Source: an uncultured Candidatus Rokubacteria bacterium (GTDB lineage: Bacteria; Methylomirabilota; Methylomirabilia; Rokubacteriales; DASRDR01). From it: a DNA stretch of 64,000 nt. The translations under genes were made by a program, and so were the position numbers. How positions within the stretch are numbered: the stretch's first letter is position 1; the number at the start of each line of letters is the position of its first letter. The DNA lies in NCBI GenBank assembly GCA_963708025.1, contig CAVPSB010000049.1, positions 32,001-96,000 of the forward strand. Reading direction: 5' to 3'. Below are positions 1-64,000 of this stretch, piece by piece. The notes under the pieces are model-generated. The model ran no database searches, had not been told where the DNA came from, and saw only the letters and a program-made list of their open reading frames with translations.

Positions 1-40
1 CAGAGAGGGATGTTCTCGCTAAACCCCATAGACAATGGTG

Positions 41-69
41 ACTATAGTCTGCAGCGCCGATGCTGTCAA
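41..69 (-). promoter_or_regulatory. sigma70-like promoter for a gene left of the window
   Basis: Minus strand TTGACA-N17-TATAGT; imperfect inverted repeat ATAGACA-N4-TGACTAT overlaps the -10. Confidence 0.5.
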
Positions 70-1298
70 CCGTGATGGGATGTTGCGGTCGCCTCGCTGC
101 GAAGCAAGATCACCTCGACAGGCTGGCCGGGCTCGAGCCGGGTGTCGGGAGGAACGACCGCCAGGCCGTCCGCCAGGAGCATGGACCGGAGGATCCCGGA
201 CCCTTGCTCTCCGGTCGAGCGGGCGACGAGCCGGCCACCCTCTTGAGCGAGGCGCACCCGGAGGTACCCCTGGCGGATCCCCGGGTTGTCGAGGACATCG
301 GCCATCCACGCCGTCGCCCGCGGGCGGAAGAGGCGGGGATCGCCGGCCATCCGGCGCAGCGCGGGGCGGACGAACAGCTCGAAGGTCACCATCGAGGAGA
401 CGGGGTTCCCGGGCAGGCCGAAGAACGGACGCCCGTTGAGCCGGCCGAAGGTCAGGGGCTTGCCGGGCCGCATCGAGACCTTCCAGAAATCCAGCTCGGC
501 TCCGAGCTTCTCCATGACCTCTCGCACGAAGTCCCGGTCGCCGACCGACACCCCGGCCGAGGAGACGAGCATGTCGGCCGGGAGTCCCCACCGGACGTGC
601 GCCTCGAGGTCCTCCCGCGAGTCGCGCGCGATCCCGAGGTTGACCGGGATGCCGCCCGCCTCCCGCACCTGGGCGGCCATCGTGTAGGTGTTCGAGTTCG
701 GGATCTGGCCCGGCCCGGGCGCGGTGTCGAGGTCGACGAGCTCGTCCCCGGTGGAGAGGATCGCCACCCGCGGCCGCTGGTGGACGCGGACGAGCGGCCG
801 GCCCAGCGCCGCCAGGACCCCCAGGGCCGCCGGTGTCAACACCGTCCCGGGCGCCAGTACCGATTCCCCCGTGCGGATGTCCTCGCCGCGTGGGCGCACG
901 AAGTGACCGGCCGGCACGGCCCGGGGAACGACGACCACGGCCCCGTCCCGCCCAACCTCCTCCTGCGGGATCACGGCGTCGGCGCCGGGCGGCATCGGGG
1001 CGCCGGTCAGGATCCGGTAGGCGTCCCCGGTGGAAACCGCACGCTCGGCCACCGCGCCGGCCGGGATCTCCCCGAGGAGGCGCAGCCGGGCGGGCCGCTC
1101 GGCGGTGGCGGCCGCCGTATCGGCGGCGCGGAGAGCGTAGCCGTCCATCGACGAATTGTCCCAGGGCGGGAGATCCCGGGTGGCGAGGACGCCCTCCGCG
1201 AGAACGCGGTGGAGAGCCGCGGGGAGCGGGACCGTCTCCGATCCGAGCACGGGGATGGCCGCTAGGACGCGAGCCAGGGCTTCTTCGACGGAGAGCAT
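66..1298 (-). CDS. moeA: molybdopterin molybdenumtransferase (gephyrin-like)
   Basis: Motifs PPWDNSSMDGYA, RILTGAPMPPGADAV, STGDEL, MRPGKP, GLPGNPVSS. Confidence 0.95.
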   Translation of the reverse strand: MLSVEEALARVLAAIPVLGSETVPLPAALHRVLAEGVLATRDLPPWDNSSMDGYALRAADTAAATAERPARLRLLGEIPAGAVAERAVSTGDAYRILTGAPMPPGADAVIPQEEVGRDGAVVVVPRAVPAGHFVRPRGEDIRTGESVLAPGTVLTPAALGVLAALGRPLVRVHQRPRVAILSTGDELVDLDTAPGPGQIPNSNTYTMAAQVREAGGIPVNLGIARDSREDLEAHVRWGLPADMLVSSAGVSVGDRDFVREVMEKLGAELDFWKVSMRPGKPLTFGRLNGRPFFGLPGNPVSSMVTFELFVRPALRRMAGDPRLFRPRATAWMADVLDNPGIRQGYLRVRLAQEGGRLVARSTGEQGSGILRSMLLADGLAVVPPDTRLEPGQPVEVILLRSEATATSHHG

Positions 1299-1354
1299 CG
1301 GAAGCCCAGTCTACCGTCCCGGTCCCACCCGGGCAACCGACGGCCGAGGGGGGG

Positions 1355-2521
1355 TCAGCCTTCGATGCGGGAGACCAGACCCAGGCGCGGGACGAAGACG
1401 AGGAAGGAGAGCGCGAAGAGGGCGCCGAAGCCGGCGGTCACGAGGAGCCCGACGACGACCGACCCGAAGCCGACGTGCCCGACGCTCGCCGAGGGGAAGA
1501 CGAGCACGATGCGCTCGATGAAGATCGCCAGCAGGCTGAGGCAGCAGATCCCGATCAGCACCCGGTGGCTCTCCGGGGGGCGCCCGGTCAGTCGCCCCAG
1601 GAGGTACCCGAAGGGGATCAGCCAGCCGAGGAAGAAGGCGGTCCAGGCCAGCACCCGGTACGGGTCCTCGAAGAACCGGGCGATGACGAAGCGGGTCTCG
1701 ATCGGGACGTTGCCGTACCAGATCACCAGGTACTGCGACCAGAAGAAGTACATCCAGAAGATGGAGGTCGCGAAGACGAGCTTCGCCAGGTCCTGAACCT
1801 CCTTGGGCGGCATGATCCAGGTCGGCCGGCCCATGCTCCGGATCCCGACCAGCACCGTGAGGAAGGCGAACCCCGAGTAGAGCGCGGTGACCAGGATGTA
1901 CCCCCCGAACAGGCCGCTGAACCAGGTCGGATCGAGCGACATGATCAGGTCGTAGCCGAGGAGCGACAGGACGACGCCGTAGAGGATGAGCAGGATCACG
2001 GCCAGCCGCGCCCGCTCCCCGCGGCCCGGCTCCTCGGCGGGTCCGGCCGGGGAGGCGTGCACCGCCCGGGCGAACCGGATGCTGACCCAGTAGAGGGCAG
2101 CCACCTCGACCACCGTGCGCAGGATGAAGAAGGTCGGGTTGAGCCAGGCCGCCTTCTTGGGCAGGGGGTTGGTGACCCAGGGGTAGAGCACCGGTAGACC
2201 GGTCATCAGGACCAGGAACAGAAGGAAAGAGACGGGCATGAACGCGGCGGTGCTGGTGGCGATCCGGCGCAGGCGCGCCCCCCACCGTCCCTCGGTCACC
2301 TCGATCATCCCGGCCACCGCCGGCCCGGTGGCGGCCAGCCCGGACCAGAAGATCAGGTTCACGAGGAAGATCGCCCAGGTGCGCCGCCCAGCGCCCCCGG
2401 CGATCCCCAGCAGGAAGGCCAGCGCCCCGAGGCCGACCAGCCCGGCCAGCACGCCCACGATCGTCCGGGACGTTGCCGGGGTCCCGGGGGCGAGCGGAGC
2501 CGTCGGCGGGTTCGTCGCCAC
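1355..2521 (-). CDS. actF: alternative complex III membrane subunit (ActF-like, NrfD family)
   Basis: Polytopic membrane protein with DLIMSLDPTWFSGLFG and YFFWSQYLVIWYGNVPIE; last gene of the act cluster. Confidence 0.8.
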   Translation of the reverse strand: MATNPPTAPLAPGTPATSRTIVGVLAGLVGLGALAFLLGIAGGAGRRTWAIFLVNLIFWSGLAATGPAVAGMIEVTEGRWGARLRRIATSTAAFMPVSFLLFLVLMTGLPVLYPWVTNPLPKKAAWLNPTFFILRTVVEVAALYWVSIRFARAVHASPAGPAEEPGRGERARLAVILLILYGVVLSLLGYDLIMSLDPTWFSGLFGGYILVTALYSGFAFLTVLVGIRSMGRPTWIMPPKEVQDLAKLVFATSIFWMYFFWSQYLVIWYGNVPIETRFVIARFFEDPYRVLAWTAFFLGWLIPFGYLLGRLTGRPPESHRVLIGICCLSLLAIFIERIVLVFPSASVGHVGFGSVVVGLLVTAGFGALFALSFLVFVPRLGLVSRIEG

Positions 2522-2527
2522 GGAGGC

Positions 2528-3028
2528 CTACTTCTGCGCCAGCGTCCGGACGTAGTTGACGAGGTCCCAGCGCTCGCCGACCGAGAGCGCCTCGCCGTAG
2601 GCCGGCATGATGGCGCCCCCGTACCCGATGTAGTAGGCGATGTGACCGTCGGTGCGCCCCTGGATCTGCGGGCTGGTGAGGTCGGGCGGCGGGATGAAGC
2701 GCGGGGTCACCGGCCCGTCCCCCTTCCCGCCCGGCCCGTGGCAGGGCGTGCAGTAGATCCGGTAGAGCACCTCGCCCCGCGCCACCGAACCCCGGCCCGG
2801 TGGGACCGGGTTCTTGCGGCTCGCGTAGGCCGCCCGATCGATCAGCAGCTCGCCGCCGCTTCGCGGCACCGTGCCCGGCGGCGCCACGAACCGGGCCAGG
2901 TCGGCCTCGCCGGGGACGATCTTCACGTCCGCCTGCATGCTCGTGAGCCACCGGTACCCGACCAGGAGCCCCATGACGCCTCCGGCCCCGGCCACCAGCA
3001 GCAGGCAGAGCAGGAAGACCCACTTCAC
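2528..3028 (-). CDS. actE: monoheme cytochrome c (ActE-like)
   Basis: GTG start overlaps the actD stop; N-terminal TM segment, PPGTVPR, CTPCHG heme motif, distal Met in GAIMPAY. Confidence 0.85.
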   Translation of the reverse strand: MKWVFLLCLLLVAGAGGVMGLLVGYRWLTSMQADVKIVPGEADLARFVAPPGTVPRSGGELLIDRAAYASRKNPVPPGRGSVARGEVLYRIYCTPCHGPGGKGDGPVTPRFIPPPDLTSPQIQGRTDGHIAYYIGYGGAIMPAYGEALSVGERWDLVNYVRTLAQK

Positions 3029-3537
3029 GCCCGCACCTCCTCGGCGCCCGCGCGCCGGAGGATCTCTTCCACCGTCCGCACCTGGTCGGGCGGACAGACG
3101 ACCTCGACGCCGAACCGGTCGGCGGTGAAGCGGGGATCGTACCGTCCGGCACTCCCGAGGCTGGGCAGCCGGCTGGTGATCAGGAGGCCCAGCAGCGTGC
3201 ACAGGCCGCCGAAGAGGATCGTCAGCTCGAACGCGATCACGACGAACGGCGGGATGGAGACGACGGGCTTCCCCCCGACGATGAGCCCCCACTTGAGCGA
3301 CGACCAGATGGTCAGCCAGAAGCCGGTGGCGGTGCCGGTGAGCCCGCCGACCAGGGTGAACAGCCGCACCGGGCTCCGGGGGAGCCCGTGACCGGTCAGC
3401 GCCTCCTCGATCTCCTCCAGGGGCACCGGGCTGTAGGCGGAGATCGACGGAAAGCCCTTCGTCCGCAGCTCGCGGATCGCGTTGACACACGTGTCCACGT
3501 GGGCGAACACCCCGAGGACACCGGCCGCCGGCGCCAT
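3025..3537 (-). CDS. actD: ActD-like DUF3341 membrane protein
   Basis: AYSPVP, GLIVGGKP, PPFVVIAFELTILFG, YDPRFTADRF; position in the act operon. Confidence 0.85.
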   Translation of the reverse strand: MAPAAGVLGVFAHVDTCVNAIRELRTKGFPSISAYSPVPLEEIEEALTGHGLPRSPVRLFTLVGGLTGTATGFWLTIWSSLKWGLIVGGKPVVSIPPFVVIAFELTILFGGLCTLLGLLITSRLPSLGSAGRYDPRFTADRFGVEVVCPPDQVRTVEEILRRAGAEEVRA

Positions 3538-3551
3538 CAGTCGCCTCGACT

Positions 3552-3773
3552 TGGCCGGGCCGAGAACCGAGCAGCCCCCCAAGGCCGAAGGCCGTCCGAT
3601 CGACGCAGGGCGGCGCCCACCGCAGACGTACGCCCTGGTACGTCGAGGATGGGCGCCGCCCGAGGACGACCATAGGTCGGGACGGACGCCCCCAGGCCGG
3701 AGGCCGTCCTGATCGACGCAGGCCGAGCGCGTCCCGACCGAGATGAAGATCGCGAAGGTTATCGGCCCGGCCA
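3552..3773. repeat. intergenic repeat family A, MITE-like, copy 1
   Basis: 17-bp terminal inverted repeats with 1 mismatch (3552-3568 / 3757-3773); core AGGCCGAAGGCCGTCC...GACGCAGG...CGTAC...GTACG shared with other copies. Confidence 0.8.
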
Positions 3774-5147
3774 TCAGTGGTGGGCGTGACCATCCCGCAT
3801 CGGGTGCGGTATGGTCTCCTTCACCTCGACGATCGACACGGAGGGCAGGACCTTGATGAACGCCAGGAACAGGATGAAGAACCAGGCGAAGCTGCCGATG
3901 ATGATCATCGTGTCCACGGGCGTCGGCACATAGGTTCCGAAGGTGTACGGGTAGAAGCCGTGACCGAGACCGGGGACGATGATGTTGAAGCGCTCGAGCC
4001 ACATCCCGATCAGGACGAGGATCGACACCGCATACAGGGTCGGGACGTGGACCCGCGCCCACCGCCAGAACAGGATCAGCGGCACCACGCTGTTGCAGGC
4101 GATCTGGAGCCACCACCATGGCGCGTAGACCCCGACCCACTTGAACAGGTACGAGGCCCGCTCGGCCCGCTCCCCGCTGTACCAGGAGGTGAACCCCTCG
4201 CAGGCGTAGAAGTAGGTCAGGACGAGGCTGGTCACCAGGATCAGCTTCGCCATCATGTCGAGGTGGCGGTCGGTGATGTAGGGATGGAGATCGAAGAAGT
4301 ACCGCATGGGGATGAGCAGGACGAGCACCATGGCGAAGCCGGAGAAGATCGCCCCGTCCACGAAGAACGGGGCGAACAGGGTCGAGTGCCACCCCGGCAC
4401 GAGCGCCATGGCGAAGTCCCAGGACACCACGCTGTGGACCGAGAGGACGAGCGGCGTCGCCAGGGCCGCGAACAGGCCGTAGGCGCGCCGGTAGTGCCGC
4501 CACTGCCGGTCGCTCCCCCGCCAGCCGAGGGCCAGCACGGTGTAGATCCGCCGCTTGAGCCCGGTGGCCGCGTCCCGGAGGGCGGCGATGTCGGGGACCA
4601 GCCCCACGTAGAAGAAGACCGCGCTGATCGTGAAGTAGGTCGAGATCGCGAACACGTCCCAGAGCAGCGGGGACCGGAACGCCGGCCAGAGGTAGCGCTG
4701 GTTGGGATACGGGATCAGCCAGTAGGGCAGCCACATGCGGCCCAGGTGGATCATGGGGAACAGCCCGGCGGTCATGACGGCGAAGATCGTCATGGCCTCG
4801 GCGCCCCGGTAGATCGACGTCCGCCACTTCGCCCGGAACAGGTACAGGACCGCCGAGATCAGGGTCCCGGCGTGGCCGATACCGATCCAGAAGACGAAGG
4901 TGGTGATGTACATGGCCCACATCTGCGGGTTCCGCTTGCCGGCCATGCCCATGCCGTAGTAGATCTGCAGGATCCAGGCGAAGATCCCGCCGGCCAGCGT
5001 CACCGCCACGAACGACATCCAGCCGAAGTAGAGGTTGCCGGGGAACTCGAGCGTGCGGATGACGTCGCGGTTGACGTCGCCGAACGTGCGGCCGACGGTC
5101 ATCGAGGCCGACCGCGTGTCAACGGTCGGGACCGGCGGCGCGCTCAC
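3774..5147 (-). CDS. actC: NrfD/PsrC-family quinol-oxidising subunit ActC
   Basis: FVFWIGIGHAGTLISA, AEAMTIFA, FRSPLLWDVFAISTY, LVLSVHSVVSWDFA, WHSTLFAPFF; GTG at 5147 overlaps the restored actB stop. Confidence 0.9.
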   Translation of the reverse strand: MSAPPVPTVDTRSASMTVGRTFGDVNRDVIRTLEFPGNLYFGWMSFVAVTLAGGIFAWILQIYYGMGMAGKRNPQMWAMYITTFVFWIGIGHAGTLISAVLYLFRAKWRTSIYRGAEAMTIFAVMTAGLFPMIHLGRMWLPYWLIPYPNQRYLWPAFRSPLLWDVFAISTYFTISAVFFYVGLVPDIAALRDAATGLKRRIYTVLALGWRGSDRQWRHYRRAYGLFAALATPLVLSVHSVVSWDFAMALVPGWHSTLFAPFFVDGAIFSGFAMVLVLLIPMRYFFDLHPYITDRHLDMMAKLILVTSLVLTYFYACEGFTSWYSGERAERASYLFKWVGVYAPWWWLQIACNSVVPLILFWRWARVHVPTLYAVSILVLIGMWLERFNIIVPGLGHGFYPYTFGTYVPTPVDTMIIIGSFAWFFILFLAFIKVLPSVSIVEVKETIPHPMRDGHAHH

Positions 5148-8100
5148 GCGTGGGACTCCTTGACGACCTTCGGCAGGTACGTGATCGCCGGAGCGCGTGC
5201 CCAGCTCGCCCAGCACGTGATACCCCCGCGGCGAGGCCGACAGCTTCGAGACGCGGCTCCGGGGGTCCTTCAGGTCGCCGAAGACGATGGCCTGCGTCGG
5301 GCAGGTCTGCTGGCAGGCGGTCATGATCTCGCCGTCCCGCGGGCGGCGCCCCTCGTCCTTCGCGCGGTCCTTGCCGGCGATGACGCGCTGGACGCACATC
5401 GTGCACTTCTCCATGACGCCGCGGTCGCGGACGGTGACGTCGGGGTTGAGCGCCAGGGTCATGGGGGCCGGCCACTCGTAGCGATACCAGTTGAACCGCC
5501 GCACCATGTAGGGGCAGTTGTTCCCGCAGTACCGGGTCCCGACACACCGGTTGTAGACCTGGCCGTTCAGCCCCTCCTGGGTGTGGTAGGCGGCGAACAC
5601 GGGGCAGACCGGCTCGCACGGCGCGACCTCGCAGTGCTGGCATAGCATCGGCATGAACCGCGCCCGCGGCGGTCCGCCGGGCCGCGCCGCCGCGCCGTGG
5701 CCGGCGTCGGCCCCGTGGCCACGGTCCCACCATCGCTCGACCCGGAGCCAGTGGAGGCTCCGGCCGTAGCTCACCTGCCAGCGACCGACCGCCGCCACCC
5801 GGTTGGGACCCGAGGGGGGCATCGGCACGTCGGCGAGCCCGACGATCGGCACGTTGTTCTCCGCCACGCAGGCGACGACGCAGGCCTGGCAGCCGGTGCA
5901 GGCGTCGAGGTCGATGGTCATGCCCCAGCGGTGGTTGGGGTACTTGAGGTCGGGGTACATCGACGGGAGATTCGCGTGCTCGGGCGGCTTCCCGCCCTTC
6001 TCGGCCTCGATCGCCTCCTTGACGGAGACCGTCTCGATGATCTCCCGCTCGTGGTCGACCTCGGTCACCCCGGCCGGCGAGGCCAGCGCCTCCCGCCGCC
6101 CGGTCTTCTCGAGCGTCACGCGGACCGCGAGCCAGCGGGGCCCGCCCGAGGCCGGATCCGGCTCGCCGGGCAGGAGCCCGAGCGGACTCTGGCCGACCGC
6201 TCGCGCGAATCGTCCGTACTCGGAGTGGCCGAGGCCGAGCGGGATGGCGACCGCGCCGGGATGCAGGGTATCGGACACGTACACCGGCAGCTCGATCCGC
6301 CCGTGAGGCGACACGACGCGGACCACGTCGCCGCCGGCAAGGCCGAGCCGGCGTGCCGCCTCGGCGCCGACCTCGACCCAGGAGTCGTAGACCACCTGGG
6401 TGATGGGATCCGGTGTCTCGTGGAGCCACGGCTTGTTGGCGCTCCGCCCGTCGTAGTAGCGCGGCGAGGGCACGACCATGAGCGCCAGTCCCTCGCCGGG
6501 TCCGGCCAGGGCCTCCCGCGCACCTCCGAGGCGGAGGCCGGCGGTGAGCTGCACCTTCGCGGCCGGCACCTCGGTGAAGACGCCACCGCGACGGAGCGCC
6601 TCCTCCCAGAACTGATCGAACGCCCCCGCCGGGGCCGCGCTCTTCCCGATGCCCTGCCAGGCCTCCCGGAGGTGCTCGGCGAAGGTCTTGGCGCGGAACG
6701 GGCCCTTGTCGGAGCCGGGGACCAGGGCGCGCCCCGTGTCCAGGAGCAGGTCTCCGGTCGCCTTGGTCTCGACGCCCGGGAAGACGTGAGACGGGCGGTC
6801 CCCGACCAGATCGAGGACGTCCTGCCGCCGCTCCCCGACGACCGGGACCGGGCCCATCGCGGGCTGCATCAGACCCCAGACCCCCTCGCGGGGCGAGTAG
6901 TCGCCCCAGGACTCGAGCGGGGTGAGGTCGGGCAGGAGGAGGTGCGCCCGCGCCGCGGTCTCGTCCAGGTGGCTCGACAGGCTGACGACGAACGGCACCT
7001 TGGCCAGGGCCTCCGCGAAGCCGGCCCGGGGCGGCAGCGTGAACGCCGGGTTGGCGTCCTTCACGAGGAGGACGGCAATCTCGCCGCCCGCCATCGCCCG
7101 GGTCAGCTCGACGAGCTCCGCGTAGCGGCTGGTCCGGCCGAGCGCCGAGTTCGGGCCGAACCGGACCGTCTGGCCGACGTTCCCGAGGGCGTAGTTCAGC
7201 GTGTTGATCGCGACCAGCGCGTCCGTCGCCCCCGGCCCGGTGACGGCGACGCCGCCCCCGACGACGAGGCTCGGGGCGCCCTTGGCGAGCGTCTCGGCGA
7301 TGTGCTTCAGCCGGGCGACCGGGACGCCGCTCTCCTTCGCCGCCGCCTCCAGGTCGACGCCTCGGGCCAGGGTGGCCAGCGCTTCGGCCTCCTTGGGGGG
7401 GAGCGCCGGACCCAGCCGCTCCTCGAGGACGATGCGGAGGAGGGCCAGCGCGACGACACCCTCGCTGCCGGGCGTGTTCGCTACCCACTCGTCGGCGTTG
7501 CCGGCCGTCATCGAGTAGCGCGGCTCGACGTGGATGACGGTGCCGGTCCGCCCGTTCCGCAGCGCGTGCATCCGGTGGAAGCCCTCCGCATACGCCACCG
7601 GCGAGATCCAGGTCTCGAGGTAGTCGGCGCCGAGGGACAGGATCGCCCCCGCCGCCTCGAAGGCGTGGTGAGGGATCGCGTCCAGGCCGAAGACGGCGCG
7701 GTTGGCCGCGCGCTCCGCCTCGTGGGCGAACGGCTCGAACGCGATCCGCGGGCGGCCCCCGAGGGCCTTCAGCCAGTCGTCCATCAGGCGGCCGAGGGTG
7801 CCGCTCTCGAGCTGGCTGATCATCGCGATCCGCCCGGCACCGGCCTGCCGCGCGGCCCCGAGCTTCTCGACCAGGAGCTTCTCGGCATCGGCGACAGCGA
7901 TCGGCTTCCACCCACTTCCCTCCCGGAGTCGCGGGCGGGCGATCCGGTCCGGGTCGTAGGTGCCGAGGATCGAGGCCTGACCGCGCGCGCAGAGCGCGCC
8001 CCGGCCGACCGGGTGGTCCGGGTTGCCCTCGAGCTTCACGACGCGGCCGTCGCGGTTCCTGGCGAGCGCCCCGCATCCGGCCGGGCATTCCCGGCACACG

Positions 8101-8261
8101 GTGGCGAAGTAGGTGGCGACGCCGGGCACGAGGTGCGGGGGCGGGACCACGTACGGGAGGATCCGCTCCGGCGCCCGCGTGCACCCGGCGGCGGTCGCGG
8201 CGGCCGCCGCGCTCACCCCGACGATCCGGAAGAAGCCCCGGCGATCGAGCCCGTCACTCAT
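5144..8261 (-). CDS. actB: ActB-like molybdopterin-oxidoreductase-fold plus Fe-S subunit (one apparent +1 indel at ~5192)
   Basis: Tat signal DRRGFF; CRECPAGC...LEGNPDHP...LCARGQ; C-terminal Fe-S motifs CTGCQAC, CQHCEVAPCEPVCP, CVGTRYCGNNCP, MEKCTMC; removing one base gives the end TRPAITYLPKVVKESHA*. Confidence 0.88.
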
Positions 8262-8481
8262 CGGTGTCCCTCAGTGGCGTGCTTCGTCCCGGTGGGGAGG
8301 GAGGGTGGAACTCTCAGATGGAACGGCGAGGCCACCGCGATGGTGGCCAGGGTAGCCTGCCCGGCGAGCTGCCTCACGCGCACCCGCATCCGCTCCGTCC
8401 CCGACCCTCCATCGGCTTCCGGCGGCTCTGGAAATCCGCGGCCCGATCAGGCGCAGACCAGGTGGGCGAAAAACCGCACGG

Positions 8482-8510
8482 ATGATAACAGCGGCGTCGG
8501 AACGAGTCAA
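8482..8510 (-). promoter_or_regulatory. sigma70-like promoter of the act operon
   Basis: Minus strand TTGACT-N17-TATCAT with a TG extension. Confidence 0.55.
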
Positions 8511-8529
8511 CGAGTTTCTGGCGGACGGA

Positions 8530-9009
8530 TCAGCGGTCAACCGCCGCCGGCGCCGTCGCCAGCGGAATCTCGACGAAGTCCCCTCGCGCCGGCTCCCAGC
8601 TGAACGCCCGCGCCTCGCCGGCACGGCCGCCGCTCACGCCGACCACGACGTAGGTTGCGCCCGGGTACGTGGGCTGCCCGTCGACCAGCGCGTTCCGCCG
8701 GTCGGTCTCCGAGAAATAGGCCCCGACGTCGACGTGGGAGTGATAGATGACGTGAACGGCCCAGCCCCGCGACTCCAGCCGGCTGATCTCGATGAGGTCT
8801 TCGTGCGCCATGTAGTAGGCGGTCCGGGCGTCGCGGGGAAACCGGTCCGGGTCCCGGGCGCGCAAGGCGTCCTGGATGTTCCGGCAGGGGTGGAGCCGCC
8901 GCTCGGCCGCGCCGCCGGTCCTGACCAGCACCACGCCGCAGCACTCGGCCGGGTACTCCGCCTCCGCCTGCTTGCGGATGGCGGCCAGCTCCGCGTCGGC
9001 CAGGATCAC
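8530..9009 (-). CDS. mec: JAB/Mov34 (M67) metallopeptidase, Mec-like
   Basis: EAEYPAECCG and YHSHVDVGAYFSETD JAMM motif; adjacent to a sulfur carrier. Confidence 0.9.
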   Translation of the reverse strand: MILADAELAAIRKQAEAEYPAECCGVVLVRTGGAAERRLHPCRNIQDALRARDPDRFPRDARTAYYMAHEDLIEISRLESRGWAVHVIYHSHVDVGAYFSETDRRNALVDGQPTYPGATYVVVGVSGGRAGEARAFSWEPARGDFVEIPLATAPAAVDR

Positions 9010-9302
9010 GATCGCCCGATGGCAGGAGCGCCGCCGGCCAGGGCCGGGATGATCGACACCTCGTCCCCCGCCCCGAGCGCGGTGGCCTGCCCCTGGAGCC
9101 GGCTGATCTCGTCGCCGTTCACGTAGACGTTGACGTGGTGATGGACCTCGCCGGCGTCGTTGCGGACCAGCCCGCGGAGCCCCTCGAAGCGACGCTCCAG
9201 GGTGTCGAGCAGCTCCTTCACGTCGGACGCGTCGAGCTCGACGCGATCCTGGTTGCCGGTGGCCCGCCGGAACGGTGTCGGAATGTACACGCTGACCGCC
9301 AT
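9006..9302 (-). CDS. MoaD/ThiS/CysO-family sulfur carrier protein
   Basis: VYIPTPFR, NVYVNGDEI, SIIPALAGG followed by a 7-residue extension. Confidence 0.9.
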   Translation of the reverse strand: MAVSVYIPTPFRRATGNQDRVELDASDVKELLDTLERRFEGLRGLVRNDAGEVHHHVNVYVNGDEISRLQGQATALGAGDEVSIIPALAGGAPAIGRS

Positions 9303-9306
9303 GCCC

Positions 9307-10287
9307 CTACTCTCCTCCGAGGTTGACGCTCAGGTAGCGCTCGCCGGTGTCCGGGAGGACGGTGACCACCACGCGGTCCCGGCCCAGGCGCTCGGCCACC
9401 CCGACGGCCGCCCAGACGTTGGCCCCGGCCGACACCCCGACCAGGAGTCCCTCCTCGCGGGTCAGCCGGAGCGCGGTGGCCAGCGCGTCCTCGTCCCGGA
9501 CCGGCACGATCTCGTCCACCACCGCCCGGTTGAAGACCCCCGGCACGAACGAGGCGCCGATCCCCTGGATCGCGTGCACGCCGAACTTCCCTCCGGCGAG
9601 CACCGGCGAGCGGGCCGGCTCGACCGCGACGATCCGGACGCCGCCGACCTTCTCCCGGAGCACTTCGCCGACGCCGGTGATCGTGCCGCCGGTCCCCACA
9701 CCCGCGACGAACGCGTCGAGCCGTCCCCCGGTCGCCTCCAGGATCTCGAGGGCCGTGGTCCGGCGATGGACCTCGGGGTTCGCGGGATTCTGGAACTGCT
9801 GGGGCATGAAGTAGTCGGGATGGGCGCGGCACAGCTCCTGGGCGGCGTGAACGGCCCCCGTCATCCCCTCGATGGCCGGCGTCAGGTGGATCTCGGCGCC
9901 GAAGCGGGCCAGCAGGCGCCGGCGCTCCTCGCTCATGTCGTCCGGCATCGTGAGGATGAGGCGATACCCCTTGACCGCCGCCACCATCGCCAGGCCGATC
10001 CCGGTGTTGCCGCTGGTCGGCTCGACCACGGTCGCCCCCGGCTCGAGCAGGCCGCGCCGCTCGGCGTCCTCGATCATCGCCAGCGCGATGCGGTCCTTGA
10101 TGCTGCCGCCCGGGTTCGCCGCCTCCAGCTTGGCCAGCACCGTCGCGCCCCCCGGCTTCGGCAGCCGGCGGAGGCGCACCAGGGGGGTGGCGCCGACCAG
10201 GTCGAGGACGCTGTCGGCGATCCGCGGTCGCCCGCGCGGCGCCGCCGCCTTCGTGCCCCCCGTCTCGCGTGTCCCCACCGCTCGCAC
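9307..10287 (-). CDS. cysK: cysteine synthase A
   Basis: KLEAANPGGSIKDR (PLP Lys), EPTSGNTG, QQFQNPAN, GVGTGGT, HAIQGIG; start inferred after GAGGAAGG. Confidence 0.92.
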   Translation of the reverse strand: MRAVGTRETGGTKAAAPRGRPRIADSVLDLVGATPLVRLRRLPKPGGATVLAKLEAANPGGSIKDRIALAMIEDAERRGLLEPGATVVEPTSGNTGIGLAMVAAVKGYRLILTMPDDMSEERRRLLARFGAEIHLTPAIEGMTGAVHAAQELCRAHPDYFMPQQFQNPANPEVHRRTTALEILEATGGRLDAFVAGVGTGGTITGVGEVLREKVGGVRIVAVEPARSPVLAGGKFGVHAIQGIGASFVPGVFNRAVVDEIVPVRDEDALATALRLTREEGLLVGVSAGANVWAAVGVAERLGRDRVVVTVLPDTGERYLSVNLGGE

Positions 10288-10300
10288 CGCCTTCCTCAGT

Positions 10301-10388
10301 TCGGGACCTCCCGCCCACCCCCCAACCCCCCTCCCCCACCCACTGGGGGGAGGGGGGGCCGGAGGCCCCAATTCTTCACACGCTCTCA
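10301..10388. repeat. intergenic repeat family C (C-rich/G-rich hairpin), copy 1
   Basis: ACCTCCCGCCC...CCCCCCTCCCCC-loop-GGGGGAGGGGGG...CTCTCA; similar to 20628 and 43015. Confidence 0.75.
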
Positions 10389-10838
10389 GATGTGGTACAT
10401 GGAGCGGCTCGGAGATCGGCGCGCGGCAGCCCGCTCGGCCAGGTCGCCGAACGTCGTCCGGTCGATGACGCCGGCGACGGCGTCGGCCACCTCCCGCCAC
10501 AGGTCGGCCAGGTCCCGCGCGGCATCGCGCCGGTCCCGGGGCCGCCGCCCCGCCACCTCCACGGGGGTCAGGCTGCCCTCCACCACCCGGAGCACATCAC
10601 CGACCGACACTTCGCCCGGGTCGCGGACCAGGTGATAACCACCCGCCGAGCCGCGCTTGGAGGCCAGGAAGCCCGCCCGCTTGAGCGCCAGCAGCACCTG
10701 CTCGAGGTACCGCTGAGGGATGCCCTGGCGTCGCGCGACGTCCTGGATCGGGACGAGGGCCTGCCCGCCCTCCTGATACCTCAGGGCGAGGTCCAGCATC
10801 GCGCGGATGGCATACTCCCCCTTGGCGGAAACTCGCAT
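10386..10838 (-). CDS. Rrf2-family transcriptional regulator (CymR-like)
   Basis: KGEYAIRAMLDLA, YLEQVLLALKRAG, SKRGSAGGY; lacks Fe-S cysteines; directly upstream of cysK. Confidence 0.9.
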   Translation of the reverse strand: MRVSAKGEYAIRAMLDLALRYQEGGQALVPIQDVARRQGIPQRYLEQVLLALKRAGFLASKRGSAGGYHLVRDPGEVSVGDVLRVVEGSLTPVEVAGRRPRDRRDAARDLADLWREVADAVAGVIDRTTFGDLAERAAARRSPSRSMYHI

Positions 10839-10854
10839 ATTCGGTCGAGAAGGT

Positions 10855-10884
10855 ACTGTACACGCCGCCTCGCGGACCCGTCAA
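10855..10884 (-). promoter_or_regulatory. sigma70-like promoter of rrf2-cysK-cysO-mec
   Basis: Minus strand TTGACG-N18-TACAGT. Confidence 0.45.
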
Positions 10885-10937
10885 GCAACCGTCAGGAAGC
10901 AACCGTCAGGAAGAGCGCATGGATCGGCCCGAGCCGC

Positions 10938-11819
10938 TCAGTCGCGGCGGAGGCGCGGGTTCAGCTGGTCTTGCAGCCCGTCGCCGAGGAAGTTGAAGCC
11001 GAGGACCACGGACAGGATCGCCAGGCCGGGAAACGTCGCCACCCACCAGTACTCGAACTTGGCCTGGCCGGCGGCGATCATGGCGCCCCACTCCGGGGCG
11101 GGCGGGACGGCGCCGAGCCCGATGAAGGACAGCGCCGCGGTGAGGATGATCGCGTTCCCGACGTCGAGCGTGGCCTTGACGACGATCGGCGGAAACGCGT
11201 TCGGCAGCACGTGGGCCAGCAGGATCCGGCCGGCCGGCAGTCCGAGGGCGCGCGCGGCCACGACGTACTCGTTCGACGCCACCGCCAGCACCTGCCCCCG
11301 CATGAGACGGCTGAACTCGGGCCACGAGACCAGCACGATGGCCAGCATGGCGTTCCGGAGCCCGGCGCCGAGGGCGGCGGTGATCGCCATGGCCAGGAGG
11401 ATCGACGGGAAGGCCAGCACCACGTCCACGACCCGCATGAGGACCTCGTCGAGGCGCCCGCCGGCGTAGCCGGCCACCGCGCCGACGGCCGTGCCGACGA
11501 CGCTCGCGACCAGGATGACGGCGACCGCGATCGGCATCGTGATGCGCGCCCCGTAGAGGACGCGCGAGAGGTTGTCGCGTCCGGCCTCGTCGGTACCGAA
11601 GGGATGCCCCACGCTCGGCGGCTCGAGTCGATTCATGACGTCGAGGTCGAGCGGACTGTAGGGAGCGAGGACCGGTGCCAGGACGGCGACCGCGCTCCAG
11701 ACCCCCACGATCAGCGCCCCGGCCAGCAGCGCCGCGTTCCGGCGCCGGCGGCCCTTCCCTGCCGCCGGGATCGCCTCCAGCGACGCCGGAACCGCCAGCG
11801 ACGCCGCGCGGCCCCTCAT
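10938..11819 (-). CDS. peptide/nickel ABC transporter permease (DppC-like)
   Basis: HPFGTDEAGRD, EYVVAARALG, HVLPN, PEWGAMI, FNFLGDGL. Confidence 0.92.
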   Translation of the reverse strand: MRGRAASLAVPASLEAIPAAGKGRRRRNAALLAGALIVGVWSAVAVLAPVLAPYSPLDLDVMNRLEPPSVGHPFGTDEAGRDNLSRVLYGARITMPIAVAVILVASVVGTAVGAVAGYAGGRLDEVLMRVVDVVLAFPSILLAMAITAALGAGLRNAMLAIVLVSWPEFSRLMRGQVLAVASNEYVVAARALGLPAGRILLAHVLPNAFPPIVVKATLDVGNAIILTAALSFIGLGAVPPAPEWGAMIAAGQAKFEYWWVATFPGLAILSVVLGFNFLGDGLQDQLNPRLRRD

Positions 11820-11866
11820 CGGTCCACCTCGGCGCCAAAGTTGGCCGGCACGCTGAGCGTGGGGGC

Positions 11867-12001
11867 GGGTCGAGACCCGAGCAGCCCCCGCAGGCCGAAG
11901 GCCGTCCGATTGACGCAGGGAGTCGCCGACCGCAGGCGTACTCCGGGTACGCCGAGGATCGGCGACGACCGAGGACGACGGGATGCGACGGGTATCGGGC
12001 C
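11867..12001. repeat. intergenic repeat family A, copy 2
   Basis: GTCGAGACCCGAGCAGCCCCCGCAGGCCGAAGGCCGTCC...CGGGTATCGGGCC. Confidence 0.75.
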
Positions 12002-12006
12002 GGGGC

Positions 12007-13023
12007 TCATCGCACCCGGATCCGCGGGTCGAGCACCCCGTAGAGGACGTCGACGACCAGGTTCACGGTGAGGTAGATCACGGCGGTCAGCATCGTGACG
12101 CCGAGGATCGCCGGGTAGTCGAGCCGGGTGGACGCCGTGACGGCGTAGCGCCCGATGCCCGGCCAGGCGAACACGGTCTCGGTGAGGACGGCGCCCGACA
12201 GCAGGCTGGCGAAGTTCAGCCCGATGATCGTGACCAGGGGGATCATCGCGTTCCGCAGGGCGTGGAGCCCGACGACCGGTCCCTCCCCGAGGCCCTTGGC
12301 GCGCGCCGTCCGCACGTAGTCGGCGGCGAGCACCTCGAGCAGGGCGGAGCGGGTCGTGCGCGACACGATGCCCATGATGAACCAGCCGAGGACGAGCGCC
12401 GGCAGGACGATGTGCTGGAGCGCCGAGGCGAAGACGTCCGGCTTGCGTGCCAGCAGGCTGTCGACGAGCAGGAAGCCCGTGACCGCCGGCGGGTACGTGA
12501 GGTAGGTGTCGATCCGGCCGGGTCCGGGGGCCCACTCGAGGATGTAGTAGAAGACGTAGAGGGCGATGAGGCCGGTCCAGAAGATGGGCGAGGCGGACCC
12601 GGTCAGCGCGATGACCCGGGTGGCGTGATCGGGTCCGCGGTTGTGCCGGACGGCGGCCCAGATCCCGAGCGGCACCCCGAAGACCAGGCTGACCAGGAGC
12701 GCCGCCAGCGACAGCTCGATGGTGGCCGGGGCGAACTGCGCGAGGTCCCGCAGCACCGGGCGCCGGGTCGTGAACGATTCGCCGAGGTCGCCGCGAGACA
12801 CGTTGGCGAGGTAGGCCAGGAACTGCTCGGGCAGCGAGCGGTCCAGCCCCCAGCGCTTGACGTAGGCGGCGCGGATCGATGGGTCCTTCGTCGCCTGGTC
12901 GCTCAGGACGGTCGCGAGCGGATCGGCCGGGACCATGTGGGCCACCAGGAAGGCGACCAGCACCACCCCGAACAGGGCGATGACGGCCAGGACGAGCCGC
13001 CGCGCGAGGTAGGTGAGCAGCAT
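12007..13023 (-). CDS. peptide/nickel ABC transporter permease (DppB-like)
   Basis: GDLGES, PATIEL, DYVRTARAKGL, HALRNA, ETVFAWPGIG. Confidence 0.92.
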   Translation of the reverse strand: MLLTYLARRLVLAVIALFGVVLVAFLVAHMVPADPLATVLSDQATKDPSIRAAYVKRWGLDRSLPEQFLAYLANVSRGDLGESFTTRRPVLRDLAQFAPATIELSLAALLVSLVFGVPLGIWAAVRHNRGPDHATRVIALTGSASPIFWTGLIALYVFYYILEWAPGPGRIDTYLTYPPAVTGFLLVDSLLARKPDVFASALQHIVLPALVLGWFIMGIVSRTTRSALLEVLAADYVRTARAKGLGEGPVVGLHALRNAMIPLVTIIGLNFASLLSGAVLTETVFAWPGIGRYAVTASTRLDYPAILGVTMLTAVIYLTVNLVVDVLYGVLDPRIRVR

Positions 13024-13032
13024 CGGAGGGTC

Positions 13033-13062
13033 GAGGGCGCCGCCGCCGGGGGCGGCGCCCTC
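13033..13062 (-). terminator. GC-rich hairpin after the substrate-binding gene
   Basis: 12-bp stem GAGGGCGCCGCC / GGCGGCGCCCTC; no clear U-tract. Confidence 0.45.
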
Positions 13063-13081
13063 CGGTTAACCAGTCAGCCGG

Positions 13082-14692
13082 TCAGCGGCTCAGCTTGGCC
13101 AGGGTGACGAACCAGATGGGATGGATCGCGTAGCCCTTGATCGCCGGGGTCAGCCCCACATAGGACTTCTGCTGGATCAGGATGATGAAGGGCACGTCCT
13201 CCATGACGATCTTGGTGATTTCCTTGTACGCGGCCTCGCGCTTCTTCGGGTCCTGCTCCTTCTTGGCGGTGGCGATCAGGTCCACCACTTTCGGGTTGTC
13301 GTACGCCACCCGCTTGGCCGCCGCCCCGCCCTTCTTGTAGAAGGCGTCCGCCCACGGGTCCGGATCCAGGTAGTCCGGCGTCCAGGAGGCCAGCATCAGC
13401 TGCGGCTTCCCGGCCCGGTACTCGGCGATCATCACCGAGCGCTCCTTTGGCTCGAGAGTGACCTTGATGCCGGCGGCAGCCAGATCCTGCTGGAGCTTGG
13501 CGGCCAGCGGCTCGGTCGGCACGTTGAGCAGCGGCGACGTCCAGTAGTTCATCTTGACGGTGAAGCCGTTGGGCAAGCCGGCGTCGGCCAGGAGCTGCTT
13601 GGCTCTGGCCACGTCGCGCTTCCGCACCATGCTCCTGTCCACGCCCAGGATGCCGAGCGGGATCATCGCAGGCGGCTGCTCCCCGGTCCCGCGGATCAGG
13701 CCCTTGATGATGCCGTCATAGTCGATGGCGTACGAGACCGCCTGGCGGACCCGCTTGTCGGCGAGCTCCTTCGACACTTCGGCGCTCGTGTTGACGGCCA
13801 TGTACACCTGGTTCATGGACAGCCCGGAGACCAGCTTGATCTTCGGGCCCTCCTTGAGCTTGGCGACGATGTCCGGGTCGAAGTCGTGGGCGACGTCGGC
13901 GTCGCCACGCTCCACCATCTCACGCTGGGTGGTACCGTCCTTGATGTGGCGGAAGACGATCCTCGCGAAGAAGGGCTTGGGACCCCAGTGGGTCGGGTTC
14001 CGCTCGAGAACGGCCTCCTCCTTGTTCTTGAACGAGACCAGCCGGTACGGCCCCGAGCCCGCCGAGTTGTTGTTGAGCCACTCGGTCGCCTTGTCCTTGT
14101 CCTTGGCATCCTCGGCGTCGGTCCCTCCCTGCGCCATCACCGTCTTCGAGTCGATGATCCCGGTGGGAACGGCGGCCAGCATCGCCAGGAAGCCGGCGTC
14201 GGCGGCCGTGAGGACGACCTTGACGGTGGTGTCGTTCACGACCTCGACGTCCTTGACCCCCTCCATGAAGAACGACGGGTTGTCCTTCAGGTGCTTGAGC
14301 CGGCGGAACGAGAAGCGCACGTCGGCGGCCGTCAGCGGGTTGCCGGAGGCGAACTTCACGCCCGGCCGGAGGTTGAAGGTGTACGTCAGCCCGTCCTTGG
14401 AGACCTCCCACTTCGTCGCGAGCTTCGGCTGGATCTTGGTGAAGTCCGGCGCCTCCACGGTGACCAGCGTGTCGTAGGCGGACTGGTCGAGCATCTGGGA
14501 GGTGTACTCGTAGGTCCGGCTGGGGTCGTTGGTGACGTAGTCGTCGATGTCGCGGACGATGATCAGCGTCTCCTGCCGGCTCTGGGCCTGGGCGCTCCCG
14601 CCCCACAGCGAGAGCGCGCCCAGGACGGCGAGCGCCAGCGCCAGCGGACCGACGAGCCTCCGGCGTGACCGGGTCAACGGGAACTTCGGCAT
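13082..14692 (-). CDS. ABC transporter substrate-binding protein, family 5 (DppA-like)
   Basis: Signal peptide, YTFNLRPGVKFASGNPLTAADVRFS, GSGPYRL, RVRQAVSYAIDY; AGGAGG RBS. Confidence 0.92.
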   Translation of the reverse strand: MPKFPLTRSRRRLVGPLALALAVLGALSLWGGSAQAQSRQETLIIVRDIDDYVTNDPSRTYEYTSQMLDQSAYDTLVTVEAPDFTKIQPKLATKWEVSKDGLTYTFNLRPGVKFASGNPLTAADVRFSFRRLKHLKDNPSFFMEGVKDVEVVNDTTVKVVLTAADAGFLAMLAAVPTGIIDSKTVMAQGGTDAEDAKDKDKATEWLNNNSAGSGPYRLVSFKNKEEAVLERNPTHWGPKPFFARIVFRHIKDGTTQREMVERGDADVAHDFDPDIVAKLKEGPKIKLVSGLSMNQVYMAVNTSAEVSKELADKRVRQAVSYAIDYDGIIKGLIRGTGEQPPAMIPLGILGVDRSMVRKRDVARAKQLLADAGLPNGFTVKMNYWTSPLLNVPTEPLAAKLQQDLAAAGIKVTLEPKERSVMIAEYRAGKPQLMLASWTPDYLDPDPWADAFYKKGGAAAKRVAYDNPKVVDLIATAKKEQDPKKREAAYKEITKIVMEDVPFIILIQQKSYVGLTPAIKGYAIHPIWFVTLAKLSR

Positions 14693-14899
14693 CGGCGTGC
14701 CCTCCTGTCGGTGATGTGTGCGTCGGGGGTTACCGCGTGAAGCGGACGACCGGCGTCCCGGCGAAGGCGACGTCGGCGATCGCCCGAATCCGCCCGACCC
14801 GCTCCGGCGCCCATAGTAGCACCACGGCGGTAGCGCTGTCCCGGCGCCCCCCGCCGGGACTTGCGGCCCGCGGCGGAGGCGCCGTACCGTAGCCGCGGG

Positions 14900-15931
14900 A
14901 TGCGGCGACCCAGGGATCGCGACTTCGTCGAGACCGCCGAGGGGCTGTTCTTCTGCCTCGTCGGCTATCTGCATCCTCCGGACCGCTATGCGGCCTACCT
15001 CAAGTACGTCCCGGCGGCCACCGGCAAGTGGTCCCGGGGGGCGACCTCCTACCACCGGGAGCTCCCCTACTACCACGTTCGCCACGTCGCCCGCACGATC
15101 GAGTTCCTGCGGGAGCACCATCCCCGCTACGTCTGGCGGGATCCCACCAGCGACCTGACGTTCTCCTTCGTGCCCCGGGAGGCGGTGGCCACTTACTATC
15201 GTCCCGAGGATCGGCTGGCCGAGATCCTCGAGGCCCCCCGGGATCGCCTCGAGGAGGAGGTGGCCGCGCTCGTGGGCCTCCTCACGCGGGCCGCCGGGCT
15301 CCCGCCGTCCGCCTTCGGCATCACGGGCTCCGTGCTCCTCCGGCTCCACAACCCAACGTTCTCGGACATCGATCTGCTGGTCTACGGCGCGGAGAACACC
15401 GCCCGGGTCAGGGCCGCGGTCGACACGCTGAGGGGCGGCGGCATCGAGGCGCTGCCCGCCGAGCGGCGGGCGCAGTGGCGGGGCGAGATTGCCGAGCGCT
15501 TCGGCCTGCCGGCGGACGACGTCGCGTATCTCGAGACGCGGCGGTGGAACTACTTCCTGGTCCAGGACCGCTACGTGTCCATCCACCCCACCCGGACCGA
15601 CGCCGAGATCCGGGAGGAATACGGCCGCGAGCAGTACCGACCCCGGGGCAGCGCGACCATCGAGGCGACCGTCACCGACGCGACCGAGTCGATCTTCCTG
15701 CCCGCCGTCTATCGCGTCGCCGGGGCGGAGTCCGGCGGCGGGCCGGCGCCCGTGGCGGAAGTCGTCTCCTTCGAGGGACTCTACGGTCAGCTCGCCGATC
15801 GGGGCGACCGCATCCTGGCCTCCGGCCAGCTCGAGGAGCGCCAGGACGGCGCCTGCCGGCTCGTCGTGGGCTCCGCGGGCCCCCGCGACGGCGGCTTCAT
15901 CCGCGTCCTCTCCCACCCACCCTCGCCCTGA
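14900..15931 (+). CDS. nucleotidyltransferase-domain protein resembling the archaeal COG1665 family
   Basis: RDRDF...F.LVGYLHPPDR..AYLKYVP N-terminus; GITGS...SDIDLLVYG pol-beta motif. Confidence 0.7.
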   Translation: MRRPRDRDFVETAEGLFFCLVGYLHPPDRYAAYLKYVPAATGKWSRGATSYHRELPYYHVRHVARTIEFLREHHPRYVWRDPTSDLTFSFVPREAVATYYRPEDRLAEILEAPRDRLEEEVAALVGLLTRAAGLPPSAFGITGSVLLRLHNPTFSDIDLLVYGAENTARVRAAVDTLRGGGIEALPAERRAQWRGEIAERFGLPADDVAYLETRRWNYFLVQDRYVSIHPTRTDAEIREEYGREQYRPRGSATIEATVTDATESIFLPAVYRVAGAESGGGPAPVAEVVSFEGLYGQLADRGDRILASGQLEERQDGACRLVVGSAGPRDGGFIRVLSHPPSP

Positions 15932-15954
15932 CCCCGCACCCCGGTCGTCCACCA

Positions 15955-16165
15955 GGCCGAGACCCGAGCAGCCCCCGCAGGCCGAAGGCCGTCCGCCAAA
16001 GGCCGAAGGCCGTTCAATCGACGCAGGGTGGCCGCCCACCGGAGGCGTACGCCCTGGTACGTCGAGGATGGGCGCCGCCCGAGGACGACCGTAGGTCGGG
16101 ACGGACGGGAGGCCCCGGGCCGAGCGCGTCCCGACCGAGATGAAGATCGCGACGGGTATCGGCCC
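15955..16165. repeat. intergenic repeat family A, copy 3
   Basis: Long segments nearly identical to copy 1, e.g. CGCCCTGGTACGTCGAGGATGGGCGCCGCCCGAGGACGACC and GCGTCCCGACCGAGATGAAGATCGCGA. Confidence 0.8.
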
Positions 16166-16170
16166 GGTGG

Positions 16171-17505
16171 TCAGGCGCCGAACATCTCCCGCAGGAGCCG
16201 CGCCTCCCACTCCTCCCGCAAGCGGAGATTCCGGACCGACGCCTCGTTGTCCGCGCTGCCGGCGACCTTCACCTGCGGGACCCCGGCCTCGTCCTTCTCG
16301 AAGTACCAGTCCATCCCGAGCCGGAGAGCCCGGTCCGTCGCCACCATCGGGAAGCAGACGTTGTGGGGGGCGCCCGGATGGGGGCCGCCGTCGCCGACCC
16401 GGGCGTCCAGGGCCCGGGCGATGTGATGACCGGCGATGCGTCCCGACATCGCCGCGGTGTGGGCGGTCTTCGCGTAGGGGGTGTCGGCGGTGTCGCCCAG
16501 GGCGTAGATCCGCTCGTCCCGGGGACTGCGGAACGTGCGGGGGTCCACGTCGACCAGGACCTCCCCCAGCTCGGCCTCGGCGACGAAGGGCACCGCCGTG
16601 TTGGGGGGCACGACGCTGAGCAGGTCGAAGCCGAGCTTACCCGCCTCGGTCTCGACGATCCGGGCCCCGGGGTCCACGGCCAGCACGCGCGTGAACGGCT
16701 CGTAGGCGAGCACCGCCTTGTGAGCCTCGATCGCCCGGAGCAGGCCGGGAGCCAGCGCCACCGGCGGCCTCGAGCGCGACTCGACCAGCGTCACCCTCCC
16801 CTTGAGGCGCCGCCGCCTCAGGTGCTCCGCCCACAGGAGCGCGTACTCGTACGGCGCCGGCGCGCACTTGTAGAGGCTCTGCGGCGTGCTCACGACGACG
16901 TGACCGCCCCGGAAGGCGCCGATCCGGCGGCGCAGCTCGAGCAGGGGCGCGCCCATGTCGTAGGGGCAGAGGTTGACGTCGGGGCGCTCAGCGAGACCGG
17001 GCACGTCCTCGTAGGCCAGGCGCAGGCCCGTGGCCAGCAGGAGCTGGTCGTAGTCCAGGCGCCCGTCGGTCGTGACGAGCTGCCGCCGGTCGCGCTCCAC
17101 CGCCACCACGGTCGTGTGGACGATGCGCAGGCCGGCGGCCTCGATCCCGCCGTATCCCCGCACGATCCGGTCCAGGGGGATCAGCCCGAAGAGGTACTGG
17201 AGGGCGGCCGGCGCGAACACGAAGTAGGAGGCCTGCTCCAGCAGGACGACGTCGGCGTCGGGGACGAGCCGCTTGACCGTGAGGGCCGCGGTGATGCCGC
17301 CGAAGGACGCTCCCACCACGACCAGCCGGCGACCCCGGGAGCGTCCCAGGAGATCGGGCCGGCTCCCGGCCGCGGCACGCCCGGACCCCAGCGCGCCCAG
17401 CGCGACCGCGCCGGCGGTCAGAAGCGCGCGCCGGGTGAGCCCGACCGGATCGGCCGGGCCCCCCGGCGCTGGCGAGGCGATCGGCGGCGGGGCGGCGCCG
17501 CTTAC
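16171..17505 (-). CDS. Tat-exported FAD oxidoreductase, flavocytochrome c sulfide dehydrogenase (FccB/SoxF)-like; start uncertain
   Basis: TRRALL Tat motif, VVVGASFGG FAD motif, YKCAPAPYE and NVCF cysteines; GTA rather than GTG at the expected overlapping start. Confidence 0.75.
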   Translation of the reverse strand, partial: VSGAAPPPIASPAPGGPADPVGLTRRALLTAGAVALGALGSGRAAAGSRPDLLGRSRGRRLVVVGASFGGITAALTVKRLVPDADVVLLEQASYFVFAPAALQYLFGLIPLDRIVRGYGGIEAAGLRIVHTTVVAVERDRRQLVTTDGRLDYDQLLLATGLRLAYEDVPGLAERPDVNLCPYDMGAPLLELRRRIGAFRGGHVVVSTPQSLYKCAPAPYEYALLWAEHLRRRRLKGRVTLVESRSRPPVALAPGLLRAIEAHKAVLAYEPFTRVLAVDPGARIVETEAGKLGFDLLSVVPPNTAVPFVAEAELGEVLVDVDPRTFRSPRDERIYALGDTADTPYAKTAHTAAMSGRIAGHHIARALDARVGDGGPHPGAPHNVCFPMVATDRALRLGMDWYFEKDEAGVPQVKVAGSADNEASVRNLRLREEWEARLLREMFGA

Positions 17506-18329
17506 CGCGTCACGACCTCCAGGGACTTCGCGAAGGTCTGACCGCGGGAGTCCTTGACCTCGGCCTTCAGGGTGCCCGGGCCGGACGGGAGGAAGAAGAA
17601 GCGGAAGCTCGGATCCGAGCTGTTGGCGATCGTCGTCTCGGCGGTGAGGATCGGCTTGCCGTCGTAGGTCACGGCCACGCTGGTCACGTAGTAGGCCGAG
17701 ATCGGGTAGAGCTTGATCGGGTGCATCTGGAACCCGGTGTAGTTGGGATGGTTGACGATGAGCTGCAGGCGATTGGGCTCGTTCCGGACGACCGTGTCCG
17801 GCACCCGGATCTGCATCTGGCCGATGCGGGCCGCGGCCGCCGCGATGTCGGCGTCCAGCACCGGAAGCGCGGCGCACCCGCCGGCCGCCTTGACCATCTT
17901 CACCTGCATGTAGAGCTTGCCGTCGGCGGTCTCCGCGATGGCCCGCACCGGGCTGTGGGTGTCCACCCGCATCTCGGTCTCGAGCGTGGCGAGGCCGGTC
18001 TCGCGGGTGAGGTGGAACACCGCCGCCAGCGGCTCCGGGTTCTTGTCGATGACGACGACGATCCGCTTCACGAAGCGCTCCGGCGACTGGGGCGCCGCCG
18101 TCTTGATCGAGACCGGGACCGCGCCCGCGTCATCGGGCCGGAAGGGCACGTCGAGCTGGATGACGCCGTTCGGACCCTCATCGATGGGCCGGCTCCCGAA
18201 CAGGCTCTGCCGGAGCTGCGCCCACTGCTCGGTCTGGAGCTCGGACTGGGCCCAGGCGCTCGCCCCGAGCCCGAGGCTCGCCAGGCCGACCAGCCCCATC
18301 ACCGCCAGCTTCACGCGTGTTGCTCTCAT
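17502..18329 (-). CDS. fused SoxYZ-like carrier (quinoprotein dehydrogenase-associated type)
   Basis: Signal peptide; SoxY domain VIDKNPEP...VKAAGGCA; SoxZ domain HPNYTGFQM; AGGAGG RBS. Confidence 0.85.
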   Translation of the reverse strand: MRATRVKLAVMGLVGLASLGLGASAWAQSELQTEQWAQLRQSLFGSRPIDEGPNGVIQLDVPFRPDDAGAVPVSIKTAAPQSPERFVKRIVVVIDKNPEPLAAVFHLTRETGLATLETEMRVDTHSPVRAIAETADGKLYMQVKMVKAAGGCAALPVLDADIAAAAARIGQMQIRVPDTVVRNEPNRLQLIVNHPNYTGFQMHPIKLYPISAYYVTSVAVTYDGKPILTAETTIANSSDPSFRFFFLPSGPGTLKAEVKDSRGQTFAKSLEVVTR

Positions 18330-18365
18330 GAGAGCCTCCTTCACCGAACGATCGGTGGTCTTACG

Positions 18366-19493
18366 CTAGGCGCTCGACCTGCCAATGTCAAGCTGGCTGG
18401 CGGCTGGCGCGGGCACATGGCACCCGGCCAGGACGGCCTCCGCCTCGGCCCCGAGCCGCTCCCCGCACGCCGCCCGGCTCGCGCCGCCGGCGAGGACCGT
18501 GCAGATCGGGTGCGCCTCCTCGACGATCGCGCCGGGCGGCGGAACGTCCCGGACGCCGCGCTCCAGCCAGCTGAGCGTGTCGCCGACCGCCACCCGCCGC
18601 GGAGCGTAGACGATGGCCTTGCCCCACGTGCCGTCCGGAGCCGTGACGGGCTCGGGCAGGGTGCCCCGGCACGCCGCCAGGTGCAGCGCGAAGGCCGACA
18701 CCCCGGCGGCCCGGTCCACGAGCTCCATGGACGCGCAGTAGCGAGGATTCACCTCGAGAAGGACCGGCCGCCCCGCGCTCAGGACGAAGTCGAACCCGTT
18801 GAGGCCGTGCAGTCCGAACTCCGAGGTCACCGCCTCGGCCAGCCGGCGCACCTCGTCCAGGGCGGCGGGGGGCGCCTCCAGCGGGAGGATGTTGCCGCCG
18901 TACAGGAAGCCGCGCGGGCCGCGGAGCTGCTCGGTCCACCCCAGGAGGACGCACCGGCTGCCGTCGGCCACGAAGGCAGCCGACGCCGGCGTACCCTCCA
19001 CGTGAGCCTGGAGCATCCGACCGGAGGCCAGCGACTCGCCCGTCCAGACCCGGATCCCCACGCCGCCCCCGCCCCGGATCGGCTTGCTGAGCCAGCGCCC
19101 GCCCGGGGGCGGCGGCCCTCCGGGAAGAATGGTCTCCGGCACCGCGAAGCCGCGGGCGGCCAGGACGGGAAACAGGCGCGCCGGGTCGCGGACGCGCCGG
19201 AGCGTCTCCGGGGCGTTCCCCAGGAGCAGCTTGCCCTTCGCCAGGCGCGCGACCACCCCGGGATGATTCTCCAGCCCCCCGCAGTAGGCGACCGCGTCGT
19301 ACGCGAGGCCGCGGGCGGCCTCGAGGAGCGCAGCCGCCGAGTACTCGACCCCCCGCTCTCGCAGCGACACGTTGGGGCAGAGCCGCTTCTGGTCGACATC
19401 GCCGAAGTGGTCGACGGTGACGACGTCGCAGCCGGCGCGGACGGCCGACTCCGCGACCGCCCGGGTCGTCAGGCCCGCGATCAGGATCCTCAC
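18366..19493 (-). CDS. ATP-grasp ligase of C1 cofactor clusters (COG2232/OrfY-like)
   Basis: TRAVAESAVRAG..VDHFGD.D, KPIRGGGG.GI, GLNGFDF, LEVNPRYCAS; GTGA overlap with the upstream gene. Confidence 0.75.
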   Translation of the reverse strand: MRILIAGLTTRAVAESAVRAGCDVVTVDHFGDVDQKRLCPNVSLRERGVEYSAAALLEAARGLAYDAVAYCGGLENHPGVVARLAKGKLLLGNAPETLRRVRDPARLFPVLAARGFAVPETILPGGPPPPGGRWLSKPIRGGGGVGIRVWTGESLASGRMLQAHVEGTPASAAFVADGSRCVLLGWTEQLRGPRGFLYGGNILPLEAPPAALDEVRRLAEAVTSEFGLHGLNGFDFVLSAGRPVLLEVNPRYCASMELVDRAAGVSAFALHLAACRGTLPEPVTAPDGTWGKAIVYAPRRVAVGDTLSWLERGVRDVPPPGAIVEEAHPICTVLAGGASRAACGERLGAEAEAVLAGCHVPAPAASQLDIGRSSA

Positions 19494-20581
19494 CGGATAC
19501 CGAACTGGGCCCGGACGGCCTCCGCCCCCGCCACGTACAGGTGGTCGAGGAGCGTGCCGCGCGCCTGGCGCAGCCGCATCGCCTCGACCACGTCCCGGTG
19601 TCGGCCGCCCGCGAGCCCATCCGCGATCAGCGCCGCTCCCTGGGCGGCCTCCTTGCACGCTGCGAACCCGCCGAGGCGACGCACCGGCGTCTCGGCGCCG
19701 AGCGCCGCCGCCAGCGCCTCGGCGATCGCGGGGACCCGGGCCAGCCGGCCCGACAGCAGGATCTCCCGGGGCGCCGGGACGCTGACGCGGAGGGCGGCGA
19801 CCATCTTCCCAACCGCCTCGAGGAGCGCGTCCCACGCCACCTTCGCGCGCGGGTCCTCGACGGCCCGTCCGGGGAGCGCCTCCGGGGGCAGATCCGCGTC
19901 GCCGGCGACGAACGCCGCTCCCCCGGTGAAGAGCGCCGACTTCCGGACGCTGCCCAGCGCGTAGGCCAGCTCCCCGTCCAGCGTGCCGAGACCCCGATAG
20001 CCGAGCCCACCGCTGGTGCCGCCGATGCCGTCAACGACCTGGCCGCGGTCGACCGCGAGCGCCGCCGTGAAGACCCCGCCCAGCTCGACGACGATGAAGC
20101 TCGTCTCCCCCGCGGCCAGCGCGAGGCGCCGGGCCTGGTCCCGGATCCCCAGCGCCGCCACGCAGAGCTTGTCGGCGGTGCCCATGTCGACGCGGTTGAC
20201 CTTGCGGTGCGGCGGCACGGTCGGTAGGTGGATGACCCCGGGCAGCAGCACGGCCGGCAACCGGCGCGCGCGCATGAGCTCGATCATCGCCCGCAGCCCG
20301 CCGACCATCTCCGCCTGACCCCGGTCGTCCGGGCGGACGAGGATGAACTGGCCGAGCTGCGCCTCGTCGAGGTCGGCGACCGGGACGAGCGGGAGGCCGT
20401 AGCCAGAAGGGGCGGCGATCAGGTCGAGGGGGAGCGCAGCGGTGAGACGCTCGACGAGCAGCCCCGGGGTGCGGGCGGCATCCGCGGCCGCGATGGAGGC
20501 CTCCAGGAAGACGCGGTCGTCGTCCAGCCCGCAGAGGTCGAAGCTCAGCGTGCCCGGATCGACCCCGATGACACGCGGCAT
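19490..20581 (-). CDS. DUF1464-family protein (predicted ASKHA/butyrate-kinase-like)
   Basis: GVDPGTLSFD, APSGYGLP, PGVIHLPTVP..RKVNRVDMGTADK, VDGIGGT, KEAAQGAALIADGLAGG. Confidence 0.8.
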   Translation of the reverse strand: MPRVIGVDPGTLSFDLCGLDDDRVFLEASIAAADAARTPGLLVERLTAALPLDLIAAPSGYGLPLVPVADLDEAQLGQFILVRPDDRGQAEMVGGLRAMIELMRARRLPAVLLPGVIHLPTVPPHRKVNRVDMGTADKLCVAALGIRDQARRLALAAGETSFIVVELGGVFTAALAVDRGQVVDGIGGTSGGLGYRGLGTLDGELAYALGSVRKSALFTGGAAFVAGDADLPPEALPGRAVEDPRAKVAWDALLEAVGKMVAALRVSVPAPREILLSGRLARVPAIAEALAAALGAETPVRRLGGFAACKEAAQGAALIADGLAGGRHRDVVEAMRLRQARGTLLDHLYVAGAEAVRAQFGIR

Positions 20582-20627
20582 GCGCGCGGCTACACGGACC
20601 GGGCGACGCCGTAGATGATTTCTTCAG

Positions 20628-20714
20628 CACCTCCCGCCCACCCCCCCAGCCCCCCCTCCCCCACCCACCGGGGGGGAGGGGGGGTGCGGAGCATCGATTC
20701 CGTCATTGCTCTCA
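20628..20714. repeat. intergenic repeat family C, copy 2
   Basis: ACCTCCCGCCCACCCCCCCAGCCCCCCCTCCCCCACCCACCGGGGGGGAGGGGGGG...CTCTCA. Confidence 0.75.
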
Positions 20715-21566
20715 TGCCGACCGGGCGATGCCGTAGATCATTTCGAGGTCCAGCACCTCGTCGTTCCGCTCGAACAGCCGGGCCACGCAGGCCTTGTGGA
20801 CCTTCATCTTCAGGCTGCCGACCCCGAGGGCACCGAACACCTTCTTGCCCTCCCGATCGGTCGCCTTGTCGGTGGCCTCGATGCCCTCGATGCCGAGCGG
20901 CGGCACCGCGTTGACGTCGGCCAGGGCGACCAGCGTCGGGTGCCCGGCCCAGAGGGCGCGGCGGAGCAGGGTCGTTCCCGCCGCCCCGGCGGTGAGGCAG
21001 ACGTGCGCGCCTTCGAGCGCCCGGGCCACGCCGGCGTCGTCACGGGCCTCGGCGGGCGTCACCTGGACGCCGAAGCGCGCCTCCAGCTCCCTGGCCACGG
21101 CGCCGGCCCGGTCGAGCGATCGCGACGTCAGGGTGACCGCCGCGCCCTCCCGGGCGAACAGGACCGCGGCGCGGATGCCGACCGGGCCGGTGCCGGCCAG
21201 GATGACCACCCGCTTGCCCTTCAGCTCGACCACCCCGGCCAGCCGCGCCACCGCCGCCGCCGCCGTGGTGTTGCAGCCGTTGGAGTCCATCATGAGGCTC
21301 ACCCGGAACGGCCCGAAGAAGGCCTTCCGTGCTGCCTCCAGCAACGCCTCGCCCGCCGCGGTGTCGCTCCCCCCGATCCAGGCCGCCGTGTGGCGCAGCT
21401 CGGCCGGACCGCGCGTGAAGATGGCGCCGTGGAGCAGCGGCGTCACATCCGCCGGCGCGATGCCCCCGTAGCTCAGCACCTCGTCGGCGCCCGCGTCGTA
21501 GGCGACGATCCGGTCGAAGGCGCTCGGGTGCCTGTCGGAGTCGAGCTGCAGGAGGAGCTTCTTCAT
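20712..21566 (-). CDS. mtdC: NAD(P)-dependent methylene-H4MPT dehydrogenase (MtdC/MtdA-like)
   Basis: LLLQLDSDRHPSAFDRIVAYDAG, HGAIFTRGP, FFGPFRVSLMMDSNGCNTTAAAAV, GTGPVG, DVNAVPPLGI. Confidence 0.85.
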   Translation of the reverse strand: MKKLLLQLDSDRHPSAFDRIVAYDAGADEVLSYGGIAPADVTPLLHGAIFTRGPAELRHTAAWIGGSDTAAGEALLEAARKAFFGPFRVSLMMDSNGCNTTAAAAVARLAGVVELKGKRVVILAGTGPVGIRAAVLFAREGAAVTLTSRSLDRAGAVARELEARFGVQVTPAEARDDAGVARALEGAHVCLTAGAAGTTLLRRALWAGHPTLVALADVNAVPPLGIEGIEATDKATDREGKKVFGALGVGSLKMKVHKACVARLFERNDEVLDLEMIYGIARSA

Positions 21567-21647
21567 CGACGGCCTCCAGCCGGAAGGTGGGTGGCGCCGG
21601 GTGATCGCGGGTGCCGGGATGGACGCCATTGTACCGCACTCGCGCCC

Positions 21648-21676
21648 TTGACAGCCCGGCCGGCGCCGCCTACGGT
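21648..21676 (+). promoter_or_regulatory. sigma70-like promoter of the TPR gene, divergent from mtdC
   Basis: TTGACA-N17-TACGGT; opposite-strand TACAAT at 21628-21633. Confidence 0.4.
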
Positions 21677-21693
21677 GGGCGCTGGAGGCGTCC

Positions 21694-22869
21694 ATGACCC
21701 CCGATTCCATCGTCCGCGCACTGCTCTTCGTCCTGGTCGGGGTCCTCGCGCTGGCCGGGCCCGCCCGCGCCCAGCACTGGGGCCATTCGACGCCCGCGGC
21801 CCCGCCGCCGGCGAGCGGCGACCACCAGGGCCACCAGATGGACCACTCCACGGCCGAGTCCGGCCCGGCGATGTTGTGGCAGATGTACATGGACATCGGC
21901 ATCCAGGCATACCGGCACGGCCTGTGGAGCGAGGCGGAGAAGACGTTCACCTCCGCCGTCAAGGAGGGGCGCACCCTCGGAGCGGCCGATCCGCGGCTGG
22001 CAACCAGCCTCAACAACCTGGGCGAGCTGTTCCGGGTTCAGGGCCGGCTGCCGGCCGCCGAGCAGGCGCTGAAGGAGGCGCTGGCGATCCGGGAGAAGGC
22101 CCTGGGGCCGGATCATGTCCAGGTGGCCGAGACCGTGAACAACCTCGCGCTCACCGCGCAGGCGCAGGGCCGGTCCATGGAGGCGGAGGGCCTCTATCGA
22201 CGCGCCATCGCCATCTGGGAGAGGGCCCTGGGGCCCGACGACCCGCGAGTGGCCGTCGGCCTCAACAACCTGGCGATGGCCTACTGGGAGCGACGCGACT
22301 ACGTCCAGGCCGAGCCGCTCTTCAAGCGGTCGCTGGCGATCCGGGAGAAGCTCCAGGGGTCCGAGCACCCGGAGGTCGCGGTGGCCCTGAGCAATCTCGC
22401 CGAGGTGTACCGGGCGGAGCGGCGGTACGCGGAGGCCGAGCCGCTCTACCGGCGGGCCCTCGCCATCCTCGAGAAGGACCCGGGGCCGGACCAGCCCGGC
22501 GTCGCGGTCGTCCTCGGCGAGATGGCGGACAGCTACCGCGCCCAGGGACGCCAGGCCGACGCCGACGCGCTCTACCGGCGGGCCCTCGCGATCTGGGAAA
22601 AGACGGTCGGCCCCTATCACCCGCGGGTCGCCACCACCCTCAACGGCCTCGCGCTCGTCGAGGAGGCACGGGGCCGCTCCGGCGAGGCCGAGGCGCTCCT
22701 CACCCGCGCGCTCCGGATCTACGACGGCCCTGCCGGCGACCTGCCCGAGAGCCGACCCGCCCAGGCCCAGATCCTGGGGAATCTCGCCACGGTCTACCGG
22801 GCGCTCGGCAAGCCCGACCAGGCCGCCGCCGCCGAGGCCCGCGCCGCCGCCCTGGCTCTTCCCCGGTAG
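21694..22869 (+). CDS. exported tetratricopeptide-repeat protein
   Basis: Signal peptide, His-rich segment, about seven repeats of LNNLA..Y...AEPLY.RALAI.EK..GP.HP. Confidence 0.88.
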   Translation: MTPDSIVRALLFVLVGVLALAGPARAQHWGHSTPAAPPPASGDHQGHQMDHSTAESGPAMLWQMYMDIGIQAYRHGLWSEAEKTFTSAVKEGRTLGAADPRLATSLNNLGELFRVQGRLPAAEQALKEALAIREKALGPDHVQVAETVNNLALTAQAQGRSMEAEGLYRRAIAIWERALGPDDPRVAVGLNNLAMAYWERRDYVQAEPLFKRSLAIREKLQGSEHPEVAVALSNLAEVYRAERRYAEAEPLYRRALAILEKDPGPDQPGVAVVLGEMADSYRAQGRQADADALYRRALAIWEKTVGPYHPRVATTLNGLALVEEARGRSGEAEALLTRALRIYDGPAGDLPESRPAQAQILGNLATVYRALGKPDQAAAAEARAAALALPR

Positions 22870-23057
22870 AGTCGGCGAGGACGTCGCGACCACGGGCGAG
22901 GACGCCCCGGCCTCGGCGTCACATGATCAGGGAGTCGACCACCTCGTAGCGGTTCGTCACGACGCTGGCGCCGGTGGCAGCTGAATCACTCCACACCCCG
23001 TATGTCCTCGTCGTGCGCTTGCAGACGCAGCTCGGTGGCGAGGGTCCCCCGAGTTGG

Positions 23058-23372
23058 CTAGCTCCGTCCTCCGCCGGACCTTGCAGATGATGCCCACGTT
23101 CTTGCCAACGCGGTCATGCTCGCCTCGTGTTCAGGCCAATCATGAAGTGTCGCGGGATCGAAGTCCGCCCCGTTCGGCCATACGAGAGTGTGAACCTCGG
23201 GGTCTACGCAGACGGCGTTGAATAGGCCCACGTCACGCAATGGACCATAGAGCTCACCCTCCAGAACTGGGCGCAAGTCGATCGTGCTCGACAGCCCGTC
23301 CCCAGACACGATCCGCAGACGATAGGGTCCGACGATCTCGAAGCCCGTGATCCTGTGAATCGGGTGCCTCAT
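23058..23372 (-). CDS. DUF2442-domain protein (putative antitoxin)
   Basis: GPYRLRI..GDG....IDL......GELYGPLRD..LF..V.VD....TLVWPNGADFDP..L; AAGGAGG RBS; lower GC than the surroundings. Confidence 0.85.
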   Translation of the reverse strand: MRHPIHRITGFEIVGPYRLRIVSGDGLSSTIDLRPVLEGELYGPLRDVGLFNAVCVDPEVHTLVWPNGADFDPATLHDWPEHEASMTALARTWASSARSGGGRS

Positions 23373-23385
23373 GAGAGCTGCCTCC

Positions 23386-23530
23386 TTACCGAAGCGGCTC
23401 GATCTTGAGAGGCGGACGACCCGCCTGCAGGCGCTCCCACCCATCCAGCAGCTCACTCCGGTGGATCTCCGCCGACGCTTCGACGAGACGTTGCTGCCGC
23501 TGCGGCAGTCTGCCAGCGACGAGTTCGCCC
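23386..23530 (-). pseudogene. 5'-truncated DUF4160-family gene
   Basis: Manual translation GELVAGRLPQRQQRLVEASAEIHRSELLDGWERLQAGRPPLKIEPLR*; N-terminal half absent. Confidence 0.65.
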
Positions 23531-23535
23531 CTGCT

Positions 23536-23577
23536 GCCCACGGCACAGGGGAAGCGGGCCTTGCCTGTGCCATGGGC
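23536..23577. terminator. inverted repeat after the orf20-like gene
   Basis: GCCCACGGCACAGG ... CCTGTGCCATGGGC. Confidence 0.45.
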
Positions 23578-23596
23578 GAGCCCGGTGGCGCGAGCG

Positions 23597-24988
23597 TCAC
23601 CCCGGGCGGTCGCGGCGGGGGCCTTCGAGCTTCACCCGGCCGTGGCGGGACTCCTCGGCGGCGGGTGGCGTGAGGTACCCCCAGCGGAGCGGCTGCTCCT
23701 GAACGTAGGTCTTCCCGAGGAGGAGCGCGAGCCGGGCCTTCATCAGCTCCTTGCCGAGGTAGAAGGCGTGCCCGGGATCCTCGACCCCCAGCTGCTCGAA
23801 GAGGGCCTGGATGTCGGTCCCCTGGACGAACAGCCGGTGGTTGAAGACGCAGATGGACTCCCGCGTGGTGTAGATCCGGAAGTTCGGGTCGGTGATGGCC
23901 GCCTGCAGCGCCCGCAGCTCGGCCTCGGTGGCGTACTTCGGGCGGGCGTCCTTGACCGTGAGCAGGCGGTCGTCGATCTTCTTGGGGACGACGCCCCGCC
24001 GGCGGGCGGCATACATGAGCCGCCGGGCCACGTCCACCTCCCGCACGGCGCCGCGCGCCCAGTCGATCACCTCGGTCGTCAGCACGTGGCGGATCCCCAG
24101 CTCCTGGCAGAACCCGATCAGGAGCGCGTTGACCCCGGTGGTGTCGGCCTCGGTCAGCTCGGTGACGTTCCCGATCCCCATCAGCATCTCGGCGTCGGGG
24201 TGCCGGGCGCGCACCTGGACGTAGCGCTCGAGGGCGGTGGGGAAGCCGAAGTTGATCGGCTCGATGATCGGGTCGACGATGTACGGCCGCCCGATCCGCT
24301 CGAGGTGCGCGATGTTCCGGTCGAGGGTGTCCGAGGCCCTGGCCGAAGTCGGGGATGACGACGACCGTGCAGTGCAGCGCCTCGGCGACGTCGAGGTTGG
24401 TGCCGTTGACGCTGAGCAGGTAGTCCACCCCGGCCCGGTCGGCGGCCAGGATCTCGCCGGTGTCGAACGTGTCGATGCTGACCGCCATGCCGCGGGCCTT
24501 CAGGAGCGCCGATCACCTCGGCCGCGTCCTCGAACTTCCGGTCGAGCGAGCAGCCGAGGTCGATGACGTCCGCCCCGCTCGCCCGGTAGTAGTCGGCCAG
24601 GCGGACGACCTCCGCCCGGTCGAGGTACGGGACGTTGTTGATCTCGGCGAAGATCCGGATGTCGTGCCCGCCGTAGTCCTCCCGCAGCGCCGCCTGGCCG
24701 AAGTACTCCGGCAGGTCGCGGAGGTCGGCCGGCCCCTTCTCCACCCGGACCCCCGCCCGGTCCTCGAGGACGCGCAGGTCGCCCTCGCAGAGGCCGGGGA
24801 TCAGGATCCGCTCGACGCCGTCGACCGCTCGGGAGGTGCTTGGCGATCCACGGCGTCGTCATCAGCGCGGCGACCGTGATCCGCATGACCGCGACGTCGT
24901 ACTCGAAGGCCGGCGCCATGGCCTCGAGTGTCGTGCGCAGCGCCGGGGCCGCCAGCTTGCCGGTGACGAGGAGCCGGTCTTGCGCCAT
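23597..24988 (-). CDS. dihydropteroate-synthase-like methanopterin biosynthesis protein (Orf20/DUF6513), three apparent frameshifts
   Basis: Consecutive frames give VTGKLA..VAALMT, KGPADLRDLPEYFG..GADVIDLGC, SIDTF, DPIIEPINFGF, GIGNVTELTEADTTG, HAFYLGKELMKA, YVQEQPLRWG. Confidence 0.8.
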
Positions 24989-25048
24989 GCCGGCGAGTCG
25001 CCTCGACGTCGGCGCGGCGTTCGCGGAGGCCGGGCCGGCGCGACGTCC

Positions 25049-25430
25049 TCAGGCCGGCTTGTCAGGGCTGCCGCCGCGCACCCACTTGTTGGGGGTCCCC
25101 TCCATGGGCTCCCCGGGCTTCGGCCGCCACAGCGACCGTCTCCTCGATCTTCCGGGCCACCGCGAAGTCCCGGTCGGTGATGCCGTTGGAGGAGTGGGTG
25201 CGGAGCTTGACCCACACCTTGCCCCAGGTGACCTCGAGGTCCGGGTGATGCCAGGCCGCCTCCGCCACGAAGCCGATGGTGTTGACCAGCGCCAGCGTGG
25301 TCAGCCACCCGTCGGTGTTGTACTTGCGGCGGATCCACTTCCCCTCGTACCACCAGTCCGGCAGCTCGTCCTTCAGCCGCTTCTCGATCACGTCGTCGGC
25401 CAGAACGGGCAGCTTCTTCTCCTCGGCCAT
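25049..25430 (-). CDS. pcbD: pterin-4-alpha-carbinolamine dehydratase (one apparent frameshift near 25135)
   Basis: AEAAWHHPDLEVTW, LRTHS, GITDRDF; restored end VLWRPKPGEPMEGTPNKW. Confidence 0.85.
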
Positions 25431-25510
25431 GGTCCACCTCCCGCGATCCGCGGTCTGTCCTATGCGAGTGTCAAAGTGCCGCGTCTCGACCGTGGCAAGC
25501 TTGGAAGGCC

Positions 25511-25577
25511 CCTCCGAGCGGCGGCTTCGCCGCCGCACCCGACGGGGGGGCATCGGGCGGGTCTTCGGACCCCCCCG
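25511..25577. repeat. intergenic repeat family B, copy 1
   Basis: CCTCCGAGCGGCGGC...CGACGGGGGGGCATCGGGCGGGTCTTCGGACCCCCCCG, similar to 31814 and (reverse complement) 63037. Confidence 0.7.
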
Positions 25578-25581
25578 GAGA

Positions 25582-26344
25582 CTATCCCATCACGACGCCG
25601 CCGCCGACGAGGAGGGTCTCGCCCGTGATGAACGACGCCTCCGGTGAGGCGAGGAACACCACGGCCGACGCCAACGTCCGCGGGGGTCCCCCAGCGCCCG
25701 AGCGGCGTCGCGCTGCACCACCGCCCGACGCGTCGCGTCATCCGACCTCGTCGAGCCACTCGGTCATGATCCAGCCCGGCGCCACCACGTTCACGCGAAC
25801 CCGGGGCGCGAACTCGCGCGCCAGGCACCGGCTCATCGCCGCCACGCCGCCCTTCGCCGCCGCGTAGATCGCGGCGGTCGGGTTCCCCATCCCGTGCGCG
25901 ACGTGGTCCCACGCGACGTTGACGACCACGCCTCCTTCCCGCTCCCGCATCGCCGCCGCCGCGGCGCGCGAGCCGAGCCAGGTCCCCTTGAGGTCCACCG
26001 CCATCACGCGGTCCCACTTCGCCTCGTCCGGCCAGCCCGCGGCGTCTCCGGTGAGGATGTCCGCCCCGGCGTTGTTGACCCAGGCGTCGATCCGGCCGAA
26101 GGCGGTCAGCACCCCGTCGAGGAGCCGCCGGACGTCGTCCGCGCGGGAGACGTCGGCCGGCAGCGCGACGGCCCGCCGACCCAGATCCCCGATCTCCCCG
26201 ACCACCGCGTCGGCCAGCTCCCGCGAGCGCGCGTAGTTGACGACGACGTCGCGCCCCGGCCCGCGCGAGCGCCAGGGCGATCCCACGGCCGATCCCCCGG
26301 CTCGCGCCTGTCACGACCGCCACCCGGCCCGCCAGGGGACCCAC
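25582..26344 (-). CDS. SDR-family oxidoreductase (several apparent frameshifts)
   Basis: TGASRGIG, NNAGADILTG, YAAAKGG, VNVVAPGWI, TPLGRWGTP, FITGETLLVGGG across frames. Confidence 0.8.
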
Positions 26345-26360
26345 GTCGTCGCGTCCGGTG

Positions 26361-26903
26361 CTACGGGCGGCGGGCCAGCAGCGCGGTCAGGACGGGGCGG
26401 CCCTCGGTGTCCCAGTCGCGCGAGCCGACGCCGCGCCCGACCCACTGCCCGTCCCGGCCCAGGAGGACCACGGTCGGGGTGCCGGTCACGCGGTAGGCCC
26501 GGGTGACCGTCCCGTCGGTGTCGAGCAGCACCGGCATGCTGAGCCCGCGCTGCCTCACCCACGTCGGCGACGCGGTCCGGCGGCTCCGCGATGTTGATCG
26601 CCCACATCGTCAGCCCCTGCGGGCCCGAGCTCCCGGTGCAGCGTCTCCATGGACGAGGGCAACTCCCTCGTGCAGTGCGGTCACCAGGTCGCCCAGAAGT
26701 AGAGGAACGCCACCCGACCCTGGAGGTCCTCCAGGCGGTGCGCCGGCCGTCGAGCCCGGGGAGCGCCAGCGCCGGCGGCTCGCCCGACAGCGGTCGCAGC
26801 CCGAAGTCCTGAGGAGCCAGGCGACCGAGCCGGACTCGGCGCCGGCGGCGGTGGCCGCCCAGAGGCCCACCGCGATCAGCCCGCCCAGGACCCATCTCCG
26901 CAT
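26361..26903 (-). CDS. TlpA/ResA-like redoxin with an in-frame TGA at the first CxxC position (probable selenoprotein); also indel frameshifts
   Basis: Signal peptide; LYFWATW-TGA-PHC; LLDTDGTVTRAYRVTGTPTVVLLGRDG..GSRDW. Confidence 0.75.
26653..26671 (-). promoter_or_regulatory. putative bacterial SECIS hairpin
   Basis: Minus strand ACGAGGG-AGTTG-CCCTCGT; perfect 7-bp stem whose loop follows 16 nt after the TGA at 26681-26683. Confidence 0.6.
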
Positions 26904-26933
26904 GCTCGACTCCTCCGGATGCGCAGCCGGCCG

Positions 26934-27715
26934 TCACCGGGCGTCGCGGACGCCGCCGAGGCCGCGCAGCGGAAGCCCAGGTCCCCGATGCGCCGGTACA
27001 TGTGGTCGGCGGTGGCCCGGTAGGTCGTCCGCGCGTACCGCGCCCCAGTAGTACCAGCTTCCCCCGCGGTTCACGCGGGCCCCCCGGGCCTCGAGGTCCT
27101 CCCGGCCGTCGGCCGCGTCGTAGGGATACGGCCGGTAGAGGGAGGAGGTCCACTCCCAGACGTTGCCGGCCATGTCGAGCGCCCCGTAGGGCGACGCGCC
27201 CGCCGGGTAGCTGCCCGACCGCGGTGGTGCCGGCCGTGTATCCCGCGTTCGCCCGGTCGGGGTCCCGAACCGGTCGCCCCACGGGTAGCGCCGGCCGTCC
27301 ACGCCGCGGGCCGCCTTCTCCCACTCCGCCTCGGTCGGCAGCCGCTTGCCGGCCCACCGGCAGTACGTCACCGCCTGCCGCCAGCTGACGACGGCCACGG
27401 GGTGCTCCGACCTCGCGGGGTCGTCGACCCCGGTACCGGTCGAGACCGTGCAGGCCCCGCCGCGACACAGCGGGGGTAGCGGGCGTTCGTCACCTCGACC
27501 CGGTCGATCTGGAACGCCCCGACGAAGACGCGCCCCGTCAGGCGCTCGTCGTCGTCCGCGTCGGCATCGTCGGCTCCCATGACGAACTCGCCGGCCGGCA
27601 CCGGGACCATCTCCACCTCGTCCCGGCCCGGCATCGCCGGGCTCGGGGTGACGGCCAGGAGCCACGCGCCCAGGAGCCACGCGCCCACGCGCGCCACTCC
27701 GCCAGGGCCGCTCAC
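26934..27715 (-). CDS. formylglycine-generating-enzyme (SUMF1/FGE-sulfatase) domain exported protein (frameshifts; end uncertain)
   Basis: [58 protein letters not shown]. Confidence 0.8.
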
Positions 27716-27760
27716 TGCCCTGCCCTCGGAGCAGCGGCGTCTTTCATGGGCGGGTGGGAC

Positions 27761-28070
27761 CGGGCCGCGACCCGAGCAGCCCGCGGACGCAGGCGAGCGG
27801 CGAACCTCCGGGCCGAGACCCGAGCAGCCCGAGGACGCAGGCGAGCGGCCTGCCCCGGGCCGGCCGCGGGTCGAGACCCGAGCAGTCCGAGGACGCAGGG
27901 AGGAGGCGGCCCGAGGCGTGTGCCGCACACGTTGAGGGCCGCCGACGACCGAGGACGAAGGAATGCGACGGGGATCGGCCCGCCGCCGGCCCGGGGCCGA
28001 GGCGGGTGCCGCATCCGTTGAGGGCGCTCCTGCCTCGCCGAGGACGACGGGATGCGACGGGTCTCGGCCC
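27761..28070. repeat. intergenic repeat family A, composite copy 4
   Basis: Three left-end units GACCCGAGCAG(C/T)CCG..GGACGCAGG and two right-end units CCGAGGACGA..ATGCGACGGG..TCGGCCC. Confidence 0.7.
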
Positions 28071-28150
28071 GGAGGCGACGGGCCCCGGCCCGAGCCACTC
28101 AGCGCCATCGCGCTTGTCCCCCCGCCTCGCCCACACTATAATCCCGGCCG

Positions 28151-28851
28151 ATGCGCCTCCTCATCAGCGTCGTGGAGGCCGCCGAGGCGATCGAGGCGGC
28201 GGCGTCCGGCGCCGACATCGTCGACGTCAAGGACCCGACGACCGGGGCGCTCGGCGCGGCGGCGCCCGGCGTGGTCGGCGGGTCCGCGCCGCGACGCCGG
28301 CTGCACCTGCCGGTCAGCGTCGCCCTCGGCGACGGGCCGTTCGAGGCGGCGGCCGTGGCCCGGGCGGCGCTGGCCGTCGCCGGGCGGGGCGCCGCGTTCG
28401 TCAAGCTCGGCCTGCGGGACACCGCCGCCGACCGCGCGCGCGACACCTTGCGGACCGTGCGGGCCGCCCTGCCGGCCGGACGTCGCGCTCATCGTCGCCG
28501 GCGTTCGCCGACTTCGACCGGGCCCACGCGCCCCACCCGCTCGACGTGCCCGGCGCTGGCACGGGAAGCAGGCGCCCAGGGCGCGCTCCTCGACACCGCG
28601 GTCAAGGACGGCCGGGGCCTCTTCCACTGGCTGGACGAGCGCCAGCTCCGGGCGCTTCGTCGCCGCCTGCCGCGAGCCACGGCCTGCTCTCGGCGCTGGC
28701 CGGGTCGCTGGCGGCGGCCGACCTGCCCCGACTCGTCCCGATCGGCCCGGACATCGTCGGCGTGCGCGGCGCCGCCTGCGTCGGCGACCGCGTCCGGGGC
28801 CGCGTGAGCGGCGACCGCGTCCGGGCGCTGGGCTCGCGCGCTCCAGCCGGC
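28151..28851 (+). CDS. mfnB: (5-formylfuran-3-yl)methyl phosphate synthase (Orf22/DUF556), frameshifted; end uncertain
   Basis: LLISV..EAIEA..GADIVDVKDP..GALGA, PVSVALGD, FVKLG, LLDTAVKDG, ALAGSL, DIVGVRGAAC. Confidence 0.8.
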
Positions 28852-29484
28852 TCAGACCACCTCGGTGCCGTAGGTCGTCCCCGTCTCGAGCAGCCGGACC
28901 AGGCGAGCCGGGTGGCGGCCGTTCACGATCCAGCACGGCATCCGCGGCGGCAGCGTCCGCGCGAGGTGGCCGTCGACGACGCCCCGAAGCCTCCGGCGCC
29001 CGGCCCGCGGCACGAGCCGCCGGAGCTGGCCGAGCGCCAGGAAGCCGTCAACGTCCTTGACGAGGACGAAGCGACGGGCGCCCACGGCTCCGGCCACCCA
29101 GGCCCCGATGGAGTCCGAGGTCACCTTCCAGGAGCGCGGCAGCGGATCCTCCCGCAAGAGCCAGGACGACGGGGCGAGGACGTTCAGGCGACCCGCCCGG
29201 ACCTCGCGCCGCCCGCGCACGACCGCCGCCCGGCCGGCGAGGCGGGCCAGGACGTAGGCGTACTGGTCCATCGCCAGGATCGCCATCCAGTGAGCCGCCG
29301 CGTCGCCGAGGCCCAGGCGCCGGTCGGCGCGGCGAACCTGGTCGGCGAACTCGCCGCCGCCGGGCACCACCAGGAGGACGCGGGTCCGCGCCAGCCCGGC
29401 GAGGGCCCGCATCAGCCGCCGCAGCGCCGCCGGCCGCCGGCTCAGGCTTCCGCCGACCTTCAGCACCGCGTCAGGCGTGGCCAC
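28852..29484 (-). CDS. amino-acid-kinase-family protein (Orf21/MfnE-like)
   Basis: VLKVGGSL, VPGGGEFADQVR, AHWMAILAMDQ, LPRSWKVTSDSI, VKDVDG. Confidence 0.85.
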   Translation of the reverse strand: MATPDAVLKVGGSLSRRPAALRRLMRALAGLARTRVLLVVPGGGEFADQVRRADRRLGLGDAAAHWMAILAMDQYAYVLARLAGRAAVVRGRREVRAGRLNVLAPSSWLLREDPLPRSWKVTSDSIGAWVAGAVGARRFVLVKDVDGFLALGQLRRLVPRAGRRRLRGVVDGHLARTLPPRMPCWIVNGRHPARLVRLLETGTTYGTEVV

Positions 29485-30487
29485 GATCCAGGAGGAGCCA
29501 CGCGACCGCGACGGCCGGGGCGGCGCTGCCGACGTCCACCCCGAGCAGCCCCGAGAGATCGCAGGAAGGGAGCCCACGGGCGGCGGCCGCTCGGTGGGCC
29601 AGGAACGCGCCCTGCCCGGTGGCGATGACCCGGGCCAGCGGCGCGATGCACGGCGCCAAGCGCGACAGCGCCGCCGCGATCTCCCGGACCTGCGCGTCGG
29701 CCACCGCGGCGGCGATCGCCTCGATCTCCGCGCGGGTGAGCATCTCGACGTCGGCGCAGACGACCCGGGCCAGCCGCTCGGCGGCGAACTCGGGGGTGGC
29801 CGGACGGCCGTCGGGGGTCGGGCAGGTGTATTCCGCCGGCGCCAGGTCGCCGCGCAGGAGGTGGGCGTCCCCGCTGACGGCGAAGTACTCCGCGGCGACG
29901 GGACACTCACCGTCCCACAGGGGGACCCGGGACACGATGGCGGCGACGTTGGTGCGGAGCGCCCCCGTGTAGACGAGCTCCCCGGCCAGGAGCCGCTCGG
30001 GATCGGTGCGACCCCGCGCGGCGACGCGGCCGTCCCGGATCGGGATCAGGTCCGCCGTCGTGCTCCCGACGTCGACGAGGAGGCCGTCCTTCGCGTGGCG
30101 CGCGACGAGGGTCGCCGTCGCCATCCAGTTGGATGCCGCGACCTCGAGCGGGCGGGCGCGCGCCGCGTCCACGTCGAGGAAGCCGGCGGCCGTCGTGAAG
30201 ACGGAGACGCCGCCGGCCACGCGCGAGACGGCGTCCAGCACGACGCCCACCCCTTCGCGCTTGGTGCGGAAGGCGTCGGACAGCTCGGCGGTCATCGTGA
30301 CCGCCGTAGCGTCGGCGGGCCCGAGCTCGGCTCCCATCGCCCGGAGCAGTTCGGGCAGCGCGTCCTTCTCCCGCCAGATCTCGAAGGGACGGCTCAAGAC
30401 CCGCACGCGAGGGCCGCCCGGGCCGGTCTCCACCCGGGCGGCCTTGACGTTGGCGCCCCCGACGTCCCAGCCGACGACCGCGTCCAC
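29471..30487 (-). CDS. hydantoinase/oxoprolinase-family C1 protein (Orf9/MfnF-like)
   Basis: GWDVGGANVK, VTMTAELSDAF, AASNW, DVGSTTADLIP, ELVYTGALRT; GGAGG RBS. Confidence 0.85.
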   Translation of the reverse strand: MDAVVGWDVGGANVKAARVETGPGGPRVRVLSRPFEIWREKDALPELLRAMGAELGPADATAVTMTAELSDAFRTKREGVGVVLDAVSRVAGGVSVFTTAAGFLDVDAARARPLEVAASNWMATATLVARHAKDGLLVDVGSTTADLIPIRDGRVAARGRTDPERLLAGELVYTGALRTNVAAIVSRVPLWDGECPVAAEYFAVSGDAHLLRGDLAPAEYTCPTPDGRPATPEFAAERLARVVCADVEMLTRAEIEAIAAAVADAQVREIAAALSRLAPCIAPLARVIATGQGAFLAHRAAAARGLPSCDLSGLLGVDVGSAAPAVAVAWLLLDRGHA

Positions 30488-30510
30488 GGGCGCCGTGACC
30501 TCCGGACGCC

Positions 30511-30972
30511 CTACCGCATCGGCGCGGGTACCGCCGAGGAGTGATGGTCCACGATGAGCCAGCCCTTGTCCCCCTTCACGTAGACGAAGCTGTAGCGGGC
30601 CGGGATGGCCTTGGTCTCCCCGTCCTTCACGTACGAGAACGTGTAGTAGCCGCTGTTGATCGCGGTGGTGCCGTACACGCGAATCAGCTGCTCTCCGAAG
30701 CTGACCTTGTGCCCCGGCAGCGCCTTGAAGGCCGCCACGAAGTACTCCCGGAGCGCAACCGGTCCCTGGCGAATGGTCGGCGACAGCGTCCCCCACAAGA
30801 CGGCATCCGGGGCGTCGAGGCCGAGGATGGGGTCGGGGTCGTCGTCGACGAACAGCTCCGTCCACTTGGCAACGGCCGCCGCGACCTCCTCGCGGGCTTG
30901 CGCCCAGGCCACGTGGCCATGGGCGAGCACGAGCAGCGACAGAACCAGGACGACGAGCCGTGAGCTCTTCAT
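30511..30972 (-). CDS. exported NTF2/SnoaL-like protein
   Basis: Signal peptide; PDAVLWGTLS, AINSGYYTF, PARYSFVY, WLIVDHHSS; AGGAGG RBS. Confidence 0.75.
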   Translation of the reverse strand: MKSSRLVVLVLSLLVLAHGHVAWAQAREEVAAAVAKWTELFVDDDPDPILGLDAPDAVLWGTLSPTIRQGPVALREYFVAAFKALPGHKVSFGEQLIRVYGTTAINSGYYTFSYVKDGETKAIPARYSFVYVKGDKGWLIVDHHSSAVPAPMR

Positions 30973-31031
30973 GGGATCTCCTCCTGTGGCGCGTTGGGTG
31001 GTGCGGACCGCGTGGTACGATTGGGGCCGCG

Positions 31032-31760
31032 ATGCGGATCGTCCCCGTGCTCGACCTCAAGGGCGGCGTGGCCGTCCACGCCGTGCGGGGCCAGCGGGAC
31101 GCCTACGCGCCGGTCCGGAGCACGCTGGCAGCCTCGGCCGACCCGGTGGAGCTGGCGCGCGCGTTCCGGACCGCGCTCGGCGCCGACGCCTGCTACGTCG
31201 CCGACCTGGACGCCATCACCGGTCGCGGCGATCACGGCCCGGCGATCCGGGCCATCGCCGGGCTCGGCCTGACGGTGTGGCTCGATGCCGGCGTGGCGAC
31301 CGCCACCGACGCCGAGCGCGCGATCGGACAGGGCGCCGGCCGCGTGATCGTCGGGACGGAGACGCTGGCCGACGTGAAGGAGCTTCCCGCCATCGTCGCC
31401 GCTGCCCGTCGCGTTCACGCCGACGTCATCCTGAGCCTCGACCTCCAGGACGGCCGCCTGCTGGGACGGTCGCCGGCCGTCGCGAGTCTCGACCCCGTCG
31501 AGCTCGCATCCTTGGCCTGGGGGGCGGGCATCCGCGCCTTCATCGTGCTCGACCTGGCCCGGGTCGGCGCCGGCTCCGGTGTCGCGACGGGCGCCGCCGG
31601 CCGGCTGCGACAGGCGCTCCCCGACGCGGAGATCGCCGTCGGGGGCGGCGTCCGGAGCGCGAGCGACCTCCGCGAGCTGGACCGCGCCGGCTTCGACGCG
31701 GCGCTGGTGGCCACCGCGCTCCACACGGGCGCGATCACCGCCGACGACCTGTCTCGCTAG
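31032..31760 (+). CDS. HisA/HisF-related TIM-barrel protein (Orf17-like)
   Basis: IVPVLDLKGGVAVHA, YVADLDAI, VIVGTET, LDLARVG.G.G, VGGGVR, LVATALH. Confidence 0.85.
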   Translation: MRIVPVLDLKGGVAVHAVRGQRDAYAPVRSTLAASADPVELARAFRTALGADACYVADLDAITGRGDHGPAIRAIAGLGLTVWLDAGVATATDAERAIGQGAGRVIVGTETLADVKELPAIVAAARRVHADVILSLDLQDGRLLGRSPAVASLDPVELASLAWGAGIRAFIVLDLARVGAGSGVATGAAGRLRQALPDAEIAVGGGVRSASDLRELDRAGFDAALVATALHTGAITADDLSR

Positions 31761-31813
31761 CCCCAAGTCGAAGCAGGGCGCGTCACGCTTGGCGCGAGAC
31801 AAGCCGTGAAAAG

Positions 31814-31902
31814 CCTCCGAGCGGCGGCCCAAAGGCCGAAGGCCGTCCATCAGCCGCCGCAACGACGGGGGGGCATCGGGGGGGTCTTCCGAGACCCCCC
31901 CG
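31814..31902. repeat. intergenic repeat family B, copy 2
   Basis: Hairpin CGGGGGGGTCTTCCGAGACCCCCCCG plus the family-A module AGGCCGAAGGCCGTCC. Confidence 0.7.
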
Positions 31903-31938
31903 AATGATCTAGCCTGTCCCATCACCGACTGACCTTTC

Positions 31939-33408
31939 CTACCGGTCCTGGTGTTCCAGCCGGGCGGTCAGCCAGGCCGCCAGCGTCGTGCCAGCGCGGG
32001 GCCGGCCGTCCTGGATCTCGCCCCGGATCTCCCCGACCGTCCCGCCCCGCTCGGCGAAGACGTCGTGCTTGTGGATGGTCTCCATGTTGACCTGGCGCGC
32101 GTGGACGTACGCGTTGGCCGACAGGTCCGGGTACATCGCGACGACGTTGCCCAACATCTCCCGGACCGCGTCCTCGACGAAGCGGGGGTGCCGGTGGGCC
32201 TTCTCGACGACGAACAGCTCGTCGGGTCGCTTGAGCAGATCGTAAGTCTCCGAGCTCATCGAAGCCTCCACGATCTCCACCAGGTCCTCGGCCCGCACCG
32301 TCGCGTCGGTCCCCACCAGGAGCCGCCCGCGCCCCCGCTGGTTGTGCGTGGCCAGCGGAACCAGCTCCAGCACCCGGTCGGCCAGGCTCTTCTCGATGCC
32401 GCTCTCGATAAGGCGCTCGCGCGCGTGGGCCCGGACCATGTCCTGCGCGCACGGACACGCCATCATCCCCTCCGCCTCCACCCCCACCAGCCGGACGCAG
32501 CGGTCGGGGACGGCCGCGGCGATGCCGATCAGGGTGTACAGCTCCTGGGAGGGCTTCCCGGACAGGGGCGCCCGTCGCGTCAGGGGGAAGTGCGCCCGGA
32601 TCTCCACGTCCACCCGGCGCGCCCGGTGTCCGAGCACGAGCTGGCGCGCGATGCGCTCGGCCAGCGACTCGACGACCGGGGACTCGAGCCCGCCGATCTC
32701 CTCGAGAACCTCCTCCACGGTGTCACTGAATCGCGACATGTGGGCGCCTTTCTGGGCGGCGGGCAGCTCCACCGACAGGTCCAGGGTCGCGTGGAAGAGG
32801 GTGCCGCCGTCGGTCAGGCGGATCACCCGGTGAAGACCGGTGACGCCGACGCGGTCGAGGCGGAGCGACGCCAGGGGCTGCTCCTGCTGCACGTCCCGCT
32901 CCAGGCGGGCGGTGAGCCCGCGCTCCACCCGCACGACGCCGTTGTTCCCCCGGAGGTCGGCCAGCAGCTCGGCCACCGTCCGGCCCAGCCCCGGGTGGAC
33001 GAGGTCGGGCGCGATGTCGTTCAGCGGGACCAGGACGAACCCGCGCTCGGCGATCAGCGGGTGCGGGATCCGGAGCGACTCGGACTTGATGACCTGGCTG
33101 TCGTAGAACAGGATGTCGAGGTCGATCAGCCGGGGGCCGTAGCGCTCGGTCTGGTGTCGGCCCATGCGCTGCTCGATGCGCTTGAGGACGGTCAGCAGCT
33201 CGTCGGGCGCCAGGGCCGTGACGCCCTTCAGCGCCATGTTCAGGAACCGGGGCTGGTCGGTCACGTAGGCCGGCTCGGTCTCGTAGACCGGCGACAGGCG
33301 CTCCACGTGCACGTGCGCGCGCAGGCTCTGGATCGCCTCGACCAGGTTGGCCTGGCGATCCCCCAGGTTCGAGCCGAGCCCGAAGTAGACGATGTGCTGG
33401 CTGGCCAT
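31939..33408 (-). CDS. fusion of FolK (HPPK) and MptA/FolE2-type GTP cyclohydrolase
   Basis: N-terminal GLGSNLGDR, YETEP, GPRLIDLDIL, PHP..ERGFVL; C-terminal RVGVT, KGAHMSRF, GMMACPCAQ, THNQR, LKRPDE, PRFVED, ETIH. Confidence 0.88.
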   Translation of the reverse strand: MASQHIVYFGLGSNLGDRQANLVEAIQSLRAHVHVERLSPVYETEPAYVTDQPRFLNMALKGVTALAPDELLTVLKRIEQRMGRHQTERYGPRLIDLDILFYDSQVIKSESLRIPHPLIAERGFVLVPLNDIAPDLVHPGLGRTVAELLADLRGNNGVVRVERGLTARLERDVQQEQPLASLRLDRVGVTGLHRVIRLTDGGTLFHATLDLSVELPAAQKGAHMSRFSDTVEEVLEEIGGLESPVVESLAERIARQLVLGHRARRVDVEIRAHFPLTRRAPLSGKPSQELYTLIGIAAAVPDRCVRLVGVEAEGMMACPCAQDMVRAHARERLIESGIEKSLADRVLELVPLATHNQRGRGRLLVGTDATVRAEDLVEIVEASMSSETYDLLKRPDELFVVEKAHRHPRFVEDAVREMLGNVVAMYPDLSANAYVHARQVNMETIHKHDVFAERGGTVGEIRGEIQDGRPRAGTTLAAWLTARLEHQDR

Positions 33409-33422
33409 CGTGCGCTCCCCGA

Positions 33423-33908
33423 TCAACCAGCGTCCCGGTAGAAGGCTCGCTGCCCGAACGACTCCTCCACCTCCACCTCCAGCGCCGTCATGCCGGCGGG
33501 CAGCCTCTCCCCGAGGTGTTCGCGCAGCTCCCGGGCGATCCACCGCGCCAGCATCTCGGCGGTGGTGTTGGGGACCGGGAGCAGGACGACGTCGCTGGCC
33601 GGGAACACGTACCGCCGATCCTTGTACGTCGCCTGCACGTGGTCGCCCTGCCGCTCGATCCGGATCAGCCGGCTCTCCGCGGGCAGCAGCATCTTGTGGT
33701 CGAGTCGGTCCACCACCGCCCGAAGCGCCCGCTTGAGCCGGGTGAAGTCGAAGACGTACGCGTTCTCGTCGAGCGTGCCCTCGACCCCGGCGGCGGCGCG
33801 GTAATTGTGGCCGTGGAGCGACTCGCACTCGTGGCCGTCGTAGGTGATGAAGTGCCCGGCGCAGAAGACCGTGTAGTCCTTCTCGACCCGGACGCGATAG
33901 CCGCTCAC
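33423..33908 (-). CDS. 6-pyruvoyl-tetrahydropterin synthase family protein (PTPS-I/III-type motif)
   Basis: FCAGHF, CESLHGHNY, LDHKMLLP, NTTAE; GTGA overlap. Confidence 0.85.
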   Translation of the reverse strand: MSGYRVRVEKDYTVFCAGHFITYDGHECESLHGHNYRAAAGVEGTLDENAYVFDFTRLKRALRAVVDRLDHKMLLPAESRLIRIERQGDHVQATYKDRRYVFPASDVVLLPVPNTTAEMLARWIARELREHLGERLPAGMTALEVEVEESFGQRAFYRDAG

Positions 33909-34816
33909 GCCCGCACCCCCGCCAGGCCGGAGAGCAGCCAGACGAACAGCGCCGCCGTCACCAGGTCGGCCGAGGCGCCGGGGTTGAGGCGGTTGCCGTC
34001 CCGTCGGAGGTCCCGATCGAGCCGGCGGGCGGCGGCCTGTCCCCGCGCCGTGTGGAGGCCCCCGGCCCGCAGCACGGCCCGCGCCCGGGTCGCGACGGCG
34101 GCCGCCGCCTCCGACCCGGCCTTGCGCGCGATCAGGCTGTCGGGGGCGCGAGCGAGCACCTCCAGGTGGGCCTGGCCGATCGCGTCGAGCACCGAGAGCC
34201 GGCGTCGCACCGCCCGCCGCAGCGCCGGCAGGGCCACGCCGAAGGTGACCGCGAAGTCGCGCGTATACTCCGCGGCGATCACGTCCCGGTGAGCCGCGAG
34301 CCCCATCGCCTCGCGCAGCGTGACGGCCGGGGGATGCCGGACGTCGGCCACGCGGCTCCGTCCCAGCCCTCCGGGCCCGGCCCGCCGGATCGCCGCGTAG
34401 GCCCACCGCGCGTCGGCGACGCTCAGGCCCCGCAAGAGCCGCCCCAGGCGGCGACGCAGGCCGCCCGGCCCGGGGGACCGCCACGCCGCGGCGATCGGCG
34501 CCAGGAGGAGCGCGACGCCGAGGTTGGTGTTGGTGCCGGTCACCCGCCGGGTGGCCGCCACCGCCCGGTACACGGCCCGCCCGACCCGGCCCGGGCCGGC
34601 GGCGGCGACGGCCGGCCCGATGGCCAGGGCGCTCAGCGCGAAGTCCTCGAACGCCGCGTCGGCGAACCGCCGGGTGGGCGTCACGTTGCCGACCTTCTCG
34701 GCGCTGACCTCCAGGAGGCAGGCCAGGGTCGCGGCCAGCCCGATCGCGGCGTCCGGGCCCCGCCCGGGCCTTCGACGCCTCCGCGGACCGCCCGCCTCAC
34801 GGCCGGAGCGCCTCAT
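33905..34816 (-). CDS. CitG-like triphosphoribosyl-dephospho-CoA synthase family protein (Orf7-like)
   Basis: LLEVSAEKVGNV, NTNLG..LL.P, PDSLIARKAG, NPGASADL. Confidence 0.85.
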   Translation of the reverse strand: MRRSGREAGGPRRRRRPGRGPDAAIGLAATLACLLEVSAEKVGNVTPTRRFADAAFEDFALSALAIGPAVAAAGPGRVGRAVYRAVAATRRVTGTNTNLGVALLLAPIAAAWRSPGPGGLRRRLGRLLRGLSVADARWAYAAIRRAGPGGLGRSRVADVRHPPAVTLREAMGLAAHRDVIAAEYTRDFAVTFGVALPALRRAVRRRLSVLDAIGQAHLEVLARAPDSLIARKAGSEAAAAVATRARAVLRAGGLHTARGQAAARRLDRDLRRDGNRLNPGASADLVTAALFVWLLSGLAGVRA

Positions 34817-35696
34817 CGCTCGCCCGCCTGGTGGCGGCCACCGCGTGGTCGGCGATGACCCCGGCGACGTCGATCGGGGTCGTGCGCTGGAGCCCGTGCC
34901 ATCCCGGGATCCCGTTGACCTCGATCACGAACGGGCGGCCATCCTCGGTCCGCAGGAGGTCGACGCCCGCGTAGTCGGCCTCGAGAAGCCTCGCCGCCCG
35001 GCGGCTCAACGCGGCCAGCGCGGCGGGCAGCTCCAGCGGCTCGACACGGGCGCCCTGGGCCACGTTCGTCTTCCACCCCGGGCCCCGCCGGACCATCGCC
35101 GCGACCACCCGCCCCCCCACCAGGAAGGCGCGGATGTCCTCGCCCCCGTGGGGGACGAACTCCTGGAGGTAGAAGACCGAGCGGGTCAGCTCCAGGGCGC
35201 GGAAGGTCCGGTAGGCGAGATCGACGTCCGAGACCCGGACCATCCCCCGGCCCTCGGAGCCGAAGAGCGGCTTCACCACCACGTCCCGTCCCAGGTCGTC
35301 GAAGGCCGCCAGGGCGTCGTCGAAGCGCTCGCACACCCGCGTCCGCGGCGTCGGGACGCCAGCGTCCTCGAGGAGCGTCGAGGTGAAGTACTTGTCGACG
35401 CTCCGCTCGATGCAGCGCGCCGAGTTGATCACGGGGACGCCGAGGCGCGCCAGCCGGTGCAGCGCGTCCACTCGGAAGATCACCTGCTCGAGCGAGCCGC
35501 CGGGGATGGCCCGGACGATCACCGCGGCGCACTCGTCGAGGGCGAGCCCGCCGGCCGACAGCCGGGGCCGCTCGCCCAGCCGGGCGGCCAGGGCTGTCAC
35601 CGGCACGACCACCGGCTCGACGCCCCGCGCGAGGAGGGCGGCCTCCAGCCGGCCTTCGTGCCAGCCGGGCCGGGACCCGAGAATGGCGATCTTCAT
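34797..35696 (-). CDS. RimK-family alpha-L-glutamate ligase (Orf5-like; cofactor glutamylation)
   Basis: GSLEQVIFRVDAL, VDKY, VVKPLFGSEGRG, WKTNVAQG, EVNGIPGW; ATGA overlap with mch. Confidence 0.88.
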   Translation of the reverse strand: MKIAILGSRPGWHEGRLEAALLARGVEPVVVPVTALAARLGERPRLSAGGLALDECAAVIVRAIPGGSLEQVIFRVDALHRLARLGVPVINSARCIERSVDKYFTSTLLEDAGVPTPRTRVCERFDDALAAFDDLGRDVVVKPLFGSEGRGMVRVSDVDLAYRTFRALELTRSVFYLQEFVPHGGEDIRAFLVGGRVVAAMVRRGPGWKTNVAQGARVEPLELPAALAALSRRAARLLEADYAGVDLLRTEDGRPFVIEVNGIPGWHGLQRTTPIDVAGVIADHAVAATRRASDEALRP

Positions 35697-36649
35697 CCCA
35701 CACCCAGGGACGCTCGCAGCACGTCGGCGTTGAGACGACCGGCCCGGGCGACCCGGCCGGTCGTGAGGTTGTTGAGCGTGACCTCGGCGGGGCTGAAGAG
35801 CCCGCGGTCGATCTTGTAGAACTGGTTGTCGTAGCGCTTGAAGATCTCGTAGAAGGGCGTCCCGTAGTCGGCCGACGAGGACGCGGGCAGCTGCTCGACG
35901 AGGGCGGCCAGCGCCGCGTCGTCGGCCCGGAGGGTGAAGTAGGCCCGGGTGCCGTAAAGGATGCAGTCGTTGGTCCACCCGATCGCGCGCAGGTCGTTCT
36001 TGGCGACCGGGGCCAGCGGACAGATGCCGAGCCCGCTCCGAACCTGGTGGACGTCGAACGCCAGCTCGACCATCTTGTGGAGCCCGGTCTCGACCGAGCG
36101 CGCCGCGACCTGGACGCAGCCGGCCACGCTCGCGGTCGGGGCGATGAGGAGCGTCAGCCGGGCCGGATCCAGCCGGCACCGCTCGGCGACGTGGGCGGCC
36201 ACGGCCTCGCCGGGCAGGGTCCGACCCTCCAGCACGAGCGCCGCGCTGTCGGAGGCCTCGGCGTAGTCGATCTTGCCGAACAGCTCGCGCTCGACCCGGG
36301 CCAGCGCCCGGGCCGGCCCCGAGCCCATCGCGAAGTACCCCGGGGGATCGATCGCCCAGCCGGCGTACTGGGACGCCAGGCACGCCGCCACCGGGTGGTC
36401 GGTCTCGACCTGAACGGCCGGCAGCCACAGGTCGCCGACCTCGGCCGTGGTGAACGAGACCGCGCCCAGGCCGCCGAGGCAGACCTCGGCCAGCCGCCGT
36501 CCCGCCTCCAGCCCGCCCTCCGCCTCGACACCGCAGTCGATGACGCGCGCCCCGTTGCCGAGGCGCGTGACCCGGATCCGGAGGCGCTCCGCCTCGGCCG
36601 CCATCGCGTCGGCCAGGCCCAGGGCGCGGCGGTTCAAGGCGAGGTCCAT
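35693..36649 (-). CDS. mch: methenyl-H4MPT cyclohydrolase
   Basis: ACLASQYAGW, MGSGPARAL, APTASVAG.VQV.ARS.E..LHK, TNDCILYG, FYKID..LFSPA. Confidence 0.95.
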   Translation of the reverse strand: MDLALNRRALGLADAMAAEAERLRIRVTRLGNGARVIDCGVEAEGGLEAGRRLAEVCLGGLGAVSFTTAEVGDLWLPAVQVETDHPVAACLASQYAGWAIDPPGYFAMGSGPARALARVERELFGKIDYAEASDSAALVLEGRTLPGEAVAAHVAERCRLDPARLTLLIAPTASVAGCVQVAARSVETGLHKMVELAFDVHQVRSGLGICPLAPVAKNDLRAIGWTNDCILYGTRAYFTLRADDAALAALVEQLPASSSADYGTPFYEIFKRYDNQFYKIDRGLFSPAEVTLNNLTTGRVARAGRLNADVLRASLGVG

Positions 36650-36704
36650 ACCAGGATCTCCGGGGCCGCCCTGGTCCCGCTGCTCGGGGGCCACACGAAG
36701 CACC

Positions 36705-37523
36705 TCAACCCGACGTCCATACAAGGATCTCCCCCTTCCCCAGCTCCGTGAAGTCGCCCGAGTAGCGGCGATACCGCCCGGCGCCGCCGTCGGGCACGTC
36801 GAGACCCCGTCCGCGGAGCTCTCGGACGTACAGCGGCAGCCACGGCGGCCGGTACTCGCAGTCGAACTTGAACGTCGGCAGGAGGGCGATCGGACCCTCC
36901 CCCCGCTGGTAGGCCACGATCGTACCCCGCTTCATCCCGGCACCCGCCCGGATGCCGAGCCGGCCGAGCACGAAAAGGCTGCCGGCCAGCATCGACACGC
37001 CCGCGAAGTCGCCGGCGTCCCCGCCGACGGCGATGAGGCCGCGCCGCATCGCGCACCCGGCCTCGTTGCCGGCGGAGCCCCGGACCAGGATCGTCCCCCC
37101 GCGCATTCCCTTCGGACTGCCTCGGTACGCCGCGCCCAGCAGGTGGCCGGCCCATCCGCCCACCACGATCGTGCCGCCGCGCATCTCGGCGCCGGTCCAG
37201 TCCCCGGCATTTCCGTGGACCTCGATCTCCCCGCCCCGCATCTCGGCGCCCAGGTGCATGCCGGCATCGCCCCGCACCTCGAGCCGGCCCCGGGTCATGC
37301 CCTTGCCGAGGTACTTGACTCGCGAGCAGTCTCCCTCGAGCCGGATCGTCTCGTCGACGTCCCCCCGAACCGTGAAGAAGTCCCCGAGCGTCGCAGCCAC
37401 GTTGCCGTGGAAGACGGGCAGCCGCTCGACCTCGGCCCGGGTGCGGCCGGCGAAGGTGTCGGGAGTGATCGACTCCGCCTCCAGGGGCACGGTCAGCGTC
37501 GCGGTCGGGGTCAGCGTGATCAC
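36705..37523 (-). CDS. fhcC: formylmethanofuran dehydrogenase/Fhc subunit C
   Basis: Beta-helix repeats G.EMRGG.I.V.G.AG; YRGSPKGMRGG; GD..ELGKGEI. Confidence 0.92.
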   Translation of the reverse strand: MITLTPTATLTVPLEAESITPDTFAGRTRAEVERLPVFHGNVAATLGDFFTVRGDVDETIRLEGDCSRVKYLGKGMTRGRLEVRGDAGMHLGAEMRGGEIEVHGNAGDWTGAEMRGGTIVVGGWAGHLLGAAYRGSPKGMRGGTILVRGSAGNEAGCAMRRGLIAVGGDAGDFAGVSMLAGSLFVLGRLGIRAGAGMKRGTIVAYQRGEGPIALLPTFKFDCEYRPPWLPLYVRELRGRGLDVPDGGAGRYRRYSGDFTELGKGEILVWTSG

Positions 37524-38500
37524 GCCCAGACCTGGCAGTCAGCGCCGCGATTGCGGGCCGGCGTGCAAGAAACGACGGCGTCGTCCCCGAGGAGCGCTCC
37601 CAGCTCCTCGGCGAGACCCGCGGCCGCCGACTCTCCCCGCACCAGCGCGAACACCGTCGGCCCCCACGAGCTCTGCCCCACGCCCGCCGCCCCCCGCTTC
37701 AGCGCCAGCTCGGCGGCGCGCTTCCCGGTGGGGCTCGCGTAGACGCCGCCCTGGTACGGGGCGAAGTGCTCCCCGACCAGGAGCTGGATCTCGGTGATCG
37801 CCTCCCCGAACCCCAACACGTCGTCGGTCATCACGGCCGGCGCCACCCTCATCAGGGTCAGCCGGCAGATCCGGCCCACCGCATCCCCACTCATCGGGGG
37901 GAGCGTCCGGAACACCCGCTCCTCCGGCGATCCACTCAGCCCCTGAGCCTCGAGCGGCGTCGCGAGAACGAAGCGCCAGTCGTCGGGAATCGGATGCCGG
38001 AAGATCACCGGCGGCAGCGCCTCGTCCGGCGGCGGCTCGGTCCCGGGTGTCCCGCGCGGGCCGCTCGGCTGGCCGGCGTCCACGGCAAACCCGCCGTGCT
38101 CGAACAGCGCGATCCCGACTCCCGACCGCCGCCCCCGCCCGGCGAGCAAGGCCAGCTCCCGGACGGACAGGGGCCGGCCGAGGACCCGGGACGCCGCCAG
38201 GCCCACGGCCAGGCGGAGCTGGGTTCCCGAGCCCAGACCCGCGTGGCGCGGTATCGTCTCGAGGACCCGGACGGTGACAGCCCCCGCCGCCGGGAGGTCG
38301 CGGCCCAGCTCCGCGAGCAGGGCGCGGGCCTCGTCCGGCGGCGCGCCCGGCGCCTCCGCGGCGGCCGCCGGTCGCGCCTCGACCACGGTCCGCGGTCGCT
38401 CGATGGCCACGCCGAGGGAGCCGAACAGCCTCCCGCAATCGCCGTTGAGGTCGATGAACCCCAGGTGCAGCCGTGCCCCCGTCCCGACGACGACCCTCAT
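37520..38500 (-). CDS. mptG: beta-ribofuranosylaminobenzene 5'-phosphate synthase
   Basis: ARLHLGFIDL, HAGLGSGTQ, GRGRRSGVG..F..GGF.VDAG, GQSSWGPT. Confidence 0.9.
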   Translation of the reverse strand: MRVVVGTGARLHLGFIDLNGDCGRLFGSLGVAIERPRTVVEARPAAAAEAPGAPPDEARALLAELGRDLPAAGAVTVRVLETIPRHAGLGSGTQLRLAVGLAASRVLGRPLSVRELALLAGRGRRSGVGIALFEHGGFAVDAGQPSGPRGTPGTEPPPDEALPPVIFRHPIPDDWRFVLATPLEAQGLSGSPEERVFRTLPPMSGDAVGRICRLTLMRVAPAVMTDDVLGFGEAITEIQLLVGEHFAPYQGGVYASPTGKRAAELALKRGAAGVGQSSWGPTVFALVRGESAAAGLAEELGALLGDDAVVSCTPARNRGADCQVWA

Positions 38501-39081
38501 CCGGCAGACTCCCGCGGCGTCTTCCCGGCGATGTAGGCCCGGATGAACGCCATGGCGTCCCGCTCGTCCGGTCCCCCGGTCTTCTCCACCAGGACGTCGA
38601 GCCGGTCCAGATCGCCCAGCACCTCCTCGCGGGGCAGGCGGTGGATCCGGGAGGCCAGGATGCTGGCCTCCACCACCGCGTGCTTGGCCCGGCACAGCCC
38701 GGCGAACGGCCGGGCCTCCCCCGTCCCGACGACCCGGGTCACCACGTCCGCCCGCCCGCCGCCCTGGCCCGTCGCCGCCGGAAGCCCGACCGCCTCGACG
38801 GCCACCTCCCGCCAGTGGCAGACGTCCCGGAGCACCGCCCCGCGGACGTGCCGCGCCGGCACCCACGGGAGCGGCTCGTGGGAGAGCGCGCTCTTGACGA
38901 AGTGCAGGACGTTGTCCGTCACGTTGACCACCGCCGCCCGCGACGCCACGAGGTTCCGGTACGTCCGCGTGTTCAGGAACGGTCGGATCGTGATGGTCGC
39001 CTCGTCCCAGACGACGCCCATGGCCGCGAAGTTCGGCTGGCCCGCCGGGTCCAGGGTCGTCACGACGGTCTCGATGATCAC
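38497..39081 (-). CDS. DUF447-family protein (Orf19-like)
   Basis: IIETVVTT, NFAAMG, PF..T.TY.NL, RAKHAVVEASILASR, VEKTGG. Confidence 0.85.
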   Translation of the reverse strand: MIIETVVTTLDPAGQPNFAAMGVVWDEATITIRPFLNTRTYRNLVASRAAVVNVTDNVLHFVKSALSHEPLPWVPARHVRGAVLRDVCHWREVAVEAVGLPAATGQGGGRADVVTRVVGTGEARPFAGLCRAKHAVVEASILASRIHRLPREEVLGDLDRLDVLVEKTGGPDERDAMAFIRAYIAGKTPRESAG

Positions 39082-39980
39082 CGGGGTGGATCGGACCCGA
39101 GCACGTGGTGGAGGCGCACCTGGTACTGCCCGAGCTTGCCGCCGTAGTTGCCGGCCGAGATCCGCACGATGCCCGGCCGGCACGCCGCCCGGACACCGGC
39201 CCGGGTCGCCGCCTCCACCGAGGCGAGGTCGAGTCCGTCGATCACGATCTCGTACACCGCGTTCACGCCCTCCGGCAGCTCGGTCCGGCTGTGCGCCCGC
39301 AAGGTCGGGCAGTAGGCGTCGTTGGTCGATGCCCGCAGCGCCTTGTACCGGGAGCCGACCTTGCTGCCGCTCCGGACGACGCCGCCCGGGAAGGGCACGA
39401 TCACGCCCGGGACCCGCCGGATGGCCTCGACGGCCGCCTCGGCCGCCGCCAGGGCCGCCGCCTGGTCCACGCCGAGCAGCAGGAAATTCCCCCCCGCCAC
39501 CGCCCGCTGCACGGCGAAGGTCTCCTCGCAGAGGAACTCGCCGTCCATCACCGGCACCCGCCAGTAGCGGCGGCCGCCGAGCTTCTTGCTCGCCTGGAAC
39601 CCGTCGCCGAAGAACCGGAGCGAGCCCCCGACCTTGACGGTCTCCTCGCCGGCGGGGAGCCCGTCGAAGCACGCCGTGGTCGGGCACGTCATCACGCACT
39701 GGCCGACCCGGTTCAGCAGCGCCTTCCCGAGCGCCGCCGTGGTGAAGCCGAAGAAGAGGAGGCTGGCCCCCGGCCGGCCGTCGGGGGTCCGTTCGGGCTC
39801 GAGCTCCGCTTCGATCCCGGCCTCGGCGTCACAGCCGATGACCGAGGTGGCGTAGCCGGTGGCCACCGATGCCGCCGTGCGGGCCCAGGCGCGGGTCTCG
39901 GCGGTGACGATCACGCGCGCCGCCCGCATCTTGAACGCCTCGGCGAAGGTGTCCTCGATCTCGACGCCGTTCAGCGTCAC
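39078..39980 (-). CDS. fhcD: formylmethanofuran-H4MPT formyltransferase (Ftr/FhcD)
   Basis: IEDTFAEAF, ATSVIGCDAEAG, TPDGRPG, RVGQCVMTCPT, FFGDG, SGSKVGS, SAGNYGGKLG. Confidence 0.95.
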   Translation of the reverse strand: MTLNGVEIEDTFAEAFKMRAARVIVTAETRAWARTAASVATGYATSVIGCDAEAGIEAELEPERTPDGRPGASLLFFGFTTAALGKALLNRVGQCVMTCPTTACFDGLPAGEETVKVGGSLRFFGDGFQASKKLGGRRYWRVPVMDGEFLCEETFAVQRAVAGGNFLLLGVDQAAALAAAEAAVEAIRRVPGVIVPFPGGVVRSGSKVGSRYKALRASTNDAYCPTLRAHSRTELPEGVNAVYEIVIDGLDLASVEAATRAGVRAACRPGIVRISAGNYGGKLGQYQVRLHHVLGSDPPR

Positions 39981-41652
39981 GCCGCGCCGCCTCCCGCCGG
40001 CCGGCGGCTCGGCGCGTGAGGGGTCGTCACGCGCTCCGGGTGCGGCAGGTAGTCGAGCTCGACCGGGTAGTTCTCGAACTCGATCGTGTAGAAGTCGGCG
40101 AACCACTTCCGGACCTCGGGGACGAGGGCCGGGTCGTAAGCCGGCTCGACGTAGAACGTCCGTCCGTCCACGGTCCGGCGGATCTCGCCGTCCTCGATGA
40201 CCACGTCGCCCGCCTTGACGAGGTAGCGGGGCGCCGCGAACGTCTGCTCCCAGTCGGCCTTGACGTCGAGGATCGCGATGTCGGCGTCGGCGCCGGGCCC
40301 CAGATGGCCCTTGCTGGACAGCCCGAGCAGCCGCGCGGGCGCGGCCCGCGTGATGGTGACGATCTCGGCGAGCGTGTACTCGCGATCCAGCTCGGGCAGG
40401 CGCGTCCCGGCGAGGGCCTTCTGGTTGACGCCCCGCATGGCTTCTTTCCGGAACTCGCCGGTCCATGAGGAGCCGGATGATCCGCGGGTACGCGAGGAAC
40501 GAGCCGCCGTTGGGGTGGTCGGTGGAAAGGACGATCCGCCACGGATCGCGCATCATGAGGAACCACTCGAGCCCGATGGCCCACTGGGTGGTGTGGACGT
40601 GACTCCCCGGCTTGTAGCGGATGGGCACGATGCCGCATCCCTCTTCCAGCTCCACGTCGCCGTTGAACCACTTCCGGCCGGTGAGCCCGTGGAGATAGTA
40701 GCCGAGCGGGCCGTCGCCGGTCATCGAGGTCGTCTCCCCGAACACCACCTGGCCGACGTCGACGGTCAGGTTGTCGTGGGCGTTCACGTACTCGACCAGG
40801 TCGGGGACCCGGGAGGTGAGCAAGCCGCCCGGCTCGCCGCCGTAACAGTGGAACTGGATGTGGGCGAGGTGGGCGCGCCGGCCCTCCAGCGCCCGCATGG
40901 TCTCCAGCGTGGTCGCCCAGTTGCCACCGACCCCGAGGTTGTTGGCGTGGAGGTGGACCGGATGGGGCAGGCCGAGGTCGGTCACCGCCTGGGCCAGCGC
41001 GACGATGATCTGACGCGGCGTCACCCCGAAGGCGGGGACGACGTCGTCGAGCCCCGTGACGTTGCCCCCGGAATCCTTCCAGACCTCGACCCCGCCCGGA
41101 TTGACCACCTTGACCCCGTACCCCTTGGCCGCCCCGAGCAGCCAGGCCACGAAGTGCCGCACCTTCTCCGTCTCCCCGGCCCGGAGGCAGCGCAGGAGGA
41201 ACTCGTTGTTGCCCATCAGCACCAAGAACCCCTTGTCGATGAGGGGCGTGTCGTGGAGCTCCTCGTGGGCGTGCCGCGCTCCCAGCGGCGGGATCGCCGC
41301 GTCGAAGGCGGTCGTGTAGCCGAGGCGCGCGTAGCTTGTAGCCGGTGGCGAAGGTGGAGGGATTGCTCCCCATGACGCCCGAGCGCGTGACCGCGGTGCG
41401 CCGGACCGGCTCGGCCCGGCGGTGGTCCTCGGGGCGCATCTTGCGCGCCGCGTTCACCTTGGGGCCGGCGATGTGGGAGTGGATGTCCACGCCGCCGGGC
41501 ATCACCAGCATGCCGCGGGCGTCGATCGTGCGCGCCGTCCCGTCGAGGGCGGACTCCTCGACGATCCGGCCGTCGCGGACGGCGATCGTGCGAGTGGCGC
41601 CGTCGAGCCCGTTGGCCGGATCGTAGACCTTGCCGTTGACGATCCGGAGCAT
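39977..41652 (-). CDS. fhcA: formylmethanofuran dehydrogenase/Fhc subunit A (amidohydrolase), two apparent +1 indels at ~41335 and ~40460
   Basis: GGVDIHSHIAG, KVVNPGG, HLHANNLG, HIQFHCYGG, TDHPNGG, TRAAPA..LG...GHLGPGADAD. Confidence 0.9.
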
Positions 41653-41684
41653 CAGGCAGGGGTTCCCCTCGCGGCCCGGCGAGG

Positions 41685-43006
41685 TCAGGCGGGGACGGCC
41701 GCCCCCGAGAGCTCCCGCACCCGCCGGACGATCCGCTTGAGGACCTCCTCGTCCGAGGGATACCGGGACGGGAGCGCCGGGCGGAGGCGAATCGGCACGT
41801 CGTCCATCCGGTACACTGTGCCGGGGACGTTGATCCCGTACACGGCCGTGGTGAAGGCCACCCGGGCGATCTTGGCGGTCTCGCTCAGGAACGGGTCGAG
41901 CACGACCGTCGGGATCCGCTTGAGGTGCTCGATCGCGACCTGCGGGAAGTTGGCGACCGGATCGGCCGAGATGATCAGCGCGGCGTCGGCCTCGCCCCGG
42001 GCCAGCAGGTCGACCGTGGTGAACTCGCCGGGATTGAAGCGCGGATAGCCGCGGGCGAAGTTCACGCCGAACGGGTAGCCCGTCGACCAGGACACCACGT
42101 TGTCGGCCCCGGTGACGTTGCCGTGGCCGCGCATCGGCTTGGCCAGGAACCGCGTGAACCCGTTCATGTCGCGGGCCAGGGCCAGGAGGGCCTCGGTGTT
42201 GTAGTGCTTGCCCCGGGTCATCGTCAGGCCCATGCCGAAGAGGAGCACGCCGAACCGGGCGCGCTTCATCCGCTCGATCAGGTCCTGCAGCGTCGCCAGG
42301 GACACGCCGGTCTCGGCCTCGATGCTCGCCTCGACCGCCACGCCCTTGACCAGCGCCCGCAGCGCCCACAGGACCTCGAAGTCCTTGCGCGGCTTGATCT
42401 GGAGGAAGATGTCGGCGGCGCGCGCGCTCTGGGTCCTGCGCACGTCCACCAGCACGATGTACCGGTCCTTGCGGCCGTTGGGGACGAACATCCCCTTGGG
42501 CGTGAGCGAGTACTTGGTGAAGTGGCGCGGGTGGGACTCGGCCGGGTTGCCGCCCCAGAAGATCACCAGGTCGGCCCGGTTCTTGATCTCGCCCAGCGTG
42601 CAGGTCACCTCGCCGACCGCCTGAAAGGCCATGCCCGAGGGGCCGTGGCACACCGAGGTCGTCGTGTCGAGGCAGCCGCCGATCAAGTCGGCGATCTCGA
42701 CGGCGACCCGCTGGGCCTCGGAGGTCGTGTCGGACAGCCCGTACACGATCGGGTACCGGGCTCCGGCGAGGATGCGGGCGGCCGCTCGATCGCGTCACCC
42801 GTCGTGGCCGGCGCCCCGTCGACGAGCGCTTCGGGCCGCGAGCCGTCCGGCTGGTGGTTCAGGAACCAGGCCTTGCCGAGGACGCAGGCGTTCTTCGCCT
42901 TGGTGATCCGGCCGCCCTCGACCGTCAGGTCGATGTCGTCGCACACGCACCCGCAGAAGGTGCAGGTCGCGTTCTCGATCACCCGAAGCTCGCCCGTCGT
43001 CGCCAT
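41685..43006 (-). CDS. fwdB: formylmethanofuran dehydrogenase subunit B with intact metal ligands (one apparent indel at ~42780)
   Basis: CTFCGCVCDD...ACVLG, TSVCHGPS, CTLGEIKNRAD, WGGNPAESHPRH, MRGHGNV, YRMDDVP. Confidence 0.85.
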
Positions 43007-43014
43007 GTGTCAGA

Positions 43015-43103
43015 TCGGGACCTCCCGCCCCCCCAGCCCCCCCTCCCCCGCCCACCGGGGGAAGGGGGGGGCCGGAGGCAACCGACTCCTTCACGCGCTC
43101 TCA
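43015..43103. repeat. intergenic repeat family C, copy 3
   Basis: TCGGGACCTCCCGCCC...CCCCCCCTCCCCC-loop-GGGGGAAGGGGGGG GCCGGAGGC...TTCACGCGCTCTCA. Confidence 0.75.
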
Positions 43104-43117
43104 ACTCCGGGTCGGGA

Positions 43118-43456
43118 TCAGCCCGGAGTCACCTCGACCTCCAGGCCCTTGGAGTCTGGCATCCCCGTCCCCTGGGTGTCTCCCGTCAGGAGCTTCGAGG
43201 ACTCGGGACCGTACGCGATGAACAGCATCCCGGTCGGCAACTCGTCTTTGCCCGACACACATGTTACCTCGATTTCCGCGTCCCGGTGCCGAACGCGCAC
43301 GCGGGACCCGTCGGCGAGCCCGAGACGCTTCATGTCCTCCGGGTTCATCCGGAGGGTGCGGGTCACCTCGCGGTACTGCGCCGACGACTTGTCCCCCACG
43401 CTCGTGCCCTGGTCCGTCGAGCGGCCGGGGATCAGGATGAACCGCTCGGCGGTCAT
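43118..43456 (-). CDS. fwdD: molybdopterin dinucleotide-binding subunit FwdD/FmdD
   Basis: LIPGRSTDQG, MNPEDM..LG, GMLFIAYGP, T.GTGMPDSKG. Confidence 0.85.
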   Translation of the reverse strand: MTAERFILIPGRSTDQGTSVGDKSSAQYREVTRTLRMNPEDMKRLGLADGSRVRVRHRDAEIEVTCVSGKDELPTGMLFIAYGPESSKLLTGDTQGTGMPDSKGLEVEVTPG

Positions 43457-43577
43457 GACGCGGCCGCGCCACCCGGTGCCCGGGCAGCCCGAAGGAAGGG
43501 CCCGCCTTCGGCGGGACCCGACCGAGCCAGCGGCTTCGCCACTGTCCGGCGCCGACGGGAGTCTACGCGGTGCGGGC

Positions 43578-44078
43578 CTAGGCGAACGGGTGCTTGGCGG
43601 TGTCCTTCTGGCCGATCACCGTGTCCACGGTCGGCAGGCCCTTCATCGCCCGCTGGATCGACTCCTTGGTCGCCCGGTAGTTGTAGTCGTAGATCTTCTT
43701 GTTGTCCTTGGCCTCCCAGTGGATGAACACGCCGACCGCCACGCAGAGGTCGTTGGCGTCCGCCTTCGGGATCGTCCCGTCGGCGACGCTGTCCACGACG
43801 GCCTTGGCCACCGCCGCCTGGGCCGGGCCGAACATCTGGACCGCCTGGGTGGCACCCTTGATCGTGACCTTGTTGAACATGACCGTGTCCGGCTTCGCCG
43901 GCACGTTCGGAGCCAGCACGGCGAGCAACGCGTTGTGGCCGGCCGTCTGCGAGGCCAGCCGCTGGGCGAACGCGATGCCGGCGGGGCCGCTCTTGTGTCC
44001 GATCATCAGGTCGATGTGGGCGACCTCGTTGCCGTCACCGACCAGCGATTCGCCGAGCACGAAGGTGTTCTTGTCCAT
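43578..44078 (-). CDS. fae: formaldehyde-activating enzyme
   Basis: [53 protein letters not shown]. Confidence 0.97.
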
Positions 44079-44191
44079 TCCGTCTTCTCCCGTGTGGTGA
44101 GTGGTGGCGACGTAGCAAACCGAACGGAGTCTGCTGTCCGGGGCTCGGGCCCCGCTTCACCTCCTCTCCGTCACGTACGAAACCAGGGGCC

Positions 44192-44605
44192 CTACCAGTT
44201 GATCCTGCTCGGGTCACCCTGGTAGATCGACCGGATGTAGGCGATCAGCTTCCACACGTCATCGTCCGACAGGTGCCCGTAGATCTTGGGCATCGTCTGC
44301 TCCGGGATCTGCCCCTTGATCAGCTTGACCAGCGTCTCGTCGTCGCTGCCGAACTTCCAGACGTCGTCGAGCAGGGGCATGCCCATCCCCCCGCCCCCCA
44401 TCACGCCGTGACAGGCCGAGCAGCCGTTCTGGAGGTACAGCCCGCGGCCTTGCTGGATCGCCTCGGCTTTCCCGGTGTAGGGGTTGAGCTTCTTCACGGA
44501 ATTGAGCTGGCCGAAGCCTACCGCCAGCGGGGCGAGCAGCAGGCCGGCGAGGACGAGCCCTCCGGCGGCAGCCCGGGACCTCACCGAGCGGCCCTCCGCC
44601 GTCAT
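44192..44605 (-). CDS. xoxG: c-type cytochrome, XoxG-like electron acceptor
   Basis: Signal peptide, NPY, CSACHG..GGGGMG, W.FG, TMP; downstream of xoxJ. Confidence 0.75.
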   Translation of the reverse strand: MTAEGRSVRSRAAAGGLVLAGLLLAPLAVGFGQLNSVKKLNPYTGKAEAIQQGRGLYLQNGCSACHGVMGGGGMGMPLLDDVWKFGSDDETLVKLIKGQIPEQTMPKIYGHLSDDDVWKLIAYIRSIYQGDPSRINW

Positions 44606-45465
44606 TGCTGAAACTTGGGAGGGTTCGGGAGCGCGGGACTGCTGCCTGGGGCCGGACCTTGCGGCGCCGGGCCCCCACTCGTCACTGCCAGGTGAGGCAC
44701 GCCGTAGTCGTCGAGGATCTTGTCGATCTCCGCCTGGCGGCGGGCCAGCGCCCCCTCGAGGTCGGTCTTGAGCTCTCGCTCGCCCTTCTTGACCCCCATG
44801 GAGATGTCGAAGCCCAGCGGGATGGGGCCGTTGCTCTCGAGCGGGACGACCTCCAGCGTGGTCGCGTGCTGCGTCTTGACGAAGTAGCCGGCCCACGGGC
44901 CCCACATGATCGCGGCATCCAGGGTGCCCGCGACGACGTCCTCCATCGGCCGGGTCGGGCGGCTCTCCGGATCGTGGTTCTGCGGGTCGTGGAAGAGCGA
45001 GTACGACACGACGTTGGCGAGGATGCCCCGCTCGGCCAGGAGGTCGTGCGGCGGAGTCCCCCGCTGGACCCCGATCCGCAGCTGCCTGAGGGCCGGGTCG
45101 TCCAGTGACTTGACGGAGAGCCCGCGGTCCTTCCGGTAGACCAGGGCGTACGTCGACCGATAGTACGGCTTCGTCCACAGGACCGGATCGTAGCCCCTGG
45201 GGATCCCGATCAGGACGTCACACTTGTCGGCCTGGAGGGTGTTCCGGACCAGTCCGCGCTGGTGCGGCCACCAGTAATACTGGAGCGGCACGCCGAGATC
45301 CCGCGCAATGACCTCGGCGATCCTGTTCTCGAACCCTTCCTGCCTCTCGTTGGAGAACGGGAGATTGTCGGGATCGCCGCAGACGCGGAGCTCCTTGATG
45401 GGGCCCGCCGTGGCACTCCCGCCGAGGAGCAGCAGCGCGAGAATCACACCGAACGATCGGCTCAC
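44602..45465 (-). CDS. xoxJ: XoxJ/MoxJ periplasmic binding protein
   Basis: LRVCGDPDNLPFS, GFENRIA, TKPYYRSTY, WGPWAGYF, ISMGVKK. Confidence 0.9.
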   Translation of the reverse strand: MSRSFGVILALLLLGGSATAGPIKELRVCGDPDNLPFSNERQEGFENRIAEVIARDLGVPLQYYWWPHQRGLVRNTLQADKCDVLIGIPRGYDPVLWTKPYYRSTYALVYRKDRGLSVKSLDDPALRQLRIGVQRGTPPHDLLAERGILANVVSYSLFHDPQNHDPESRPTRPMEDVVAGTLDAAIMWGPWAGYFVKTQHATTLEVVPLESNGPIPLGFDISMGVKKGERELKTDLEGALARRQAEIDKILDDYGVPHLAVTSGGPAPQGPAPGSSPALPNPPKFQQ

Positions 45466-45525
45466 AGTAATCCCCCGTGCCGACGGCCCGCGACAGGCAG
45501 GATGCGACTGGGAAGGCCATGGGCG

Positions 45526-45558
45526 CCCGGCGCCGGAGGGGTGCCCTCCGGCGCCGGG
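45526..45558 (-). terminator. perfect hairpin after xoxF
   Basis: 15-bp stem CCCGGCGCCGGAGGG / CCCTCCGGCGCCGGG with a 3-nt loop. Confidence 0.55.
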
Positions 45559-45574
45559 GTCTGAGGTTGAAGGT

Positions 45575-47359
45575 CTATTCGAGCGCGAAGACGTGGAGGG
45601 TGCCTCCCAGCGTCGTTGCCTTGTCGAGGCCGGCCTGGTAGGCGACGCCCACCGCGCCGAGCGCTCCGAACGGATCGCCGGGCGGCAGCCCCGCCGCCAC
45701 CGGGAGGCCGAACCACCCACCGACCCCCGAGTAGATGGCGACGTACTGCTTCCCGTCCGGGCCCTGGTAGGTCATCGGGTTGCCGATCGTCCCGGAGGAC
45801 AGCTTGTGCTTCCACAGCAGCTCGCCGCTCCGAGCGTGGATCGCCTTGAACCAGCCGTCCATGGTCCCGTAGAAGACCACGTCACCGGCGGTGGCCAGGG
45901 CGCCGCTCCAGGCCGGGAAGGGCTCCTTGATGCCCCACACCTTCTTGCCGGTGGTGGCGTCCCAGGCGATGAACTCACCCAGGTGCCCGCCGCGGCCGGG
46001 GAACATCAGGACGTTGGCGCCCACGTACGGCGCGCCCGCCGTGTACTTGGCCTCGACGCCCTCGTAGTTCATGCACATGTTGTTGGTCGGCACGTAGAAG
46101 AGCCCGGTCTTCGGCGAGAAGGCGGCCGGCTGCTGATCCTTGCCGCCCATCGCGCAGGGGCAGATGTCCTTGACGTCGACCCCCTGCTTGGTCCGCTTGG
46201 TCGGGTCCTCGATGGGCCGGCCCGTCGCCTTGTCGATCCCCTTCGCCCAGTTCACGTACACGAAGGGCTCGGCGACCAGCAGGGTGCCGTTCGTGCGGTC
46301 CAGCGTGTAGCCGAACCCGTTCCGATCGAAGTGCACGAGCGCCTTGACCATCCGGCCGCCGATGTTGAGATCGGCCAGGATGTGCTCGTTGATGCCATCG
46401 TAGTCCCACGCGTCCCACGGCGTCATCTGATAGCCCCACTTCGCCTCCCCGGTGTCGGGGTTGCGGGCGAAGATGGTCATCGACCACTTGTTGTCACCCT
46501 GGCGGGGCGTGGGGTTCCAGGTCCCGGGATTCCCGGTCGAGTAGTAGAAGAGGTTCAGGTCCGGATCGTACGAGTACCAGCCCCAGGTGGAGCCGCCGCC
46601 CACCTTCCACTGGTCGCCCGGCCAGGTCTGGGTACCCTGGTTGAACTGGCCGTAGTGGGGGTTGGCGGAGTTGAAGTCCGCAGCCAGCTTGATGTCCGAG
46701 TCGGGACCCATGCTGCGCGCTTCCCAGACCTTGTTGCCGGTGTTGATGTTGTACGCGGCAACCCAGCCCCGGACGCCAAACTCACCGCCGGAGACCCCGA
46801 CGATGTAGTTGTCCTTGATCACGAGGCCGGCCATCGTCATGGTCTCGCCCTTGGTGGGGTCGGCGTTCCGGACCTTCCAGACTTCCTTCCCCGAGGTGGC
46901 GTCAAGGGCGATGACCTGGCCGTCGAGCGTACTGAACAGGATCTTGCCGGCGACGTAGTTGACGCCGCGATGGACCAGGTCGCAGCAGGCGACGGGCACG
47001 GCCCGCTCGTCCTGGCGAGGGGTGTACCTCCACTTGATCGGCGCCCCGTCCTTGCTGAGATCCAGGGCATAGATGTGGTTGGGGAACGCCGAGTGCACGT
47101 ACATCGTGGTGCCGACCACCAGCGGCTGGCCCTCGTGGCCCCGGAGCGCGCCGGTGGAGAAGGTCCAGGAAGCCTTGAGCCGCCGAACGTTGTCGGCGGT
47201 GATCTGACCCAGCGTGCTGTAGCGGGTGCCCGCATAGTTCTTGCTGGGCAGCCCCCACTGACCGTCGTCGTTCTGGAGCGCCATCAACTCTGGGTTGGCC
47301 GCCGCCCCCAAGGGACAGAGCAGCACCAACATACACGCGAGCAGGAAGCCACGCCTCAT
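45575..47359 (-). CDS. xoxF: PQQ- and lanthanide-dependent methanol dehydrogenase
   Basis: STGALRGHEG, vicinal CCD, SGGEFGVRG, GNPGTWNP, WDYDGINE (D-x-D lanthanide motif), GGKDQ; no mxaI in the window. Confidence 0.93.
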   Translation of the reverse strand: MRRGFLLACMLVLLCPLGAAANPELMALQNDDGQWGLPSKNYAGTRYSTLGQITADNVRRLKASWTFSTGALRGHEGQPLVVGTTMYVHSAFPNHIYALDLSKDGAPIKWRYTPRQDERAVPVACCDLVHRGVNYVAGKILFSTLDGQVIALDATSGKEVWKVRNADPTKGETMTMAGLVIKDNYIVGVSGGEFGVRGWVAAYNINTGNKVWEARSMGPDSDIKLAADFNSANPHYGQFNQGTQTWPGDQWKVGGGSTWGWYSYDPDLNLFYYSTGNPGTWNPTPRQGDNKWSMTIFARNPDTGEAKWGYQMTPWDAWDYDGINEHILADLNIGGRMVKALVHFDRNGFGYTLDRTNGTLLVAEPFVYVNWAKGIDKATGRPIEDPTKRTKQGVDVKDICPCAMGGKDQQPAAFSPKTGLFYVPTNNMCMNYEGVEAKYTAGAPYVGANVLMFPGRGGHLGEFIAWDATTGKKVWGIKEPFPAWSGALATAGDVVFYGTMDGWFKAIHARSGELLWKHKLSSGTIGNPMTYQGPDGKQYVAIYSGVGGWFGLPVAAGLPPGDPFGALGAVGVAYQAGLDKATTLGGTLHVFALE

Positions 47360-47444
47360 TGCGCCCTCCTTAATCTGTCGGAGTGAAACGTCCCGACCTC
47401 GGATCTCTGCTCTCGGCACAGGGCGCCGACGCCCGCCTCCTCCT

Positions 47445-47525
47445 TCAGCCGGCCAAATCTTCCTGGTACGAGCTCAGCTCCGCGTCCATCTTGATCTCGA
47501 CGCACTCAGGGGTCTCCCACACCAT
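47445..47525 (-). CDS. pqqA: PQQ precursor peptide
   Basis: Manual translation MVWETPECVEIKMDAELSSYQEDLAG* with W..P and E-x3-Y; GGAGGTGA RBS. Confidence 0.88.
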   Translation of the reverse strand: MVWETPECVEIKMDAELSSYQEDLAG

Positions 47526-47617
47526 GGCCTAGTCACCTCCTCTCGACCTTGAAGGGGTCTCAGGGCAAGATTGCGTCCCTCTCGGGCAGAACACGACGAC
47601 CGAGGCACCCCAGAAGC

Positions 47618-47633
47618 AGCAACAGGCGTGCCA
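47618..47633 (-). promoter_or_regulatory. sigma54 (-24/-12) promoter of pqqA-xoxF
   Basis: Minus strand TGGCACG-CCTG-TTGCT, an exact consensus, just downstream of a sigma54 activator gene. Confidence 0.85.
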
Positions 47634-47820
47634 CACGTCGGTCTCCCGTCACCGTGCGCCGATCCGAAGCCCGCCGCCCCGCTGGATCTCAGTTCTACTC
47701 GGTACGTCGCGCACTTGGCGACACCGTCGTCCCACTCGGCCGGCTCGGCCTATCCTCGGCGCCGCCGCCGGGAGACGGATGTCCAGGTGCATTCGGAAAC
47801 CGGTGGTGCAGCATGCAACC

Positions 47821-49851
<2,031 letters not shown>

Positions 49852-49985
49852 CAGGGTCACCTTGGTGTCACCTCGCAGGCAGCGGTGCGGGAACCCGGTC
49901 ACCGGACACACAGGAGGCAGGGAATTCCGTCTCGGCGAGCCAGCGACCACCGGCATACTGCCGGCTCTACTACCGGGTGCCCCTG

Positions 49986-50014
49986 ATCCTAGGGAAGCCC
50001 TCAGCAGGTGTCAA
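49986..50014 (-). promoter_or_regulatory. sigma70-like promoter of the activator gene
   Basis: Minus strand TTGACA-N17-TAGGAT. Confidence 0.55.
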
Positions 50015-50094
50015 GGGTGGGAAACCCGCAGGGACGCCAGCCACCCGCCGGGCCTCGGCGGGGCGGCGGCCGCTAGAAGACCCCTCCGAGGAAA

Positions 50095-51090
50095 CTACGG
50101 GCCGGCCGTGAACCGTTGCCGCTCGAGGAGTCGCGCCGCCTCCTTGGCGAGGTAGGTGATGATGAGGTCGGCGCCGGCCCGCCGGATGGCGGTGAGCGTC
50201 TCCATCACCACGCGCTCCTCGTCGAGCCAGCCGAGCCGAGCGGCGGCCTTGATCATGGCGAACTCCCCCGAGACCGAGTAGGCGGCCAGCGGCAGCCCGA
50301 ACTCCTGCTTCACGCGCGCGATCACGTCGAGGTACGGGAGCGCCGGCTTCACCATCACGATGTCGGCGCCCTCGTCGACGTCGAGACCGACCTCCCGCAG
50401 CGCCTCGACCGAGTTGGCGGGGTCCATCTGGTAGGAGCGGCGGTCGCCGAACTGGGGCGCCGATTCCGCCGCCTCGCGGAAGGGACCGTAGAACGCCGAG
50501 GCGTACTTGGCAGAGTACGCCATGATCGGCGTTTCGAGGTAGGAGGCCTCGTCGAGGGCCTCGCGGATGGCGGCCACGCGGCCGTCCATCATGTCGGACG
50601 GCGCCACGATGTCGGCGCCGGCCTCGACGTGCGAGACGGCCACCCGGGTCAGGAGGTCGACGCTCGCATCGTTCTTGATCCGGCCCCCCTCCACGACGCC
50701 GCAGTGGCCGTGGCTCGTGTACTGGCAGAGGCAGACGTCGGTGATCACGAGGAGGTCGGGGATCGTCTCCTTGACCATCCGCGCGGCCTGCTGGACGATG
50801 CCGTCCTCGGCGTAGGCCTCCGACCCCCGCGGGTCCTTCGCCGCCGGGACGCCGAACAGCAGGATGGCCGGGATGCCCATCCCGGCGGCGTCCTTGGCCT
50901 CCTTGGCCAGCTCGTCCAGCGACAGGCGCGCGACCCCCGGCATGGACCCGATGGGCTCGCGGACGCCGCGGCCGTGCACGGCGAACAGCGGCAGGATCAG
51001 GCTGTCGACGCCGAGCCGTGTCTCGCGGACCATGCGGCGGATCAGCGGGGACTCGCGGAGCCGGCGCGGACGGTACAGGGGATGTGCCAT
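50095..51090 (-). CDS. hemB: porphobilinogen synthase
   Basis: [43 protein letters not shown]. Confidence 0.96.
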
Positions 51091-51103
51091 GAGCTGGTTC
51101 TCC

Positions 51104-53584
51104 CTACGTGGGGGTTCCGGACGCCGCGAAGTGGCCGGCGATGGCGGCGGCCAGCGCCGGGATCGTGTACTCGCGGGGCGCGATGCGGGCTTCGAGCCCG
51201 TACTCGGCGAGGGTGGCGGCCGTGATCGGTCCGATCGCCGCCAGCACGACACCGCCCAGCAGGCGCCGCACCTCCTCGGGGGCGAGGAGCGCCATGAAGC
51301 CGCGGACCGTCGACGAGCTGGTGAAGGTCACGACGTCCACCCGCCGCGCGTCGAGGAGGCCGACCACGTGATCGGCGCCCTCCTTCACCGGCACCGTCCG
51401 GTAGGCGGGCGCCACCGTGACCCGGACGCCGAGCGCGGCGAGCTCGCGCGGCACGACGTCCCGCGCCTCGGCCGCCCGCACCAGCAAGACCTCGCTGGCG
51501 GCCTCCACGTGGCCGCGGAGCGCGTCGACCAGGCCCTCCGCCCGGTATTCCGACGGCACCAGGTCGGCCCGCAGGCCGGCGCGCGCGAGCGATTCGGCGG
51601 TCTCCGGCCCGATGGCGGCCAGCCGGACGGCGGCCAGGGCCCGAGCGTCGCGCCCGGCCTCCAGCAATCGCTGCCGGAAGGCGGCCACGCCGTTCGCGCT
51701 CGTGAAGATGACCCACTGGTAGCGGGCGAGATCCGCGATCGCGGCGTCGAGCGGGGCGTAGTCGTCGGGGGGCTCGAGCCGGATGGTGGGGACGGCCACG
51801 ACCTCGGCCCCGTAGGCCTCCAGCAAGGCCGCGAACCGCGCCGCCTGCGGCCGGGGGCGGGTGATCACGACCCGGCGACCGAACAGCGGGCGGCGCTCCA
51901 GCCAGGCGAGCTTCGGCCGGAGCCGGGCGACCTCGCCGACCACGAGCACGGCGCGCTCGCCCGGTCCGACATCGCGCACCCGAGCCGACAGCTCGCCCAG
52001 GCCGGCGGTCGTGGTGCGCTGCCGGAAGCTCGCCGGGTCCGTGATGAGAGCGGCCGGCGTCCCGGGGTCGCGGCCACCGCGGATCAGGCCCTTGACGACA
52101 ACCGGCAAGGAGGCGCCGCTCACCTGCAGGAGGAGCGTGTCGGCCACGCCCGCGAGCCGGCGCCATCCAGCCGCGGGGAGGGAGGCCGGGTCGGGGAAGT
52201 CCAGGACGACGGTCCGCCCGAGCCGCGGATGACGCGGCGGGATCCCGGCACACACCGCGGCCGCCAGGGCCGGCGTCACCCCGGGCACCGCCTCGAAGGC
52301 GAGTCCGGCCGCGGCCAGCGCCTGCGCCTCGGCGCCGAAGTCGCCGGCGTCGCCGGCCAGCAGCCGGACGACGCGGAGCCCGGCGGTGGCCCGGGCGACC
52401 AGGAGCGCCGGCACGGCAGCCCGGGGCACGCCACTCCCGCCGTCATCGGGGCTCCCGGCGACGCGGATCCGCTCAGTCCCATCCGTGGCGAGATCGAGCA
52501 AGGATGCCGAAAGCTCGGCGTCGAAGACGACGACCTGAGCCTCGGCCAGCGCCCGCTGCCCCCGCAGCGTCAGGAGCCCGGCCTCCCCCGGCCCCGCGCC
52601 GACGAACACCACCGGCAGCCGCTCCGCGGTCGAATGGCTCCGTACCCTCCACGTCGAGCGCGCTCGCCTCGGCCGGCACACGATCTCCGCCGCCCCCCGC
52701 GCCAGCATCCAGTTCGCCACCCGCTGCCCCAGCTCGGCGGGGCTCTCCTCGCCACCGGTCTCGCCGTGCCGCAGCACGCGCGTCCCGTCCGGGGTCGCCA
52801 GGAAAGCATCGAGCCCGAGCCGGCCGGACCGCAGCCGGGCGTACGCGGCCAGCGGCGTCGTGCACGAGCCGCCGATCGCCTCCAGGAACGCCCGCTCGGC
52901 CAGGCTGGCCCGCCGGGTCTCGGGATGGTCCAGCGCGCCGACCCGGCGGCACGTCGCCTGGTCGTCCTCGCGCGTCTCCACGGCCAGGGTCCCCTGCCCG
53001 ACCGCCGGGAGCATGGTCTCGGCCTCGAGCAGCTCCGCGCCGGGCGGGGCGAGACGGAGGCGGGCCAGCCCGGCCGCGGCCAGGATGACGGCGTCGCAGG
53101 CCCCCTCGTCGAGCTTCCGCAGCCGGGTCTCCACGTTGCCGCGAATCGCCTCCACGACCAGGTCGGACCGGGCCGACAGCAGCTGGATCCGGCGCCGGAG
53201 GCTCGAGGTGCCCACCCGGGCGCCGGCCGGGAGGTCGGCGAGAGGCTTCCCCGTCCGGCTCACTAGCACGTCGCGCGGGTCCTCGCGCTCGGGGAACGCC
53301 GCCAGGACGAGCCGGGGCGGCCGGTCGGCCGGCACGTCCTTGAGGCTGTGCACGGCGACCTCGACGCGGCCATCGAGGAGCGCCTCCTCGATCTCCTTCA
53401 CGAACAGGCCCTTGCCGCCCACGGTGGCGAGGTCCGCGTGCGACAGCCGATCGCCCGACGTCCGGATCGCGACCAGCTCGACCGTGAGGCCGGGCCACGC
53501 GCGGCGGAGGCCCTCCGCCACCAGCTCCGCCTGGCGGAGCGCCAGCGGGCTTCCGCGAGTGCCGATGCGAACGCGCTCAATCAC
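51104..53584 (-). CDS. hemC: apparent fusion of HemC, a divergent CobA-like methyltransferase domain and HemD
   Basis: [38 protein letters not shown]; then VGAGPG..LLTLRG; then [26 protein letters not shown]. Confidence 0.8.
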
Positions 53585-54433
53585 TCTCCGGGGGCTCTCC
53601 CACGCCCGCGAGCGCGGCGGCGCCCCGCCCCACCAACTCGAACAGCGGCAGGCGGTCGCCGGGGCGGAGGCTCCGGCGCTCCGGGATCGGGAGCGTGGCG
53701 AGGTCGACGCGCGAGAGCGCCCCCAGCAGGCTCCGCTTGAGTCCGGGATGCCCGCGCTCCAGCTCCCGCAGGAGCCGCTTCACCCGGTGGCGCTGGAGGG
53801 TCGGATCCTTGCAGCCCGGGCAGGCGCAGCAGACGACCGGGAAGCCGCGGGCCGGGACGTAGTCCAGGATCTCCGCCTCCCACGCGTAGACCAGCGGCCG
53901 GATCACGGTGTGCCGGCCGTTGCCGGCACGGAGCCGGGGATGCATCGCCTTGATCCGACCGTTGAAGAACAGGTTGAGGAGGAGCGTCTCGATGAAGTCG
54001 TCGGCGTGGTGCCCGAGGGCGATCTTGTTGCACCCGAGCTCGTCGGCGTACTTGTAGAGGGCACCCCGGCGGAGCCGCGCGCACAGCGAGCAGAAGGTGT
54101 CGCCGAGCTGGATCTTCTCCTTCACCGTCAGGTTAATGCGGGCGTTCCGCATCTCGTACGGGTAGCCTTCCCGGGCGAGGTAATCCTCGACGATGTCGGC
54201 CCGGTAACCGGGGAATCCCTGGTCCACGTTGAGCGCCACCAGGTCGAACCGCACCGGGGCCTTCCGCTGGAGGAGCCGGAGGAGGTGCAGGAGCGCCCAC
54301 GAATCCTTGCCGCCGGAGACACCGACCAGGATGCGGTCCCCGGGGCGATCAGGTCGAAGTCCCCGATCGCCTGCCCCAGGCGCCGCTCCAGCCGGTGCTC
54401 GAGCCGCTCGACCTCGCTCGCTGCTTGGTTCAT
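53577..54433 (-). CDS. ttcA: tRNA 2-thiocytidine synthetase (one apparent frameshift at ~54345)
   Basis: SGGKDS PP-loop, CSLCARLRRG, IALGHHADD, IRPL, CCACPGC. Confidence 0.85.
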
Positions 54434-54515
54434 GGACACGCCATCCGACGAGGGCACTCGATTGTAGCAATCCGCCCGACCCCGGTTCAACTTGCTTCGG
54501 CGGCTGGCAGTTTGC

Positions 54516-55301
54516 CTAGACCGACCCGGGCGATCCTCCGGACGCCGTCTCGTCCAGCGCGAGCGCGTCGCCACCGGCGTAGAGGTTGAAGCTGTCGTGC
54601 TGGAGGTAGCCGACGACGGTGACGCCGAGCTGCTCGGCCAGGCCGACGGCCATCTCGGTCGGCGAGGTCCGCGAGACGACCAGCGGCACGCCCATCCGGG
54701 CGCCCTTGAGCAGCATCTCGGAGGAGATGCGTCCGGTGTTCAGGAGGATGCGGTCCTTCGTCGAGACCCCCTTGAGCAAGGCCTCGCCGACCACCTTGTC
54801 CACCGCGTTGTGACGGCCCACGTCCTCGGCCATGAACAGGAGCCGATCCGGATCGGCCAGGCCCGCCCCGTGGATGCCGCGCGATGACCGGTAGCCAACC
54901 GCCTGGAGGTAGAGGTCCTTCATGCGCTCGAAGAGCCGGGTGGGCGGGACGCGCAGCGGCGACTCGACCCGGGCGAAGATGCGCGGGTCGATGCGGAAGG
55001 TGATCCCGCCGCCGCAGCCGGAGGTCAGGACGCGCTCCTTCGGAAGGTCCACCGGACCGGTCAGCTCGACCTCGGCCAACCCGTCCACCTCGGACACCGT
55101 GAGGCGCCGGACGTCGTCCACCGAGGCGATCACCTTCTCGAGCCAGAGGTAGCCGACCACCAGGCAGTCGAGCTTGGCCGGCGAGCAGAGCAGCGTGATG
55201 AACTTCTCGCCGTTCACGAAGACGGTGAGCGGCTGCTCCCGGACGACCTCGCCCCGGACCTCCCGCAGGCGACCCGTCTTCCAGTTGTAGTAGGCGCGCA
55301 T
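54516..55301 (-). CDS. fdhD: formate dehydrogenase accessory sulfurtransferase
   Basis: TSGCG, GIHGA, EDVGRHNAVDK, GRISSEM. Confidence 0.92.
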   Translation of the reverse strand: MRAYYNWKTGRLREVRGEVVREQPLTVFVNGEKFITLLCSPAKLDCLVVGYLWLEKVIASVDDVRRLTVSEVDGLAEVELTGPVDLPKERVLTSGCGGGITFRIDPRIFARVESPLRVPPTRLFERMKDLYLQAVGYRSSRGIHGAGLADPDRLLFMAEDVGRHNAVDKVVGEALLKGVSTKDRILLNTGRISSEMLLKGARMGVPLVVSRTSPTEMAVGLAEQLGVTVVGYLQHDSFNLYAGGDALALDETASGGSPGSV

Positions 55302-55369
55302 GGTGCTGACACCAGCCTAGGCCGCGAGCGCACGGAAAGGCAAGGGATTCGCGGCCGGTCGGCCGCCGG

Positions 55370-56240
55370 TCAGGCCGGGGTCGAGGGCTGGAGCTGGACG
55401 AGGGTCGGGATACCCCGCCAGTACCCCTTCCGCCGGGCGACCAGGTCCAGGTGGGGCGAGCCCCAGTCCTCGACCAGCGCCGAGCCGGCGTTCCAGCGCA
55501 CCCGGCGGTCCAGCTCCTTGAGGTAGCCGTGGCAGGCCTGGCAGGCGCTGATCAGGTACCCCTCCTCCCGCTCCTCGCCCTGGAGGCGCACGAGGTCCTG
55601 GGGGCGCCGGGTGCCGCAGTGCGGGCATTGGAGCCGCGCGAACCCCCAGCCGGCGGCGCAGACGTGACACGCCAGGACCCGCTGGCCGTCCTCCCGCAGA
55701 TCGCCGAACCCGGGGGGCGCCCCGCAGAACGGGCACACCCCGAGATCCCAGATGCCGGGAGCTCAGGTGGGCCCGGCTCTCCGCGAAGTACGCGGCCAGG
55801 ATCGGCCGGAGACTCGCGCTGGCGACGAAGCCGAGCGCTTCCGCCGAGAGCCCGGTCGCGTCCCGGAGCGCGGCTGACCCGAGGCGCCCCCGCTCCGGGA
55901 ACAGGCCCTCGGGCCGGACGGCGCCCCGATCCCACGCCTCGGCGAGGCGCTGGAGGGCCTCGCCCTCCTCACCCACCGCGGCGAGGAACTCCAGGGCGGC
56001 GGCGACGAGCTCTTCCATCGCGGCCGGCGGGATCGCGGGTCGGGAGTCGACGAGCAGGGGCACGCCCCGCTGCCAGCGTGCCCGACACTCCTCGGAGCTC
56101 CACCCGAGAGGCGGGAGCGGCCGCTCGGGAACGGCCGCCCAGGCTTCGAAGATCAGCGCGTAGGGCGCCAGCGGCTCGCGAAAGGTCGGGCGGCGCTCGA
56201 GCAGCGCCGCCCACTCCGCGCGGAGCGTGGGGTTCGTCAC
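55370..56240 (-). CDS. fdhE: formate dehydrogenase accessory protein (frameshift at ~55760)
   Basis: CPFCG.PP, CHVC, RLQCPHCG, CQACHGYLKELD, LDLVA. Confidence 0.8.
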
Positions 56241-56262
56241 CGGCCCCAGACGTCGAGCCGGA

Positions 56263-57204
56263 TCAGGTCCCTCCCACCTGCCCGGCGGCGATGATCACGT
56301 ACTTGGTGATGAAGCCGCCGATCAGGACGAGGAGCGAGGCCAGCATGGCCATGGCCGGGCCGGGCCGCTTGGTGGCCCCGCTGAGCTGGATCGCCAGCGG
56401 CGCGATCACGCCCACGACCACGGCACCCAGCCAGAACGTGAGGCTGTACGGGCCGCCGATCAGCGCGCCGAGCGCCTGGCCGATCCCGGCCGAGCCGGCC
56501 CCCTTCACCGACACGACGAAGAGGACGAGAGCCACCAGCTGGACCACCAGGGCGAAGGCCGTGACGCGCATCAGCCGGCCCAGCGCGTCGGCCGCCGCCC
56601 CGCCGACCAGGCTCAGGGCCAGCGCGATGGCGGCGCCGCCGGTCGAGGCGCCGATCGCCAGGAAGAGCGCGCCGAGCCAGTGGGCGTTGATGAAGAGCGG
56701 CCGCGCCGTCGAGCCGAGGAGGACGCCCGGGTACGCGGCCAGGAAGAAGCCGAAGATGGAGCCGATCAGGCCGACCACGAGCCGGAGCCCGGGGATGCTC
56801 TTGCCGCCGCGCTGCTCGAGGAACGTGTCCAGCGCGGCCAGCGTGGCGCAGCCCCCGAAGACCAGCAGCGCCCAGGCGCCGACGCTCATGGCGGAGAACG
56901 GCTTGAGATGGAAGGGGCCGACCGTGACGGCATCCATGCCGATCGCCGTGCTCGGCTTCGACACCATCATCATGTGGAGGAACCGCGTCGGGAGGCCGAG
57001 ATCCGCGATCAGGAGGATCGGGCACGGGAGCATCGCCAGGAAGGCGATGTAGTACCCGGCCCGGACCACGTCCCGGTACCGGCGCGCGTCGAGCAGGTAG
57101 GCGGCCGTGGCGATGACGAATGCGCCACCCGCGAGCCCGCCGAGGAAGAAGTAGACGTCGATCAGGAGCGGCCAGTCCGCGCTCTTGAGGAGACCCGGTT
57201 CCAT
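56263..57204 (-). CDS. NrfD/PsrC-family membrane anchor of formate dehydrogenase
   Basis: YFFLGGLAGG, LIADLG.P.RF, SAMSVGAW, YPGVLL..TARP; about eight TM segments. Confidence 0.85.
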   Translation of the reverse strand: MEPGLLKSADWPLLIDVYFFLGGLAGGAFVIATAAYLLDARRYRDVVRAGYYIAFLAMLPCPILLIADLGLPTRFLHMMMVSKPSTAIGMDAVTVGPFHLKPFSAMSVGAWALLVFGGCATLAALDTFLEQRGGKSIPGLRLVVGLIGSIFGFFLAAYPGVLLGSTARPLFINAHWLGALFLAIGASTGGAAIALALSLVGGAAADALGRLMRVTAFALVVQLVALVLFVVSVKGAGSAGIGQALGALIGGPYSLTFWLGAVVVGVIAPLAIQLSGATKRPGPAMAMLASLLVLIGGFITKYVIIAAGQVGGT

Positions 57205-57980
57205 CACGCGTCCCCCTTGCCACTCCGGTCCCGGAACGCCATGACGGCGCCGAGGCCGATCAGGATCGCCGAGCCGATGGACAGCACGGAGTCGATGAAG
57301 ACGTTCCGCTGGGGGAGCTTCGGCTGGGCGGGGAGCCCGTAGGTCGCCGGCTTCCCCAGCAGCAGGAAGAACGCGTTCAGCCCGCCGAGCGGTCCGTTCT
57401 GGTCCTCGCCGTAGAGCTGGGCGCTGGCGTAGCCCTGCTTCTTGAGCTCCTCGACGCGCTTCCGGGCCACCACCGCCAGCTCGTCGCGGAACCCGAACTT
57501 GATGGACTGGGTGGGACAGGCCTTGGCGCAGGCGGGCCCGAGCCCGTTGTGGATCCGGTCGTTGCAGAACGTGCACTTGGTGGCGGTCCCGGTGTCGTGG
57601 TTGAACGCGACGACGCCGAACGGGCAGGCCGAGACGCAGTACCGGCAGCCGTTACAGATGTCCTGGTTGATGTTGACGGTGCCGTGCTCGGTCCGGTAGA
57701 TGGCGCCGGTGGGGCAGGCTTCCAGGCACCCGGCCTGGGCGCAGTGCTTGCACACGTCCGACATCATGTGCCACTGCTTGATCTGCCCCTTGTCGTCGGT
57801 CTCCTCGAAGAACCGGACGAGCCGGTAGCTCTTGTCGGTGAAATGGGCGTGGTTCTGATAGGTGCCGGTCCACTCCGGCTCCTCATGCGCGAGCTGGTTC
57901 CACTGCTTGCAGGCGACCTGGCAGGCGCGGCACCCGATGCACAGCGAGACGTCCGTGAACATCGCGAGCGTGCGGGCCAT
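57204..57980 (-). CDS. fdhB: formate dehydrogenase Fe-S subunit beta
   Basis: CIGCRACQVACK, CKHC..AGC..ACP, CNGCRYC..ACP, KCTFC; C-terminal TM segment. Confidence 0.9.
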   Translation of the reverse strand: MARTLAMFTDVSLCIGCRACQVACKQWNQLAHEEPEWTGTYQNHAHFTDKSYRLVRFFEETDDKGQIKQWHMMSDVCKHCAQAGCLEACPTGAIYRTEHGTVNINQDICNGCRYCVSACPFGVVAFNHDTGTATKCTFCNDRIHNGLGPACAKACPTQSIKFGFRDELAVVARKRVEELKKQGYASAQLYGEDQNGPLGGLNAFFLLLGKPATYGLPAQPKLPQRNVFIDSVLSIGSAILIGLGAVMAFRDRSGKGDA

Positions 57981-57982
57981 GG

Positions 57983-60900
57983 CTACGCCTCCTTCTTCAC
58001 GTTGCAGAGGAGGGCCTTGGACTCCTGGATGAACGTCGTCGGGTCACCGAGGCTCGCGACGAGGTCGTTGGTGATGTCCCCCCGGGCCGACTTCATGACG
58101 CCCTGGTACCCCCAGTGCCACGGGATACCGACCTGGTACACCTTCTTCCCGTTGATGATGAACGGCTTGATGCGCTCGGTGACCATCGCCTGGACCTTGA
58201 TCTTGGCCCGCGGCGTCTCCACCGTGACCATGTCGCCGTTCTTGATCCCCAGCTCCTTGGCCATCTCGGGGCCGATCTCGGCGAAGTGACCGTAGAACAG
58301 CTCGGAGAGCCACGGGATGTGGCGGGACATCCCCGCCGCGTGGTGCTCGGTCAGCCGGTAGGTCGTGAGGACGTACGGGTACTTGTCGGGCGTCCCGAGC
58401 TTGTTGAGGTCGCCGATGTCGTAGACCTTGGCCACCGGGTTGTTCTGGACCTTGGAGAGCAGGTTCTGGGTCGGCGACTCGAACGGCTCGTAGTGCTCGG
58501 GGAACGGGCCGTCGAGGACCGAGGCGAAGAACTGCCCGAGGCCGTGGGGGTTCATGATGAACGCGTCCGTGCCGCTGATGCCCTTGAAGGGCCCGTCCTT
58601 GGCCCGCGGGGCATCAGGCGCCATGGTCCCGGCGAAATCCGCCACGTCGTTGCCCACCCACTTCTTCTGGGCGGCGTCCCACCAGATGAGCTTCTTCTTC
58701 TCGCTCCAGGGCTTGCCGGAGGGATCCGCCGAGGCACGGTTGTAGAGGATCCGGCGGTTGGCCGGCCAGGCGAAGCCCCAGCCGTGCCCGAGGTAGTCGC
58801 CTTCCTTCGGCTTCTCCCGGCGGAGGGCCAGGTTCTTCCCCTCCTCGGGATAGATCCCGGTGTAGATCCAGTTGCCGCAGGCCGTCGAGCCGTCGTCCCG
58901 AAGGTGGGCGAAGGTCTTCATCGGCTGACCATTCTTGTAGACGAACTCGCCCGGCTTGTCCTTGTCCGGGATGTCCTCGGTGGCGTACCCGTTGCACTCC
59001 TTCAGCACCAGCTCCATCTTGGGCTCCTTCTTCGGGCCCTGGGGCTGGTAGTCCCACACGAGGTCCAGGATCGGCCGGTCCTTCTTCGCCGTGGAGTCCT
59101 TGTAGAGCGCCTTCACGCGGCTGCCGACGTCCACGATGAACGCGGCGTCGGAGCGGGCGTCCCCGGGCGGATCCACCGCTTTGAGGTGCCACTGGGCCAG
59201 CCGCATGGTGTTGGTGATCGAGCCGTCCTTCTCGGCGGCCGGGGCGCCCGGAATGAAGAACACCTCCACCTGCGACGACTTGGGATCGACCCCCGGCTCC
59301 TTCCACACCGTGGCGGTCTCGGTCTCGAAGAGATCGACCACCACCAGCCACTCGAGGCTGCGGAGGGCCTGGCGGGCCATCTTGGCGTTGGGGCTGTCCA
59401 CCGCCGGGTTCTGCCCCATGACGAGGAAGCCCTTGACCTGCTTCTTCAGCATCCCGACCAGGAAGTGCTGGTGGGAATAGGCGTCGCCCTTCTCCCGCTT
59501 GGGGAGGTAGTCGTAGGCGTAGTCGTTCTCTTTCTTCGCCGCCGGGCCCCACCAGGCCTTGAGCAGGCTGACCACGAACTTCGGGTTGTTGACCCAGTAC
59601 CCGCCCTTGGGGGTTGTCTTCTCGAGGTACTCGGTCAGCGTCTGATGCGGCGCCTGGAGCGGCTCGGCCGGATAGCCGGGCAGCATGTGATAGAGGGTGC
59701 CGAAGTCGGTCGCCCCCTGAACGTTCGAGTGACCACGCAGGGCGACCACCCCGCCGCCGGGGCGCCCGATGTTGCCCAGGATGAGCTGCAGCATGCAGAG
59801 CGCCCGGATCTGCTGGACGCCGTTGGTGGACTGGTTGAGCTGGAGCGCGTAGGAGGCGGTGGCGGTCTTGTCCGGTCCCGACGCCGAGCAGTAGACGTCC
59901 GCCACCTTCAGGAACAGCTCCTTCGGGATCCCGCACACCTTTTCCACCATCTCGGGGGTGTACCGCGCGTAGTGATGGCGGAGCTGCTGAAAGACGCAGT
60001 TCGGGTCCTTCAAGGTCTTGTCCTGCTTGGGGTAGCCCTCGCCGTCGAGCTGGAACTTCCAGGTGGACTGGTCGTACGCTCGCTTGCCGGCGTCATAGCC
60101 GCTGAAGAGCCCGTCGAGGTCGGCGGGACCCTTGAAGGCCGGGTCGACCAGGAGCGAGGCGTTGGTGTAGGCCACCACGTAGTCGTGGAAGTACTTCTTG
60201 CTCTCGATCGCGTACCGGATCAGGCCGCCGAAGAACACGATGTTCGTCCCCGACCGGATGGGGACCCAGATGTCGGCGGTGGCCGAGGTCCGGGTGAAGC
60301 GCGGGTCCACGTGGATGATCTTGGCCCCGCGCTCCTTGGCCTTCATGACCCACTTGTAGCTGACCGGGTGACACTCCGCCCAGTTGGACGTGGGCATGAT
60401 GACGTCGGCATTCACGACGTCGATCAGGTTGGTCGTCATCGCGCCGCGGCCGAAGGTCGCGCCAAGCGCGGGCACCGTCGCCGAGTGGCACAGGCGGGCG
60501 GAGTTCTCGAGATTCACCAGCCCGAGGCCGCGGGAGAGCTTGGCGATCAGGTAGTTCTCCTCGTTGTCCAGCACCGAGGAGCCGAGCCAGGCGATCCCCT
60601 CGCAGCGGTTGACGGTGACCTCCTTGTCGGCGACCTTCGCGGTCTCGACGAACGACGCGTCCCGGGCCTTCTTCATCCGCTGGGCGATCTGGTCCATCAT
60701 CCAGTCGAGGGGCTTCTCCTCCCACCGATCGCTCCCTGCCGCCCGGTACAGGCACTTGCTGATCCGGCGCTCGTTCAGCGAGAGCTGGTAAGTCGAGGAG
60801 CCCTTGGGACAGAGCGCCCCCTCGGTGTGCGGGGTGTCAGGATCGCCTTCGATGTCGACGATCTTGTTGTCCTTGACGTAGATGAGCTGGGCGCAGCCCA

Positions 60901-61063
60901 CCGCGCAATAGGGACAGACGCCAGGAAACGCCTTCGCTTCCTTCAGCCGGATCGAGGTGGCGGCCGCCTCGACGGGGGCCAGATCGATCCCCCGGGCGCC
61001 GACGGCGACACCGGCCGCACTCGCGCCGGACCACTTGAAGAAGTCGCGTCGAGACAGGCTCAT
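57983..61063 (-). CDS. fdnG: Tat-exported formate dehydrogenase alpha subunit (Cys-type)
   Basis: SRRDFFK, CPYCAVGC, ARLCHS, FGRGAMT, LRGHSNVQG, WPANRRILYNRASAD, TYRLTEH. Confidence 0.93.
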   Translation of the reverse strand: MSLSRRDFFKWSGASAAGVAVGARGIDLAPVEAAATSIRLKEAKAFPGVCPYCAVGCAQLIYVKDNKIVDIEGDPDTPHTEGALCPKGSSTYQLSLNERRISKCLYRAAGSDRWEEKPLDWMMDQIAQRMKKARDASFVETAKVADKEVTVNRCEGIAWLGSSVLDNEENYLIAKLSRGLGLVNLENSARLCHSATVPALGATFGRGAMTTNLIDVVNADVIMPTSNWAECHPVSYKWVMKAKERGAKIIHVDPRFTRTSATADIWVPIRSGTNIVFFGGLIRYAIESKKYFHDYVVAYTNASLLVDPAFKGPADLDGLFSGYDAGKRAYDQSTWKFQLDGEGYPKQDKTLKDPNCVFQQLRHHYARYTPEMVEKVCGIPKELFLKVADVYCSASGPDKTATASYALQLNQSTNGVQQIRALCMLQLILGNIGRPGGGVVALRGHSNVQGATDFGTLYHMLPGYPAEPLQAPHQTLTEYLEKTTPKGGYWVNNPKFVVSLLKAWWGPAAKKENDYAYDYLPKREKGDAYSHQHFLVGMLKKQVKGFLVMGQNPAVDSPNAKMARQALRSLEWLVVVDLFETETATVWKEPGVDPKSSQVEVFFIPGAPAAEKDGSITNTMRLAQWHLKAVDPPGDARSDAAFIVDVGSRVKALYKDSTAKKDRPILDLVWDYQPQGPKKEPKMELVLKECNGYATEDIPDKDKPGEFVYKNGQPMKTFAHLRDDGSTACGNWIYTGIYPEEGKNLALRREKPKEGDYLGHGWGFAWPANRRILYNRASADPSGKPWSEKKKLIWWDAAQKKWVGNDVADFAGTMAPDAPRAKDGPFKGISGTDAFIMNPHGLGQFFASVLDGPFPEHYEPFESPTQNLLSKVQNNPVAKVYDIGDLNKLGTPDKYPYVLTTYRLTEHHAAGMSRHIPWLSELFYGHFAEIGPEMAKELGIKNGDMVTVETPRAKIKVQAMVTERIKPFIINGKKVYQVGIPWHWGYQGVMKSARGDITNDLVASLGDPTTFIQESKALLCNVKKEA

Positions 61064-61181
61064 GGCGACACTCCTCCGGGCTCACCGGGTTCAGAAACCA
61101 GGATGGGTCGGCCAGGGACGGGTGTCCGGCCGTCGTGCCCGCGGGCCTTCGAGCGGGAGGCGGCGTGTGCCAGCACGGGGC

Positions 61182-61460
61182 TCAGAGCTCGGGGCTGGCC
61201 CACTCTTCCCACGCGCGGCGCACCACGATCAGCCTCTCGGGGCGCCCCGCGGGGGATTCCACCTTGATGATGTCACCGGGGTTGAGCGCGTCGAGGTCGG
61301 TCGTCGTCCCCTCTTCGGTCACGACGAGCGTGCGCTCCTGACAGGACAGCTCCGAGCACCGGTCCTCGGCGCCCCGGACGCGCACGCGGCCCTGCGCCTT
61401 GTCGACCTCGACCACCAAGAAGCGAGTCTGCTGCAGCCAATCGGTGAGACTCTGCGCCAT
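61182..61460 (-). CDS. small hypothetical protein upstream of the fdh operon
   Basis: GGAGGT RBS, GC-biased codons, possible OB-like segment LNPGDIIKVE. Confidence 0.6.
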   Translation of the reverse strand: MAQSLTDWLQQTRFLVVEVDKAQGRVRVRGAEDRCSELSCQERTLVVTEEGTTTDLDALNPGDIIKVESPAGRPERLIVVRRAWEEWASPEL

Positions 61461-61506
61461 GGCCGACACCTCCGTGATGGCGGGGGCGTGGATCGACGGT
61501 TGCCGC

Positions 61507-61535
61507 ATGGTAGTGTGGTCTGACCGCCGTGTCAA
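61507..61535 (-). promoter_or_regulatory. sigma70-like promoter of the fdh region
   Basis: Minus strand TTGACA-N17-TACCAT with AT-rich upstream sequence. Confidence 0.55.
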
Positions 61536-61594
61536 GTAACTGCCATAACGCCTAAATTCCAGGCGCTGGAGCCTCCAGGAGGGGCTGGATCGGG

Positions 61595-61933
61595 TCAGGG
61601 ACTCGGGGTTTCCCCGACAGAGGGGCGATCGGGGGCGGGCGGGCGGGCGTAGGCCCGCAGTGACTCCTCGAGGAGCTGGCGCGCCTCTTCCGGCCGGCCG
61701 GCCTCCAGCCGCTCGACCACGCGCCGACCGGTGGCGGGGCTCAGGATCGCTCCGTTGCTGACGGGGTCGTAGAGCCGGCCCAGCTCGACGACGACGCCCT
61801 TGACGCGTCCGACGTCCTCGAGGTGGTCGAGGGCCTCGCGGAACAGGTCGATGGCGGGGTCGTCGCGCTTCCGCAGCTTCCCGCGCCGGAAGACCAGGTC
61901 CTGGCCAGGGTCGGGACGATGCTCGTCAGCCAT
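61595..61933 (-). CDS. hypothetical protein
   Basis: 112-aa ORF MADEHRPD... with protein-like composition; TATAAT shortly upstream. Confidence 0.55.
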   Translation of the reverse strand: MADEHRPDPGQDLVFRRGKLRKRDDPAIDLFREALDHLEDVGRVKGVVVELGRLYDPVSNGAILSPATGRRVVERLEAGRPEEARQLLEESLRAYARPPAPDRPSVGETPSP

Positions 61934-62053
61934 CGGCGGGCCCCGATTATACCAGGGCTCGCCGACACCCCGGCAGTCCGCCGACCCGCTGTCGAAATCG
62001 CTTGACCGCCTCGCAGCCTGGGCACTAGGCTGGGCAGCCATGGGAGCCCGGCC

Positions 62054-63031
62054 GTGACCATGGTGGTCAACTGCGCGGCTTATGCCGGCGGGCGCCGGGT
62101 CGCCGACCTCGAGATCGAGAAGATCGGACACGTCCTCCAGGAGGAGGACCGCTTCGTCTGGATCGGCCTCCACGAGCCGACCGAGGACCTCCTGAAGCAG
62201 GTCCAGCAGGCGTTCGGGCTCCACGACCTCGCGATCGAGGATGCCCACCGGGCCCACCAGCGGCCGAAGCTCGAGCGGTACGACGAGTCCCTCTTCGTCG
62301 TCCTCCGCACCGCCCAGATGAACCGCGAGCAGCGGCGCATCGAGTTCGGCGAGACGCATCTCTTCGTCGGCCCCCGGTACGTGGTGTCGGTGCGCCACGG
62401 GGCCTCGCTGTCCTACGCCGACGTGCGGGCCCGCTGCGAGGCGACACCCCGGCTCCTGAGCAAGGGGCCGGGCTTCGTCCTTTACGCGCTCCTGGACTTC
62501 GTCGTCGATCACTACTTCCCCATCGTCGACACGTTCGAGGACGAGCTGGAGTCGCTCGAAGACCAGATCTTCGGGGAGGAGTTCAGCCGCGAGACCACCC
62601 GGCGGATCTACGAGCTGAAGCGCGACCTCCTGGAGGTCAAGCGCGCGGTATCGCCGCTGGTGGACGTCTGCAACCGCCTGATGCGCTTCGATCTCGACCT
62701 CATCCCAGACGACACCCGGCCGTACTTCCGGGACGTGTACGACCACGTGATCCGCATCAACGAGATCGTGGACAATCTGCGGGAGCTCCTGACCAGCGCG
62801 CTGGAGGCCAACCTCTCCCTCATCTCGGTCTCCCAGAACGACGCCATGAAGAAGCTGGCCGGCTGGGCCGCGATCTTCGCGGTGCCGACGATGATCGCCG
62901 GGGTCTACGGCATGAACTTCAAGTGGATGCCCGAGCTGGAGACGCCGTTCGGCTACCCGGTGGTGATGGGAGTGATGCTGGGGGCGTGCGGCTTCCTGTA
63001 CTACCAGTTCAAGCGCTCGGGCTGGCTCTGA
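62054..63031 (+). CDS. corA: magnesium/cobalt transporter
   Basis: LAIEDA...HQRPKLE, VVDHYFP, PTMIAGVYGMNF, MPEL. Confidence 0.95.
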   Translation: MTMVVNCAAYAGGRRVADLEIEKIGHVLQEEDRFVWIGLHEPTEDLLKQVQQAFGLHDLAIEDAHRAHQRPKLERYDESLFVVLRTAQMNREQRRIEFGETHLFVGPRYVVSVRHGASLSYADVRARCEATPRLLSKGPGFVLYALLDFVVDHYFPIVDTFEDELESLEDQIFGEEFSRETTRRIYELKRDLLEVKRAVSPLVDVCNRLMRFDLDLIPDDTRPYFRDVYDHVIRINEIVDNLRELLTSALEANLSLISVSQNDAMKKLAGWAAIFAVPTMIAGVYGMNFKWMPELETPFGYPVVMGVMLGACGFLYYQFKRSGWL

Positions 63032-63036
63032 TCCTT

Positions 63037-63120
63037 CGGGGGGGTCTCGGAAGACCCCCCCGAGCCCCCCCTCGGAGGCCGCGACTGTTGGACGGCCGTC
63101 GGCCTGTGGGCCGCGGCTCG
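63037..63120. repeat. intergenic repeat family B, copy 3 (reverse orientation)
   Basis: CGGGGGGGTCTCGGAAGACCCCCCCG and GGACGGCCGTCGGCCT. Confidence 0.7.
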
Positions 63121-63233
63121 AAGTGGAACGCCGCGGCCGCGCGGCCGAGAACCAGCGGGTTGCGAGAATCCAATGGGCAGAGGAAATCGGACTGGCCGGC
63201 CTTCCTGCATCCTCACTCGCTGAGGGGGATCGG

Positions 63234-64000
63234 GTGAATCTGGCCACGCTCGGCGAGGAGAGTCTCCGGCGGTACGGCGAGTACCCGGCGCTCGTCTTCG
63301 AGGGCCGGGAGCTGACGAACGTCGACCAGCAGCGGGCGGCCAATCGGCTCGCCCACGCCCTCGGCCGGCTCGGCGTCGCTCCGGGCGACCGCGTCGTGGT
63401 GATGCTGCCGAACTGTCCCGAGGTGCTGGAGGCCTACCGCGCCATCCTCGAGATCGGGGCCGTGGTGGTGCCGGTGATCTTCCTCCTGAGCCCGGAGGAG
63501 GTCCGCCACATCCTCGCCCACGCCGAGGCCCGCCTCCTGATCACCTCGCCCGACCTCGCCGGGAAGGCCGAGGGGTGGCCCGGCGCCCGGATCCTGGTGG
63601 GCGGCGAGGCGGCCGGCGCGCCGGCGTACGAGGAGCTGGTGGCCCGGGAGTCCGACGCGTTCACCGCGATCGACCGCGACGACCACGACCTGGCCGTGAT
63701 CCTGTACACCGCGGGAACCACCGGGCAGCCCAAGGGCGTGGCGCTCTCCCACGCGAACCTCGCCTCGAACGCGCGCGCCGCCGCCAGCGTGTACGAGCTG
63801 GACCGCCGCCAGTGGGCCCTGGCCGCCCTCCCGCTGTCCCACTCGTACGGGCTCACCCTGATGAACGCGGGGAACGTCCTCGGCACCCGGGCCGTCCTGC
63901 TCCGCTGGTTCACCCCGGAGGCCGTCCTCACCGCCATCCAGCAGTACCGCGTGCAGGCCATGTCCGGCGTGCCGACCATGTTCGTGTACCTGCTGAACTA
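63234..64000 (+). CDS. AMP-binding acyl-CoA synthetase (partial; runs off the window)
   Basis: Manual translation: GVAPGDRVVVMLPNCPE and ILYTAGTTGQPKGVALSHANL. Confidence 0.88.
   Translation, partial: MNLATLGEESLRRYGEYPALVFEGRELTNVDQQRAANRLAHALGRLGVAPGDRVVVMLPNCPEVLEAYRAILEIGAVVVPVIFLLSPEEVRHILAHAEARLLITSPDLAGKAEGWPGARILVGGEAAGAPAYEELVARESDAFTAIDRDDHDLAVILYTAGTTGQPKGVALSHANLASNARAAASVYELDRRQWALAALPLSHSYGLTLMNAGNVLGTRAVLLRWFTPEAVLTAIQQYRVQAMSGVPTMFVYLLN

What the first reader, a model, noticed from the sequence alone, without database searches (positions are those of the whole stretch)
41685..43456. Bacterial formylmethanofuran module with methanogen-like, apparently catalytic FwdB plus FwdD
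Seen: subunit B keeps the N-terminal CxxCxxxC...C Fe-S motif, the metal-ligand motif SVCHGPS, HPRH and MRGHGNV, and an FwdD-type gene lies directly upstream. Established: the Methylorubrum Fhc B subunit lacks molybdopterin and the Fe-S cluster and releases formate, whereas archaeal Fwd/Fmd B+D bind Mo/W-pterin. Inference: this complex may oxidise formyl-methanofuran to CO2 directly, or run reversibly. No FwdF/G ferredoxin is in the window, so the electron partner is unknown.
Basis: partly seen in the sequence, partly recalled or inferred. Interest (0 to 1): 0.8.

Follow-up and report, generated by a model that had tools for sequence, protein, structure and literature searches.

The report
Bacterial redox-type formylmethanofuran dehydrogenase module
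A soil bacterium's methanol-oxidation gene cluster encodes an archaeal-style, metal-dependent enzyme that probably burns a carrier-bound formyl group straight to CO2, but this enzyme type is common in uncultured bacteria, has been noted from genomes before, and has never been tested at the bench.

Summary
fwdD (43118-43456, minus strand) lies 111 bases upstream of fwdB. FwdB keeps the four-Cys Fe-S motif, SVCHGPS, HPRH and MRGHGNV.

FwdB scores 348-357 bits against solved archaeal FwdB chains, but only 68 bits against Methylorubrum FhcB. In a quick tree it sits on the redox-type side of a long branch, away from degenerate FhcB forms.

The type is not rare:
- At least 556 species-level bacterial genomes encode a relative.
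- In the best 80 loci, Cys-His and Arg are invariant (80 of 80).
- fwdD lies upstream in 64 of those 80.

Published genome papers and at least six earlier notes of this scan describe the same type. My six literature searches found no biochemical test.

The break in fwdB near 42785, and two more in fwdA, are one-base indels that are absent from close relatives in 4 of 4 public runs. The genome has about 186 frame-break candidates per Mb. An assembly artefact is therefore the likelier cause, but this is unproven.

No FwdF or FwdG exists in the genome, so the electron acceptor is unknown.

Relatives in the same family carry a second fwdB with an in-frame TGA, probably selenocysteine, at the catalytic Cys codon.

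The parts
43118..43456 (-). fwdD. It corresponds to domain IV, the cap of the pterin site, encoded as a separate 112-aa subunit.
   Evidence: NF042908 1e-19. Pfam PF01568 at 46.4 bits. Solved FwdD chains 9sfi_S, 2ki8_A, 5t5i_D, 8rja_D and 7bkb_J at 3e-16 to 4e-11.
43007..43117 (.). A 111-base G/C-tract spacer between fwdD and fwdB. It is a copy of a dispersed short repeat of this genome.
   Evidence: 233 blastn hit lines in the genome. In two relatives' contigs, 12 or 34 other letters stand in its place (tables 5 and 5c).
42797..43006 (-). fwdB, N-terminal part, in the first frame. It carries the four-Cys [4Fe-4S] motif at 42884-42964.
   Evidence: TIGR03129 profile positions 1-43, 1.4e-11. 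Motif coordinates. The same Cys columns align to 5t5i_B through the intact homologue P0004.
42785..42786 (-). One-base gap that breaks the fwdB frame. Relatives read GAA GCG GCC where the window reads GAG CGG CC.
   Evidence: All 4 runs laid show one extra letter behind 42785 (table 4). Intact homologues read AIEAAARILA.
41685..42794 (-). fwdB, main part, in the second frame. It carries SVCHGPS (42636-42656; metal-ligand Cys plus His), HPRH (42522-42533) and MRGHGNV (42114-42134; catalytic Arg).
   Evidence: TIGR03129 455.6 bits, cut-off 327.8. 8rja_B 356.8 bits, 5t5i_B 347.9 bits and 6s6y_B 67.6 bits. Motif coordinates.
39980..41651 (-). fwdA/fhcA amidohydrolase. It is read in three frames, with breaks near 41336 and 40457.
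   Evidence: Three-frame translation. NF042911 pieces covering 4-104, 99-406 and 405-564. One letter fewer in all 4 runs at 41336 and at 40457. 8rja_A 335.9 bits against 6s6y_A 255.1 bits for the middle piece.
39078..39971 (-). ftr/fhcD, the formylmethanofuran:H4MPT formyltransferase, encoded inside the operon.
   Evidence: TIGR03119 2.1e-137. 6s6y_D 338.1 bits and 1ftr_A 335.9 bits.
38497..39108 (-). DUF447 protein.
   Evidence: Pfam DUF447_N and DUF447_C.
37520..38533 (-). beta-ribofuranosylaminobenzene 5'-phosphate synthase family (H4MPT synthesis).
   Evidence: TIGR00144 at 164 bits, over its cut-off.
36705..37538 (-). fwdC/fhcC.
   Evidence: TIGR03122 6.9e-82. Solved FwdC chains at 130-195 bits and FhcC 6s6y_C at 136 bits; the latter aligns over residues 20-274.
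35693..36664 (-). mch, methenyl-H4MPT cyclohydrolase.
   Evidence: TIGR03120 2.4e-123.
43578..44078 (-). fae, the formaldehyde-activating enzyme, directly upstream of fwdD.
   Evidence: TIGR03126 2.6e-74.
44192..47419 (-). Methanol-oxidation genes upstream: a PQQ methanol/ethanol-family dehydrogenase (45575-47419), a MoxJ-like binding protein (44602-45465) and a cytochrome cL-like protein (44192-44596).
   Evidence: TIGR03075 684 bits and TIGR03871 313 bits. TIGR03872 at 58.7 bits, below its cut-off.
54516..61021 (-). Context: a separate FDH-N-type formate dehydrogenase set. It comprises the alpha subunit (57986-61021, Cys type), the beta subunit, an NrfD-like membrane subunit, FdhE (frame break near 55750) and the FdhD sulfurtransferase (54519-55316).
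   Evidence: TIGR01553 1184.5 bits, TIGR01582, TIGR01562 and TIGR00129. Frame-break candidate.

Best explanation
fwdD and fwdB encode the two halves of an archaeal-type Mo- or W-bis-pyranopterin formate-dehydrogenase module. It has a cysteine metal ligand and one [4Fe-4S] cluster.

The genes sit in a hybrid operon, fwdD-fwdB-fwdA-ftr-(two cofactor genes)-fwdC-mch. The operon lies directly behind a PQQ methanol dehydrogenase gene and fae.

The most likely route is:
1. Ftr moves the formyl group from H4MPT to methanofuran.
2. FwdA hydrolyses it to formate.
3. FwdBD oxidises that formate to CO2. Two electrons leave through the FwdB cluster to an acceptor that is not encoded nearby. A soluble ferredoxin-type carrier is my guess.

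Shown here: the gene identities, the retention of every redox motif, strong conservation across phyla, and the absence of FwdF and FwdG.

Inferred: cofactor binding, dehydrogenase activity, direction, channelling of formate, and the acceptor.

The frame breaks in fwdB and fwdA are most likely consensus errors of a noisy assembly rather than gene decay.
For: Similarity to solved proteins:
- FwdB scores 348-357 bits against solved archaeal FwdB and 68 bits against Methylorubrum FhcB.
- The intact 92%-identical homologue P0004 aligns end to end with 5t5i_B, including the four Fe-S Cys, Cys-His and Arg.
- Hemmann 2019 (passages read) names Cys118, His119, Arg288, the N-terminal cluster domain and FwdD as what FhcB lacks.

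Conservation:
- Of the 80 best bacterial loci, 79 have the four-Cys motif (the remaining one is cut by a contig end).
- All 80 have SVCHGP[ST], all 80 have the Arg motif, and 64 have fwdD upstream on the same strand.

A natural contrast:
- In the class of G041, 8 B-subunit genes keep the Fe-S Cys but have lost Cys-His and Arg, and 2 more are further degraded.
- These lie across a branch of length 5.39 (SH-aLRT 100) from the redox type, which includes the window.

Selenocysteine paralogue in relatives:
- 7 of the 10 relatives' fwdB loci that I translated carry TGA exactly at the Cys codon.
- In G020 the operon reads fwdD-fwdB-fwdA-fwdC-fdhD and lies next to modABC.
- A selenocysteine at this position makes sense only for a redox site.

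Cofactor and carrier supply in this genome:
- The window carries methanofuran and H4MPT synthesis genes (MfnE, MfnF, MptN, MptA) and FdhD.
- The genome has a MobA-like gene at 118 bits, below its cut-off.
- This is the only B subunit in the genome.

Frame breaks:
- All three are one-base indels absent from relatives in 4 of 4 runs.
- GC3 in the shifted parts stays at 0.85-0.97.
- Frame-break candidates run at 186 per Mb genome-wide. Most short-read loci have 0-2, while three of four long-read MAG loci have 5-12.
Against: - No activity, metal or cofactor data exist for any bacterial member in the papers I found.
- No FwdF or FwdG is present. No conserved redox partner turned up among ORF clusters of 81 loci.
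- The genome has other formate dehydrogenases, so released formate could be oxidised elsewhere. One is an FDH-N-type set 11 kb away in the window. Another is an FdhA-like gene with an in-frame TGA on contig C34.
- ftr lies inside the operon, as in the hydrolytic Fhc complex.
- fwdB and fwdA are broken as assembled, and the assembly's own reads were not found. The best run holds 0.34 of the sampled words. Real inactivation is therefore not excluded.
- Four indels within 2.3 kb is denser than the window average of about 8 candidates in 64 kb.
- FwdD scores below NCBIfam's curated cut-off (70.9 against 175 bits).
Confidence: 0.6

Rival explanations
1. The complex works like Fhc. FwdA hydrolyses formyl-methanofuran and free formate is released for separate formate dehydrogenases. 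FwdBD serves mainly as a scaffold, or its redox site is idle.
For: - ftr is in the operon, as in fhcBADC.
- The C-terminal 50 residues of FwdC align with FhcC (6s6y_C, residues 20-274) and one of the five archaeal FwdC chains (9sfi_R, 13-264); the other four stop near 209-225.
- An FDH-N-type set lies in the same window and a TGA-containing FdhA-like gene lies elsewhere in the genome.
- There is no FwdF or FwdG.
Against: - A scaffold need not keep Cys-His and Arg, yet they are invariant in 80 of 80 loci at 71-85% identity across phyla.
- Lineages whose B subunit did lose these residues exist and lie on a long separate branch.
- Relatives have a paralogue with TGA at the ligand codon.
- A separate FwdD is retained.
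Confidence: 0.15
2. In this particular organism the module is dead. The three frame breaks are real mutations, so fwdB and fwdA are recent pseudogenes.
For: - The frames are broken as assembled.
- Four indels relative to relatives fall within 2.3 kb, which is denser than the window average.
- The assembly's own reads were not available.
Against: - The shifted segments still read 85-94% identical to intact homologues, with GC3 up to 0.97.
- About 1,522 frame-break candidates are spread over all large contigs. The per-locus counts resemble those of three of four long-read MAG loci (5-12; the fourth has 1). Short-read loci have 0-2.
- By my reading, three of the four sites lie beside a short run of one base.
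- fae, ftr, fwdC, mch and the cofactor genes around them are intact.
Confidence: 0.2
3. The module runs mainly in the reductive direction, fixing CO2 onto methanofuran as in methanogens.
For: - The enzyme class is reversible. The couple lies near -0.53 V according to the passage read in PMC11656701.
- Merino 2020 discusses such an operon in a Wood-Ljungdahl context.
Against: - Here the operon follows a PQQ methanol dehydrogenase gene, a MoxJ-like gene, a cytochrome cL-like gene and fae on the same strand. That is an oxidative layout.
- No low-potential electron-supply genes are nearby.
Confidence: 0.05

Closest known systems
Tungsten formylmethanofuran dehydrogenase FwdABCDFG of Methanothermobacter wolfeii (PDB 5T5I) and other solved archaeal Fwd/Fmd complexes (8RJA, 9SFI, 9SW6, 7BKB)
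   Same: - FwdB matches at 298-357 bits, with the Fe-S Cys, Cys-His and Arg aligned.
- A separate FwdD is present.
- FwdA and FwdC are present, and FwdA is closer to the archaeal chains than to FhcA.
   Different: - There is no FwdF polyferredoxin and no FwdG.
- ftr is encoded inside the operon.
- The host is a bacterium and the setting is methanol oxidation, so the likely direction is oxidative.
- The electron acceptor is unknown.
Formyltransferase/hydrolase complex FhcABCD of Methylorubrum extorquens (PDB 6S6Y)
   Same: - The pathway position is the same (formyl-H4MPT to a C1 product).
- ftr/fhcD lies in the operon.
- A and C subunits are present, and Ftr scores 338 bits against FhcD.
   Different: - FhcB matches at only 68-72 bits, and only over the C-terminal half.
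- FhcB lacks the cluster domain, Cys118, His119 and Arg288, and has no D subunit (passages read in PMC6926001).
- The window's B subunit has all of these.
fwdDBA-ftr-fwdC operons noted from bacterial genomes: Hakuba Actinobacteria (Merino 2020, PMC7325909); fwdD in NC10, Firmicutes and Synergistetes (Chistoserdova 2016, PMC5020050); bacterial FwdB family members (Wells 2023, PMC10100899)
   Same: - The gene order is the same, FwdF/G are absent, and the Fe-S domain and Cys118 are present (passages read).
- The window's nearest named relatives are labelled Methylomirabilota/Rokubacteria, the phylum that holds NC10.
   Different: - Here two cofactor-synthesis genes sit between ftr and fwdC, and the operon is joined to xoxF-type methanol oxidation genes and fae.
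- Chistoserdova's passage says fwdD is absent from Planctomycetes and Proteobacteria. In contrast, 64 of 80 loci, many so labelled, have it.
- I did not see the supplements of these papers.
Selenocysteine FwdB of methanogens (Methanopyrus kandleri; cited in PMC13188914)
   Same: Relatives of this genome carry TGA at the same ligand position.
   Different: The window's own fwdB uses Cys (TGC). The review passages I read describe Sec-FwdB only for methanogenic archaea.

Membership tests
Redox-type formylmethanofuran dehydrogenase subunit B (FwdB/FmdB, TIGR03129) | N-terminal four-Cys [4Fe-4S] motif | tested here: met
   CTFCGCVCDD...C lies at 42884-42964. The same columns align to 5t5i_B through homologue P0004.
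Redox-type formylmethanofuran dehydrogenase subunit B (FwdB/FmdB, TIGR03129) | Metal-ligand Cys/Sec followed by His (Cys118-His119 of M. wolfeii) | tested here: met
   SVCHGPS aligns to svchgps of 5t5i_B and 8rja_B.
Redox-type formylmethanofuran dehydrogenase subunit B (FwdB/FmdB, TIGR03129) | Catalytic Arg (Arg288) | tested here: met
   PMRGHGNVTG aligns to pmrghynvtg.
Redox-type formylmethanofuran dehydrogenase subunit B (FwdB/FmdB, TIGR03129) | Whole-protein score over the curated cut-off | tested here: met
   455.6 bits against a cut-off of 327.8, for the C-terminal 369 residues alone.
Redox-type formylmethanofuran dehydrogenase subunit B (FwdB/FmdB, TIGR03129) | One uninterrupted reading frame | tested here: not met
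   A one-base break lies near 42785. It is probably an assembly error, but the assembly's own reads were not seen.
Archaeal Fwd/Fmd holoenzyme | Separate FwdD subunit (domain IV) | tested here: met
Archaeal Fwd/Fmd holoenzyme | FwdF polyferredoxin and FwdG ferredoxin | tested here: not met
   The best FwdF match in the genome is 45.8 bits against a cut-off of 375. No ferredoxin gene lies in the cluster. FwdG was not searched with a model of its own.
Archaeal Fwd/Fmd holoenzyme | Bound Mo or W bis-pyranopterin and dehydrogenase activity | not testable with these tools
   This needs purified protein.
Formyltransferase/hydrolase complex (Fhc) | B subunit without the cluster domain, ligand Cys, His and Arg | tested here: not met
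   All of these are present. 6s6y_B scores 68-72 bits. The window falls across a long branch from the degenerate forms.
Formyltransferase/hydrolase complex (Fhc) | No D subunit | tested here: not met
   fwdD lies directly upstream.
Formyltransferase/hydrolase complex (Fhc) | Formyltransferase (FhcD) encoded with, and bound to, the complex | tested here: inconclusive
   ftr is in the operon. The C-terminal part of FwdC aligns with FhcC and with one of the five archaeal FwdC chains (9sfi_R); the other four stop near 209-225. Binding itself was not tested.
Formyltransferase/hydrolase complex (Fhc) | Product is free formate | not testable with these tools
   This needs an enzyme assay.

The most novel reading that the evidence does not exclude
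Outside the model alpha- and beta-proteobacterial methylotrophs, the usual bacterial end of the H4MPT pathway may not be the formate-releasing Fhc. It may instead be a self-contained Ftr-FwdA-FwdBD machine that turns formyl-H4MPT into CO2 without free formate. Such a machine would hand very low-potential electrons (about -0.5 V) to a ferredoxin-type carrier in oxygen-exposed bacteria. Sister genomes of this organism would even run a selenocysteine version of it. If so, C1 budgets and redox balances drawn for soil methylotrophs, Planctomycetes and atmospheric-methane oxidisers would need revision.
Probability: 0.45. Interest if true: 0.6.

Novelty: new member of a known kind. Interest (0 to 1): 0.3.

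Why it matters
Textbook bacterial methylotrophy ends the H4MPT route with the metal-free Fhc complex and free formate. The sequence evidence here suggests that many uncultured bacteria keep the metal-dependent, CO2-forming enzyme instead. This evidence comes from 80 other loci as well as the window.

If the enzyme is active, three things follow:
- The predicted products change from formate to CO2.
- Demand for Mo or W and for selenium changes.
- These organisms gain a source of low-potential electrons.

It would also give enzymologists an oxygen-exposed relative of a CO2-fixing enzyme.

For this window alone the gain is small. It is one more member of the type, in a noisy assembly.

Tried and rejected
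- **Own reads.** No public run held more than 0.34 of the sampled words. The four runs laid are relatives (90-99% alike), so they show what relatives have. They do not show whether the window's indels are errors.
- **Search for an electron partner.** The gaps between fwdD and fwdB in 13 loci hold HicA/HicB-like pairs and other small ORFs, but no ferredoxin. Clustering all ORFs of at least 70 aa from 81 loci gave no redox protein shared across phyla.
  - An aldehyde:ferredoxin oxidoreductase family gene occurs in 12 loci. It lies upstream of fwdD on the same strand in the representative I checked (L083) and, by coordinates, in 8 of the 12; in 4 it lies on the other strand. Most of these loci are planctomycete-labelled.
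  - A small ORF ending in GG occurs in 10 loci. I took it for MoaD, but it matched no Pfam family.
- **Motif scan.** My first scan used patterns that were too strict and undercounted. replace it.
- **Tree.** The careful tree did not finish within the time limit. The quick IQ-TREE result is reported. It has no archaeal outgroup and is rooted at the midpoint for drawing only, so it shows separation from degenerate forms, not direction of descent.
- **Frame-break heuristic.** It is based on GC3 and has no formal error rate. Its control is 14 high-GC loci only.
- **Programmed frameshifting.** Rejected, because relatives have plain uninterrupted frames.
- **Not run.** I ran no structure prediction and no complex prediction. 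B with D is a textbook pair, and a pass would not have changed my odds.
Full report
**What is in the window.** The window has about 72% G+C. On the minus strand, from high to low coordinates, a sigma-54 regulator gene (47824-50010) stands first. A run of C1 genes follows:
- a PQQ methanol/ethanol-family dehydrogenase (45575-47419);
- a MoxJ-like protein;
- a cytochrome cL-like protein;
- fae (43578-44078);
- fwdD (43118-43456);
- fwdB (43006-41685);
- fwdA (41651 to about 39980);
- ftr (39971-39078);
- a DUF447 gene;
- a beta-RFAP synthase gene;
- fwdC (37538-36705);
- mch;
- mptN;
- further H4MPT and methanofuran synthesis genes (MptA-FolK, MfnF, MfnE).

**Check of the observation.** fwdD encodes 112 residues. 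They match NCBIfam FwdD (1e-19, below the curated cut-off), Pfam Molydop_binding (46.4 bits), and five solved FwdD chains at 3e-16 to 4e-11.

fwdB starts at ATG 43006. It carries CTFCGCVCDD...C at 42884-42964. After a frame change near 42785, it carries SVCHGPS, HPRH and MRGHGNV at the coordinates listed under parts.

The main part scores 455.6 bits on TIGR03129, against a cut-off of 327.8.

**Which kind of B subunit.**
- Against solved structures, the main part scores 356.8 bits (8rja_B), 356.7 (9sfi_Q), 347.9 (5t5i_B), 309.9 (9sw6_J) and 298.3 (7bkb_H).
- It scores only 67.6 bits for Methylorubrum FhcB, 6s6y_B.
- The intact homologue P0004 is 92% identical to the window's protein. It aligns with 5t5i_B over residues 9-434, with the four Fe-S Cys, Cys-His and Arg in register. 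With FhcB it aligns only over its last 190 residues.
- Hemmann et al. 2019 (PMC6926001, passages read) state that FhcB has Ser62 in place of Cys118. It also lacks His119 and Arg288, lacks the N-terminal cluster domain, and has no FwdD.
- On every one of these points the window's protein is the Fwd type.

**A control from other bacteria.** I searched 301 genomes of the class that holds locus L028, which its depositor labelled Alphaproteobacteria. Twelve genomes had a match at E of 1e-20 or better, giving 15 genes. Translated, they fall into three kinds:
- 5 genes have all the redox motifs.
- 8 genes keep the Fe-S Cys but have lost Cys-His and Arg.
- 2 genes are more degraded.

Three genomes (G041, G111, G282) carry both of the first two kinds.

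A quick IQ-TREE tree of 45 rows puts the 35 redox-type rows, with the window among them, across a branch of length 5.39 (SH-aLRT 100) from the 10 degenerate rows. The window sits in an 8-row group (99) with records labelled Methylomirabilota, Rokubacteria, Nitrospirae and Actinomycetota.

That tree has no archaeal outgroup, and the careful search did not finish.

**How common the type is.**
- The protein search returned 6,455 proteins at E of 1e-10 or better among 8,000 scored. The closest intact ones are 94% identical and 438-440 residues long.
The best 80 carry labels from Planctomycetota, Pseudomonadota, Gemmatimonadota, Chloroflexota, Acidobacteriota, Methylomirabilota and others.
- Among those 80, 79 have the four-Cys motif; the remaining one is cut by its contig end.
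- All 80 have SVCHGP[ST], all 80 have the Arg motif, and all 80 have NPxxxHPR.
- 64 of the 80 have fwdD upstream on the same strand. Of the 16 without it, 5 have less than 700 bases of upstream sequence.
- Among 40 relatives of the window's genome, 9 have fwdB over the cut-off.

**What is in print.**
- Chistoserdova 2016 (PMC5020050, passages) notes fwdD in Archaea, Synergistetes, Firmicutes and NC10, and says it is missing from Planctomycetes and Proteobacteria. My counts disagree with that last part.
- Merino 2020 (PMC7325909, passages) describes fwdDBA-ftr-fwdC without fwdFG in Actinobacteria. That operon has the cluster domain and Cys118, and the authors suggest the complex could be active. 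I did not see their Supplementary Figure S4.
- Wells 2023 (PMC10100899, passages) counts 149 bacterial FwdB-family hits and infers transfer from Archaea.
- A 2024 account of formylmethanofuran dehydrogenases (PMC11656701, passages) lists only the distant Fhc complex as a structurally studied bacterial homologue.
- In six searches I found no biochemical test of a bacterial redox-type enzyme.
- Earlier notes of this scan report the same type in at least six other genomes, with the same verdict. Those notes are not independent evidence.

**The frame breaks.** No public run holds more than 0.34 of the region's sampled words, so the assembly's own reads were not seen.

Contigs of four runs from four studies, 90-99% alike, all differ from the window by single letters (table 4):
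- one letter fewer at 40457, 41336 and 41665;
- one letter more behind 42785.

The extra letter restores GAA GCG GCC, which reads IEAAARI, as in intact homologues.

A GC3-based heuristic finds 1,522 frame-break candidates in the 8.17-Mb genome, or 186 per Mb, on all large contigs. On 14 high-GC comparison loci:
- nine of the ten short-read loci give 0 or 1, and one gives 2;
- the four long-read MAG loci give 12, 7, 5 and 1.

The shifted segments keep GC3 of 0.85-0.97 and 85-94% identity to intact proteins. I read this as a consensus error with about three chances in four. Four indels in 2.3 kb is denser than the window average, so recent decay is not excluded.

**Function.**
- The genome has a single fwdB and a single fwdD, and no degenerate FhcB.
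- It has a MobA-like gene, below cut-off, and FdhD in the window.
- It has aldehyde:ferredoxin oxidoreductase family genes elsewhere, and a tRNA-Sec.
- It has no FwdF; the best match is 45.8 bits against a cut-off of 375.
- Other formate dehydrogenases exist. One is an FDH-N-type set at 54516-61021. Another is an FdhA-like gene with one in-frame TGA on contig C34.
- Direct oxidation to CO2 is therefore not forced by a lack of alternatives.

The argument for a working redox site rests on three points:
- the catalytic residues are invariant across phyla;
- natural lineages exist in which exactly those residues decayed;
- relatives carry the paralogue described next.

**A paralogue in relatives.** Of the 10 relatives' fwdB loci that I translated, 7 (G009, G010, G011, G013, G016, G018, G020) read SHTSL-TGA-HGPTE where the window reads TTSVCHGPSG. 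The other 3 (G008, G012, G025) are the Cys type, like the window.
- In G020 and G010 the order is fwdD, fwdB(TGA), fwdA, fwdC, without ftr.
- In G020 it is followed by fdhD and an FDH-N-type alpha gene that also contains TGA. It lies beside modABC and a TGA-containing FdhA with a NuoEF-like partner.
- A small hairpin starts about 21 bases after the TGA in all 7 loci, and one locus has a change that closes a mismatch. That this fits bacterial selenocysteine insertion elements is my recollection, not a test.
- The selenoproteome reviews whose passages I read describe Sec-FwdB for methanogenic archaea.
- The window's own genome lacks this paralogue.

**Verdict.** The finding is real and the reading is reasonable. 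However, it is a further member of a widespread bacterial enzyme type that has already been noted from genomes. Its activity and electron acceptor remain untested.

Noticed in passing
Relatives' loci L108, L109, L111-L115 (G020, G009, G013, G010, G011, G018, G016); context in L117 and L118: A second fwdB type has an in-frame TGA exactly at the catalytic Cys codon (SHTSL-TGA-HGPTE). In G010 and G020 the gene order is fwdD-fwdB-fwdA-fwdC. In G020 this is followed by fdhD and lies beside TGA-containing formate dehydrogenase genes and modABC. A conserved hairpin starts about 21 bases downstream of the TGA. This is probably a bacterial selenocysteine FwdB. The review passages I read mention Sec-FwdB only for methanogens.
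   Followed up: partly
window 43007-43117: The spacer between fwdD and fwdB is a G/C-tract element with 233 blastn hit lines across the genome. In two relatives' contigs, 12 or 34 other letters stand there instead. Public soil contigs pile up on it (depth 94-917).
   Followed up: partly
whole genome G000; window sites near 55750, 54330, 24850, 24500, 24340: There are about 1,522 frame-break candidates genome-wide (186 per Mb) by a GC3 heuristic. They include FdhE in this window. The assembly looks like an unpolished long-read product, so any apparent pseudogene in it needs read support.
   Followed up: partly
window 54516-61021: A complete FDH-N-type formate dehydrogenase set lies 11 kb from the fwd operon. 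It has a Cys-type alpha subunit, a beta subunit, an NrfD-like membrane subunit, FdhE and FdhD.
   Followed up: partly
G000 contig C34:185551-187576 and C32:206334-206431: An FdhA-like gene has one in-frame TGA, and the genome has a tRNA-Sec gene. The organism probably makes selenoproteins, although its fwdB uses Cys.
   Followed up: no
Loci L125-L139 (class of G041): Three grades of B subunit occur in one bacterial class: the full redox type (5 genes), a type with the Fe-S Cys kept but Cys-His and Arg lost (8 genes), and a more degraded type (2 genes). Three genomes carry both of the first two grades. In G111 they lie about 2 kb apart.
   Followed up: partly
Loci L014, L023, L026, L040, L058, L065 (planctomycete-labelled), between fwdD and fwdB: Small HicA/HicB-like toxin-antitoxin pairs sit repeatedly in the gap between fwdD and fwdB. 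Pfam confirmed this for L023 only.
   Followed up: partly
12 of 81 loci, e.g. L083:4388-6280: An aldehyde:ferredoxin oxidoreductase family gene lies near fwdD in 12 loci, most of them planctomycete-labelled. In the one I checked (L083) it is directly upstream on the same strand; by coordinates 8 of the 12 are upstream on that strand. This hints at shared use of tungsten-type pterin and ferredoxin.
   Followed up: partly
window 3777-8195: A 1,473-residue ORF joins QrcB-like, QrcC-like and DsrP-like parts. It looks like a fused molybdopterin-like, Fe-S and membrane subunit of an alternative-complex-III or Qrc kind.
   Followed up: no
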